From: Promethearchaeota archaeon
Lineage (GTDB): Archaea; Asgardarchaeota; Lokiarchaeia; Sigyniarchaeales; SOKP01
Direction of reading: 5' to 3'
Length of the DNA stretch: 35,656 nucleotides
NCBI GenBank assembly: GCA_016926735.1
Contig: JAFGOA010000106.1
Location: forward strand, 1 to 35,656
Of the stretch, positions 1 through 35,656 are shown piece after piece. Numbering within the stretch: the stretch's first letter is position 1; the number at the start of each line of letters is the position of its first letter. The translations under genes and the position numbers were made by a program. The notes beneath the pieces were generated by a model, which saw only the letters and a list, made by a program, of their open reading frames with translations, had not been told where the DNA came from and ran no database searches.

Positions 1-26
1 AATAAAATTTAATATATAGCTTTAAT

Positions 27-2195
27 ATGGTTATGCGTAAAATACAATATTTTAATGATTCTTTCCTAAAAAAAAATAAAATTGAATATCGACATTATCA
101 AAATAATATTCTCAATGATTATAAAAATAAAAATTCTTTAATTGTTTTAGCAACAGGTTTAGGAAAAACAATAATTGGTATTTTATTAATAATAGAGAGG
201 CTAAAAAAATATAATAAAAATGGAAAAATCATTATTTTAGCTCCAACAAGACCATTAGTAATACAACATTATAATGCATGTAAAAAATTTATTGATATTG
301 AGGATAAAAAAATATCATATTTAACTGGTAAAATATCTCCAATTCAACGAATAAATATTATACGTAATTCTAGAATAGTAATATCTACTCCTCAGGTTAT
401 AAAAAATGATTTGTTGAGAAATAGATATAATTTATCTCATGTTCCTATGATTATATTCGATGAAGCTCATAGGGCAAAAGGAAATTATGCTTATTGTTTT
501 ATCGCTGAAGAATATATAAATTCTTGTAGCGACCCTCTTATTATTGGTCTTACAGCATCTCCTGGAAAAGATTATTCCAACATTCAAGAATTATGTAATA
601 ATTTATTAATTGAAAATATAATATTTAAAAATTATAATGACGATGATGTTAAGCAATATCTCCATGATATAGAAATAATTGTTGAAAAAATCGATTTACC
701 CATAAAAATCTTGGAATTGGCAAAAATCTTAGAAGATCTCTTTAGTAAATTCCTTAGTTTTTTTATTGAAAGAACTCTTTTAGAACCACAAAAAAGATAC
801 TATTCAAAACTTGACTTTTTAAAAATTGCTGAAGATTTAACTTTTTCTTTGAAATACCAAGATTTAACAAATAATGGATATTTTGATGAAATAGAATTTG
901 AAGAACATCTCTATTTTAAAGAACCAAGGATAATTGATATCGTAAAAGAAAAAAAATTAAACATCCATTCTATATATTCATATTGTTCAAGTTGTATCTC
1001 AATTCTTCATCTAAAAGATATTTTAGAAACTCAAGAAATATCTATGTTCAAGAATTATATTGAAAAAATAAAATATAGAGCAGAACAAGATAATCTCTCT
1101 GCAAAACGTATTTTAAACTCTGAACATTTAAGTTTAATTCATTCAATTATGAATAGTATAGATACTCGAAAATTAATTCATCCCAAAATAGAAAAGACGA
1201 TCCTCATAATAGAAAATGAAATAAAAGAATACTCCAATACCCAAATTATAATATTTACACAATATAGAGAAATAGCTGAAATATTAAAAAATAAAATTAA
1301 CTCCCATTTTCGAAATCAATTGATTGCAGAAAAATTCATAGGTCAATCATCAAAAATTGATGATATTGGATATTCCCAAAAAGAGCAAATACGAACATTA
1401 AATGATTTTCGAGAGGATAAAATAAATATATTAACAGCAACTTCAATTGCAGAAGAAGGATTAGACATTCCAAATGTAAAAGCAATTATTTTTTATGAAC
1501 CTGTAGCATCTGAAATAAGATATATTCAAAGGAGAGGAAGAACAGGTCGACATTCCGATGGTAGGTGTTATATATTAATAGCTGATAATACAATTGATGT
1601 TCCTTTTTTTAAAGTTGCTCAAAAAAAAGAAGATACAATGAATTCTATTCTAATTAATTCAGATCAATTGAATTTAATTGATAATATTGGAAGAAATACT
1701 ATTTCTTTTAAAAATGTAGAACCAGAGATAATTAGTTCAGATTTTATGCAAGCATATAATATAAATAGAAAAAAGGAAAATCAATTTCTTTTAAAAAGAT
1801 CAGTTGATATAATTATAGATAAAATTGATAAATTCTCTGAAAGTGAACAATATAAGACGCTAAAAAAACATAATATTACTTTTCTCTCAGATCTTTGTAA
1901 TTTAAATAAAAAAACTCTTGAAAATAAAATAGTTAAGATAAAAAATCAAAATTCTGCCCAAAATAACCAAGATAAGAAAAAATTATACCTAAATAAACAT
2001 TTAAAAACAATTATTAAATTAGTTGAAAATTATAGCAAAGAGGGTAAAATAAATTTGTTGGAACTTAGAAAACTTGCTGAATTTGAAGATATAATTGATA
2101 AAACATTTGACATTCATTTTAATCACGCTTGCAATTTAGGATATATTGAAAAAAAAAAACATCATGTATATCTAAAAAAAAAGCTTATTTTATGA
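27..2195 (+). CDS. Hef/FANCM/Mph1-like SF2 DEAH helicase, with no ERCC4 nuclease domain and a possible C-terminal winged helix
   Basis: Q motif RHYQ, Walker A LATGLGKT, LAPTRPLV, TPQV, FDEAH, LTASPG, HPK, IIFTQYR, ATSIAEEGLDIP, QRRGRTGR. No ERKxxxD nuclease motif is visible in the C-terminus. Confidence 0.9.
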   Translation: MVMRKIQYFNDSFLKKNKIEYRHYQNNILNDYKNKNSLIVLATGLGKTIIGILLIIERLKKYNKNGKIIILAPTRPLVIQHYNACKKFIDIEDKKISYLTGKISPIQRINIIRNSRIVISTPQVIKNDLLRNRYNLSHVPMIIFDEAHRAKGNYAYCFIAEEYINSCSDPLIIGLTASPGKDYSNIQELCNNLLIENIIFKNYNDDDVKQYLHDIEIIVEKIDLPIKILELAKILEDLFSKFLSFFIERTLLEPQKRYYSKLDFLKIAEDLTFSLKYQDLTNNGYFDEIEFEEHLYFKEPRIIDIVKEKKLNIHSIYSYCSSCISILHLKDILETQEISMFKNYIEKIKYRAEQDNLSAKRILNSEHLSLIHSIMNSIDTRKLIHPKIEKTILIIENEIKEYSNTQIIIFTQYREIAEILKNKINSHFRNQLIAEKFIGQSSKIDDIGYSQKEQIRTLNDFREDKINILTATSIAEEGLDIPNVKAIIFYEPVASEIRYIQRRGRTGRHSDGRCYILIADNTIDVPFFKVAQKKEDTMNSILINSDQLNLIDNIGRNTISFKNVEPEIISSDFMQAYNINRKKENQFLLKRSVDIIIDKIDKFSESEQYKTLKKHNITFLSDLCNLNKKTLENKIVKIKNQNSAQNNQDKKKLYLNKHLKTIIKLVENYSKEGKINLLELRKLAEFEDIIDKTFDIHFNHACNLGYIEKKKHHVYLKKKLIL

Positions 2196-2216
2196 AAAAA
2201 AAAAATTATTTTTTCT
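2196..2216. terminator. Probable bidirectional oligo-A/oligo-T terminator between convergent genes
   Basis: An A run followed by a T-rich run lies in the 39-bp gap between converging stop codons. Archaeal terminators are U-tract based, but the low GC background weakens the signal. Confidence 0.35.
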
Positions 2217-2234
2217 TATTATTAGTAAATATGG

Positions 2235-2723
2235 TTAAGATCCCATTAAGCATATATTTCTTAATAAACAATTAGGACAATGTTTTTTTTTTGCTCTAAT
2301 CATGAAAAAGATCAATAAAAAGATCTGAGTTCCTATTAAAGGTATTATAATTAAAAGATTAATTGTGTTATGATCTAAAATGGAATAAATTAATCCTGAA
2401 ATTATGGGAAAAAACCATTGCAATATCATTAGTGGTATCATTTTTTTAAAGCAATTTAAGAAAATTTTTCCATATTTATTTGAATACTCTTCAATAGAGT
2501 CTACTTTAGATCCTATCTTATAGATACAATTTTTGCAGACATATTTATCAAGAAATATAAAAATAAAGAATATCCAATAAACAATATAAATTAATGATAA
2601 ACTCCAATGAATGAAAAAAACAATGATACAAGATAATCCTAACTGAATATAATTTATAATAGCAGATAAAGGATCTCTATGAGCAGGGCATTTATTTGGT
2701 ACTTTCATAATAATAATCTTCAA
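2235..2723 (-). CDS. Small 4-TM membrane protein with Cys/His clusters (possible metal binding)
   Basis: Four hydrophobic segments. Motifs CPAH, CKNC and HCPNCxxxxxC lie on the same side of the TM hairpins. TTG start; an ATG at codon 6 is an alternative. Confidence 0.7.
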   Translation of the reverse strand: MKIIIMKVPNKCPAHRDPLSAIINYIQLGLSCIIVFFIHWSLSLIYIVYWIFFIFIFLDKYVCKNCIYKIGSKVDSIEEYSNKYGKIFLNCFKKMIPLMILQWFFPIISGLIYSILDHNTINLLIIIPLIGTQIFLLIFFMIRAKKKHCPNCLLRNICLMGS

Positions 2724-2852
2724 TTGATTTAAGTCATCAAAAATTCATTTAATATAAAATAAATTGAAAATTCTATTGAATTATACAATAAATATAATAT
2801 TATACCATTTTATTTGTAAGAATAATAAAAAAAGAAAAAGATAGTTTTATTT

Positions 2853-5800
2853 CTAAATGTCCATCTTATTTTCTTTTCTTCTTGAAAAAAGAAAATACAA
2901 TAATATTATTACTATAATTGAAGGAATAATTAACACTGCAGGATTCCAATTACTAAATAATAATAAATAATAGCTAAATGTTAGCATACTTGCAAAAAAG
3001 CCTATAATGGAATAATAATGGCTTGTGAAATTTTTTAATCTATTGAGGAACATATATACTTTAAAATTCATTTTCTTCATAACTTCTAATTCTGTTTCAT
3101 TTAGGTTAGCTATAATCTCAGGATTTTCATAATATATACCAAGTCGAGGATCATATTTTCCATTTAATTTATCTTGACTTATTAACGCTAGAAGATGATC
3201 TTGAATATTTTGCTTTTTAATACCCAATTCCTTATTCATAAAACTTAAAGTTAAATATTCATTAGAAACTGCTTTTATTGCCATATCGATGAAAGATTTT
3301 AATATATACCCTTCAAGGGTTTTAGTTTTTTCAGTTATTATTGCATAATATTCTGCAAAATATTGATTATAGTCATCAAGAATATATTTATTCTTAGTTT
3401 CAAAATCTTTTGATTCTCTATTTAGAATTCTTATAAGATCTTTAAGATCTTTTTTATTTTGCCTCATTTTAACTTTAATATTATCAATTCTTTTATCAAT
3501 ATTGGATATTGCTCTTTTGAATTCTTTTATTTCTATGTCATCTTCTACTCTTGTTTGTAAAACCCCTAATAATTGATTTAATTGTATTTTACTATTATTA
3601 ATAAAATTAAGGAGCTCCCCTTGAAGAATTTCATTCTTTTTAAAGTTTATTTTATTCTCAATGTTTTTAATTTTCTCATTATATTCATATGTGAAAGCAT
3701 TTTTTATTTTAACATAAAATTCTCTTAGTTCTGGTTCTAAATTAGAGATCATCACATCTTTATCAATTGTACTTTTTAATTTATCTTCTATTTTTTGTTG
3801 CTTTTCTTCTATCTTTTCGTCTAATTTATTTCTTGCATTATCAAAATAGGATTTCATTTTTTCATAAGTTTCTAGTTTTTCTATTTCCTCTCCTATCTTT
3901 AAAAATTTTTGACTAAATTCAATATTTATATTTCCAAATTCAATATTTATAAAATGTTGTAATGATTTATATTGCTCTAAACTATAAGCTATATTTTGAA
4001 TTGCTGTTTTTGAATCATCTACAATGTTTCTAAAATAATCTTTTGTTTCTTTATACTCTTGTCTATCCTCAATATCAATCCCTAACTCTTTTATTTTATT
4101 TTCAAACCGTTCTTCGATTTCAGTATCAAAATTTTTTAAATCTTTAACTCTATTAGATAGTTCAAACATATTTATTCCTAACGTTCTATTTTTAATACAA
4201 GAATCATAAAGAGATAGGGTTTTACCAATCGTTTCATTATTATATTTAATTATTTGATTATAAATGAAATTCCTTAGTTCCTTATTTTTATAATAGTAAT
4301 TAGTATAGACTAATACAAATTTCTCATCTTCATTGATCTCTCCACTGATTTGAGATATATCGATCATTTCTTTAATTCTATCTGTTGCTTCTTTACATTT
4401 TATGTTTAATTTCTTTGCAAGATCTTTTATACTTACATAATTCGTTCCCTTCTTTTCAGCAAACATTAGAATTTTATCATTTAGAATTTGATTTATATAT
4501 TCCTCTTTTGATGTTTTAACCTCATTATGAATATATTCTACAAATCTATTCCATTGCATTATTGTAAGATCTGATTCATCTTCAAAATCTTTAACTATAT
4601 TCTTATACTTATTTAATTTTTTATTATATTCTGCATTAAAGGTTTCAAATTCTTCTAAAATACTATTAAAATCATTTATAACCTCTTGAATATCAACGTT
4701 TGATTCTTTAATCTTGTGTTCTAACGATGTTTTGTAATTATTTATTTTGTTTCTAGTATAACTTATTTTATCTGATACGAAATTATCAAATTTTTCATGC
4801 TTAGATCGATTTCTTTCCTCACTTACTTTTTCTTGTATAGAATAATTTTCTTTTGCAATAGTCTTTATAATGTTATCTTCTAATTTTTCAAGTTTTTGCT
4901 GTAAATATTTAAAAAGAACATTTAATTTCTGCTTTGTCTTAATTTCTTTTTTTACATTTTTCTGTAAGCTTTTAATTTCATCCAAATTCTTTTGTAAAAT
5001 TAGACCTGATTCTCTTTTAATCATTTCAAAAGCATTTTGAAAATCACTCTCTTTAACCTTTTGGTGTGCTCTCTCATTTATTAATAATAATTGACTTTCG
5101 ACTTCTTTATAAATTTCTTGGATTACCTTTGTATTTTCTTTAAAGAAATTTAATCCCCCAGAATAATAATCGATAATTTTATCCAGCTCTTCTTTAATTT
5201 TAATCCAATAGTTTATCAGTTCTTTATGTTTTTTTATTAAACCTTCATCTTTACGCGTTATTTGTTGAGAAACATTATAAATTGCTTTATCAAATTTTTC
5301 CATACTTTTGATTATTTTATTAAATTCATTAACAATCAAATTAAATTTTTGAGAACTGTATCCATCCTCTAAGGTTTCATTTAGAGTATGTCGAAATTTA
5401 TCTATTTCTTTATTAAAATAATTCTCTAAATTGCTTAATTTATTATCTAACTCATCTAAAATATTATCAAATTTATGTATTTCTTCCTTTTCAAGGATCT
5501 TTTCTTTTAATTGTGATTCTACGTCTTTTATTTTTTTACTCAATACTGCATATGATCTATGCCAATCTGTAATTTCTGATCTTAGTATTGCTTGAATATT
5601 AACATAATATAAATCCTCGTTGAAGGAATTTTCAATATTTTCATTTAGAAAGTCCGCTTCCATAAGAGCGTTTCTTGTAATGAATTTTAATCGTTCTTTA
5701 GCAATCCGTATTTCGTTTATATAGAGATAGCTTTCAATTTCCTCTTTTATTTGAGATGATGCATTTCTTAGTTTCAATGTCATGTTATAGATATCATTTT

Positions 5801-7280
5801 TAATATCTTGAACTCTTTTTTTTTCATCAAATAATTGTGAATAGGTGATCTTTGTATCTGAGGTTATTATTTTCTCTAACAGATATTCCAAATAAAAATA
5901 ATATTTTGTTATAAATAGATATTTTTTTTTTGTTTTTATTTCACCTCTCAAAAAGTTATTCTTTATCATTTTAGTGATTATTGCGATAAAATCTTTAATC
6001 TTAATTTGATCTTTTGAATAACTCATATTGTATTTTTTAAGTATATCTGTTAATGAAATAATAGTTTTATTGGATGTTTCTTTATAAAGTTCCGTAGCTA
6101 AAATCTTCTCGCTTGGATTCAATCTTCTTATATAGTTCTTAAATTCAATTTTATTGTCCAATATTTTTAATTTAAAGGAATAATTCAAATTTATATAAGA
6201 AATAACCTCATTAATAACTTCATTTAATCCAAATAAGCTTTTCAATTGTTTTACATCAATATATTTTAGGTCTTCAATCTGCTTAAAAATAACTCTTTCA
6301 ATTTCTTCAATAAATTTATCCCATATAATAGAAAAAATAATAATTAATTTTGATGCTTCTATTAATTTCTTTGAAGACCAGGAGGTTCTATCATCCAATA
6401 TATATCCTAATTTTATATTGATAAAAGAATAAATTCCTGAAGGATTATAATCCATTAACCATGTATAATTATCTAATGCATATGTGATCCAAAATGTTGT
6501 ATTTGCTTTTCCATTCTCGGTTTTAAAACTATATCCTCCATTCTCTTTCTGAAAACTGTGAAGATATTGAAGACTTTTTTCTTCAACATTAAGTTCCAAT
6601 CCCAGAAATTTTAAACTTAATAATTTGAAGACTAATGATGGATCTTTCTTAAGATCTCCAATATATGAAGAAAATTTGGATTTATGTTCTCTTACTTCAA
6701 TATTAAGAATAGTAAATAATTCTAAAATAAAATATAGTGTTTTATCAAATTGACCTTTTTTACAAACTTCGCAATCTTTTTTTAAACAATGTCTAAATCT
6801 ATCTCCTTTATCGAGTGAATTTATAAAATCCTTAATTTGGGAGCGTGCAATTGCCTCACCTTTGATTTTCATAAATTCCTTTAAATCTCCCATTAAATAA
6901 AAACTCACTATGGCAAAATAAGTTGACCATATATCAGGTTTTTTTTGATTTGATTGAGGATGGGATTTAAATCCTAATTTTCCATCCTTATCTATTTCAC
7001 AACTTCGGATATAACTAAAAATCTTTTCCTTGACTTTATGATGAATTTCTTCTTTCAGATATTTAGACATCAGAACATACCAATAAATATCTTCAATACT
7101 AAGAGATGTAATATTAAAAAGATTTTTCGTAAAAAGTTGGAAAAATTCTGTAATTCTATCATATTTACTAAAATAAAAAGAACCTATATCTTGGGGTTTT
7201 AAAAGGACAAAAGAGCGAAACGGTTCCTTCTTAAAGACTGTAATATATGGATAAGCATATTTCCCTTCTATTATTGTCAA
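2853..7280 (-). CDS. 1475-aa protein: N-terminal prenyltransferase/squalene-cyclase-like repeats, several PCI-type winged helices, long coiled coils and a C-terminal TM hairpin
   Basis: Repeats GFKSHP..PDIWSTYFAI and YLHSFQKENGGYSF..NTTFW. wHTH-like segments VSIKDLAKKLNI..IKEMIDISQISGEI and LTLSFMNKELGI..LLALISQDKLNGKYDP. Long K/E heptad-rich stretches. Two hydrophobic helices end the protein. TTG start with GGTG upstream. Confidence 0.75.
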   Translation of the reverse strand: MTIIEGKYAYPYITVFKKEPFRSFVLLKPQDIGSFYFSKYDRITEFFQLFTKNLFNITSLSIEDIYWYVLMSKYLKEEIHHKVKEKIFSYIRSCEIDKDGKLGFKSHPQSNQKKPDIWSTYFAIVSFYLMGDLKEFMKIKGEAIARSQIKDFINSLDKGDRFRHCLKKDCEVCKKGQFDKTLYFILELFTILNIEVREHKSKFSSYIGDLKKDPSLVFKLLSLKFLGLELNVEEKSLQYLHSFQKENGGYSFKTENGKANTTFWITYALDNYTWLMDYNPSGIYSFINIKLGYILDDRTSWSSKKLIEASKLIIIFSIIWDKFIEEIERVIFKQIEDLKYIDVKQLKSLFGLNEVINEVISYINLNYSFKLKILDNKIEFKNYIRRLNPSEKILATELYKETSNKTIISLTDILKKYNMSYSKDQIKIKDFIAIITKMIKNNFLRGEIKTKKKYLFITKYYFYLEYLLEKIITSDTKITYSQLFDEKKRVQDIKNDIYNMTLKLRNASSQIKEEIESYLYINEIRIAKERLKFITRNALMEADFLNENIENSFNEDLYYVNIQAILRSEITDWHRSYAVLSKKIKDVESQLKEKILEKEEIHKFDNILDELDNKLSNLENYFNKEIDKFRHTLNETLEDGYSSQKFNLIVNEFNKIIKSMEKFDKAIYNVSQQITRKDEGLIKKHKELINYWIKIKEELDKIIDYYSGGLNFFKENTKVIQEIYKEVESQLLLINERAHQKVKESDFQNAFEMIKRESGLILQKNLDEIKSLQKNVKKEIKTKQKLNVLFKYLQQKLEKLEDNIIKTIAKENYSIQEKVSEERNRSKHEKFDNFVSDKISYTRNKINNYKTSLEHKIKESNVDIQEVINDFNSILEEFETFNAEYNKKLNKYKNIVKDFEDESDLTIMQWNRFVEYIHNEVKTSKEEYINQILNDKILMFAEKKGTNYVSIKDLAKKLNIKCKEATDRIKEMIDISQISGEINEDEKFVLVYTNYYYKNKELRNFIYNQIIKYNNETIGKTLSLYDSCIKNRTLGINMFELSNRVKDLKNFDTEIEERFENKIKELGIDIEDRQEYKETKDYFRNIVDDSKTAIQNIAYSLEQYKSLQHFINIEFGNINIEFSQKFLKIGEEIEKLETYEKMKSYFDNARNKLDEKIEEKQQKIEDKLKSTIDKDVMISNLEPELREFYVKIKNAFTYEYNEKIKNIENKINFKKNEILQGELLNFINNSKIQLNQLLGVLQTRVEDDIEIKEFKRAISNIDKRIDNIKVKMRQNKKDLKDLIRILNRESKDFETKNKYILDDYNQYFAEYYAIITEKTKTLEGYILKSFIDMAIKAVSNEYLTLSFMNKELGIKKQNIQDHLLALISQDKLNGKYDPRLGIYYENPEIIANLNETELEVMKKMNFKVYMFLNRLKNFTSHYYSIIGFFASMLTFSYYLLLFSNWNPAVLIIPSIIVIILLYFLFSRRKENKMDI

Positions 7281-7585
7281 GACTAGTTTAACACCGAATT
7301 TACTTTTGATAATAATAAAAATTAAAGTTTATATTTTTGTGTATAACATTTGTTATTGAAAAAATTTTGATCAATAATAACTTATTATTTTTAATTATCT
7401 CAAATGCTATCATTCATCTTAGAAATATAGATTCAATTCTATTCTCATTATCCATATAAGTTATAGATTAATGAAACAGATTTTTTTTTAATCTTTAAGA
7501 TAAACTAAATAAAAATATTCTTTAATTTTTCATAATTTTTATGCATAATAATTAGATCTGAAGATTTTGAACATAACTGATTTTT

Positions 7586-8770
7586 ATGGTCACGGAGAGA
7601 CTTAAAGATATCTCTTATGCTATTAGAGATATTGCTATCATTGCTGATGAAGTAATGAAGACCGGGAAAGAAATATATAATTTAAATATTGGGGACCCCG
7701 TAAAATATGATTTTTCAACACCTCACTATATATCCCAAGCTTTAGCAGAAGCAACATTTTCAGGGCAAAACTTTTATGTAGATTCACTCGGAGTTCCTGA
7801 ACTAAGATATGAGGTATGTAAATATGAACAAAATAAAAATTCAATTAATATTACTCCTAATGATATTCTAATAACTTCAGGAGTTACAGAAGGCTTATTC
7901 TTCCTTTTTGCTGCATTATTAGAAAAAAAAAATGAAATCTTAGTTCCTGGGCCTTCCTATCCAATATATATCACATATTCAAAATTTTTTGATGGTGTAC
8001 CAGTAGAATATGAACTTAATGAATTAAATAATTGGGAACCTGATATTGATGATTTAAGAAAAAAAATATCAGATAAAACAAAAGCAATTCTAATTAATTC
8101 TCCTAATAATCCAACAGGTGTATTATATAATTCAAAAAATATAAAACAGATAATTGAATTAGCAGGAGAATATACTATTCCAATTATTTCAGATGAGATA
8201 TATGATCAAATTGTTTTTGAAAAAAAATATTCATGCCCAGCAACTTTTACTAATGATATACCGATTATAGGTTTAAATGGATTTTCAAAAGCGCATCTTG
8301 CAACAGGATGGAGACTTGGATATGTCTATTATTATGATCGGAATAAACAACTAGTAGAATTGAAGCAATCAATTGAAAAAATGGCCAGAGCAAGACTCTG
8401 TGCAAATTCAATCGCACAATATGCTGCGATTGAAGCCTTAAAAAACCCAGGATCACATACTGATGAAATGGTAAAGAAACTAAAAGAAAGGCGTGATTAT
8501 TCTTATAAAAGATTAGTTGAAATCGAAGGAATCTCATGCAATAGACCTGATGGTGCTTTTTATTTATTTCCTAAATTAGATTTCAATATTCTTAATAAAT
8601 GGAAAAATGATAAAGATTTTGTAATTAATTTACTAAAAGAAACAGGGATTTGTACTGTTTATGGAAGTGGATTTGGTAATTATGGAATAAATCATTTAAG
8701 AATGACATTTTTACCAAATCTTGAAAAACTAGAGATTATATATGATCTTCTGGTAAAATTTGTCAAATAA
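7586..8770 (+). CDS. PLP-dependent class I/II aminotransferase (alanine/aspartate aminotransferase-like)
   Basis: ISYAIRD, LNIGDP, GVTEG, PGPSYP, NSPNNPTG, SDEIYD, NGFSKAHLATGWRLG (PLP lysine), PDGAFY, GSGFG, HLRMTFLP. Confidence 0.92.
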   Translation: MVTERLKDISYAIRDIAIIADEVMKTGKEIYNLNIGDPVKYDFSTPHYISQALAEATFSGQNFYVDSLGVPELRYEVCKYEQNKNSINITPNDILITSGVTEGLFFLFAALLEKKNEILVPGPSYPIYITYSKFFDGVPVEYELNELNNWEPDIDDLRKKISDKTKAILINSPNNPTGVLYNSKNIKQIIELAGEYTIPIISDEIYDQIVFEKKYSCPATFTNDIPIIGLNGFSKAHLATGWRLGYVYYYDRNKQLVELKQSIEKMARARLCANSIAQYAAIEALKNPGSHTDEMVKKLKERRDYSYKRLVEIEGISCNRPDGAFYLFPKLDFNILNKWKNDKDFVINLLKETGICTVYGSGFGNYGINHLRMTFLPNLEKLEIIYDLLVKFVK

Positions 8771-8813
8771 TCTCTTAAATATATTTAAAAAAAAATAAAT
8801 TATAAAAAAAAGA

Positions 8814-10280
8814 TTATAGGTATATTGGTCCATTAAAACTCCATGTATTATTTATTCCCATATTATCGTAGATCAATGGAGATTGCAAAATACCTATTGG
8901 TTGAGTTAGACCAGAAGGTATATAATTCATTGCATAGTTAAATGCTTCTTCTATTGATGCACTCTGATTTAATTTATACCAAAATTGATGAAAAAACCAT
9001 GACCCAGCAAATCCATCTACATTTGTATTATCACGCCAATACCATGATAAATTATCAGATGATGATGAAATTAAAATAGAATTAGTAATATCATACCAAC
9101 TATTACCTATGTTTTGATTTTCATTTAAAAAATTACCACTATAACAAAAATCGGCATTAATTATCATTCTTTTAACACTAATTTCTTTAACTAGAGTATA
9201 AAACTCTAATTCAGAGATATAACTACCATCTGCTTCGAAATGAAAAGTAGCATTATTATCTGGAAGTATAGAATTCGATCCATGATCTACCATATAGATT
9301 ATTAATTGATCTTTTGAATTAAGCTTGGAAGCAAATGATCCAGAATTTGATATATTTAATTCTTGTTTAAATCTAGTAGCATTAACATTATCATTTTCTA
9401 CATCAACAATCGCATTAGTAAGATCATTCGAAATACCATCGAGAGCATTAATATCAATAGTAGAATCTCCAGTATGATATAACATAAAAAAGATATTATC
9501 GTCTATATATCCGTGATATTTAAGCGTCCAATATACTTGTAATGCTTGAGCGGGAAATCCATCTGAATCTATACTAGTAGGAGGCGATGAAGATATAGGA
9601 GGAGGTGCTGTTTTTTCAATATTAACATCATCAAAGTATATCTGATCTCCAGCATTCATTAATCCTTCTATAGATAATACTAAAATTAGTTGAGTTATTT
9701 CATTTGTTGGTGACTGATATGCTATTCCTGTCGTATTCATGAGAATCCATATTCCTAAAGGATCAAATCGATATGATGACCAATCTGTTCGTACAATATC
9801 ATTAGTAGAATTTAACCATCGTAATCCAAGACGAACTCCTGGTGGTCCAAGTGCTGATGAAAAATGTACCCATGCAGACATGTTATATTCTGCATATTTA
9901 ATTATTGAATAAAATTTTGTCCAATTATATGTAATATCAACATTAACTACTCCATTAATTAAAGATTGGAAAATTAAGATTCCATTATTTCCATCAGGGC
10001 CTGGAATTGGTGTTAAACTCTGAAATATATTTCCGTCTGAAGGAGGATCTCTTTCCCAATTAATTTCATCATCATTAAACTTTCCATCATTTCCTTTATT
10101 AAATCCAGGTTCATCATCTTTTCTATAAAAATCATTAGCACTACAAACAATAAATGCTTTTCTTTCTCCAACTGTTTCATTTGGAGGAAATAAGATTAAT
10201 ATAATTGGAATCGGAATTGAAGCAATAATCAGAATAAAAATAATAAGAATAGTTTTCTTTTTTTTTTCCATGAATTTCAC
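8814..10280 (-). CDS. Membrane-anchored clan CD (C13 legumain/caspase-like) cysteine peptidase with an inserted carbohydrate-binding-like beta-sandwich
   Basis: N-terminal KKKK plus hydrophobic anchor. Catalytic dyad motifs LIIYMVDHGS and IINADFCYSGNF. Also GSWFFHQF, SIEEAFNYA and QSPLIYD. The insert YNMSAWV..LRWLNST..IYFDDVNI is followed by a Pro/Ser linker. GTG start; an ATG three codons later is possible. Confidence 0.75.
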   Translation of the reverse strand: MKFMEKKKKTILIIFILIIASIPIPIILILFPPNETVGERKAFIVCSANDFYRKDDEPGFNKGNDGKFNDDEINWERDPPSDGNIFQSLTPIPGPDGNNGILIFQSLINGVVNVDITYNWTKFYSIIKYAEYNMSAWVHFSSALGPPGVRLGLRWLNSTNDIVRTDWSSYRFDPLGIWILMNTTGIAYQSPTNEITQLILVLSIEGLMNAGDQIYFDDVNIEKTAPPPISSSPPTSIDSDGFPAQALQVYWTLKYHGYIDDNIFFMLYHTGDSTIDINALDGISNDLTNAIVDVENDNVNATRFKQELNISNSGSFASKLNSKDQLIIYMVDHGSNSILPDNNATFHFEADGSYISELEFYTLVKEISVKRMIINADFCYSGNFLNENQNIGNSWYDITNSILISSSSDNLSWYWRDNTNVDGFAGSWFFHQFWYKLNQSASIEEAFNYAMNYIPSGLTQPIGILQSPLIYDNMGINNTWSFNGPIYL

Positions 10281-10413
10281 TTCATAATTTTTATGTATTA
10301 CAAAACAATAAGTGAAACTGCTTTTTAAATTCTAAAGAATAATTTGCATTTTTTTTTTATAAATTGATTCAATTTATTGACAAAATGATTATTTAAAAAA
10401 AAGAGAATAAAAA

Positions 10414-12027
10414 TTAATTATTTTTTTGTTTCATAATTTTATTTAGACCATTTAGAAGAGCTAATACCGAACTCATTACTATATCTTCATGAGTTGCACT
10501 TGTTTTAACAATTTGATTTGAATCAAGATCCATAAGTTCTATTGTTACATGGCCTAAAGCTTCAGTTCCACCAGTAACTGCATCAATATTATATTCAAGT
10601 AGTTTTACTTTACTCATAGGAGCAAAACATTTGACTATTGCTTTAATAGATGCATCAACAGAACCAACTCCTACTGAAGAAGCTGTTTTTCGAATAAATG
10701 AACCATTATTTTTAATTTTTAATCTTACTGTTGAGGTTGGCGTTACAGAACCAGTTAAAACAGTTAGTTCTTCAAGTATAACATATTGTTCTTGTTTAGG
10801 AATCTCACCCATTACATCTTTAACAATTGCGAGAAAATCTTCTTCTGATACTTCATGACCTTTATCTCCAAACCTTTTGACATGATCAAATATATTTTTA
10901 AATTGCTCCTCAGTTGGTTTTAATCCAAGATCCTCTAATTTTGCTTTAAGTGCATGACCTCCTGTATGTTTTCCAAGTTTAATAGATTGCTTTACAATTT
11001 CTTCAACATTATCCGTTCTTTTAATTCCAATTAATTCTGGTGTAATAGGTTCAAAAGATCTTGCATGTTGTATCATAGCATGGGCATGTATTCCTGATTC
11101 ATGAGCAAAAGCATTTTGCCCTATTAATGGTTGAAGTCGACCAATTTTAATCTTTCCACCACAATAACTCTCAACTAATTTTGCTGTAGGAAATATTAGT
11201 CTTGTATTGATATTCATTGGTAATCCATAAAGAGCATATAAAGACATAGCAGTTTCTTCAAAAGATGCATTTCCTGCACGTTCTCCTAGCCCCATTATTG
11301 CTGTTTGAGCTTCAGATGCACCATTTTCAAATCCTGCGATTGTATTTGCTACTGCTAATCCAAAATCATTATGACAATGGACAGCTATTCTAATGTTTTT
11401 CGGTAATGCTTCATAATTTTTTTTAATAATATGACCAAAAGCCGTAGGTGTTATTGTTCCTACTGTATCGGGAATATTAACTCTTGTAGCACCACATTCT
11501 ACTGCTAAAAGATTTGCTTTTAAAAGATAATCTAAATCTGTTCTTGTTGCATCCATCGCTGAAAATAAAACTGTACTGTAATGTTCTTTAGCATAAGTAA
11601 CTTGTTCTGTAATACTGTTAAGGACATCTTCTCTTGTGCATTTCATTTGTTCTTTTATATGTAAATCTGATGTTGAAATAAAAACATGTATACTATCCAT
11701 ATCTGCCTCTATAACTTTATCTATATCAATTTTCATCATTCGAGCCAGTCCTATTATCTCAGAATTTAATCCTAATTTTGCAATATCTTTACATGCAGCA
11801 AAATCACCATCTGATGTAATAGGAAATCCCGCTTCAATAATATCTATTCCTAAATTACTAAGTGCCTGTGCAATAGAAAGCTTCTCTTCATGAGTAAAAC
11901 TAATCCCTGGTGTTTGTTCACCATCTCTTAGCGTTGTATCAAAAAAATATGCTTTTTTAGGAAGACAAAGAGTATTTCTTATCTTATCCATCATTCCTGA
12001 GACACTTATTTCATCCATTTCCACCAT
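10414..12027 (-). CDS. leuA: 2-isopropylmalate synthase (archaeal LeuA/CimA family)
   Basis: FDTTLRDGEQTPG, IEAGFP, PDTVG, HCHNDFGLAVAN, GLGERAGNA, FAHESGIH, LGKHTG, and a C-terminal regulatory domain (GVGSVDA, AVTGGTEA). Motifs alone cannot exclude citramalate synthase; the Leu-rich leader favours LeuA. Confidence 0.85.
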   Translation of the reverse strand: MVEMDEISVSGMMDKIRNTLCLPKKAYFFDTTLRDGEQTPGISFTHEEKLSIAQALSNLGIDIIEAGFPITSDGDFAACKDIAKLGLNSEIIGLARMMKIDIDKVIEADMDSIHVFISTSDLHIKEQMKCTREDVLNSITEQVTYAKEHYSTVLFSAMDATRTDLDYLLKANLLAVECGATRVNIPDTVGTITPTAFGHIIKKNYEALPKNIRIAVHCHNDFGLAVANTIAGFENGASEAQTAIMGLGERAGNASFEETAMSLYALYGLPMNINTRLIFPTAKLVESYCGGKIKIGRLQPLIGQNAFAHESGIHAHAMIQHARSFEPITPELIGIKRTDNVEEIVKQSIKLGKHTGGHALKAKLEDLGLKPTEEQFKNIFDHVKRFGDKGHEVSEEDFLAIVKDVMGEIPKQEQYVILEELTVLTGSVTPTSTVRLKIKNNGSFIRKTASSVGVGSVDASIKAIVKCFAPMSKVKLLEYNIDAVTGGTEALGHVTIELMDLDSNQIVKTSATHEDIVMSSVLALLNGLNKIMKQKNN

Positions 12028-12066
12028 TTTTTTTAACCTATTGTAAATTGTTTATTTATTCAATAA

Positions 12067-12128
12067 CCTTTTAATACCTATAAGAAAAAATTTGTTTTCT
12101 TATAAGGCATTATAAGGCGCCTTATAAT
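12067..12128 (-). promoter_or_regulatory. Attenuator-like alternative RNA hairpins in the leuA leader
   Basis: Perfect 20-bp palindrome ATTATAAGGCGCCTTATAAT (12109..12128) overlaps the uORF stop. A competing long stem (12067..12117) pairs CCTTATAATGCCTTATAAGAAAA with TTTTCTTATAGGTATTAAAAGG around loop CAAATT. Both stems use the CCTTATAAT segment. Confidence 0.65.
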
Positions 12129-12220
12129 AATAAAAGTAAACTTAAAAGTAAGCTCAAGGATAAAACGTGCTCCAAATTGAATATACTATAACGATTTTTT
12201 ATATTTTGAAGCATCTTCAT
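12122..12220 (-). CDS. Putative leucine leader peptide (uORF, 32 aa) MKMLQNIKNRYSIFNLEHVLSLSLLLSLLLLL
   Basis: Translated by hand: ATG at 12220 preceded by AAGGAATAAAAAA, TAA ending at 12122. It has 12 Leu, 10 of them in the last 13 codons, and ends 94 nt upstream of the leuA ATG on the same strand. Confidence 0.7.
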   Translation of the reverse strand: MKMLQNIKNRYSIFNLEHVLSLSLLLSLLLLL

Positions 12221-12341
12221 TTTTTTATTCCTTAAGTTTTGATAAATTATATTAATTATATACTGAAATAAATTAAAATTTTACTGAAAAGAAAAAAATA
12301 AAATTTTTAGTAATTATTTTAGTACTATTTTAAATTCTTTC

Positions 12342-13532
12342 TTAAAGTCTACTTAATAAAATTTTTCTTATATTTTCAGTACCTAATTCAATTGGATTGT
12401 TTTTCATACTTGTTTTTTCAATTATTCTGTTAAGATCCTTTTCCTTAATACTATAATTCCTTAATCGGTTAATGTTTAATTTATTAGTCCAATTTTTTAA
12501 TTTATCTAATAAAGAATTAAGATTAGTCTCTAACTTATCGTTACTAATCTCAAGAGTAGAGTCTAGGAATAAAGACCCAACTTTTGCATATTTTTTCAAA
12601 TATTTTATTCCTTCTGATTTATTATGCTTCAATTTTTCTATATTCATTTTTGTTGCTTCGTATAAAAGCGTTCCACATACAACTCCATGAGGTATTTCAA
12701 AAAATCCTCCAATTGAGGATGCTAAACCATGTATTATACCTAATCCCGCATTTGCTAATGTTATTCCTGATATTAAAGACCCATATGCCATATATGTTCT
12801 CACATTGATATCACTGGCTCCATTAGTACACGCTAATAAAATATTATCTTTCATATATGTCATTCCATTAAATGCTAGAGCATCTGTAATTGGACTTGAT
12901 ATTGATGATACATATGATTCAAGTAATTGTGTAAAAGCATCCATACCACATGCAGCTGTTACCGAAGATGGACATGATAACATCAATTCTGGATCTATAA
13001 TTGCAATATTTGGTATAAAATTATCATGTCTCAATGATTTTTTAAATCCATTTGGCCCAGTTTCACTTATTACAGCATTTTTTGTTGTTTCACTACCCGT
13101 TCCTGATGTTGTAGGAATTGCGATATATGGAATTTTTCTACCATCATGTAATTTTGTACCTACTCCTTCAAGATAATTTCTTATTGAGTCTTCTTTTGTT
13201 AACATTGCTGAAATAGCCTTTCCTCCATCAATTACACTTCCTCCTCCAATTCCTACAATAAGGTTTAGTGATGATTTCTTAAACTCCACTACAATATTAT
13301 CAATAATCTCAGGAGTTGGTTCTTTTGAAATAGAAATATATGAATAATTTAATTGTTTTTTCTCAAGATTCTTTATAATTTCTCCTAATTTTCCTGATTT
13401 GATAAGAGAATTTTTACCAATAACTAATAATAGCCTATTTCCAAATTTTGGAATAATATTCCAAAGATTTCGAAGTGTACCTGCTCCAAATTCTATATAT
13501 GGTGTACTTACAAATTTAAATCCTTTAATCAT
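12342..13532 (-). CDS. Iron-containing alcohol dehydrogenase
   Basis: IEFGAG, EPT, GIGGGSVIDGGKA, AIPTTSGTGSE, IIDPEL, GMDAFTQLLESY, NAGLGIIHGLA, IPHGVVC, NNP. SD-like GTGA upstream. Confidence 0.93.
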   Translation of the reverse strand: MIKGFKFVSTPYIEFGAGTLRNLWNIIPKFGNRLLLVIGKNSLIKSGKLGEIIKNLEKKQLNYSYISISKEPTPEIIDNIVVEFKKSSLNLIVGIGGGSVIDGGKAISAMLTKEDSIRNYLEGVGTKLHDGRKIPYIAIPTTSGTGSETTKNAVISETGPNGFKKSLRHDNFIPNIAIIDPELMLSCPSSVTAACGMDAFTQLLESYVSSISSPITDALAFNGMTYMKDNILLACTNGASDINVRTYMAYGSLISGITLANAGLGIIHGLASSIGGFFEIPHGVVCGTLLYEATKMNIEKLKHNKSEGIKYLKKYAKVGSLFLDSTLEISNDKLETNLNSLLDKLKNWTNKLNINRLRNYSIKEKDLNRIIEKTSMKNNPIELGTENIRKILLSRL

Positions 13533-13727
13533 AAAATCACTTTGAAAGTATTAGTGAGAATAAAGATTAATATATTTTGAATTTTTATCTATATAATCTA
13601 TATCGAGCTGATTCAAATATCATTATTTTAATATTATAAATAAAATTTTTTCTGAGTAGGTAAAATCTATATTAGTTATGAATCTTCAAAAATAAAAATT
13701 CTGATAAAATATTTAATTGAGTATAAC

Positions 13728-14369
13728 ATGAAAAAATATGTAAGCATTCCATACTTTGATGGAAAAATCTTATTAGGTGAAGATATTGTAGCTTTTGATA
13801 AGCTAGATGGCAATAATATGCGATTTGAATGGTCTAGAAAAAAAGGATGGTATATATTTGGTACAAGGAATATGATTATTACTGAGGCCCATAAAGAATT
13901 CGGGACTGCAATCTCGTTATTTAAATTAAAATATGCTAAAGAATTAATATATATTTTTAAAAACAATCCTAAATATAACAAATATAAAAAAGCGATAGTC
14001 TTTTGTGAATATGTGGGACCAAGGTCTTTTGCAGGAAAACATCATCCAGATGATGAACTAGATTTGATATTATTTGATGTTAATCCAATAGGAAAGGGAA
14101 TTATTCCTCCAAAAAGATTTATAAAAGATTTTGGTCATCTTGGAATCCCTCGTGTTATTTTTGAAGGAACATTATCATTAAAATTCGTAAATTCTGTAAA
14201 AAAGAATAAATATAACCTTAATGAAGGAGTTGTGTGTAAGACTATAAAAAAAATAGATGGAAATAGAATTTCAATGACTAAGATTAAAACAGATGAATGG
14301 ATTGAAAAATTAAGACAGAATTTTGGAGATCAATATGTTAAAGATGAATTAGCTGGGAAAAACATGTAA
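13728..14369 (+). CDS. ATP-dependent RNA-ligase-type nucleotidyltransferase, single domain
   Basis: Motif I FDKLDGNN (KxDG), GTR, motif III VFCEYVG, motif IIIa LILFDV, motif IV EGVVCK, motif V MTKIKT. No OB or other C-terminal domain. Confidence 0.75.
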   Translation: MKKYVSIPYFDGKILLGEDIVAFDKLDGNNMRFEWSRKKGWYIFGTRNMIITEAHKEFGTAISLFKLKYAKELIYIFKNNPKYNKYKKAIVFCEYVGPRSFAGKHHPDDELDLILFDVNPIGKGIIPPKRFIKDFGHLGIPRVIFEGTLSLKFVNSVKKNKYNLNEGVVCKTIKKIDGNRISMTKIKTDEWIEKLRQNFGDQYVKDELAGKNM

Positions 14370-14422
14370 AAAATTAATAATTCATATTTTTTATCAAATA
14401 TTTTTAATTCTAATGTGAAGTT

Positions 14423-15205
14423 TTAGTCTTTATCTTTTTGACCACCAATTAAACACCAAAGATGATATTTAATAAAGAGATCTACATTTACATAACCTAT
14501 TTCATTCAACCAATTTATTTGCTCTGTAAATGTTTCGTGTATATCATCTCCCTTAGTCTTTGGTACGTTAATATTATCCAGATTTCGTACTTTCCAATTA
14601 TCAAGTTGCATTTTCAATGAATGATAATATTCTTTTTTATCGTTTGAGATTTTTTCTTTAATCTCTTCTCCATGTTTATACCATCTTTTCAGACTATTGA
14701 CATATGCCTCATAATTGAGAGTTTTCATTTCATCTATATTGAAAAACCACCCTAATGGTTCTAATAGGTTATAGCAATTTTTATACAGAGCTATCTTCTC
14801 ATTTGATTCCAAATGATGAATGGCTGACATTGATGTGATTATATGTATTTTTTTGTTAATTTTAGACATCCAATCCCCCTCAAGGAAAGTCTTTATGAAC
14901 TCTATTCTAGTGCTTAATTTTTCTAATCTTTTCTTAGCAACTTTTAAAAAATCATCAGAATAATCTATCCAATAACCTGATGCGTTTGGATAACAAGATA
15001 AAATCTTTTCTAAAAGAATTCCACTTCCCGCTCCTAAATCTATTATATTAATCTGATCATCTTTCTTAAATGGGAAAAGTTTGATTAATTCATCATGAAG
15101 AAAATTATAATTAGGTACAAGATATTCAACTAATTTATCATAAACATCTGCCATCTTAAAGAATCGATCTTTATTTTGATCAAAATTATTATTTTTACTA
15201 TTCAT
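14423..15205 (-). CDS. Class I SAM-dependent methyltransferase (CmoA-like N-terminus)
   Basis: YDKLVEYLVPNY, IIDLGAGSG, IDYS, SMSAIHHL, LEPLGWFFNID. GAGGT SD upstream. Confidence 0.88.
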   Translation of the reverse strand: MNSKNNNFDQNKDRFFKMADVYDKLVEYLVPNYNFLHDELIKLFPFKKDDQINIIDLGAGSGILLEKILSCYPNASGYWIDYSDDFLKVAKKRLEKLSTRIEFIKTFLEGDWMSKINKKIHIITSMSAIHHLESNEKIALYKNCYNLLEPLGWFFNIDEMKTLNYEAYVNSLKRWYKHGEEIKEKISNDKKEYYHSLKMQLDNWKVRNLDNINVPKTKGDDIHETFTEQINWLNEIGYVNVDLFIKYHLWCLIGGQKDKD

Positions 15206-15247
15206 TTCGACCTCATGTTAAAAAGACAATTTCTTTCTATATTTTAA

Positions 15248-17050
15248 TTATTTTTTATATAATTTTTTTAAAAGTTCTTTTACTTCTTGAACAGCTGAAT
15301 TTTGTCCTAATTTTTCTAATACCTTTGAACTATCCATGAAATGATTATATGCATCATCATTATCTCCTTTTTCCATATAACATTTTCCAATATTAGCCAA
15401 CTGCATACCCATTCCTTGCAAATGTCCAAAAGACTGATTTATCGTATATGCTCCTTTAAATTGATCTAATGCTTTGTCTAATTCCCTTTTTTTAAAATAT
15501 ATCTGCCCAAGATTACTGGTAATTGTTGCTTTTAAAGTTGATTTATGCCAATCAATAATACCTCGTGAATGATTTTTATCAACCTTTTTGTTTTGAGTTA
15601 TAACCCTAGCTCTCATTGAAGGTTGAAACTTAGGATTATAATCTTTTTTTAATTCTATCATTTCAAGCTTTTCAAGAGCATTTTTAAAAGAAATTTCAGC
15701 ACTATCAAGATTTCCATTCATCATATGTACTGTTCCAATATTATTATATATTACAACAAGATCTTCATAATTTTCATCCATAGTATTACAATTTTTACTT
15801 ATATTTACATTATTTAAAGCTAATTGGAAATAATCAAGTGCTTTTTGTGTCTTATTTTGTTTAAAATAAGATAAACCTAATAAATTATAGAATTGAAAGG
15901 AATATTTTATTTTATTAGATTTTTTTATTAATTCAATTCCTTTTAAAATACAATATTCTAAATATTGAAATTTAGATAAATTATAATAAATCTGCCCAGC
16001 ACATCTATATTTTAGAATATCTGAAAAATTATTGTAATAAGTTTTTATCCAATCTGAAAATTGAGTTATATTTGATTTTTTTGAAATAAAATCATAGATG
16101 TCATTTAATTTATAGCTAAGAATACTATTCCATAAATATTCTTTAACAAAATTAGCTGTGTGTGTTTTAATATAAAAGATTTCACAATCAGTATTGTTCA
16201 AAAATTCTACTAATACAAAAGGTATATGTTTCAATTTCTCTTTTCTTTTTGTAGCTCCTCCGATATATTCTTCGATTACTAACTTTCTCTTATGTGTATG
16301 TTCAATCCAAATGATTCTATTAATATCTTTCATTTCTGATATCATTGGACCCAAATCAAAATCATCTCCACCTGAATACCCAAGTATCATAAGAGTACGA
16401 TTTTTAATTAGATTATCAATTACTATTTTTTTATAAGATTCAATTGCAAATATCTTACCTTCTTGTTTATTCCTTCCTAAAGAACTGATAGTAGTTATTA
16501 ATGATTCTCTTGTATCAACATTATCAATAAAATTCTTTTTTGAACCATGAATTTTCCAAAGAGGGTATAAATCTTTTAAGAATAATTCTTCTGGATTTTG
16601 ATATTTTGTAAAATCCTCATATGTTATTATTGGTTTTATTTTTGAGATCTTTTCATTATCTATAATTTTAACAAGAGCTTTTTCAATCATAGGGTCAAAA
16701 TTTGTAGTTAGTACATAATTACCTTGCAAGATTGAATATGCCAAAAAATAATGAATTAAATTTGGGTATGAATTTATCTCAAAATAATCTAAAAATTTTA
16801 AATCTTTATCAAAAATATCTTCGATATATTCAATTATAATTTCATATCTAAGCTTATCAAGAGCCTTTAATTTCAAAATTTTCTTTCTTTCATCTTTTGG
16901 AATAATATATTTTAGTAAAATTTCCACAATATTGCGAGCTGAAGGAAAATTAGTAGGAAAATCCATTGATATTCCAGCGCCAACTAAGTAAGTTAAATTT
17001 TCTTTTTGATTAATTAATTTCGTGCAAAATGATTTCAAATCTATTTGCAT
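15248..17050 (-). CDS. SIR2-like (SIR2_2) domain plus C-terminal TPR repeats
   Basis: YLVGAGISM..P, LTTNFD, WKIHGS, ILGYSGGDDFD. TPR helices YNLLGLSYF..A, YNNIGTVH, SNLGQIYF..ALDQF, LANIGKCY. AAGTGATCC SD upstream. Confidence 0.85.
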   Translation of the reverse strand: MQIDLKSFCTKLINQKENLTYLVGAGISMDFPTNFPSARNIVEILLKYIIPKDERKKILKLKALDKLRYEIIIEYIEDIFDKDLKFLDYFEINSYPNLIHYFLAYSILQGNYVLTTNFDPMIEKALVKIIDNEKISKIKPIITYEDFTKYQNPEELFLKDLYPLWKIHGSKKNFIDNVDTRESLITTISSLGRNKQEGKIFAIESYKKIVIDNLIKNRTLMILGYSGGDDFDLGPMISEMKDINRIIWIEHTHKRKLVIEEYIGGATKRKEKLKHIPFVLVEFLNNTDCEIFYIKTHTANFVKEYLWNSILSYKLNDIYDFISKKSNITQFSDWIKTYYNNFSDILKYRCAGQIYYNLSKFQYLEYCILKGIELIKKSNKIKYSFQFYNLLGLSYFKQNKTQKALDYFQLALNNVNISKNCNTMDENYEDLVVIYNNIGTVHMMNGNLDSAEISFKNALEKLEMIELKKDYNPKFQPSMRARVITQNKKVDKNHSRGIIDWHKSTLKATITSNLGQIYFKKRELDKALDQFKGAYTINQSFGHLQGMGMQLANIGKCYMEKGDNDDAYNHFMDSSKVLEKLGQNSAVQEVKELLKKLYKK

Positions 17051-17242
17051 TTAGAAGGATCACTTTAAAGAATTATATATATTAATTGTGTATCATTCAT
17101 CATAGCAAATATATTTTGTTTAAAAAAAAGAGTAGTGAATAAACGTTTTTTATACATTGAATAAATAAATTAAATATTATATTTCAAAATAAGAGTGAAT
17201 ATTAATATAAAATATTAAAATTAGAAAAAAGAAAAAGAAGTC

Positions 17243-18088
17243 TTATATATTTTTCTTTTGTCTTAATAACCACAAATACAAGCTCCAAACTAAAATGCTT
17301 ATTTTTATGAATAAAAAAAAAGTACCAATTGATGCATTTGGATCTCCTTTTACAAACTCAGCTATACCCATGAATAAAACTGCTGAGATATAATAGGAGC
17401 CAAAACTCATAAAAATTAATACAGTATTATAGCAAGTTTTTGGTCTAGTAATTAACAAGTATGCGGAATAAAACATAATAGGTATTGACCATACTAAATC
17501 AAAACTTCTAATTGTCCAATATCCATTTGGTGCATCTTTATACATACCAGGATAATTTATTACATCTCCTGTAATTAGTACTTCTATAACCTCAGAAATC
17601 CAAAGAAAACCAAAAACTATTCCAAGAATTAATATTATTAATGCAATTATCTTTGATTTTTTGGGATCAAGAGAAGATATTGTTTCTTTTTTAATCTCCT
17701 TTATTCCCATAATTGTATTTAAATATCCTGTTATAACCAAAAAAATAAATATAAAAAAACAAAATTCATTATTGCCTGAATATAATGCATATTCTGCACC
17801 AAGAATGTATGATAAATAAGTATATACTTGATATGTTCCTGTTCCAACCAGAAAATATTTTGGAAACTTCTTTTTATAAATAAAACCAATTCCACTTATA
17901 AGAATCAATGGAGCAATTCCAATTAAAGTCCATAAATCTTGTCCCATTACTTGAAATTTATTGCTATCTGATGTTCGATAAATAATTACATTCAGGAACA
18001 TAGGTCCTAAGATGCTTACAATTATAATTAAAAATCCTGTTAAAAAAAGTTGTATTAAAAATAACTTCATTTCCCATTTTTTGAGCAT
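17243..18088 (-). CDS. Multi-pass membrane protein (about 8 TM), function unknown
   Basis: About eight hydrophobic segments, with conserved-looking GQDLWTL and YTYLSY motifs. Confidence 0.75.
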   Translation of the reverse strand: MLKKWEMKLFLIQLFLTGFLIIIVSILGPMFLNVIIYRTSDSNKFQVMGQDLWTLIGIAPLILISGIGFIYKKKFPKYFLVGTGTYQVYTYLSYILGAEYALYSGNNEFCFFIFIFLVITGYLNTIMGIKEIKKETISSLDPKKSKIIALIILILGIVFGFLWISEVIEVLITGDVINYPGMYKDAPNGYWTIRSFDLVWSIPIMFYSAYLLITRPKTCYNTVLIFMSFGSYYISAVLFMGIAEFVKGDPNASIGTFFLFIKISILVWSLYLWLLRQKKNI

Positions 18089-18147
18089 ATTTTCTCTATT
18101 ACCTTAATAAATTTAATAATTTATGTATAACTAATTCTAAAAATGAG

Positions 18148-18162
18148 ATATAAAACCTTTTC
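18148..18162 (-). promoter_or_regulatory. Putative BRE-TATA promoter of the 17243..18088 gene
   Basis: Minus strand reads GAAAAGGTTTTATAT, a purine-rich BRE followed by a TTTTATAT box, about 60 nt upstream of the ATG at 18088. Confidence 0.45.
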
Positions 18163-18170
18163 AAGCCTTC

Positions 18171-18227
18171 TCAAAATAATTTAGATTTTTCAAAATAATT
18201 TAGATTATTCAAAATAATGATAATAAT
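18171..18227. repeat. Three tandem 19-bp direct repeats (putative operator)
   Basis: TCAAAATAATTTAGATTTT / TCAAAATAATTTAGATTAT / TCAAAATAATGATAATAAT, with no spacers, directly upstream of the putative BRE-TATA. Confidence 0.7.
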
Positions 18228-18266
18228 TCTTATTATCTTTCTATTGAAGGATATTAAGAAAAAAAG

Positions 18267-18986
18267 CTACATAAATATCTTTCCCTTATTCCAAAAATAA
18301 TCCCAGAGTGATTTTAGAAAATTAATACCTTTTTTATCAAAAATATAAAATGCTTCATTGTAATCTGGAGATTTTTCTCCCACCTTAGAAAAAGCTAAAG
18401 CTCCATTCCCTAAATTAGTAATTAAAATCAAAATAGGAATATTAGATAATACCCTAACTCGATATTGAATATTCTCTGTATCTATTTCCCCTTTTAATTC
18501 TAGCATATGAGGGGGAACAATGAAATTAATCTTTTTAACATTCATATCTATTGGATAAGGATTATCAATCATCATCCAAATTTCTTCTAAAGGAATATTA
18601 AATATCTCTTTTGCTTTATACATAACTTTTCCTATACCTAATATACATTCTGCTTTTTCTAAAGCATTAATACTTTTCATTAAAATCGGAGGAATGTAGT
18701 CTAAACTATGATTTTGAAAATAATTTTTATTTTTAAATATAAATAGAATAGGTTCAAATACAGTTATTACTAACTTTCCAAATGAAGAAATTTCATATTC
18801 TCTACCTGAAGTAATATCTTTTTGAATTAAAGCTACTTCTGCTAATTTTGTTAAATGACGTGAAATTTCTGATTTTGAAATTGTATTGATTAATTCAGAA
18901 ATTTTAGTCATAGATAATTTCTTTTCATTCAATAAGAGTAGAATTTTAATCCTAATAAAATTTGAAAAAGTAGAAATGAGATCCAT
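18267..18986 (-). CDS. ArsR-like winged-HTH transcriptional regulator with a C-terminal putative sensor domain
   Basis: FSNFIRIKILLLL..SMTKISE..SKSEISRHLTKL..LIQK..YEISSFG, and C-terminal LWDYFWNKG. The start is probably the ATG at 18986 (MDLIS) rather than 19028. Confidence 0.8.
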   Translation of the reverse strand: MDLISTFSNFIRIKILLLLNEKKLSMTKISELINTISKSEISRHLTKLAEVALIQKDITSGREYEISSFGKLVITVFEPILFIFKNKNYFQNHSLDYIPPILMKSINALEKAECILGIGKVMYKAKEIFNIPLEEIWMMIDNPYPIDMNVKKINFIVPPHMLELKGEIDTENIQYRVRVLSNIPILILITNLGNGALAFSKVGEKSPDYNEAFYIFDKKGINFLKSLWDYFWNKGKIFM

Positions 18987-19037
18987 ATAATAAATATAGA
19001 TATCAAATTTAAAAAATTTGCATCTCATAAGTGCTAT

Positions 19038-19523
19038 TCATGATCTATTCTGAATTTCATTTACTATTGTTAAGACAATTTTTTCAATGGATTGATCAAT
19101 GGGAATTTTTATAGCATATTCAGGAATTTCCAAAATATCAAATTGGGAATCTAATAATTCTACTGGCATATAGTGATCCTCTCGCATTAGCATTCTTTCT
19201 GTGATTAAACTCTTTTTTCCATGTAATAAAATAAAAAGAACATTATTATTTTTATTTAAGATCTTCCTATAAGATTCTTTTAAAGCAGAACAAGCCAATA
19301 TTGCTCCTCCTTTGTCGTCCCACTCCTTTATCTTTTTTGATAATAAATCTAACCAAGGTTTTCTGTCAGAATCTTCTAATGGAATGCATTTTTTCATTTT
19401 TCCTATATTATCTTTACTATGAAAATCATCAGCATCATAGCAGGGAATGTCTAATGCTTTAGATAATTCTCTACTAATTGTAGTCTTTCCGCAACTGCAA
19501 ACACCCATAATAATATAGATCAT
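19038..19523 (-). CDS. gntK: Gluconokinase
   Basis: MGVCSCGKTT, DADDFH..NI.KM..PL.DSDR.PWL, LACSALKESYR, HYMP..LLDSQF..LE. Confidence 0.92.
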   Translation of the reverse strand: MIYIIMGVCSCGKTTISRELSKALDIPCYDADDFHSKDNIGKMKKCIPLEDSDRKPWLDLLSKKIKEWDDKGGAILACSALKESYRKILNKNNNVLFILLHGKKSLITERMLMREDHYMPVELLDSQFDILEIPEYAIKIPIDQSIEKIVLTIVNEIQNRS

Positions 19524-19592
19524 AGTTAAATTTCAATCTCTCTCTTAAATCATATAATTTTCAAGAGTATTACTATTATGCTTCTCTAATAT

Positions 19593-21044
19593 CTATTCTT
19601 TATAATCTGTGCTATTTGTATCTCGATCATAATTTGTCCAATTAGTATGAAATGATTTGTTTGTAGATTCATCTATTCTTCGATATGTATGGGCTCCAAA
19701 ATAATCTCTCTGAGCTTGTATTAAGTTAGCTGGAAGTAATTCTGATCGATATCCATCAAAGTAATTTAATGCACTCCCCATTGCTGGAATAGGAATCCCA
19801 TAATTAATTGCTCTTTTTATCGTCTTCCTCAATCCAAATTGATTTTTATTCAATACCTCTTTAAAATATGGTTCAACAATAAGATTGTCTAATTCTGGAT
19901 TATTATCATACGCTTTTTTTATTTTATTTAAAAAATTACTTCTAATGATGCATCCATTTCTCCAGATTAACGCAATATTACCAAAATTCAAATTCCAGTT
20001 ATTTAAATTACTTGCTTTTTTCATAAGTGCAAAACCCTGAGCATAAGAAATGATTTTTGCCATATAGATCGCATTCTTAAGATCATCAATTATTTGTAAT
20101 CTTTTAGTTTTAATTTTTCTTTCTGGTCCTTTTAAAACCTTGCTTGCTTTAATTCTCTCTTTTTTTTTATTAGAAAGATTTCTTGCAAAAACACTTTCTG
20201 TTATTAATGATAAAGGAACATCTATATCAAGAGCATTGATTGCAGTCCACTTTCCGGTTCCCTTTTGTCCTGCTTTATCTAAAATTTTTTTGATTAAATA
20301 ATCACCATCGCTATCCTTGTATATTAAAATTTCATAAGTAATCTTAATTAAGTAACTATTTAATTCCTCTTTATCCCATTTTTTGAAAATATTATGCATT
20401 TCTTCATAATTTAATCCAATAAAATCTCTCATTATATGGAATGCTTCACTGATAATTTGCATATCTCCATATTCTATTCCATTATGAACCATTTTAACAA
20501 AATGTCCCGCCCCATTATCTCCAATCCAATTACAACATGGATTGTTAGTATTATCTTTGGCAGATATTTTTTGAAAAATTTCCTTTACTTCTGTCCATGC
20601 TTTATAAGATCCCCCTGGCATCAAACTTGGACCATTTAGAGCTCCTTCTTCTCCTCCAGAAATACCCATTCCAATATAAAGAAACCCTTTTTCTTCAGTC
20701 TGCTTAGTTCTTCTTATTGTATCTTTATAATTTGAATTTCCGCCATCAATAATTATATCTCCTTTTTCTAAAAATGGAATTAATTTTTCAATAAGTGAAT
20801 CAATAGCTTCTCCAGCCTTAACCATTATCAATATTTTTCTTGGTTTTTTTAATTGTTTTGTTAAATCTTCGATATCTTTAGATGCTATAATATTTTTATT
20901 CTTTCCTCTTGAATTAATAAAATCATTGATTTTTTTAATCGTTCGGTTATATACTGCTACTCGATAACCTTTACTTTCTATATTTAGTGCTAGATTTTCA
21001 CCCATAACACCTAATCCTATTAATCCAATATCTGCATTTCTCAA
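19593..21044 (-). CDS. gnd: NADP-dependent 6-phosphogluconate dehydrogenase (long form)
   Basis: IGLIGLGVMG, YNRT, MVKAG, IIDGGNS, SGGEEGA, GHFVKMVHNGIEYGDMQ, QKGTGKWT, GCIIRS, NLIQAQRDYFGAHTY. TTG start with GAGTGA upstream. Confidence 0.96.
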   Translation of the reverse strand: MRNADIGLIGLGVMGENLALNIESKGYRVAVYNRTIKKINDFINSRGKNKNIIASKDIEDLTKQLKKPRKILIMVKAGEAIDSLIEKLIPFLEKGDIIIDGGNSNYKDTIRRTKQTEEKGFLYIGMGISGGEEGALNGPSLMPGGSYKAWTEVKEIFQKISAKDNTNNPCCNWIGDNGAGHFVKMVHNGIEYGDMQIISEAFHIMRDFIGLNYEEMHNIFKKWDKEELNSYLIKITYEILIYKDSDGDYLIKKILDKAGQKGTGKWTAINALDIDVPLSLITESVFARNLSNKKKERIKASKVLKGPERKIKTKRLQIIDDLKNAIYMAKIISYAQGFALMKKASNLNNWNLNFGNIALIWRNGCIIRSNFLNKIKKAYDNNPELDNLIVEPYFKEVLNKNQFGLRKTIKRAINYGIPIPAMGSALNYFDGYRSELLPANLIQAQRDYFGAHTYRRIDESTNKSFHTNWTNYDRDTNSTDYKE

Positions 21045-21051
21045 TTTGTAT

Positions 21052-22143
21052 TCACTCTTTTAACCCTTTTAAATTTATGATATAATTATCATCTGGTTTT
21101 TCTAATATTTCTAATAAATTATACTTATCAATCATTTCTAATAGACCAAGAATAGTAAGTCTATGATTATATTTTTTATTTGCATCATAAAAATTTCGGA
21201 AGCAAAAAGGACATTCAGTTGTAAGTATATCTGCACCTATTGTATTTGATTCAATACATCTTAAACTTGCAGCTTTTAATGAAAAACCTGGATATGCTGC
21301 TCTCACACCTCCTCCTGCACCACAACATATAGAGTCCATTTTTATATTATTCATTTCTTTAAATTGAATTTTTGTATCATGTTTAAGTTGATTAAGAATA
21401 ATTCTTGGTTTTTCAAACCAATTCTTAATTTTCTTATCAAGTTTGTTTATATCAAAGGATAAATTATCGTTTTGTTCTCTAAGTTCTTGTTCAAATTCAA
21501 TCCCAAAATGTCTCCCTAAATGACAAGGATCATGATAAGTGATAATTTTTCCCTCTAGTTCTTGGTTGTGTTTAAATCTAATTTTATTATCATTAATTAA
21601 TAAAGCAATTAGGTCAATAATGTGCAATGTATCATATTTAAGTGGTAAACCATTATTCCATTTAGGATAATCAATGGTAAAGGTTCTATAACAACCGGCA
21701 CAAGAGAAAATTATTTTTTTTATATTTTTGATACTTTCTAAATTTTTATTCATTAATTTCTGAGCTGTTTTTATAGCACCAATTCTAAAAAAGGGACTTC
21801 CACAACAGACTTCTTCTGAAATTAATGTAAAATTAATCCCTAATTGTTCTAATATTCTACACGTAGAGATGGCATTATTAACTTGCCTAAAATTTGCTGT
21901 ACAACCCACATAATAGACAATTTTATTTTTATTATTATTGAGATGTTTTTCAAAACCTGCTTCTTTTACCCACCTAAATCGATAATCTGAAGATTCTCCA
22001 TAAGGATTATCCAATTCTTCTACAAACTTTTTAATTAGTTCAAGGGAGCTATTTAGAGGAACTCTCTCTTTAGCAAAAGCTTTTTTCAGTGCTTCAATAA
22101 TATCTACCATAGGATATTTATTGTCATTTTGAATTGAACACAT
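21052..22143 (-). CDS. CCG-domain Fe-S protein (HdrD/GlcF-like), lacking an intact N-terminal ferredoxin domain
   Basis: YYVGC, EEVCCGSP, SCAGC, TYHDPCHLGR, CCGAGGG, TECPFC. Confidence 0.85.
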   Translation of the reverse strand: MCSIQNDNKYPMVDIIEALKKAFAKERVPLNSSLELIKKFVEELDNPYGESSDYRFRWVKEAGFEKHLNNNKNKIVYYVGCTANFRQVNNAISTCRILEQLGINFTLISEEVCCGSPFFRIGAIKTAQKLMNKNLESIKNIKKIIFSCAGCYRTFTIDYPKWNNGLPLKYDTLHIIDLIALLINDNKIRFKHNQELEGKIITYHDPCHLGRHFGIEFEQELREQNDNLSFDINKLDKKIKNWFEKPRIILNQLKHDTKIQFKEMNNIKMDSICCGAGGGVRAAYPGFSLKAASLRCIESNTIGADILTTECPFCFRNFYDANKKYNHRLTILGLLEMIDKYNLLEILEKPDDNYIINLKGLKE

Positions 22144-22362
22144 ATCAGATTTTACAGAAGATAATTTGCTTTTATAAGTTAATATAATATAAGATTTGTA
22201 ACCTATTTTAATAATAACTTATATAGAATTAAAAGAGTTCTAATTTGATTAATTTGTTTGACAAACTTATGAACAAAATTCAATAATGAGATTTTTTCCT
22301 TTATTATTAAAATAAATCTATTTATCCAATTAAAAATGGTTTTTACTTTATACATTTTTTTT

Positions 22363-23163
22363 TTATTTCAACATTTTTCTTTGAAGAGCTAACATATTAC
22401 CAACATAGAAAGCTACTAATGAAGCAACTATAATAAATGGAAAAAATGTAATTATTATCAATGCTAAAACGGGTTTTACATAGATAAAATATGATGTTAG
22501 AATATATATGAAGTATAAAGTCGAGTTAATAGCTGATAATTTTAAATTTAAAGAAAAATATCCTGCAATAAGATTGGCAATACCAAATACTAAAATAAGT
22601 TCTGCTAAAGATATAAGTACTACTTGTGGTATAATACTTATTAATATCTCATCCATAGAGAAAAATCTAAAATATAAAGAAGATGCAAAATATTCTGTTG
22701 CCATAATATTCAAGTATGTAAGCAAGATTCCTAAAGGTACAAGAACTAACCATGTTTCAAACAATCTAATTTTCAAGGAAGGGGCTATTTTCCTCCTTAG
22801 ATTTATTTCTATGATGGTATCAACATGATTTACATTTTTTGCTGTTATATTATAATCAGGAGAAAAATCATCGATAAAATCCTCCAGGATATTATTAAGT
22901 ATTTTACTTACCAAAGCAGTATTATCTCGAGCGCTTACAATTGCAGCTCCAAAAATTTCTTCTTCTGGTTTTGTTTCGAGTATTAATTTATTTCCTTCCC
23001 CAAGATCTACAAATTTTATTATGCTTTCAAGTGCTTCTCTACTAAAATTAACAATAGATGTAAAAAATCCAATTAATAGATTATCATCCTGTTCTTGTTG
23101 GACAAAATTCTTAGAATATATCAATCTACCATTTGAATTTAATATATATATTTTTTTAATCAT
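22363..23163 (-). CDS. Longin-like N-terminal domain fused to a 4-TM C-terminal region
   Basis: MIKKIYILNSNGRLIYSKNF..DDNLLIGFFTSIVNFSRE..IKFVDLG..ILNNILEDFIDDF matches the longin pattern, followed by four hydrophobic helices. GGAGG SD upstream. Confidence 0.7.
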   Translation of the reverse strand: MIKKIYILNSNGRLIYSKNFVQQEQDDNLLIGFFTSIVNFSREALESIIKFVDLGEGNKLILETKPEEEIFGAAIVSARDNTALVSKILNNILEDFIDDFSPDYNITAKNVNHVDTIIEINLRRKIAPSLKIRLFETWLVLVPLGILLTYLNIMATEYFASSLYFRFFSMDEILISIIPQVVLISLAELILVFGIANLIAGYFSLNLKLSAINSTLYFIYILTSYFIYVKPVLALIIITFFPFIIVASLVAFYVGNMLALQRKMLK

Positions 23164-23184
23164 TAATTTTCCTCCATATTATCG

Positions 23185-24897
23185 TTAAGTTATCTCCAAG
23201 AATTCTACAAATTCATGAAGTGATGCTCTATATCTCTTAAAACTTTGTAGTTGTTTTCCAAAAATATGTATAATTTTTTTTATTATATTATTTGGATCTT
23301 CCTTTGGAAATAATTTATATTTTTCAAATTTTCTTTCTTCAATCACTATTGCAGTTTCTAATTCAAATAATTTTTTAATATCTTGTTGATCAGGATAATT
23401 TAGTTCAATTGATATTAATTCTGCTGATTGCGGAATTTTTTTAAGAAGCTGTTTCATAGTTCCAGAATCGACTTTTTTACCCGTTATAGTAACAATTTTT
23501 TCACATTCAGCTACTATTTTCTCTGGACCGTGAATTAAAATGGCAACATGAAATTTCATTTTAATTAATTCTAAATATCTATTTAATCGCTCTTGCTCCA
23601 ATTTAGTTATCTTTCCTTTCGGAATGGATAACATAATAATTTTAGGATTTTGGAATAGAGCTTGTGCTATTAAAAACAAATAGATTTCTAAGTGAGTAAA
23701 TTTATTTAATCTTATTTTTTTCTTTCCCAATAGACCTAATGATTCTAAGATTTTATCAATATATTCTTTTTTTCTTTTAATTCTCCTAAAAAATGAAAAT
23801 CCTTTGAATAAATGGATAATATAATAGATAATATTCTTTAATTTTTTATAGTTATATTCAGATTGTTTATTATCAATATCATTCTTTAGATTTTTTAAGT
23901 TTGATATGTTTTTGGTGATATATCTTATCGCTTTTTTCAATTTCACATTTTTTAGTTTAGGATCAATTCTATATTGTATATGAATTAAGTCTTCTAAGTC
24001 GTTTTTACTTGTTAATTGTATAAACTTACCAAAAATAGATATTACTCCTGAAAAATCAATTCTTTTACCACTGATTATATTAAAGAGTTTTTTGATGCTT
24101 AATGTTTCAATACTATCCTCAGAATTCCCTTTATATAAAAATCCAATAGATTGTCCTCTATGTACTCTAAAAGATAACTTTTCAATATTTTTTCCAATAA
24201 TAATATTATCACATAATAAATGTTGGGAATTTTTATAATAATCTTGAATTTTCTCATATTGGACTATTAAATTAATTAGGTTATTGAGTACATCAATAAT
24301 ATGAGGTGGGTTAAATTCATCCCAATTAATCAATATTTCTGAATTTATAAAATCTTCTACTCTTATAATTTTACTTAATTCCTTGGAAAAATAAAAAATT
24401 GGTCTTAGTGGATACAATTCAAAATTGATTTTAAGTTCTAAGGTTAGATTTGGAAAAGATATAAAAACTTCCCTAAAATAAGTAATATCATTTATTGAAT
24501 AATTTTCAAATTCTTCATCTAGAAGTTCTATCTCATTTTTTAATACATTTATATGATATTCTAATTCTTTAAAAATCAAATCATCAATTCTGTTTATGAT
24601 CTTTCTTGGGCTTATTAAACCATCATCATCAAAATCGGGATCAACAATTATTTGATTAAAATCAAACTCAGTTTCGATTGGAGTGTTTACTTGAACTAAA
24701 GGAAAAGCTTTTTTTAAAACGTCTTGGCTGGGGAATAATAAAACCTCAATATAACTTTTTTTATAATTTAAATCTAAAATCGTAGAAAAGCCAAATGTAT
24801 TCTTTTGATAAATCATCCAATAATGTTTAGAAAATCTAATTGCTTCTAATATCTTTTCTCTAATATGTTCTAGCTCTTCTTTTCTAGATCTAAACAA
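23185..24897 (-). CDS. UBC/RWD-like N-terminal region fused to a degenerate (pseudo) ABC ATPase
   Basis: LKINFELYPLRPIFYF..LINWDEFNPPHIIDVLNNL resembles an E2/RWD fold. The ABC scaffold is present (LSFRVHRGQSIG, FSGVISIFG, IAQALFQNPKIIML, ECEKIVTI..G), but Walker A GKT, the LSGGQ signature and Walker B DE are absent. TTG start. Confidence 0.65.
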   Translation of the reverse strand: MFRSRKEELEHIREKILEAIRFSKHYWMIYQKNTFGFSTILDLNYKKSYIEVLLFPSQDVLKKAFPLVQVNTPIETEFDFNQIIVDPDFDDDGLISPRKIINRIDDLIFKELEYHINVLKNEIELLDEEFENYSINDITYFREVFISFPNLTLELKINFELYPLRPIFYFSKELSKIIRVEDFINSEILINWDEFNPPHIIDVLNNLINLIVQYEKIQDYYKNSQHLLCDNIIIGKNIEKLSFRVHRGQSIGFLYKGNSEDSIETLSIKKLFNIISGKRIDFSGVISIFGKFIQLTSKNDLEDLIHIQYRIDPKLKNVKLKKAIRYITKNISNLKNLKNDIDNKQSEYNYKKLKNIIYYIIHLFKGFSFFRRIKRKKEYIDKILESLGLLGKKKIRLNKFTHLEIYLFLIAQALFQNPKIIMLSIPKGKITKLEQERLNRYLELIKMKFHVAILIHGPEKIVAECEKIVTITGKKVDSGTMKQLLKKIPQSAELISIELNYPDQQDIKKLFELETAIVIEERKFEKYKLFPKEDPNNIIKKIIHIFGKQLQSFKRYRASLHEFVEFLEIT

Positions 24898-25475
24898 CTC
24901 TCTTAACTCTTTGAAGTAATAATTTCTGAATGATTATTAATTCATCAAAACTATTTATATTGGTATTGTTTTAAAAGCTTTTATTTCTTTTTGAATGGTA
25001 TTCAAATTAATTGATTTTAGAATTAGACTACTAACATTTAAAGAAGTTGGATTCTTGCTTCTATGGCCATAAAACCTGAGAGATCTTTTACATAATCTCC
25101 ACTAGATTAACTTCCCGTAGGCTCTATGATAGATGGATGATAAATAATTGATTTTCTTGTTTATTAATATCTTTAATTGAACTTCCTTTGATTTGAAAAA
25201 TGTGGAGTATTATAATCTGGTGAATCCTATACATATTCATCCATATCATAAAAATTTGGTTTTCTACTACAATATAGTAATAATTTTTAATCCTAAAAAA
25301 TAAAAAAGAGAATTAAACTTTAATTATAATGCTTATTTTAGTATTATTCTTTCTTCTAATCCTTGATTTATTATCGATATGGTATTAAAAAAAAAAATTA
25401 AATATAAAAAATTCTACTATTTATTTGGTTAAGGTTTTTTATTTTTAGATTCAAAATTAAATTATTTATATAAAA

Positions 25476-25925
25476 ATGCAAATTTATGAGGCAGGAATAA
25501 TAATTGGAGGAATTCCAATTATAAGCGAAAATTTTATTAATCCTAATGAAAAAGATGAGGATTTAATTCATAAATGTGCATTATTATCATGTTTACTAAA
25601 TTTTGCCGAAACTTTAATTTCCCCCATAGAATCTTTTGAAAGTAATAAATATAATTTTGCATTTAGAAAAAGTGAAATAGAAACAGTAAACTCAGAAATT
25701 ATTGATATTTTTGTCTATTTAGTTCTCAACAATGATGTAAAATTTAATAAATATTTAAATAAAAAGATCAAACCCATTTTAAACGATATTCTTGATCAAT
25801 TTAAATTAAAATATTATGGTAGGGATTTCTCATATTGTACACAATTTATTCAGTTTAAAGATATTATTAAACAAATTCTGATTAAAAATAAGAAAAAGTT
25901 AGGATTCGAAAATTTAGGTATCTAA
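25476..25925 (+). CDS. Stand-alone longin-like domain protein
   Basis: IYEAGIIIGGIPIISENF..LLSCLLNFAE..IESFESNKYNFAF..IFVYLV..ILNDILDQFKLKY..FKDIIKQIL. Confidence 0.6.
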   Translation: MQIYEAGIIIGGIPIISENFINPNEKDEDLIHKCALLSCLLNFAETLISPIESFESNKYNFAFRKSEIETVNSEIIDIFVYLVLNNDVKFNKYLNKKIKPILNDILDQFKLKYYGRDFSYCTQFIQFKDIIKQILIKNKKKLGFENLGI

Positions 25926-26204
25926 TATTATAAAAAATAATTCTTAATATATTATTTTTCAAAATTATATAAATAATAATAAGGTTAATTCTTTGAATAT
26001 CAGAAATAAAGATTTTTTTTAAATTCATAAAAAATATAAAATTTCTATTTTAATTTATGAATATAAAGAAATTAGAGCTAAAACATAGATATATAAAATA
26101 TAAGAACGATAGTAAGAATTATATTAAAATTAATTACTTTTATTCATATTTTTTAACTATTGAAGCCCCTTTAAAAAATAGATAAGAATAAAATTTATTG
26201 AAAT

Positions 26205-26942
26205 ATGTTATTATTGGGTATTAATTTGGAAAATATATTGGTCATTTTTTCAATAGAAATAATCATAGTCATATTTTTCATTATATTAGGGTTTAATCTC
26301 TTAATACCAAAAGAGGATAATCTAAATATATATTTTATTCGCTTTTTTAGACTTTTTGCTCTAGGTAATCTTTTTCTAATTGTATATTTAATTTTTATCG
26401 GGATTAACTTAAATAAAATAATTGAACTTCCACTTTATTGTATTTCAATATTTTTTCTTTGTATTGCTCTCTATCATCTTAATATTGTAAATCATTTAAT
26501 TTTAAAGTCAGATATTACTTATCAAAACTCTCAAATCAGTATATCTCTTAAGATATATTATATCTTATTATTATCAGGAATAATCTTAATTGGAGTTATT
26601 TTCAACAATTTACTATTAAATTTAGATATTATTATCATAAATTCTAATTTCTTTATTTTATTATATTCTTTTATTTTTCTTGTTATTTTTTCCATAATTC
26701 CATTATGTAAAAAAAAAAAGATTATATTTGAAAATATAAAGAATAGTGACTTAAAATTTTATTTTAGTTTATTCTATCGAGGAGTTTTTGGATTATATAC
26801 TATTTTATTTCTTGAATATTTCTCAATCTTTTTATATTTTTCAATTTTTAAGATTTTATTATATCTTCTGATGATGACTTTTTTATATTGGATAAATAAA
26901 ATACATAAAGCATTAATTAAACGAATTAAAAAAAAAAAATAA
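26205..26942 (+). CDS. Hydrophobic membrane protein (about 7 TM), function unknown
   Basis: About seven I/L/F-rich segments and a basic C-terminal tail. Confidence 0.65.
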   Translation: MLLLGINLENILVIFSIEIIIVIFFIILGFNLLIPKEDNLNIYFIRFFRLFALGNLFLIVYLIFIGINLNKIIELPLYCISIFFLCIALYHLNIVNHLILKSDITYQNSQISISLKIYYILLLSGIILIGVIFNNLLLNLDIIIINSNFFILLYSFIFLVIFSIIPLCKKKKIIFENIKNSDLKFYFSLFYRGVFGLYTILFLEYFSIFLYFSIFKILLYLLMMTFLYWINKIHKALIKRIKKKK

Positions 26943-26951
26943 AAGGTTAAT

Positions 26952-29900
26952 TTATTCCATTTCCTTTATTTTCAAAGCCTTATATCTAAAATATTCCTCC
27001 ATTTTCACATCTGATTGTTTTAATTCTGAGATTGAGTCAGTTCCAAATTCATTTTCTATTTTAATTTTGATTTCACGTAAATTAAGATCTGTTAATAATA
27101 CATAGGAAAACCCTACTTTATTTTCAAGAGCTTTTTCAACACCTTCAATCGATTCCAATTTTTGAATACTATTCTCATGAACATCTTTAAATATTAATTC
27201 AATTACTCTCCCGCTTCCAGGTAATTGAGACAATAATTCATTGGGAGATCCAAAATCAATCATACCTCTTTGTCTACCAAAAACAACGATCTTATCACAG
27301 AATCTTGATTCTTCTGGATAATGTGATATTACTAATAATGTTGTTGATAATAATTCGTTTATTCTTGTTAAAGCAAGCCATAAATTTTCTCTAACAACTG
27401 GATCTAATCCTGAGGTTGGCTCATCTAAAATACAAAAAATGGGATTATGAATCAATGCCATAGCTATACTAACCCTTCGTTTCTGACCTCCAGAAAGAGT
27501 TTTTACATGAGAATGCATTTTATCTTCAATTTCTAATCCTCTCAACAACCGTTTTGCTCTGCTTGCTATTTGTTTTTCTGTTAATCCATATTGGAACCCA
27601 AAATAGATTAAATTTTGTAAAGTGGTAAAATTATTATATATTTTACCAAGATCTTGGGGGACATAACCAAAAATTGGTCTAAATCTCTTTTTATTTTTTC
27701 TAGCATCCAATCCATAAATTTCACATTTTCCTTTATATTTTCTCATTCCTAAAAGTGCTTTTATAAAAGTAGTTTTACCAGCACCACTCTCACCTAAAAC
27801 TCCTAAAATCTTTCCATGCTCTAATTCTAAAGAGACGCCATCTACAATTATTTTTTTTCCTGAATATATTTCTAAATTTTCACAATGAATTGCATTAAAT
27901 CTTTTAAGATATTCAATATTTAACCTATCTCTAATACCTAATTTAATTTTTACGAATTTATATAGAGACATATTAAGATAGGAAATAATATTTAACATGG
28001 TAATGAGTATTAAAACTATACCTTCTGCCAATATTAACCATAATATTAATCTTGTCCACGGTATAGGATCAAACGCTTGATCATATCTTACATCTTCTAT
28101 AATAATTAATCCATAAGGAGTATTTCTTAAATCCCCTCCAAATAAAGGATAATCTCCTACACCTCCAGTAGCATTACTAAAGCAAATACGGAACCATTTA
28201 GCTAGGTTTTGAATATTTTGAGGTTGACTCCGGTAATAATATAATCCTTTTGCTCCTAAATAATTTCCCATAAAAGAAGAGGGTAAATTAAAAAATAATG
28301 AAAGATATGGTATAAGCTCAAAACTTCCATCACTTCTTTGAGAATTTTTAAGAAATTTTATCGCAGATATTCTTGAAATAGGTTCTATGTTAAAAAAATT
28401 TAAATTCTCTAACCCATAATAGGTAGATATCACATCTGAATGAAATCCTATAAATAATGAAAACCCTCCATCGGCATTTTGACTCGAATATAACCAGTGA
28501 AATAGAGCTGTCTTATTAATTACGTTCAATGAATCTAAACTATTTAAACTGCTAACAGCCCAATATGTGCTTATAATCGTAGATATGTTAGTATTTATCA
28601 AGTTAAACATTGATGTATATGCAGAATTAAAATATGAAATTATTACATCTAAATCTTCTCCTAATTTAAATCCTCCATCTTGATTTTGAAGAGTTGTAAA
28701 ATATAGTTCGGTGTTTGTTTCATTTGGGAGATATGTTATATTATAGGGATGAAAAAGATTATATAGAAATATTGCACAATATGTTGAATATATAGAAGAA
28801 TTTCTGCTTGGTTGAGGTCCAAATCCTCCATCTTCTGAGTTATAACATAATTCTACATAATGTAAAATTTTATCCATTTTTAAGAAGGTTGTGTAGTTAC
28901 TGATATCGTATTGGTAAAGTGATAAAACACCATTATAATTTGATTGAAGATTTACTTGTCCTATCAATCCATTCATTGCCTGCCTTTCATATATCCAATT
29001 ATAATACAATATCTTTTGATTTTGATAGTCCGTTGTTGCATTCTCTAGCAAAGTTATACATTTCATTGCTGCCCACCCTGATTTTGAATCTGTATTATTT
29101 ACCTCTGAAAGAGAAGAAGAACTGAATCCTCCATTTGGTTCTTGACGATCTAATATATAATTTAAACTATAAGTTTCATTAAATGGATCAATTGTGATAT
29201 TTAAGATAGTTTGAGAAGCAATTGCATAATAGGTTGACCCTACATTAGGGACTCCTAATATCGTATCGGAATACCCTCCGGTGATATTCCTTCTACCAGT
29301 AAAATAAGATTCAAATACTATCATTTCAGAAGGGGTATAGGTATAATTTATTCCTAAATGGGCTTGAATACCAAAATGAGTGGTTTCTTGTGTAACAATT
29401 GTACTGTAGCTTGTTAAAGCATATCCTCCTTGTGCTAAATATCGTGTAGAATTGATGAAATTTGTAATATTTACATTTTGTATAAGTGAATACGCATTAA
29501 ATCTTTTAGCTATTTCAATAGCGTAATATGTTGAGATAATATCCGATTGCTCTATTAATGGATGATATCTAAAGCCCCATCCATTTTTTTCTAAAGAATT
29601 GTTAACAAAATTAATTATATTATCAATTTTCCCTTTTCTTAAAGGATCGTCTAGATATGATTTATTAAGTAAATCTAATATTTTAATTACTTTATATGTT
29701 GAATATAAACTTCCAATCCCTCCAATATCAGAAAAAGAACCATCAGAATTTTGTTTCTCAGATAAATAGTCTAAAAAAAAAAGCTGATTTTCGGAATTAA
29801 GAAAATTATTATTTATAGGATTTATAAGTTTAGTTAATTCAGATTCATATGAAATACTAGAAAAATTTACTGAATCTATTGCTCGATAACATTCCTCTAT

Positions 29901-30104
29901 TGATGGTTCTATAAAAAGACCATTATCTGGATTTTGATGAGTATATGAAAAATAAAACATGTTATCTTTATATTTTATAACTTCTTCATCTGTAAAGTAT
30001 TGTACAAATGGAAAATTAATGATCAAGTCAATAATAATTTCCCCAGAAAAGATTAATAATATTAATGTAGCATATAATACTCTTCTTTTTTTTTTTCGAT
30101 CTAT
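26952..30104 (-). CDS. Fusion protein: signal anchor, extracellular prenyltransferase/squalene-cyclase-like repeats, one TM helix and an intact ABC ATPase
   Basis: About 11 QxxDGGF...STYxA repeats, many NxS/T sequons, TM LILWLILAEGIVLILITML, GESGAGKTT, YVPQ, LSGGQKRR, ILDEPT, ISH. The ORF track starts at TTG 30026, but the frame is open to ATA 30104, which adds IDRKKKRRVLYATLILLIFSGEIIID. Confidence 0.85.
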   Translation of the reverse strand: MDRKKKRRVLYATLILLIFSGEIIIDLIINFPFVQYFTDEEVIKYKDNMFYFSYTHQNPDNGLFIEPSIEECYRAIDSVNFSSISYESELTKLINPINNNFLNSENQLFFLDYLSEKQNSDGSFSDIGGIGSLYSTYKVIKILDLLNKSYLDDPLRKGKIDNIINFVNNSLEKNGWGFRYHPLIEQSDIISTYYAIEIAKRFNAYSLIQNVNITNFINSTRYLAQGGYALTSYSTIVTQETTHFGIQAHLGINYTYTPSEMIVFESYFTGRRNITGGYSDTILGVPNVGSTYYAIASQTILNITIDPFNETYSLNYILDRQEPNGGFSSSSLSEVNNTDSKSGWAAMKCITLLENATTDYQNQKILYYNWIYERQAMNGLIGQVNLQSNYNGVLSLYQYDISNYTTFLKMDKILHYVELCYNSEDGGFGPQPSRNSSIYSTYCAIFLYNLFHPYNITYLPNETNTELYFTTLQNQDGGFKLGEDLDVIISYFNSAYTSMFNLINTNISTIISTYWAVSSLNSLDSLNVINKTALFHWLYSSQNADGGFSLFIGFHSDVISTYYGLENLNFFNIEPISRISAIKFLKNSQRSDGSFELIPYLSLFFNLPSSFMGNYLGAKGLYYYRSQPQNIQNLAKWFRICFSNATGGVGDYPLFGGDLRNTPYGLIIIEDVRYDQAFDPIPWTRLILWLILAEGIVLILITMLNIISYLNMSLYKFVKIKLGIRDRLNIEYLKRFNAIHCENLEIYSGKKIIVDGVSLELEHGKILGVLGESGAGKTTFIKALLGMRKYKGKCEIYGLDARKNKKRFRPIFGYVPQDLGKIYNNFTTLQNLIYFGFQYGLTEKQIASRAKRLLRGLEIEDKMHSHVKTLSGGQKRRVSIAMALIHNPIFCILDEPTSGLDPVVRENLWLALTRINELLSTTLLVISHYPEESRFCDKIVVFGRQRGMIDFGSPNELLSQLPGSGRVIELIFKDVHENSIQKLESIEGVEKALENKVGFSYVLLTDLNLREIKIKIENEFGTDSISELKQSDVKMEEYFRYKALKIKEME

Positions 30105-30120
30105 AGTGCCTCACTCTTTT

Positions 30121-31119
30121 TTATTTTTCTTTAAATTCTTTTTCTTCTTCTTCTTTAATCCTAAGTTGAAAATATCTTCTAAAATTAGCTATATCTCTAC
30201 TCATTGATATGATTTTAATATTATTATTAATAATATATTCAATAAGATTTGAATAATTTTGCTCTAAATCTTGAATGAATACTTCTATTACGTTATTTCC
30301 TGTTCTGGAAATGTCTTTACATAATGGATATTGTTTAATTTTTTTTATTATTTTTTCATCTAAATTTTCAATAGTAAACCTTACTAATTGGCCATCGCTA
30401 GCTAATGATGATATAAGCTTATATGGCGTATCAAACTCTAATAATTTACCTTCTCTTAAAATCGCCGTTTTATCACAAACAAGAGCAGCCTCCAGATCAT
30501 GAGTTATTATAAACATTGTAGTCCCTAGTTTTCTATTTAGTTTTTTAAGATAATTAAGAATATCATATCTTTTATTTGCATCTACACCTGTAGTAGGTTC
30601 ATCTAAAAAAAGTACACTTGGTTTATGAATTAATCCTATTGCCATTGATACTCTTTTTTTCTCACCTCCACTAAGGTTTTTTAGAGGATTGTTCCATGTA
30701 TCCTCTGGAATATCTAATATTTTAAATAAATCTCTTGCTATTTTTAATGCGTTATCTTTTTTTATACCATAATTTGAAGCAAAAATCTCGACATTTACTA
30801 ATGGACTGAGGTCATAGTATAAATTTAATAATTCTAATTGAGGAACATATCCTATTTTTTCTAATATTTTTGAATTGTTCTGTTTTTTACCTGGAGTTAT
30901 ATTTGTAACGGTTACAATACCTTTCCAATGTTTTTTTTTAATTTGACAAGTTAATACTCTGATAATTGTCGTTTTACCCGCTCCTGATATTCCAAACAAA
31001 CCTATAATTTCCCCTTTATAAACTTGAAATGAAACATTATTGATTATCTGTTTTTTTTTAAAAAAAACTTCTAAATTTTTCACATTTACAACAAGATTTT
31101 TAGGACTTTTATTCTTCAA
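30121..31119 (-). CDS. ABC-2 type exporter ATP-binding subunit
   Basis: GISGAGKTT, IGYVPQ, LSGGEKKR, LFLDEPTTG, ITHD. TTG start with GAGGT SD. Confidence 0.93.
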   Translation of the reverse strand: MKNKSPKNLVVNVKNLEVFFKKKQIINNVSFQVYKGEIIGLFGISGAGKTTIIRVLTCQIKKKHWKGIVTVTNITPGKKQNNSKILEKIGYVPQLELLNLYYDLSPLVNVEIFASNYGIKKDNALKIARDLFKILDIPEDTWNNPLKNLSGGEKKRVSMAIGLIHKPSVLFLDEPTTGVDANKRYDILNYLKKLNRKLGTTMFIITHDLEAALVCDKTAILREGKLLEFDTPYKLISSLASDGQLVRFTIENLDEKIIKKIKQYPLCKDISRTGNNVIEVFIQDLEQNYSNLIEYIINNNIKIISMSRDIANFRRYFQLRIKEEEEKEFKEK

Positions 31120-31122
31120 AAA

Positions 31123-32313
31123 TTAAACCTCATATCGTCTTTTATAGAAAACCAGAAATGTAATTATATTAAGAGCTAAACTGACAAACAACAATACATA
31201 AAAGTGATATTCAAATATTGAATTTCCTTTAGATAATACACTATTTACTAATGGATTTGCATGGGATAATGGTAAAATCTGAGCAAATAGATTCAAATAT
31301 ATTGGCATACTCCCTAAAGGAACAAATAATCCACTTAGTAGAATTATTATTATAAAAGAAGCAAAGAATAATTGATTTGCTTCTGTTTTTGATTTGCTTA
31401 AAGAACTTATAAATAATCCCATGCTTATCCCAGAATATCCAATGATATATATTGCTCCAAATAACTCAAAAATAGAACCTCTTATGTATAATCCACTAGC
31501 TAATGCAGCTGATATGATTCCCAAATCTTGGACCAATAAAACTGCTGAATATGTTATATATTTGGATAAGAGAATTTCTGATTTTTTTACAGGTGTTAGC
31601 AAAAGTCTGGATATAGGATTTTCTTTTACAATCACAAGAATAGTTAATACATTTGCTATACCAAAAACCATTAATGGGAGTAATTTTATGAAATTTGCAT
31701 TTAATCCAAGATTATAATTAGAAGGTACTGAAAACTTTTCAAAAACCTTTAATTCAAATTGGGGTGAAAGATTATTATCTCTAACAAAGATTTGAATTGA
31801 ATCATATACAGCATTAATATTATCTTGTATTTTAGAAACTCTTGAAGAATCAATTATACATTCTATTATTCCAGGATATCCTAATTGTAACAATTCTGTG
31901 AATTCTATAGGTATAACTATAATAGTATTTATATTACCTATTAATAATTCTTGTCTTGCCATTTCCATGGAATAAGGTTCGTTTGTAGAATTATAATAAC
32001 CCTTTAGATCCAACAAATTTGATTTATTTACAGCTTTAAGATATGGAATTGTATAATTATCCCATGTTGATGATGTATAATTATTGGGATTTATGAATGT
32101 ATTTGAATCGTTTGATACGACAATAACGGGTAAGGGAGCAGGATCCCCTGCTTCCTCTGTCATAAAAGCAAATAATAAAATAATACCCGGAGGGATTAGC
32201 AGAGCAATAAGTAAATTCCATGGATCGATTTTTATTAGTCTAAATTCTTTTTTTATCATCTTTAATATTCGAAATAACTGGGTCTTCAATTTTTTTCTAA
32301 GATTTTGTTGCAT
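31123..32313 (-). CDS. ABC-2 type permease
   Basis: MIKKEFR, TM1, large extracellular loop with sequons, RLLLTPV..EILLSK, GLFISS..KTE..ANQ, LSGLFVP..SMP, LPLSH. Confidence 0.9.
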   Translation of the reverse strand: MQQNLRKKLKTQLFRILKMIKKEFRLIKIDPWNLLIALLIPPGIILLFAFMTEEAGDPAPLPVIVVSNDSNTFINPNNYTSSTWDNYTIPYLKAVNKSNLLDLKGYYNSTNEPYSMEMARQELLIGNINTIIVIPIEFTELLQLGYPGIIECIIDSSRVSKIQDNINAVYDSIQIFVRDNNLSPQFELKVFEKFSVPSNYNLGLNANFIKLLPLMVFGIANVLTILVIVKENPISRLLLTPVKKSEILLSKYITYSAVLLVQDLGIISAALASGLYIRGSIFELFGAIYIIGYSGISMGLFISSLSKSKTEANQLFFASFIIIILLSGLFVPLGSMPIYLNLFAQILPLSHANPLVNSVLSKGNSIFEYHFYVLLFVSLALNIITFLVFYKRRYEV

Positions 32314-32320
32314 AATTAAA

Positions 32321-33475
32321 TTAAACCTCCACTTTTTTAAATAAGTAGGATAAATACGCTAAAATTACATATACAGTAGAGATTATTAATAATCCTGAAA
32401 ATAATCCAAAATGAATCGACACTCCTTTTAATGTTATATCAAGAACTAATGGAATACCATAACCTAAAGGGAATGAATAGATTATTACTTTCATAGATGG
32501 AGGAAGACTTCCAACACTTACAAATTGTCCTGAAAAAAGCAATACTACAATAAAAAATACCATATATAATTGGTTTGCTTGTTGATCTGTTTTACTTATT
32601 GAAGATATAAATAATCCCATTGAAACACCGCATAATCCTATTGCTAGAAATACTAAAAACAATTCAAATAATGATCCTAAACAATAAAGCCCAAAAATAG
32701 CAGTTGCGATAAATATTTCACCTGCTTGAAGAATCATAATTAATGAATTAGCTATTAATTTACTTAATATGATTGATTTTTTTGATGTGGGTGTAATTAA
32801 CATTCTCGGTAATGGCCCTTCAGAAACGATTGATAAACATGAAAGATTCATGGTTGTACCTATTATTATTAAAGGTATTGTTAAAGCAAACGCATAATTT
32901 AATACTTGGGATTCCCAAAAAGGAACCTCAAATTCTAAATAGGGAATTAACATAGAAAAGTTAGCAGTTTTTCCTATTTCTAGTTTAAATAGTGAAATAG
33001 GCTCTAACATTGAAACATTAATTGATTTTATAGCGTCAAAATTACTTGCATCAATGAAATATAATAATTCCGTGTTTACATTATTTTCGATAGTTTCTGA
33101 AAAATTTTCTACTAAAACTATAAAAACATCAATAATTTCATTTTTTAGCATCTGTTCACATTCAATATAAGCATTATTATACGCAAATTCATTAGATACA
33201 TTATAATAAGTCTCTAAACCAAAAGAAGTAAGATTATTTTGAAAAATTGAAATAAAAACATCATCATATTCAGTAGAATTAGAAGGAAAATCACCAAAAC
33301 AATCCATATCGTCTTTAGTTATTATAGCGGCTCTAAAAAATCCCGATGGCCCTCCTCCAGATGTTAATCCGAAAATTATTATTAAAATAAGTGGGATTGT
33401 AAATAATAAAATTAGAGTTCTTTTATCACTTCGTAATCTTCCTAGCTCTTTCCTTACTAAACCACTTATATACAT
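32321..33475 (-). CDS. ABC-2 type permease
   Basis: LVRKEL..L.SDKRTL, RMLITP..IILSK, GLFISS..KTDQQANQ, FSGQFV..LP, FPLGY. Confidence 0.9.
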   Translation of the reverse strand: MYISGLVRKELGRLRSDKRTLILLFTIPLILIIIFGLTSGGGPSGFFRAAIITKDDMDCFGDFPSNSTEYDDVFISIFQNNLTSFGLETYYNVSNEFAYNNAYIECEQMLKNEIIDVFIVLVENFSETIENNVNTELLYFIDASNFDAIKSINVSMLEPISLFKLEIGKTANFSMLIPYLEFEVPFWESQVLNYAFALTIPLIIIGTTMNLSCLSIVSEGPLPRMLITPTSKKSIILSKLIANSLIMILQAGEIFIATAIFGLYCLGSLFELFLVFLAIGLCGVSMGLFISSISKTDQQANQLYMVFFIVVLLFSGQFVSVGSLPPSMKVIIYSFPLGYGIPLVLDITLKGVSIHFGLFSGLLIISTVYVILAYLSYLFKKVEV

Positions 33476-33629
33476 AATTCTTGTTTATCTATTATATCTT
33501 AATATTATACATATCTAATTAATAATAAAATCTCAATCTTAATATTGATAATAGAATTGTTCTAATCCATAATAAATTTTACTCAACAATTGATTTTATA
33601 TTTTTTAAATTTATATTGATTAGTATATT

Positions 33630-34561
33630 ATGGTTTCGATAAGTTCTTCTACAAATATTCGTAATCGAACTGAAAAATTTTGCAGAAAAATCTCCAATTG
33701 GAATATAAATAATAAAACTATTTTATTCAATCAAATATATGAACTCCTTGAATCTGAATTAAATCTTATTCCTGAAAAAGAAAGAATTGGAAAAGGAGTT
33801 GTATATATTTCAAAATATATCGCAAAAGAAATTGTATCTTTTATTAAGAATAGATTAGAGAAAGATAATGATTATTATTTAGAATTTGTATCTAAAGGTT
33901 TTTTTTTGGAGAAACAAAGGAAAATAATCATTTTTGTCTTTTTATATTATCATTTCTTTCTGAATTTATTGCTAATTTTCCGGATTATTTTAAGACGACT
34001 ATAAATCTAATTCTAAAATACGCAGACAATAAAGATTGGGCAATAAGGGAAATTGTATGTTTTTCAATTATATCTGGACTAAAAAAAAGACCAGAAATGA
34101 TATTAAATTATTGTAATAAATGGATAGGTAGTAAAAATGAAAATATACGAAGATTAATCTCTGAGTCTCTGCGACCAAATTCTCAAATTAAATGGCTAAA
34201 AGATCCAAGTAAAAATGACAAAATCTTAAAATTCTTAACTAAATTAAATAAAGATTCTTCTATCTATGTTAGAAAATCAGTTGGAAATAACATTAAAGAC
34301 TTATCAAAATATATGCCTATAAAGATGTTGGAACTCATGAATAATTGGATAAGAAAATCAAATATCATAGTTCATAATGAGCTAGCAAGTGAAAAGGGAC
34401 TTAATACAGAAGAAAAAAGATTAATTTGGACAATAAAACATGGAATGAGGTGGATTAGAAATAGAAATCCTGAATATCATCTCAAACTAGAAGAGATCCT
34501 TGGAAAGAACTATATTTTATATTTTGATGAAAAAAAGAATAAATATGCCAAAGCAACTTAA
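33630..34561 (+). pseudogene. AlkD-like/HEAT-repeat (DNA alkylation repair family) gene, split by a 1-nt frameshift at a T9 run
   Basis: ORF 33630..34004 reads SKG at the T9 run (33899..33907). The -1 frame runs open from GGA 33908 (GETKENNHF..YADNKDWAIRE..) into ORF 34097..34561 (ENIRRLISESLRP, KDSSIYVRKSVGNNIKDLSK). One extra T gives a 310-aa protein. Confidence 0.75.
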
Positions 34562-34731
34562 AGTGAATTCTAATCCCCCACCCCCCAACCGCATATGATT
34601 AAAATCGTTTTTTTTTGAATCATATAATTTATTTTTTTAATCAGAAAATTTATAATTTCAACATTAATGCAAAAGGAATATAAATCTTTATTTGATTCTA
34701 TCATTAATTAAAATTTATATCTTGAATAATT

Positions 34732-35598
34732 ATGACATATCAAAAATACAAGAAAATATTAATCCCTTATATAATAATACTTAGCTCAATATTACTTTTA
34801 TCAGTTTTATCTCAAGATGTATTTAACGAATATTCTAGAGGATTCTCAAAAGTAATTCCCCTTCCTACGCAAGGAACTCAAACTTTATGGATTATCTCAT
34901 TCTCTATAATTAGTGGTATTATAGGTGCTTATATTGGAGGATATGCTATAGGTCCAGTTTTTCTTTTTTTACATAAGAAAATCATTGGTCGTAAGATGAT
35001 ATATGGGTTTCAAAATAAAGAACAGAGTGATCAATTTAAAGGCTATTATATAAAAGCTCTATTTCCCGCTTTATTAGCTGTACATTTTTGTTTATTATTC
35101 AGTGCTAATGTTGATATACAAGAATTAGTTGTATACCACGAAAATAGCTCGGCTGTTACTCAAATGATGACTTTTTCTGTTTTATTGCCTATATTTTTAG
35201 GGATTGGATTAGGAATTTTTGCTCCTACATGGTTCCTGCTCGATGGATCTATTATTTATACAAATAAAAAAAAAGTTGAAAAATTATCTGATCCTATTGA
35301 AATCAGAAGTGTTGGTGGTTGGTATATATATCTTTTAAAAGGTTATGCCGGAATTTCGGTTTTTATCACGTATTATGATTTCTTCTCTCGATTGATAACT
35401 GAAGTAGATATAAATGCTAGTTCTTTAATGCTAATCCTATTATGGCCAATAATGCCTTTGTTTCTTGCTTACTTAATGATATCCGTTATTATCATTTTAG
35501 ATAAAACATTTGATAAACGAAGAAAATATATCAGAAAATGGGCAAATAAATTTGGGATAACCGAACCTTTAGATTTTGATTTAGACCGTGAAAAATAG
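34732..35598 (+). CDS. Multi-pass membrane protein (about 6 TM), function unknown
   Basis: Six hydrophobic segments, with conserved-looking PTWFLLDGSI and IRSVGGWY..LLKGYAG motifs. Confidence 0.75.
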   Translation: MTYQKYKKILIPYIIILSSILLLSVLSQDVFNEYSRGFSKVIPLPTQGTQTLWIISFSIISGIIGAYIGGYAIGPVFLFLHKKIIGRKMIYGFQNKEQSDQFKGYYIKALFPALLAVHFCLLFSANVDIQELVVYHENSSAVTQMMTFSVLLPIFLGIGLGIFAPTWFLLDGSIIYTNKKKVEKLSDPIEIRSVGGWYIYLLKGYAGISVFITYYDFFSRLITEVDINASSLMLILLWPIMPLFLAYLMISVIIILDKTFDKRRKYIRKWANKFGITEPLDFDLDREK

Positions 35599-35656
35599 TA
35601 AGAAAAAATTTGGAAAATCTTGGACATTTTATTTATTTTTTTAAAAGAAATTCCAT

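Follow-up and report, generated by a model that had tools for sequence, protein, structure and literature searches.

A conserved leucine-codon leader ORF and a covarying RNA hairpin upstream of leuA in Promethearchaeota

The DNA analysed here (the window) is a 35,656-nucleotide stretch with a GC content of 25.4%, taken from the genome of a Promethearchaeota (Asgard) archaeon, 3.88 Mb in size (238 contigs, 99% complete). All elements of the leader described below are on the minus strand, which is the sense strand of leuA. The regulated gene, leuA (10414..12027), codes for a 537 amino acid 2-isopropylmalate synthase (NF002085, 573 bits against a cut-off of 517). T-runs and no leuCDB are present on its 3' side, where the next gene codes for a peptidase C13-like protein of 488 amino acids. 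A Shine-Dalgarno-like motif lies at 12036..12040, and the same motif is found 8–12 nt 5' of the leuA start in many orthologues. The ORF list contains, upstream of leuA, a Leu-rich uORF of 32 codons (12122..12220) which finishes with five Leu codons and then the stop codon (12122–12124); Leu accounts for 12 of its last 17 codons and its end is 94 nt from the leuA start. Within it, a repeat search detected a 12-nt tandem duplication (12131..12154, 92% identity), in which a set of Ser-Leu-Leu-Leu codons occurs twice. The Shine-Dalgarno and start region of the leader itself is predicted, in both the MFE and the centroid structures, to pair with codons situated about 10–13 before the stop, forming hairpin P1 (12153..12236). 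The P1 arrangement appears to recur with different letters in many orthologues and, in one strain variant, its pairs are preserved despite two adjacent changes at 12154/12155. A putative BRE/TATA-like A/T box of the leader promoter was recognized, by eye only, at 12273..12284; a similar A4-5 T4-5 AA box, also judged by eye, is located ~50–60 nt 5' of the leader start codon in many orthologous upstream sequences. The upstream ADH-like gene (12342–13532) has its own T-run at its end, ahead of the leader A/T box.

Folding of the whole 233-nt leader gave a z-score of −3.49, with 1 of 200 dinucleotide shuffles equally good, and the 75-nt segment containing the main hairpin reached z = −5.7. That hairpin, stem B (12066..12118), begins 3 nt past the stop codon and is both the MFE and the centroid structure in RNAfold (−22.0 kcal/mol). 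It has 22 pairs, arranged as 5 + 8 + 9 with a 1x1 internal loop and one bulge. The sequence-only reading of this DNA had described it as a stem of about 21 pairs, which is the number falling within 12067–12117; the G-U pairs are two and not one, as had been reported. Most of the 5' arm consists of a tandem 9-mer (12100..12118) whose two copies, 12100–12108 and 12110–12118, are 100% identical and spaced by 10 nt, in agreement with the duplication noted earlier. Two shorter hairpins can be drawn across the stop codon. Stem A (12109..12128), a perfect 20-nt palindrome (10 + 10, no spacer) in the repeat search, includes the last Leu codons, the stop and the first repeat copy, exactly as had been proposed, and has a hairpin energy of −4.1 kcal/mol. 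Stem A' (12100..12127), obtained from folding and the repeat search with extended arms, associates the stop-codon segment (12118–12127) with the second repeat copy (12100–12109) through 10 pairs closing an 8-nt loop. The idea that the stop-codon segment can pair with either copy was therefore correct: the first copy is used in A and the second in A'. A and B are mutually exclusive because 12109–12118 is common to both; for A/A' taken together, the stretch common with B is 12100–12118. Finally, a U6 tract can be read directly from the sequence at 12085..12090, at the junction of the loop and 3' arm of stem B. Two of its bases belong to the end of the loop and the other four to the start of the 3' arm, where the sequence-only reading had placed it, and it is the sole U5+ run between the uORF stop and leuA. 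No match was returned by an Rfam search of the whole window at gathering scores, nor any sense-strand match at E-values up to 10 on 11950–12330; the two sub-threshold matches, to the greA leader (22 bits versus 60) and to tsr25 (15 bits versus 63), are both on the opposite strand.

A LeuA orthologue was detected in 26 of 41 relatives and, within the order, in 74 of 154 genomes; the closest LeuA loci are from Promethearchaeota/Promethearchaeia MAGs. The set of upstream regions examined comprised 77 sequences: 26 from relatives, 47 from further genomes and 4 metagenomic ones (a metagenome scan with the LeuA alignment, the patterns of which were too general, brought up 6 close relatives, 4 of them with upstream flank). 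A Leu-rich uORF is present 76–133 nt before leuA in 69 of the 77 regions (362 nt in L020, where the assembly contains an N-run). Among the others, L005 is cut by the contig end, its Leu tail and stop being still visible, and L029 was counted as a miss owing to a cut gene and a wrong region being read; the leader uORF is truly missing at L024–L028 and L152. At more distant LeuA loci (42–56% identity) no such uORF was seen (0/64). The 108-nt segments around the uORF stop are 70 in number when only distinct ones are retained, none of them identical. Counts given below for 68 leaders omit L005 and L176 (too little upstream sequence); those for 67 leaders, which concern U runs, accessibility of the leuA start and composition of the Leu tract, also omit L020 (N-run, duplicated assembly).

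On average over 68 leaders, Leu occupies 5.3 of the last 6 and 8.7 of the last 12 sense codons, and it is the last sense codon in 61 of them. All six Leu codons are in use, and the other two frames of the leader tail contain only 0.2 and 0.9 Leu. Both the frame specificity of the Leu excess and the use of all six codons indicate that the coding frame of the uORF is under selection. The leader stays with leuA while the upstream neighbours vary between loci; tRNA-like sequence upstream of the L008 and L011 leaders was considered as a possible tRNA gene and dismissed, ARAGORN finding none. A genome-wide screen of the host for uORFs combining an amino-acid run with a fold put this leader at the top of 219 candidates, among which no other amino-acid-run leader was convincing. 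In all, ~70 genomes of two families share the uORF with its frame and terminal Leu run, the spacing and stem B, whereas the letters of the hairpin change.

Each of the 70 distinct orthologous leaders, folded alone, has a hairpin at the place of stem B (70/70; mean z = −3.9, z < −2 in 62/70). The gap between stop codon and hairpin is 0–6 nt in 68/68 leaders and the hairpin length ranges from 36 to 61 nt (median 55), while its sequence differs widely between genera. Covariation was counted with hand-specified structures on raw MAFFT alignments, using slid-partner controls and shuffles, for two alignments of leaders picked for similar architecture: A3 and A5, with 19 and 15 of the 70 leaders. In the first clade (19 leaders), 80.0% of cells are paired, compared to 43–62% with a slid partner; two-sided changes occur at 11 of 19 pairs and amount to 35 cells versus 15.6 after shuffling (0/500 as high). 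Corresponding figures for the second clade (15 leaders) are 80.7% versus 47–61%, and 23 cells versus 13.2 (again 0/500 as high); the basal helix is paired in 93% of cells in this clade and a helix over the stop codon in 71%. G-U combinations outnumber A-C ones in the paired columns of stem B (83 versus 42), which points to RNA of the leuA-sense strand. A covariance model of the hairpin, R1, has a single match in the whole genome, stem B itself (E = 6.9e-8). When run against 75 sources, R1 gave 68 matches at E-values up to 1, some of them to the reverse strand of the near-symmetric hairpin; since such matches contaminated the alignment fitted to the model, A4, it was left out of the counts. RNAalifold found no consensus for the 70 MAFFT-aligned leaders, and only 5 apical pairs for 19 leaders, a failure that we attribute to bulges differing between clades. 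Two near-identical contigs provided strain variants at 6 sites within stem B: 3 are in the loop or bulge, 2 convert a pair to G-U and 1 breaks or shifts a pair; these contigs have a depth under 5, and any single variant may be an error. No signal was found for pairing of the stop codon with the 3' flank of stem B beyond the MFE stem (cognate −0.49 versus non-cognate −0.70 kcal/mol). Stem B is a real and conserved RNA structure with covariation and, together with the Leu leader, it forms a real, conserved unit that is probably regulatory in role.

Perfect 20-nt palindromes number 51 in the 3.88-Mb genome for 28 expected, and 6 of these contain six or more G/C; taken by itself, the palindrome of stem A is therefore weak evidence. 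Its full symmetry is restricted to L001 and L005; 7 of 10 mirrored positions match in L006 and 8 of 10 in L007, and other genera lack the palindrome. Stem A does not belong to the family as a whole; it is a genus-level addition of uncertain weight. Over 68 leaders, the energy gained when the uORF tail is joined to the 30 nt that follow it is no better for cognate than for shuffled partners (−1.96 versus −1.94 kcal/mol; −1.63 for non-cognate ones). Complementarity between tail and 5' arm with z < −2 was obtained in 7 of 68 leaders from ~4 lineages (L001, L006, L007, L131, L159, L147 and L151), and the energy gain is 0 across the whole g2 clade. All three distinct members of the genus are among the seven (z = −3.0, −4.9 and −3.1), and A' is retained in L006 and L007 through one G-C to A-U double change and two one-sided changes. 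Retention of A' within the genus, as seen in three sequences, is suggestive. Covariation among orthologous leaders, a check recommended by the sequence-only reading, turned out differently for the two structures: compensatory changes are found for stem B in two clades and, for A/A', at genus level only, with one double change.

Folding predictions place A/A' in a subordinate position. A' is the MFE structure of the nascent RNA before the 3' arm of stem B exists (−10.6 kcal/mol; a shorter segment folded in isolation retains 8 of the pairs, at −7.8 kcal/mol), and is 11–14 kcal/mol weaker than stem B. In constrained folds with the 3' arm unmade, A' forms when the ribosome has its A site at least 4 codons before the stop and is blocked at 0–2 codons. 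With the 3' arm present, stem B is the MFE structure at every ribosome position; its basal five pairs are lost only with the last Leu codon or the stop in the A site, and a ribosome at least 4 codons before the stop leaves it untouched. Since stem B is always favoured at equilibrium, A/A' could act only as a kinetic trap. We therefore regard A/A', as modelled, as a weak genus-specific anti-structure that would at most delay stem B. The earlier proposal that ribosome position selects A or B stands in part: in this window A' is predicted to be gated while the 3' arm is unmade, but stem B wins at equilibrium and complementarity over the family is at chance.

We also looked at U runs. A U5+ run anywhere between the uORF stop and leuA exists in 18 of 67 leaders, for 11.8 expected, and is lacking in the remaining 49. 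The runs are scattered: 7 at the edge of 3' arm and loop, 3 in the loop, 5 in the 5' arm and 4 after the stem (the latter in 4/67 leaders). L006 has a U8 at the place of the U6; the sister species L007 has no U run of at least 4 in the hairpin and no U5+ run. The U content of the 8 nt past stem B is 0.40, against a background of 0.32. The rarity and scatter of the U runs and the low U content after stem B indicate that the family has no conserved oligo-U or hairpin-plus-U terminator, and no intrinsic terminator of bacterial or archaeal type stands out. The leader family does not require the U6 tract, and exposure of this tract, put forward as the means of control by the sequence-only reading, is not supported as a general mechanism, given the 49/67 leaders devoid of a U5+ run, the variable place of the runs and their absence from L007. 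The most U-rich part of the leader is the Leu tract itself (48–57% U versus about 30% elsewhere), the predicted single-strandedness of which is moderate (about 0.45).

The archaeal nature of the host, and its possession of aCPSF1/FttA, were correctly anticipated. The genome codes for a TBP with two TBP repeats and for aCPSF1/FttA (TIGR03675, 877 bits versus a cut-off of 580; a 642 amino acid ORF on contig C188), as well as for several beta-CASP nucleases; McrA was searched for in the genome and is absent. Gene ends in the window carry T5–T12 runs of the archaeal terminator type. A consensus scan of the window for bacterial-type terminators gave 8 sites for 4.1 expected, with none inside the leader.

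We conclude that this is very probably a ribosome-read leucine-sensing leader, of which stem B is the conserved hairpin. The first ribosome on the leader would report the charging of tRNA-Leu. When leucine is scarce, it would stay on the terminal Leu codons and, with a footprint of ~28 nt, would cover the U-rich Leu tract and extend to the stop codon and to the foot of the stem B 5' arm. With leucine in ample supply, the ribosome would terminate and leave, so that the U-rich tract would be naked and stem B could close fully. The closed, ribosome-free state would be OFF and the stalled-ribosome state ON; the output step on leuA and its sign are what we infer rather than observe. In the OFF state, transcripts would be lost prematurely before leuA, through loading of aCPSF1/FttA on the exposed U-rich RNA or, alternatively, through hairpin-linked termination or pausing. 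A/A' would form only with the 3' arm unmade and the ribosome at least 4 codons short of the stop. The presence of T5–T12 runs at gene ends and the lack of a U5+ run in most leaders count against termination as the output. In addition, since stalls at early Leu codons miss stem B, steric blocking alone would be leaky. The whole account, inclusive of this output step, is tentative: we consider it possible and somewhat short of probable. The ribosome-binding site and start of leuA are ~35–45 nt beyond stem B. Sequestration of the leuA start was tried as another output and rejected: the mean accessibility of the start region predicted for 67 leaders barely alters with ribosome position (0.50 when free, 0.58 and 0.60 with a ribosome).

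Several other explanations were weighed against this one. In this genus the leader might work as a trp-like switch, the ribosome picking A/A' or B and thereby exposing or hiding the U6 for oligo-U or aCPSF1/FttA termination. The overlap of A/A' and B at 12100–12118 is what such a device would be built on, and the constrained folds agree with it in that, with RNAP at the U6, A' forms for an A site at least 4 codons before the stop and is blocked at 0–2. The tail/arm complementarity of all three distinct genus members, with its G-C to A-U double change, is also in its favour, as are the stop-codon hairpins that L131, L159, L147 and L151 possess, each of its own, against the 5' arm. Moreover, T-runs are the usual gene-end signal of a genome that has aCPSF1, and the U6 is the only U5+ run of the leader, with the U8 of L006 at the same place. 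However, tail/arm complementarity is at chance over the family (z < −2 in 7/68 leaders), the L007 hairpin has no U run of at least 4 and 49/67 leaders have no U5+ run; A', being 11–14 kcal/mol weaker than B, also leaves free segments for nucleation of B. In addition, the 3' arm does not yet exist when RNAP arrives at the U6, and stem B could therefore hide the U6 only from a later-acting factor and not from intrinsic termination. We judge this switch unlikely, albeit the least so of the alternatives. Slightly less probable, yet a serious rival to transcript loss as the output, is protection of the mRNA from decay, or post-transcriptional control more generally: a stalled ribosome would shield the mRNA from decay, whether 5'-to-3' or endonucleolytic, in the manner of ermC-type systems, or alter access to the leuA start, with stem B as a decay barrier or insulator. 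Known stabilizing leaders have a stable hairpin beside a stalled ribosome near the 5' end, and the layout here matches them. The lack of a conserved terminator-like U tract, the several beta-CASP nucleases of the genome and P1, which hides the leader's ribosome-binding site so that few ribosomes load, all fit this possibility; control through the leuA start is opposed by its nearly constant accessibility (0.50, 0.58 and 0.60) and by the lack of conserved pairing with the leuA ribosome-binding site. More doubtful still is the fullest version of the switch, in which this genus would possess a full two-hairpin attenuator of the bacterial kind, coupled to the eukaryote-like machinery by which an Asgard archaeon terminates transcription: a stall would let A/A' form and hold back stem B, and whether the U6 is free or paired would decide termination by RNAP and aCPSF1/FttA, a CPSF73 homologue, before leuA.

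The two explanations that dispense with leucine sensing by a ribosome are much less probable. The uORF could code for a small hydrophobic peptide with a function of its own, stem B being its 3' end or stabilizer; the peptide is indeed hydrophobic and its N-terminal part partly conserved. The N-terminal conservation coincides with P1 pairing, however, and the strongest conservation concerns the terminal Leu run and its distance to the hairpin. Neither the link to leuA in 69/77 regions despite varying upstream neighbours nor the lack of a second copy elsewhere in the genome is what would be expected of such a peptide, and we hold this explanation to be very improbable. Even less credit can be given to the suggestion, made in the sequence-only reading, that the palindrome is a DNA operator for a dimeric transcription factor acting independently of uORF translation. 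A perfect 10 + 10 palindrome with a G/C core is certainly uncommon in a genome of 25% GC (6 comparably G/C-containing perfect 20-mers in 3.88 Mb). Against this, it is perfect only in L001/L005, decays to 7/10 in L006 and 8/10 in L007 and is missing elsewhere, whereas the uORF and stem B are retained; its position is within the transcribed leader, ~130 nt past the likely promoter; and the excess of G-U over A-C (83 versus 42) in the overlapping hairpin is that of a one-strand RNA.

Leader-peptide attenuation is a textbook bacterial mechanism which needs coupled transcription and translation. The leucine-sensing leader proposed here resembles the enterobacterial leu leader (leuL, RF00512), trpL, hisL and pheL in having, ahead of the first gene of a pathway, a promoter-proximal ORF in which codons for the amino acid made by that pathway occur in a run, and which is followed by hairpins; in this genus the likeness extends to a weaker upstream hairpin overlapping the 5' arm of a stronger one. 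It differs from leuL and other classical attenuators in that the Leu run is at the very end of the ORF, 0–6 nt from the hairpin, that neither an antiterminator nor a G+C-rich stem with a U run is seen to be conserved over the family, and that the host has an archaeal RNAP working with TBP and aCPSF1. Judged as a classical attenuator, the sequence does provide the leader ORF with tandem regulating codons but not the hairpin directly followed by a U run (40% U in 8 nt versus 32%; 4/67 leaders). The leader resembles a leader-peptide attenuator but appears to be without two of the defining classical features, the hairpin-plus-U-run terminator and the conserved antiterminator. As no antiterminator or U tract is seen to be conserved in the family, its mechanism is probably not a copy of that of E. 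coli. In the E. coli tna leader (TnaC), the Rho entry site is masked by a ribosome that remains on the last codons of the leader ORF. As we read the present leader, it would be similar in that a parked ribosome hides adjacent RNA from a termination factor with no antiterminator required; it would differ in that the ribosome is held by uncharged tRNA-Leu at sense codons, rather than by nascent-peptide/tryptophan arrest at the stop, and in that the factor would be aCPSF1/FttA rather than Rho.

Attenuation of the Rho type in terminator-less leaders is discussed in a study of actinobacteria (Seliverstov et al. 2005, PMC1262725). The same study describes the LEU element found upstream of leuA in these bacteria, which contains a pseudoknot with pairing between the Leu run and the leuA Shine-Dalgarno box at its base. 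On that description, both systems have a uORF with Leu codons 5' of leuA and a conserved RNA structure without the classical attenuator parts, but here the leuA start is free in all states and the structure is a simple hairpin past the stop codon. Termination at U tracts by aCPSF1 (FttA) is documented in archaea, and the known sites (PMC8716108, PMC7515710, PMC11616081) are gene-end terminators, none of them known to be ribosome-gated. The genomic aCPSF1, the T5–T12 gene ends and the leader U6 recall that system, whereas most leaders of the family depart from it in having no U5+ run.

A 2021 paper on archaeal transcription (PMC8448881) states that no attenuation or antitermination is known in archaea, and no published archaeal leader-peptide sensor was found in the literature searched. 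If the two-hairpin reading were true, it would provide the first demonstrated case in Archaea of transcription attenuation mediated by a ribosome. The genus with the extra hairpin and the U6 is a natural variant for comparison with the rest of the family. The conserved Leu leader and covarying hairpin of Promethearchaeota constitute a concrete, testable case, which raises the question of how such control may connect with a polymerase resembling RNAP II and a termination factor resembling CPSF73.

In the leader uORF, the short Leu-rich reading frame upstream of leuA, the region of its own Shine-Dalgarno sequence and start is paired, in a hairpin named P1 (12153-12236, minus strand), with the codons that precede the stop by approximately 10-13. 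Many orthologues show this arrangement too, with changed letters. Such pairing would restrict translation of the leader to those ribosomes that load ahead of synthesis of the 3' strand. Inside the uORF, a 12-nt tandem duplication (12131-12154, minus strand) repeats the four codons Ser-Leu-Leu-Leu, and this suggests that the Leu run was enlarged through duplication.

The surroundings of stem B, the hairpin that follows the uORF stop codon, were compared among leuA upstream loci of relatives (L-numbers). In the leaders of genus g6 (L131, L159, L153, L011, L008 and L130) the uORF ends with TGA, and this stop codon together with the four bases after it is able to pair with the first bases of the 5' arm of stem B. 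The predicted g6 structure is a second hairpin at the stop codon, built independently, in competition with the base of stem B. Genus g2 is represented by leaders L144-L150, L171, L174-L176, L052 and L053; here stem B has the shape of a Y, its outer stem being G+C-rich and enclosing two small hairpins, and downstream of it a short stretch of U and G gives way to A's. Among all leaders, it is the g2 version that looks closest to a bacterial terminator. Even so, in the g2 leaders the tail of the uORF shows no complementarity to the 5' arm of stem B. At one locus, L020 (G039:C95), the distance from leader to leuA is 362 nt owing to an N-run in the assembly, which is bordered by a near-duplicate of leuA's start region; this long spacing is probably an assembly artefact.

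Elsewhere in the window, a 1024-aa ORF (26952-30026, minus strand) adjoining two ABC-2 permease genes joins alpha-alpha toroid repeats of the prenyltransferase/terpene-cyclase type to an ABC-transporter ATPase domain, which is an uncommon combination.

Within the window leuA is solitary: downstream of it are T-runs and then a gene for a peptidase C13-like protein of 488 aa (region 8814-10280, minus strand), and leuCDB do not come next (10281-10413 and 8814-10280, minus strand). With leuA standing alone, control by the leader would therefore be limited to the first committed step.

Follow-up and report, generated by a model that had tools for sequence, protein, structure and literature searches.

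We show here that the leuA gene of a promethearchaeon is preceded by a short leader open reading frame (ORF) whose end consists of successive Leu codons, and that these codons lie between two predicted RNA helices, P1 and P2. The leader is probably a cis-acting, ribosome-read leucine gauge for leuA, a reading to which we give, on sequence analysis, a probability of roughly 80%. A preliminary description of this DNA had proposed an upstream ORF (uORF) that senses Leu-tRNA in the manner of bacterial leuL leaders. The sensing part of that proposal has held up, carried by the conservation of the leader, by its linkage to leuA only and by counterparts for isoleucine and tryptophan. The leuL-type mechanism, in contrast, has not, because neither a U-tract nor an antiterminator was detected.

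The leuA leader in related Promethearchaeota

The window, that is, the whole stretch of 35,656 nucleotides that was analysed, is one contig (C146) of a host assembly of 3.88 Mb in 238 contigs with 26% GC. In the direction of transcription, the elements that we discuss are arranged as follows.

12272..12282, minus strand: TATA/BRE-like A/T box (AAAATTTTAAT), the probable promoter of leader and leuA, from which transcription would begin some 30 nt upstream of the leader ATG
12229..12233, minus strand: Shine-Dalgarno-like (SD-like) motif AAGGA, which precedes the leader ATG by 8 nt
12153..12236, minus strand: helix P1, in which 12200-12236 (5' UTR, AAGGA and leader ATG) pairs with the leader codons at 12153-12185, as predicted in minimum-energy folds
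12122..12220, minus strand: leader ORF of 32 codons plus TAA, read from the sequence; it recurs in 34 of 41 distinct leuA upstream regions
12125..12163, minus strand: putative Leu-rich control stretch, formed by the final 13 codons, of which 10 encode Leu; five consecutive Leu codons abut the stop
12066..12118, minus strand: hairpin P2, 53 nt with 22 base pairs, beginning 3 nt after the stop (fold -22 kcal/mol, z -5.5; covariation)
12028..12065, minus strand: A-rich, U-run-free spacer between P2 and leuA, with an SD-like AGGT at 12036-12039, 8 nt before the leuA ATG
10414..12027, minus strand: leuA (2-isopropylmalate synthase), 537 amino acids, the presumed regulated gene (NCBIfam NF002085, 573 bits against a cut-off of 517)

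From 12220 to 12122 the minus strand reads as an ATG, 31 further codons and a TAA stop, and the product ends in LSLSLLLSLLLLL. The leuA ATG (12027) follows the leader stop after 94 nt. Re-reading of the sequence, together with the NF002085 match, confirmed the preliminary description exactly with respect to the leader coordinates, the codons of the Leu run, the AAGGA and the 94-nt gap. The leuA gene is solitary at this locus and is not part of a leu operon; a leuB-like gene (339 bits, just below the cut-off) and the large subunit of an archaeal isopropylmalate isomerase (485 bits, above the cut-off) are each encoded on another contig. Public reads from three RNA runs and one DNA run contain only short pieces resembling the leuA coding sequence and leave the leader uncovered.

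A search for LeuA in 41 related genomes and in the genome collection yielded 41 distinct upstream regions after three duplicates had been removed. An ATG ORF with a terminal Leu run, ending 82-102 nt before leuA, is found in 34 of these 41 regions, although such counts overstate independence because the genomes are kin. Two further regions are affected by assembly: a contig end cuts inside the Leu run of L002, and L017 contains an assembly gap, with a Leu-rich ORF and a model match farther upstream. The leader is absent from five of the 41 regions (L021-L025), and these belong to the most distant leuA orthologues, with 55-65% identity. Leaders occur in several genera and in at least two families of the order, three of them (L018-L020) coming from a family that we term f2. 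The N-terminal halves of the leaders have diverged freely and the Leu codons vary synonymously. Conservation of the uORF with exactly this kind of variation had been suggested as a check in the preliminary description, and it is present.

Over the last 13 codons of the 34 leaders, Leu occupies 298 of 442 positions (TTA 222, TTG 35, CTT 29, CTC 10, CTA 1, CTG 1). It stands immediately before the stop in 31 of the 34 leaders, and 29 have an unbroken terminal run of 4-7 Leu. Residues other than Leu in this stretch are mostly S, N, E and D, while I, V, F, M and A together fill only 22 positions. That leucine is interrupted by polar rather than hydrophobic residues speaks for selection on the Leu codons and not for a membrane helix.

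Helices, linkage to leuA and leaders of other pathways

A hairpin follows the leader stop in the minimum-energy folds of all 34 loci, starting -3 to +6 nt from the stop. Across these loci P2 is mostly 47-67 nt long, and from its end to the leuA ATG there are 25-44 nt in 33 of 34 cases, the exception (L043) being a fold outlier. Compared to dinucleotide shuffles, P2 folding energies have a mean z of -3.6, and 30 of 34 lie below -2. A first covariance model, built from nine close sequences, matched the leuA strand in 31 loci. In the 23 best matches 88.4% of the P2 positions are paired, against 66.3 ± 1.4% in shuffles, none of which (0 of 500) reached as high a value; changes on both sides are seen in 20 of 20 pairs of these 23 sequences. 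The corresponding covariation score is 0.632, compared to 0.256 in shuffles and 0.10-0.23 with slid partners. Since the alignment behind these values had been fitted to the model, an independent check of how well the arms fit each other is useful: P2 arms taken from the same locus pair with -21.5 kcal/mol, arms combined across loci with -12.7 kcal/mol. RNAalifold predicted no structure from a plain MAFFT alignment of the 34 leaders, because the arms are misaligned there. The spacer behind P2 consists of 54% A and 28% U, and the AGG of the SD-like AGGT before leuA is invariant in alignment A1.

The second helix, P1, is predicted to mask the leader's own start site. Its 3' strand is formed by leader codons at a distance of 33-50 nt from the stop, at the beginning of the Leu-rich stretch. 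An SD-like motif precedes 24 of the 34 related leaders, and in these 24 the SD core is paired with a probability of 0.84, compared to 0.61 in 300 control genes. Also here, arms from the same locus fit better (-14.8 kcal/mol) than arms combined across loci (-10.0 kcal/mol). Like P2, this helix is kept across genera and co-varies. Given this pairing, the conserved S-L-G/S-L motif of the peptide is largely the coding face of the anti-SD strand. Upstream of P1, a TATA-like match within -85..-45 of the leader ATG is present in 24 of 34 leaders, most of them at 53-65 nt. G-rich SD-like motifs peak genome-wide at 8-13 nt before start codons, and this genome-typical distance is also that of the leader AAGGA and of the invariant AGG before leuA.

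The element occurs once per genome and exclusively before leuA. A broader covariance model of P2 (R2) has a single match in this genome, at 12050-12148 on the minus strand. Among 151 genomes sampled from the class, 26 contain a match, one each, and all 26 matches lie before a leuA orthologue, 25 of them with a complete Leu ORF. With strict filters, these matches all fall in one family (f1), while 0 of 24 genomes of six other families have one; R2 misses the f2 leaders that the ORF scan detects. Searching positions 11900-12450 on both strands against Rfam 15, with E up to 10, returned six chance-level matches and no amino-acid leader; Leu_leader (RF00512) was not matched, and the best unrelated hit (E 0.11) scored far below its gathering score. 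A T-box or another ligand-binding riboswitch was also considered and rejected: Rfam gave no match, the loops of P2 differ in both sequence and length, and it is instead the in-frame ATG, the stop and the Leu codons that are conserved.

This genome has at least three product-matched leaders, among them that of leuA. Citramalate synthase (cimA; TIGR00977, 687 bits) catalyzes the first step to isoleucine, and 121 nt before its gene lies a 26-codon ORF with an Ile-rich end. Ile-rich leaders precede cimA at 14 of 22 evaluable loci, this genome included, 2 of 24 loci being cut by contig ends. Before the trp operon of this genome, on contig C50, there is an ORF of 16 codons, two of them for Trp. At 16 of 18 related loci an ATG ORF with at least two Trp is found before the trp operon, and in 15 of those 16, by our reading of the listing, 2-5 Trp are clustered C-terminally; in random small ORFs of this genome Trp makes up 0.6% of residues. 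No His-rich ORF was found before hisG, and no acetolactate synthase (ilvB) gene was found. The earlier suggestion that cognate leaders should be sought at other pathways was therefore fruitful for Ile before cimA and for Trp before trp, but not for His before hisG.

Proposed sensing and read-out, and known systems

How might such a gauge operate? The leader and leuA would be carried by a single transcript that probably starts about 30 nt before the leader ATG and contains, in this order, P1, the Leu-rich end of the ORF, the stop, P2, the spacer and leuA. With charged tRNA-Leu scarce, the first ribosome would stall on the Leu codons, and with an ample supply it would reach the stop. The footprint of a ribosome extends about 12-15 nt beyond the P site. 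A ribosome stalled at most of the Leu codons would cover the 3' strand of P1 without hindering the folding of P2. On reaching the stop, a ribosome would have to unwind the first 3-7 pairs of the 8-pair lower stem of P2, and P1 could reclose behind it, shutting the leader's start site. This geometry of stalled versus terminating ribosome leads us to prefer, tentatively, a co-transcriptional decision in which the intact P2 protects the untranslated gap. If a terminating ribosome opened P2, the archaeal machinery for termination and cleavage would gain access to the nascent RNA, and leuA would be under-transcribed when leucine is plentiful. None of the tests that we ran lends positive support to any read-out, and the probability left over by the readings discussed here goes to mRNA stability or something else.

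A translational form of attenuation, as in ermC or cat, ranks second, though it too is doubtful. Here P2 would clamp the U-rich Leu run to the A-rich spacer and the leuA start. By keeping this pairing as well as P1 open, a stalled ribosome would let more ribosomes start on leuA. The tight spacing of 25-44 nt between P2 and the leuA ATG in 33 of 34 loci, the A-rich and U-run-free spacer and the masking of a start site by P1 itself are in line with such a mechanism. Pairs between Leu run and spacer are indeed predicted (mean 12.3; at least 5 in 26 of 33 loci), however shuffled spacers pair equally well with the Leu run (12.3 vs 12.3 expected pairs). Moreover, the pairing of the leuA SD (0.52, compared to 0.61 in control genes) is not unusual, and the predicted energy for opening the leuA start falls only from 4.12 to 3.54 kcal/mol once a ribosome occupies the Leu run, a difference of 0.58 (p 0.13). 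In 14 of the 15 loci whose Trp codons cluster C-terminally, 140-438 nt separate the Trp leader from the first gene of the trp operon, a distance too great for a translational mechanism if all leaders share one.

One of the closest known systems is the LEU element, which in Actinobacteria precedes leuA and holds a uORF with a Leu-codon run in a compact conserved RNA structure (Seliverstov et al., 2005, PMC1262725). That paper describes a pseudoknot at whose base the Leu codons and the leuA SD pair directly; no obvious terminator is recognized and the mechanism is left unresolved, and according to mutational data cited there, the Leu codons do not matter (PMC1262725). The archaeal element differs in that its Leu run lies between two separate helices and that this run pairs with the spacer only as well as composition predicts.

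Attenuation of the classical bacterial type, with P2 as an intrinsic terminator that a Leu-stalled ribosome blocks directly or via an antiterminator, is improbable. In enterobacteria, leuL before leuABCD, and likewise trpL, hisL and ilvL, are leader-peptide transcription attenuators. The layout found here is like that of leuL and trpL: a short leader with the pathway's own codons is followed by a stable hairpin, before the first biosynthetic gene, and there are several product-matched leaders per genome. P2 is stable, conserved and located directly 3' of the leader stop, and by eye, although uncounted, U5-U7 tracts are seen about 60-90 nt after several Trp leaders. However, U-runs of at least 5 follow P2 in only 3 of 33 spacers, compared to 31% of random 38-nt upstream windows, and runs of at least 4 within 15 nt of P2 occur in 7 of 33. 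U-runs inside P2 were considered as a hidden terminator and discarded, since runs of at least 5 in 13 of 33 hairpins are about background by our own estimate from the 31%. An antiterminator fares no better. For three alternative pairings, the 5' UTR with the P2 5' arm (1:3), 2:4 and the Leu run with the P2 3' arm, strands of one locus match each other no better than strands taken from different loci (z -0.04, +0.32 and -0.16), and the energies are those of negative-control pairs, in a test that weak or generic pairings may escape. The 5' half of P2 alone folds weakly (z -1.1). The ribosome geometry points the same way, given the usual footprint: at most Leu codons the waiting ribosome would stop short of P2, and it is the terminating ribosome that would reach it.

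The leader described here differs from the enterobacterial attenuators also in other respects, namely the archaeal host, the Leu run abutting the stop, the absence of an Rfam match and the extra helix that is predicted to mask the leader start, in addition to the missing U-tract after the hairpin and the lack of a detected antiterminator. The sensing step is thus like that of a bacterial attenuator, yet by the features tested the element lies outside that family. Its departures from the bacterial model, that is, the Leu run at the stop, the masked leader start and the lack of U-tract and antiterminator, make the mechanism testable.

There are also parallels outside classical attenuation. In ermC/cat and in the tna operon (TnaC with Rho), nearby RNA becomes more or less accessible once a ribosome is arrested in the leader ORF or at its end, and no classical terminator/antiterminator pair is involved; in the tna case a termination factor is blocked beside the stop codon. 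These systems sense drugs or free tryptophan via the nascent peptide, while hungry Leu codons presumably give the signal here. In archaea the part of Rho would fall to FttA/aCPSF1. It is conceivable, and we put it forward with reserve, that the Leu, Ile and Trp leader peptides form an Asgard family with a mechanism of its own. This would be a two-helix switch gated by the ribosome, working without a terminator/antiterminator pair, in which the terminating ribosome and not the stalled one breaks P2 and exposes the RNA to FttA/aCPSF1, or in which a translational equivalent applies.

If this reading is right, it would be the first attenuation-type control in archaea, standing between bacterial attenuators and eukaryotic regulatory uORFs, and it would prove by function that transcription and translation are coupled in the prokaryotes most closely related to eukaryotes, in which regulatory uORFs are common. 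The product-matched leader set would show ribosome-read control of amino-acid synthesis outside bacteria and would serve, in archaea, as a compact natural reporter of both coupling and FttA-type termination. No report of an archaeal leader-peptide sensor was found in open-access papers and bioRxiv full text. A paper from 2021 states that attenuation and antitermination are not known in archaea (PMC8448881), and a commentary from 2025 lists attenuation solely among the bacterial consequences of transcription-translation coupling (PMC13681488).

Controls for an independent gene and for chance

A further reading takes the leader as a gene in its own right that encodes a small hydrophobic peptide and ends at P2 as a terminator, while leuA would have a separate promoter in the A/T-rich spacer. 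This is very unlikely. TTAAA-like boxes do occur after P2 in many loci, and the peptide does end in a hydrophobic run. A start 25-30 nt after such a box would, however, fall past the invariant AGG. The run is specifically leucine (298 of 442 positions), with merely 22 other hydrophobic residues and mostly polar ones in between, and what has been kept in the N-terminal part is the RNA pairing and not the peptide. The strict linkage of the element to leuA and the Ile and Trp counterparts before their own pathway genes likewise argue against a free-standing peptide gene.

The leader ORF with its Leu run is not a product of chance. An origin from AT-rich DNA or from a (TTA)n microsatellite, for which the 26% GC of the genome, the share of TTA among the Leu codons of its genes (53%) and a 12-nt tandem duplication inside the Leu run of the window copy could be cited, is already refuted by the genome-wide controls, in which the leader is a unique outlier, by the frame, position and flanking structure kept across genera with covariation, and by the linkage to leuA only. 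The preliminary description had cautioned that TTA and CTT are common in such DNA. The caution was fair, as Leu makes up 11.6% of residues in small upstream ORFs, but it fails to explain the run.

For the controls, genes were called crudely as ORFs of at least 100 codons with overlaps resolved, which gave 3026 genes at a coverage of 80%. Upstream of 2257 of these genes, on the sense strand, there are 1965 ATG ORFs of 10-80 codons. The leuA leader is the most Leu-dense of these 1965 and the sole one with 10 Leu per 13-residue window. The runners-up, two ORFs, have 8, and only three other ORFs show either 8 of 13 Leu or a run of five. Leu-run uORFs are thus not frequent before unrelated genes; a high frequency there would have spoken against the earlier proposal. 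An enrichment scan of the small upstream ORFs of this genome for other amino-acid runs gave no further statistically clear case; the Ile and Trp leaders surfaced only via their pathway genes and not by enrichment statistics. In a second scan, the 72 nt 3' of the stop were folded for 1873 small ORFs that end 50-160 nt before a gene. Here the leuA leader, with -22.0 kcal/mol compared to a genome mean of -5.5 (sd 3.2, first percentile -15.4), has the most stable post-stop fold among the 8 ORFs that pass the filters.

Ile-rich and Trp-rich leaders

Product-matched counterparts of the leuA leader lie in the genome that carries the window (G000), one of them in front of cimA, the gene for citramalate synthase, which catalyzes the first step to isoleucine (locus L052, contig C95):

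C95 ~39973-40053, minus strand: Ile-rich ORF of 26 codons with Ile at its end, 121 nt before cimA
C95 38253-39851, minus strand: cimA, citramalate synthase, downstream of the Ile-rich ORF

Ile-rich leaders were found upstream of cimA in 14 of the 22 evaluable related loci, and the cimA leader is followed by a conserved 12-nt inverted repeat forming a hairpin that begins 10-14 nt past the stop codon. By eye, one arm of this hairpin looks like the leuA leader's promoter-like box.

The second counterpart precedes the trp operon on contig C50:

C50 ~13010-13060, minus strand: ORF of 16 codons with two Trp, 418 nt upstream of the first gene of the trp operon
C50 11533-12591, minus strand: first trp-operon gene, downstream of the Trp ORF

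Leaders rich in Trp, carrying 2-5 of these residues close to the C-terminus, occur in 15-16 of 18 related loci (L081-L099), and the distance to the first trp-operon gene is 140-438 nt in 14 of the 15 loci with C-terminal Trp clusters. An 83-codon ORF lies between leader and operon in G000. Inspection by eye also revealed U5-U7 tracts about 60-90 nt downstream of several Trp leaders.

Branched-chain precursor supply

The acetolactate synthase large subunit was not found in G000, an assembly rated 99% complete (best TIGR00118 match 23.5 bits). The genome does have leuA, a leuB-like gene, isopropylmalate isomerase and cimA, so it is in question where LeuA obtains its 2-oxoisovalerate. One possibility is reductive carboxylation by a 2-oxoacid:ferredoxin oxidoreductase encoded on contig C119 by a cluster of four genes (gamma, delta, alpha, beta) of the pyruvate/2-ketoisovalerate oxidoreductase family. 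This cluster is itself preceded by a short ORF (locus L051):

C119 ~15578-15682, minus strand: Leu/Val/Ile-rich ORF of 34 codons, 79 nt before the oxidoreductase cluster

The second half of this ORF is nearly all Leu, Val and Ile, a composition that could be that of a branched-chain leader or of a small membrane peptide.

Sequence features and spread of the leuA leader

In an alignment of 31 related leaders, the lower stem of P2, the conserved hairpin just after the leader stop, has a pyrimidine-rich, CCUUC-like 5' strand resembling an anti-Shine-Dalgarno sequence and a purine-rich, GAAGG/GGAGG-like 3' strand resembling a Shine-Dalgarno sequence. Although covariation is abundant, flips from C-G to G-C are nearly missing, and this strand asymmetry may reflect an additional sequence-specific role of one strand. 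Within the Leu run of the window copy, a 12-nt tandem duplication (12125-12150, minus strand; TTACTTTTAAGT / TTACTTTTATTA) suggests that the run can lengthen by replication slippage. Upstream of the leader's promoter-like box lie:

12291-12299, minus strand: two T runs, T7 and then T4
12342-13532, minus strand: alcohol dehydrogenase-like gene, the upstream neighbor

The T runs sit between this gene, just past its stop codon, and the box, and they are a plausible oligo-T terminator parting the alcohol dehydrogenase-like and leader-leuA transcription units. Leaders were also found in two public MAGs labelled Hodarchaeota and Odinarchaeota (L043, L044), where LeuA is 77% identical to that of the window and the leaders fall in the same subgroups; the names probably reflect labelling differences and not a wide spread of the leader.

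Follow-up and report, generated by a model that had tools for sequence, protein, structure and literature searches.

What role is played by a protein that combines predicted ubiquitin-conjugating (UBC)-like modules with a degenerate ABC nucleotide-binding domain (NBD), and that is encoded beside an otherwise ordinary ABC-2 transporter? The question is raised by the window (i.e., the whole stretch of 35,656 nt analysed here), in which positions 23185..24897 of the minus strand encode a 570-aa protein, referred to as FAM, made up of module 1, the UBC/RWD-like module 2, a pseudo-NBD and a C-terminal domain (CTD). The reading favoured here, with a probability of about 55%, is that FAM belongs to a Lokiarchaeial six-gene exporter of the ABC-2 (DrrAB) type as an accessory subunit without enzymatic activity. 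It would dock there by its pseudo-NBD and CTD, and a tandem-RWD platform would bind a partner.

The reading frame of FAM, described as intact in a first-pass annotation, is open throughout its 570 codons, with a TTG start and without internal stop. Identity to the homologues (n=71) was 33-92%; orthologues were present in 79 of the 400 genomes of the phylum and in none beyond the class, across which identity falls to 23-26%. Family alignment and motif census were based on 66 members (the window's FAM and those of 65 loci); the frame is full-length and intact in 65 of 66 loci, the gene of L062 being in two pieces. Compared with the two nearest relatives, dN/dS was 0.19 (dS 0.15) and 0.16 (dS 1.1), i.e., FAM is under purifying selection, and the neutral decay for which this comparison had been proposed was not found. 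The most constrained part is the CTD, with dN/dS values of 0.04 and 0.08 against the same two relatives, the NBD part showing values of 0.17-0.47. A full-text literature search (Asgard gene-family supplementary tables, which possibly list the family by cluster number, lie outside its scope) yielded no published description of FAM or its operon, nor is one contained in the available portions of PMC6601020, PMC10936438 and PMC7997004.

The pseudo-NBD (aa 222-485; 23443..24234, minus strand) was located by PDB profile search and hhalign, and is followed by the CTD (aa 486-570; 23188..23442, minus strand), an accessory domain common to FAM and PT-ABC, the fusion ATPase of the operon. PT-ABC (1024 aa; 26952..30026, minus strand) consists of a prenyltransferase-type alpha/alpha-toroid, a hydrophobic segment (aa 655-689), an intact DrrA-type NBD and the CTD (Pfam Prenyltrans 1.6e-32, ABC_tran 9e-28; NCBIfam drrA 2.6e-48). 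Three motif replacements had been reported for FAM, and all are present exactly opposite the PT-ABC motifs in the profile-profile alignment: GFLYKGNSEDS (aa 252-262; Walker A place, 24112-24156, minus strand) opposite GESGAGKTT, FTHLE (aa 400-404; signature place, 23686-23700, minus strand) opposite LSGGQKRR, and IIMLSIP (aa 420-426; Walker B place, 23620-23640, minus strand) opposite FCILDEP. The canonical motifs G....GK[ST], xSGG[QE] and hhhhDEP each occurred in 0 of the 66 family members, anywhere in the protein, which together with the ABC NBD homology bears out the designation as a pseudo-ATPase. Of the 66 members, 52 retain the H-loop His; the place of the Q-loop is taken by a P(Q/E)A stretch.

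Searched against PDB sequences, the family profile yielded 249 ABC-type sequences at E<=1, the best being MacB 5lil_A (E 1.7e-9); OpuCA 8s7v_K matched across query positions 239-515. Pfam ABC_tran (PF00005) gave no match to FAM at E<=1, and the best NCBIfam match, at 27.8 bits, was far below its cut-off of 304. The hhalign comparison of FAM with the PT-ABC tail gave a probability of 100% (E 2.1e-50, 292 columns) and aligned the two motif by motif as far as column 345/349, i.e., through the post-NBD segment; the corresponding values for the second operon ATPase, ABC332, were 90%, E 1.5e-6 and 170 columns. Using a CTD-only profile, the best non-self match in the genome was PT-ABC (residues 961-1045 of the open frame, E 0.01), whereas with the NBD core profile lacking the CTD, PT-ABC was absent from the genome's top matches. 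As a single-sequence control, the genome's 15 ABC ATPases were compared with FAM; PT-ABC scored best (79.0), with a small margin over unrelated ABC ATPases (72.6 and 70.3 for the next two). In the tree, the FAM family forms a clade with UFBoot 100 / SH-aLRT 99; the branch joining it to the fusion ATPases received moderate support (93/75) and the one joining all three operon NBDs 83/57. Of the proposals that FAM is a paralogue of the neighbouring ATPases and has a post-NBD segment parallel to both of theirs, the part concerning PT-ABC therefore stands, and the part concerning ABC332 is much weaker. Judged from these alignments, the C-terminal half of FAM is an ABC NBD with CTD that shares common stock with the NBD and CTD of PT-ABC.

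Regarding the distant orthologues, those of L075 and L077 matched the fusion-tail profile at E 4e-40 and the ABC332 profile at E 7e-21 and 3e-18, and three others matched the fusion-tail profile at E 3e-24 to 1e-25. Walker A is gone from these deep-branching sequences and its place is shortened; a signature-like LS(E/D)GEKRR and the 'EP' of Walker B are retained. As the signature-like motif is still kept there, the sequences suggest that the pseudo-NBD is a former NBD partner that decayed stepwise.

Likeness to PT-ABC as a DrrA-type ATPase with CTD extends over the full length of NBD and CTD, and both proteins have 'H.PE' at the H-loop place and '(I/L)P(Q/G)SG..I.(I/L)E' at the start of the CTD. 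The helical subdomain of FAM is longer by an inserted stretch of about 35 aa, and FAM further differs from PT-ABC by the absence of a membrane segment, by its two N-terminal UBC-fold modules and by the loss of Walker A, signature and Walker B. In asymmetric ABC heterodimers (e.g., TM287/288, TAP1/2, CFTR NBD1), catalytic residues have been lost from one of the two NBDs, which has taken on a structural or regulatory role but continues to bind ATP and forms one chain with a membrane domain. The deep-branching FAM orthologues, with Walker A lost and a signature-like motif kept, resemble such degenerate halves. Unlike these, FAM of the window's family has lost all the motifs, is a separate soluble protein and constitutes a third NBD-like unit beside two intact ones.

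The N-terminal 221 aa, of which structures were predicted for aa 1-221 and aa 1-112, were modelled with high confidence as two alpha-beta-alpha modules. The UBC superfamily is defined by an N-terminal helix, a beta-meander of 3-5 strands and C-terminal helices (PMC6601020, available portion). Module 2 (aa 105-221; 24235..24585, minus strand; model m3ecd986e4177, pLDDT 90.6) is clearly UBC/UEV/RWD-like in its predicted structure: structural comparison (VIA) gave E2s at Z 10.1-10.7 (rmsd 2.5-2.6 over 97 residues), followed by the UEV-like domain of VPS37A (9.4), BRISC 6h3c_C (9.0), the GCN2 RWD (8.9), the Tsg101 UEV (8.6) and Vps23 (8.0), with Z>=8 for 173 of 998 chains. Module 1 (aa 1-104; 24586..24897, minus strand; model me176817d6df4, pLDDT 89.2, pTM 0.83), in which a helix, three long strands, a short helix, a short strand and a C-terminal helix succeed one another, appears more weakly to be of the same fold type. 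Its best Z values (VIA) were in the middling range at 7.6 (yeast RQC 8aaf_e and the VPS37A UEV-like 8e22), with 6.6 for the GCN2 RWD, 6.4 for the RNF25 RWD and no chain at Z>=8; E2/UEV/RWD entries, judged by their titles, accounted for 33 of the 50 matches listed in this comparison. Its best Foldseek E was 0.049 (VPS37A). Sequence similarity between the two modules was absent (hhalign probability 0.2%), and an internal duplication was undetectable. The suggestion of a UEV/RWD (BRE-like) N-terminus thus agrees with predicted structure and structure searches as far as the UBC fold is concerned, and BRE-containing BRISC and BRCA1-A entries were among the matches.

At the sequence level, none of the 46 N-terminal halves scanned matched the Pfam UBC, UQ_con (PF00179), RWD (PF05773) or UEV models at E<=1, and the PDB sequence-profile search with the N-terminal half gave nothing significant (best E 0.089). 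In the ESM Atlas the best named cluster for aa 1-221 was UFC1 at 0.75, which is under the lead level, and a viral structure library gave nothing at E<=1e-3. The YP..P / W / PPHI pattern noticed earlier in the N-terminal part is present in module 2 as YPxxP (aa 162-166), W192 and PPH (aa 197-199); E160, P163, P166 and W192 are invariant in 46 sequences and Y162 and H199 nearly so. The (Y)PxxP of the FAM family is one residue shorter than the YPxxxP that characterises RWD domains behind strand 3. Absence of Cys from the N-terminus, likewise noticed earlier, holds for aa 1-221 of the window's protein, whose first Cys is aa 228. Across the family, this region is Cys-free in 25 of 66 members, the sole frequent Cys column, 208 (29/66), lies in the last helix, and no Cys within aa 1-221 is conserved across the 66 members, either at the E2 active-site position (HPN-Cys, after strand 4) or elsewhere.

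Two successive non-catalytic UBC-fold modules are also a feature of eukaryotic tandem-RWD/double-UEV scaffolds (the Knl1 C-terminus, CENP-O/P, FANCL, BRE/BRCC45); those of BRE/BRCC45 are UEV-like and serve as a bridge within an MPN/JAB deubiquitinase complex. The top Foldseek matches of the two-module model were 8ppr_K (E 2.8e-3), 9a0j_L (4.7e-3), the BRE/BRCC45-type 6gvw_C (6.3e-3, 224 columns) and 3zqs_A (8.5e-3), each over 224-250 alignment columns; the BRISC match 6h3c_C was obtained with module 2 only. None reached E<=1e-3, and since the TM-scores of the pair were only 0.24-0.35, the orientation of the modules in the model differs from that in the eukaryotic scaffolds. FAM is further set apart from these by the absence of sequence similarity and of kinetochore, Fanconi or BRISC partner genes, and by the fusion of its modules to a pseudo-NBD. 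Non-catalytic E2-fold domains are also carried by Asgard UEV/Vps23-type ESCRT-I proteins, according to the available portions of PMC9192718, bioRxiv 10.1101/2023.07.25.550441 and PMC10936438; unlike Asgard Vps23, FAM lacks the Vps23 core, the steadiness box and an ESCRT neighbourhood. In the portion of PMC10936438 available, a fusion to an ABC ATPase is not mentioned, the lone 'ABC' there referring to ProX. The literature was found to contain a single related statement, which credits Asgard archaea with 'an RWD-like domain' (PMC6601020, available portion).

Paralogues of module 2 occur in the same genome in a 561-aa protein (G000 C191) and a 243-aa protein (G000 C31), with E 2.7e-9 and 2.9e-5 and a domain E of 1.1e-11. 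The former combines four UBC/RWD copies with a Cys-rich RING-like end, the latter the module with a JAB domain (Prok-JAB, 29.8 bits); both show the same YP..P, NW, NPPHI pattern, differ from FAM in lacking the NBD and module 1, and are encoded on different contigs, in gene surroundings unrelated to those of FAM. Of the four copies in the 561-aa protein, Pfam UQ_con matched copy 1 (35.4 bits) and RWD copy 4 (22.9 bits), and the FAM profile clearly matched copies 2 and 3, without overlap with the Pfam-matched copies. Among the weaker library matches of module 2 (n=24 scanned), UQ_con and/or RWD were found in 11 and Prok-JAB in two. Pfam models detected in the paralogue set include UQ_con, RWD, Prok-JAB and Prok-RING_1; RWD was matched in paralogues only (22.9-41.5 bits, cut-off 22.8), and BRE weakly in one of them (19.6 bits, below the cut-off of 25.8). 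The genome also encodes two canonical E2s and ubiquitin-like genes, all on contigs other than that of FAM.

These paralogues, fused to Prok-JAB or RING-like fingers, the E2 and ubiquitin-like genes and the similarity of module 2 to ubiquitin-binding UEVs (Tsg101 and Vps23, whose type also recognises P(S/T)xP peptides, and the UEV-like VPS37A) and to BRISC would all fit a FAM that acts as a ubiquitin/ESCRT adaptor, its modules binding ubiquitin, a ubiquitin-like protein or an E2/E3 and thereby placing the transporter, or what it carries, under ubiquitin-dependent sorting or turnover. This is considered rather unlikely: a fold alone does not show function, most RWD domains serve protein-protein interaction in general (PMC6601020, available portion), and within the window neither the operon nor its surroundings contain a ubiquitin, E1, E2, JAB or ESCRT gene (the 66 related loci having been scored only for homologues of the window's own genes).

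The operon is encoded on one strand in the order PermA-PermB-ABC332-PT-ABC-FAM-D266. PermA (32321-33475, minus strand) and PermB (31123-32313, minus strand) are ABC-2 permeases, the pair matching Pfam ABC2_membrane_3 at 3.5e-25 (PermB) and 3.3e-20 (PermA); ABC332 (332 aa; 30121..31119, minus strand) has an intact DrrA-type NBD with CTD (Pfam ABC_tran 5.9e-25; NCBIfam drrA 1.5e-52). D266, the downstream partner of FAM (266 aa; 22363..23163, minus strand), is a membrane protein with a soluble N-domain of about 125 aa and a hydrophobic C-terminal half, its hydropathy segments lying between aa 130 and 261. Weak Pfam matches of D266 were of the longin type (Sybindin in 4 of 32 members, best E 0.025; Intu_longin_1 in 2 of 32, best E 0.0033), and a PDB profile search with it gave nothing (best E 0.077). 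Among the 66 loci, PT-ABC was found in 64, D266 adjoining FAM in 62, ABC332 in 52, PermB in 45 and PermA in 44, many loci ending at contig borders. In 61 of the 64 related loci holding both genes, FAM lies immediately 3' of PT-ABC, in accordance with the earlier proposal that it originally belonged to the ABC operon; the three remaining loci are L002 and L003, with the same insert as the window, and one in which the two genes are 585 nt apart. At the PT-ABC/FAM junction, the stop of the former and the earliest possible start of the latter overlap by 14 nt in the median (n=64); FAM and D266 are separated by a median gap of 25.5 nt (n=62).

Regarding co-occurrence in 135 genomes of the family, FAM and D266 were both present in 76 and both missing in 55, with 2+2 discordant genomes, of which three have the gene at contig starts and the fourth is 58% complete. 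The six-gene unit is accessory, as the whole of it is missing from those 55 genomes, several of which are 100% complete. FAM is retained by selection and inherited jointly with both the operon and D266.

Adjacency and co-inheritance could also indicate that FAM and D266 form a membrane-anchored signalling or scaffold module of their own, composed of the RWD platform and the D266 N-domain, with the operon providing mere co-regulation and the pseudo-NBD undocked from the ATPases. In the window, L002 and L003 the two genes remain together and intact despite being split from the other four, and in L075 and L077 FAM is divergent from the other genes. The same two loci have no D266 adjacent to FAM, however, and in these genomes the pair is found only beside the four transporter genes; moreover, NBD and CTD are specifically like those of PT-ABC, and the strong constraint on the CTD fits a retained contact with an ATPase partner. 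An independent FAM-D266 module is accordingly held to be rather doubtful.

In the favoured reading, in which FAM is an accessory subunit of the exporter, the pseudo-NBD and CTD would serve as a docking module in the place of a second NBD beside PT-ABC. Such a pair would initially have had one consensus and one degenerate site and would later have become purely structural; because FAM of the window's family lacks Walker A and signature, its pair with PT-ABC would be without a canonical ATP site. Docked in this way, FAM would hold its tandem RWDs against the cytoplasmic side of the transporter as a platform to which a protein partner may bind, the candidates being the soluble N-domain of D266 or the lineage's RWD/RING/JAB paralogue enzymes. 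FAM would modulate or localise the pump and not power it. On the other hand, the two permeases could be served by a pair formed of PT-ABC and ABC332, which would leave no obvious NBD slot for FAM and counts against docking.

In Asgard archaea, non-catalytic E2-fold (RWD/UEV) domains are counted as one of the 'eukaryotic signature' folds. Here such a fold belongs to a six-gene unit, strictly conserved and inherited together, with an ordinary ABC-2 pump at its centre, i.e., a defined set of proteins amenable to expression, joint purification and imaging. Tandem UBC-fold modules in an archaeon bear on the origin of eukaryotic double-RWD scaffolds, and the graded loss of motifs, from Walker A gone with a signature-like motif kept to none retained, provides a natural series for the conversion of an ABC ATPase into a structural adaptor. 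A bolder version, to which only a low probability is assigned, is that PT-ABC and FAM form an asymmetric NBD pair in which the ATPase moves an outward-facing toroid and the cytoplasmic RWD platform of the dead partner recruits RING/JAB paralogues or ubiquitin-like proteins. If true, a prokaryotic transporter would be wired to a ubiquitin-type system via a double-RWD scaffold, a living relative of the scaffold type later used by eukaryotes in BRISC, the Fanconi core and the kinetochore.

Between the two modules lies a DxDxDG-type acidic loop (aa 86-99, DPDFDDDGLISPRK; 24601..24642, minus strand), in which P87, D88, F89, D90, D92, G93, L94, P97 and K99 are invariant or nearly so (n=46), and which, from its sequence, is a possible divalent-cation site. 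Its conservation, together with the retained H-loop His, the P(Q/E)A stretch and the constraint on the NBD, would be expected if FAM were a non-hydrolytic ligand sensor that gates the pump allosterically, either by binding a nucleotide or small molecule in the degenerate pocket or by binding Ca2+/Mg2+ in the loop. That FAM acts in this manner is nevertheless decidedly unlikely: the P-loop is wholly absent and its place shortened in distant orthologues, position 12 of the loop is Lys instead of Glu, and EF-hand matches were weak and not significant (secretagogin E 0.089; EF-hand_6 in one of 46 members).

FAM had been described as split from its operon by two opposite-strand genes. These were confirmed as u149 (149 aa; 25476..25925, plus strand), which belongs to a small-protein family, and u245 (245 aa; 26205..26942, plus strand), which is very hydrophobic and lies in a region of 17.7% GC; synteny identifies them as a recent, genus-level insert confined to the window's genus (window, L002 and L003). 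The loss of all catalytic motifs, this separation from the operon and the two-piece gene of L062 might be taken to mean that FAM is the decaying relic of an ATPase gene heading for loss, which is highly improbable given the intact frames in all other loci, the conservation across the class and the dN/dS of 0.16-0.19, measured in exactly those lineages that bear the insert. Rfam and tRNA scans of the window, made with the 578-nt spacer upstream of FAM in mind, gave no match. A relationship of u149 to the N-domain of D266 was considered and found unsupported (BLASTP E 0.51; hhalign probability 0.7%), and u149 had no Pfam or NCBIfam match. The counterparts in L002 and L003 share 83% and 73% identity with u149, which occurs between PT-ABC and FAM only in these loci and the window, and 57% and 34% with u245. 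The u149 family is represented in the window's genome by eight copies, u149 included (E<=2.6e-8).

The gene for FAM, a 570-aa protein, occupies positions 23185-24897 (-) as one intact reading frame with the start codon TTG in the ORF listing of the window, and is followed after 21 nt by the gene for the 266-aa membrane protein D266 (22363-23163, -). The 1024-aa prenyltransferase-toroid/ABC fusion ATPase (26952-30026, -) is encoded 2054 nt upstream, and two opposite-strand ORFs, u149 (25476-25925, +) and u245 (26205-26942, +), lie between it and FAM. Across 72 related loci (72 species genomes), 66 of which contain a FAM ORF, the gene order on one strand is PermA-PermB-ABC332-fusion-FAM-D266, PermA and PermB being ABC-2 permeases and ABC332 the 332-aa ATPase (30121-31119, - in the window); by Pfam and NCBIfam the pump was typed as an ordinary DrrAB-type ABC-2 system. 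Regarding the 66 FAM loci, the neighbours recorded were the fusion ATPase (64), D266 (62), the 332-aa ATPase (52), PermB (45) and PermA (44), many of the missing ones falling at contig ends. Measured at 64 loci, the fusion ATPase gene runs past the earliest possible FAM start by 14 nt (median), three loci instead having gaps of 585, 1643 and 1685 nt; the start of D266 lies a median of 25.5 nt from the FAM stop (n=62).

The pair u245 and u149 was found between the fusion ATPase and FAM only in the window and in loci L002 and L003, which come from G158 and G160, two of the three further genomes in the window's genus. The separation of FAM from an ABC operon by two opposite-strand genes, reported in the first-pass annotation, is real and, being limited to one genus, represents a recent, genus-level insertion. 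The u149 copies in L002 and L003 show identities of 83% and 73%. No Pfam or NCBIfam match was obtained for u149, which is one of eight copies (E<=2.6e-8, itself counted) in the window's own genome; the family members are small proteins of 137-173 aa, one copy having landed inside the operon in the window's genus. The spacer upstream of FAM (24898-25475) measures 578 nt, versus 306 nt in L002 and 279 nt in L003, contains a locally GC-richer stretch near 25080-25150 and gave no match in Rfam or tRNA scans.

FAM very probably consists of module 1 (aa 1-104), module 2 (aa 105-221), a pseudo-NBD (aa 222-485) and a C-terminal domain (CTD, aa 486-570). Comparison with Pfam yielded no ABC_tran match (the top matches, E 0.081 and 0.11, were both to unrelated models), and ABC matches in NCBIfam were sub-threshold only (27.8 bits versus a cut-off of 304). 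BLASTP aligned FAM with the fusion ATPase (E 2e-8, 22% identity, 210 residues) and with the 332-aa ATPase (E 0.002). A protein homologue search returned 71 relatives (33-92% identity), all named ones from Loki-type MAGs and mostly annotated as 'hypothetical', although one NCBI and six JGI records name it an ABC ATPase. At E<=1, a profile built from 33 of these homologues matched 249 distinct ABC-type PDB sequences, led by MacB (1.7e-9, query 375-483); OpuCA was matched over query 239-515, which corresponds to a whole NBD. In a profile-profile comparison, FAM aa 222-570 aligned with the C-terminal 330 residues of the fusion ATPase family at a probability of 100% (E 2.1e-50, 292 columns). This alignment places FAM GFLYKGNSE-DS opposite GVLGESGAGKTT at the Walker A place, FTHLE opposite LSGGQ at the signature place and IIMLSIP opposite FCILDEP at the Walker B place; further aligned pairs are LIHGPE opposite ISHYPEE and LLKKIPQSAELISIEL opposite LLSQLPGSGRVIELIF. 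The replacement of all three motifs, correctly noticed at first reading, is true of the whole family: among the window's protein and 65 full-length orthologues, G....GK[ST], xSGG[QE] and hhhhDEP were each found in 0 of 66 sequences, and the H-loop His is retained in 52 of the 66.

FAM had been described as a paralogue of the neighbouring ABC ATPases, which is partly supported, the kinship being specific to the fusion ATPase and much weaker for the 332-aa ATPase. Profile-profile comparison of FAM with the 332-aa ATPase family gave a probability of 90% (E 1.5e-6, 170 columns), versus E 7e-54 between the fusion and 332-aa ATPases. When FAM was compared with 15 single ABC ATPases of the window's genome, the fusion ATPase scored highest (79.0), with unrelated ones close (72.6, 70.3 and 66.3) and the 332-aa ATPase at 44.3. 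In HMMER searches of this genome with the FAM NBD+CTD profile, the fusion ATPase ranked first (2.8e-12); it was found at E 0.01 with the CTD profile alone and was absent among the matches listed for the NBD core alone. A tree of 59 NBDs, with 15 each from FAM and the fusion ATPase, 11 from the 332-aa type and 18 from other ABC ATPases in the window's genome, recovered a FAM clade (UFBoot 100 / SH-aLRT 99) and a FAM+fusion branch (93/75; support of 82 in an earlier 53-row tree), and the branch joining the three operon NBDs against the rest received 83/57. FAM is accordingly read, at the level of sequence, as probably derived from a fusion-type NBD+CTD.

More distant full-length relatives were taken from other families of the window's class. 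Five of the six regions examined hold FAM orthologues (23-26% identity, 518-622 aa), all five adjoining the fusion and 332-aa ATPases; permease genes are also present at four (locus L079 is cut by a contig end), FAM is divergently oriented in two and D266 follows it in two. Regarding the fusion-tail profile, the orthologues of loci L075 and L077 matched at E 4e-40 (332-aa profile: 7e-21 and 3e-18), and the other three at E 3e-24 to 1e-25. Walker A is missing and its place shortened in all five, the signature place is retained as LSEGEKRR or LSDGEKRR in L075 and L077, and '(E/N/K)PE.(G/N)LN' occurs at the Walker B / D-loop place in four. The series suggests that FAM was once the partner in an asymmetric NBD pair having one consensus and one dead site, and that in the window's family it would since have lost what remained.

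The N-half (aa 1-221) was modelled from a 46-sequence alignment (mean pLDDT 90.6, pTM 0.76) and is predicted to form two helix / beta-meander / helix modules linked by a long helix (aa 97-129). Foldseek against the PDB gave no match at E<=1e-3; judged by title, all 39 rows listed were E2 or tandem-RWD / double-UEV complex entries, including KMN/Knl1 (2.8e-3), BRCA1-A 6gvw_C (6.3e-3), the Fanconi core, FANCL and CENP-O/P, and E2s were matched with a TM of 0.5 and an rmsd of 3.5-3.8 across some 110 residues. With a Foldseek-independent structure aligner, module 2 (aa 109-218) matched Ubc8 (Z 10.1, rmsd 2.6 over 97), the VPS37A UEV-like domain (9.4), BRISC 6h3c_C (9.0), GCN2 RWD (8.9) and Tsg101 UEV (8.6), with 23 chains at Z>=8 among 48,161; chain identities in multi-protein entries being judged from entry titles, 48 of 50 rows were E2/UEV/RWD, and 7zw0_sj and 5n9j_A were unclassifiable. 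In a second comparison Z reached 10.7, and 173 chains out of 998 scored Z>=8.

Module 1 folded alone (aa 1-112; pLDDT 89.2, pTM 0.83) gave the VPS37A UEV-like domain as best Foldseek match (E 0.049, probability 0.91), followed by many UFC1 entries of low probability. The independent aligner found no chain at Z>=8, the best being 7.6 (yeast RQC 8aaf_e and VPS37A), then 7.2, 6.6 (GCN2 RWD) and 6.4 (RNF25 RWD). By title, its 50 rows comprised 33 E2/UEV/RWD/E2-like chains, three presumed RWD regions (listerin twice, SEA complex), six of other folds (THO, a mitoribosomal protein, 1ylx_B and three frataxins), one unclassifiable and seven Mediator chains. Mediator subunits are termed RWD/UBC-like in PMC6601020. 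The predicted fold thus bears out the UBC/RWD/UEV-like N-terminus proposed in the first-pass annotation: the model places module 2 in the UBC fold beyond reasonable doubt and lends moderate support to the same fold type for module 1. No sequence similarity between the two modules was detectable. Since a family census found no conserved Cys at the E2 active-site place, the domains are RWD/UEV-like and not enzymes. The acidic loop at aa 86-99 (24601-24642, -), DPDFDDDGLISPRK, is nearly invariant and sits between the two UBC-fold modules; its positions 1, 3, 5 and 6 agree with the DxDxDG calcium-loop pattern, position 12 being Lys, and EF-hand matches were weak.

None of 46 FAM family members matched the Pfam UBC, RWD or UEV models, and the apparent sequence link to the UBC superfamily runs through paralogues. 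The N-half profile found two other proteins in the window's genome (E 2.7e-9 and 2.9e-5). The first (contig C191, L073:7380-9044, -; 561 aa) contains module 2 in four copies and ends in a Cys-rich RING-like region (Prok-RING_1 faint); clear matches of the profile fall on copies 2 and 3 (domain E 1.1e-11 and 1.5e-7), with faint ones on copies 1 and 4, and Pfam assigned UQ_con to copy 1 (35.4 bits, cut-off 27) and RWD to copy 4 (22.9, cut-off 22.8), so that, within this protein, the bridge to Pfam depends on the four copies being related. The second (contig C31, L074:800-1459, -; 243-aa open frame) combines module 2 with a JAB/MPN domain (Prok-JAB, 29.8 bits, cut-off 25) bearing an HSHPSG...D motif. 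Homologues of the 561-aa protein occur in most genomes of the window's family as ORFs of 550-600 aa, and the neighbours of both paralogues are unrelated housekeeping and glycosylation genes. Among 1.84 billion representative proteins the N-half profile matched just 60 clusters at E<=1e-3; 24 of the weaker ones were scanned, with UQ_con and/or RWD in 11 (one also Prok-RING_1), Prok-JAB in two, no domain in 10 and a low-complexity match in one. FAM lacks the defining ABC ATPase motifs, stays below the Pfam UQ_con and RWD thresholds, and is filed as a relative of the two superfamilies by fold or profile and in no curated family.

In 400 genomes of the phylum, the N-half profile matched only within the window's class and in none of 261 genomes from other families, and clear FAM orthologues (E<=3.4e-51) were found in 79. 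Among 135 genomes of the window's family, 76 have both FAM and D266, two have each alone and 55, including some rated 100% complete, have neither; three of the four lone cases are located where a contig begins, and the fourth comes from a genome of 58% completeness. The FAM-D266 unit is accessory, gained or lost whole. Nei-Gojobori dN/dS for FAM versus its two nearest relatives, more distant pairs being saturated at synonymous sites, was 0.19 (dS 0.15) and 0.16 (dS 1.1); by part, the values were 0.27/0.12 (N-half), 0.17/0.22 (pseudo-NBD) and 0.04/0.08 (CTD). The gene is in two pieces at one of 66 loci (L062). Neutral decay, named beforehand as one outcome that would refute the adaptor reading, was not seen, and the gene is not decaying, insertion-bearing lineages included. 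The soluble N-domain of D266 has paralogues within other proteins of 252-284 aa on contigs C115, C141, C85 and C174 (E 7e-10 to 3e-8). Roughly 1 kb from the one on C174 is the gene for a 330-aa ABC ATPase, which ranks second among the genome's matches to the FAM NBD+CTD profile, and this may represent a second, simpler pairing of a D266-like protein with an ABC system.

FAM joins two non-catalytic UBC-fold modules to an NBD+CTD that shares its ancestry with the fusion ATPase and is catalytically empty, is tied strictly to the ABC-2 pump and D266, and is under purifying selection strongest on the CTD. On the proposed mechanism, the dead NBD+CTD would dock beside an intact NBD and the tandem-RWD part would present a surface for binding partners at the cytoplasmic face; taken as a whole, architecture and docking together, this reading has a probability of roughly 0.55. 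The most likely partner would be its relative in the fusion protein, an assignment that is tentative and somewhat less probable than its opposite. The main difficulty is that the two intact ATPases already suffice, with the two permeases, for a complete pump; FAM of the window's family could not complete any ATP site. A link to the ubiquitin/ESCRT machinery, to which the UEV-like fold of the N-half and the JAB and RING of the module 2 paralogues would point, is improbable. The operon contains no ubiquitin-system gene, and the E2 and ubiquitin genes of the genome are located elsewhere. For Asgard archaea, PMC6601020 describes several E2s together with a Uev-like homologue and an RWD-like domain. 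The full-text literature searched contained no description of FAM or the operon.

The toroid domain of the fusion ATPase (aa 1-650) shows no evident signal peptide and is followed by one hydrophobic segment of 35 residues, so that the membrane side of the domain is ambiguous from sequence alone; on visual inspection it has many N-x-S/T sequons. Elsewhere in the window, the sole Pfam match of a 1475-aa protein (2853-7280, -) is a PCI domain near its C-terminus (26.9 bits against a cut-off of 22); PCI domains are characteristic of the proteasome lid, COP9 and eIF3. A 600-aa protein (15248-17050, -) contains SIR2_2 and TPR domains. A 488-aa protein (8814-10280, -) contains a Peptidase_C13 (legumain-type) domain, and a homologue of it is found less than 10 kb from FAM in 14 of the 66 loci.
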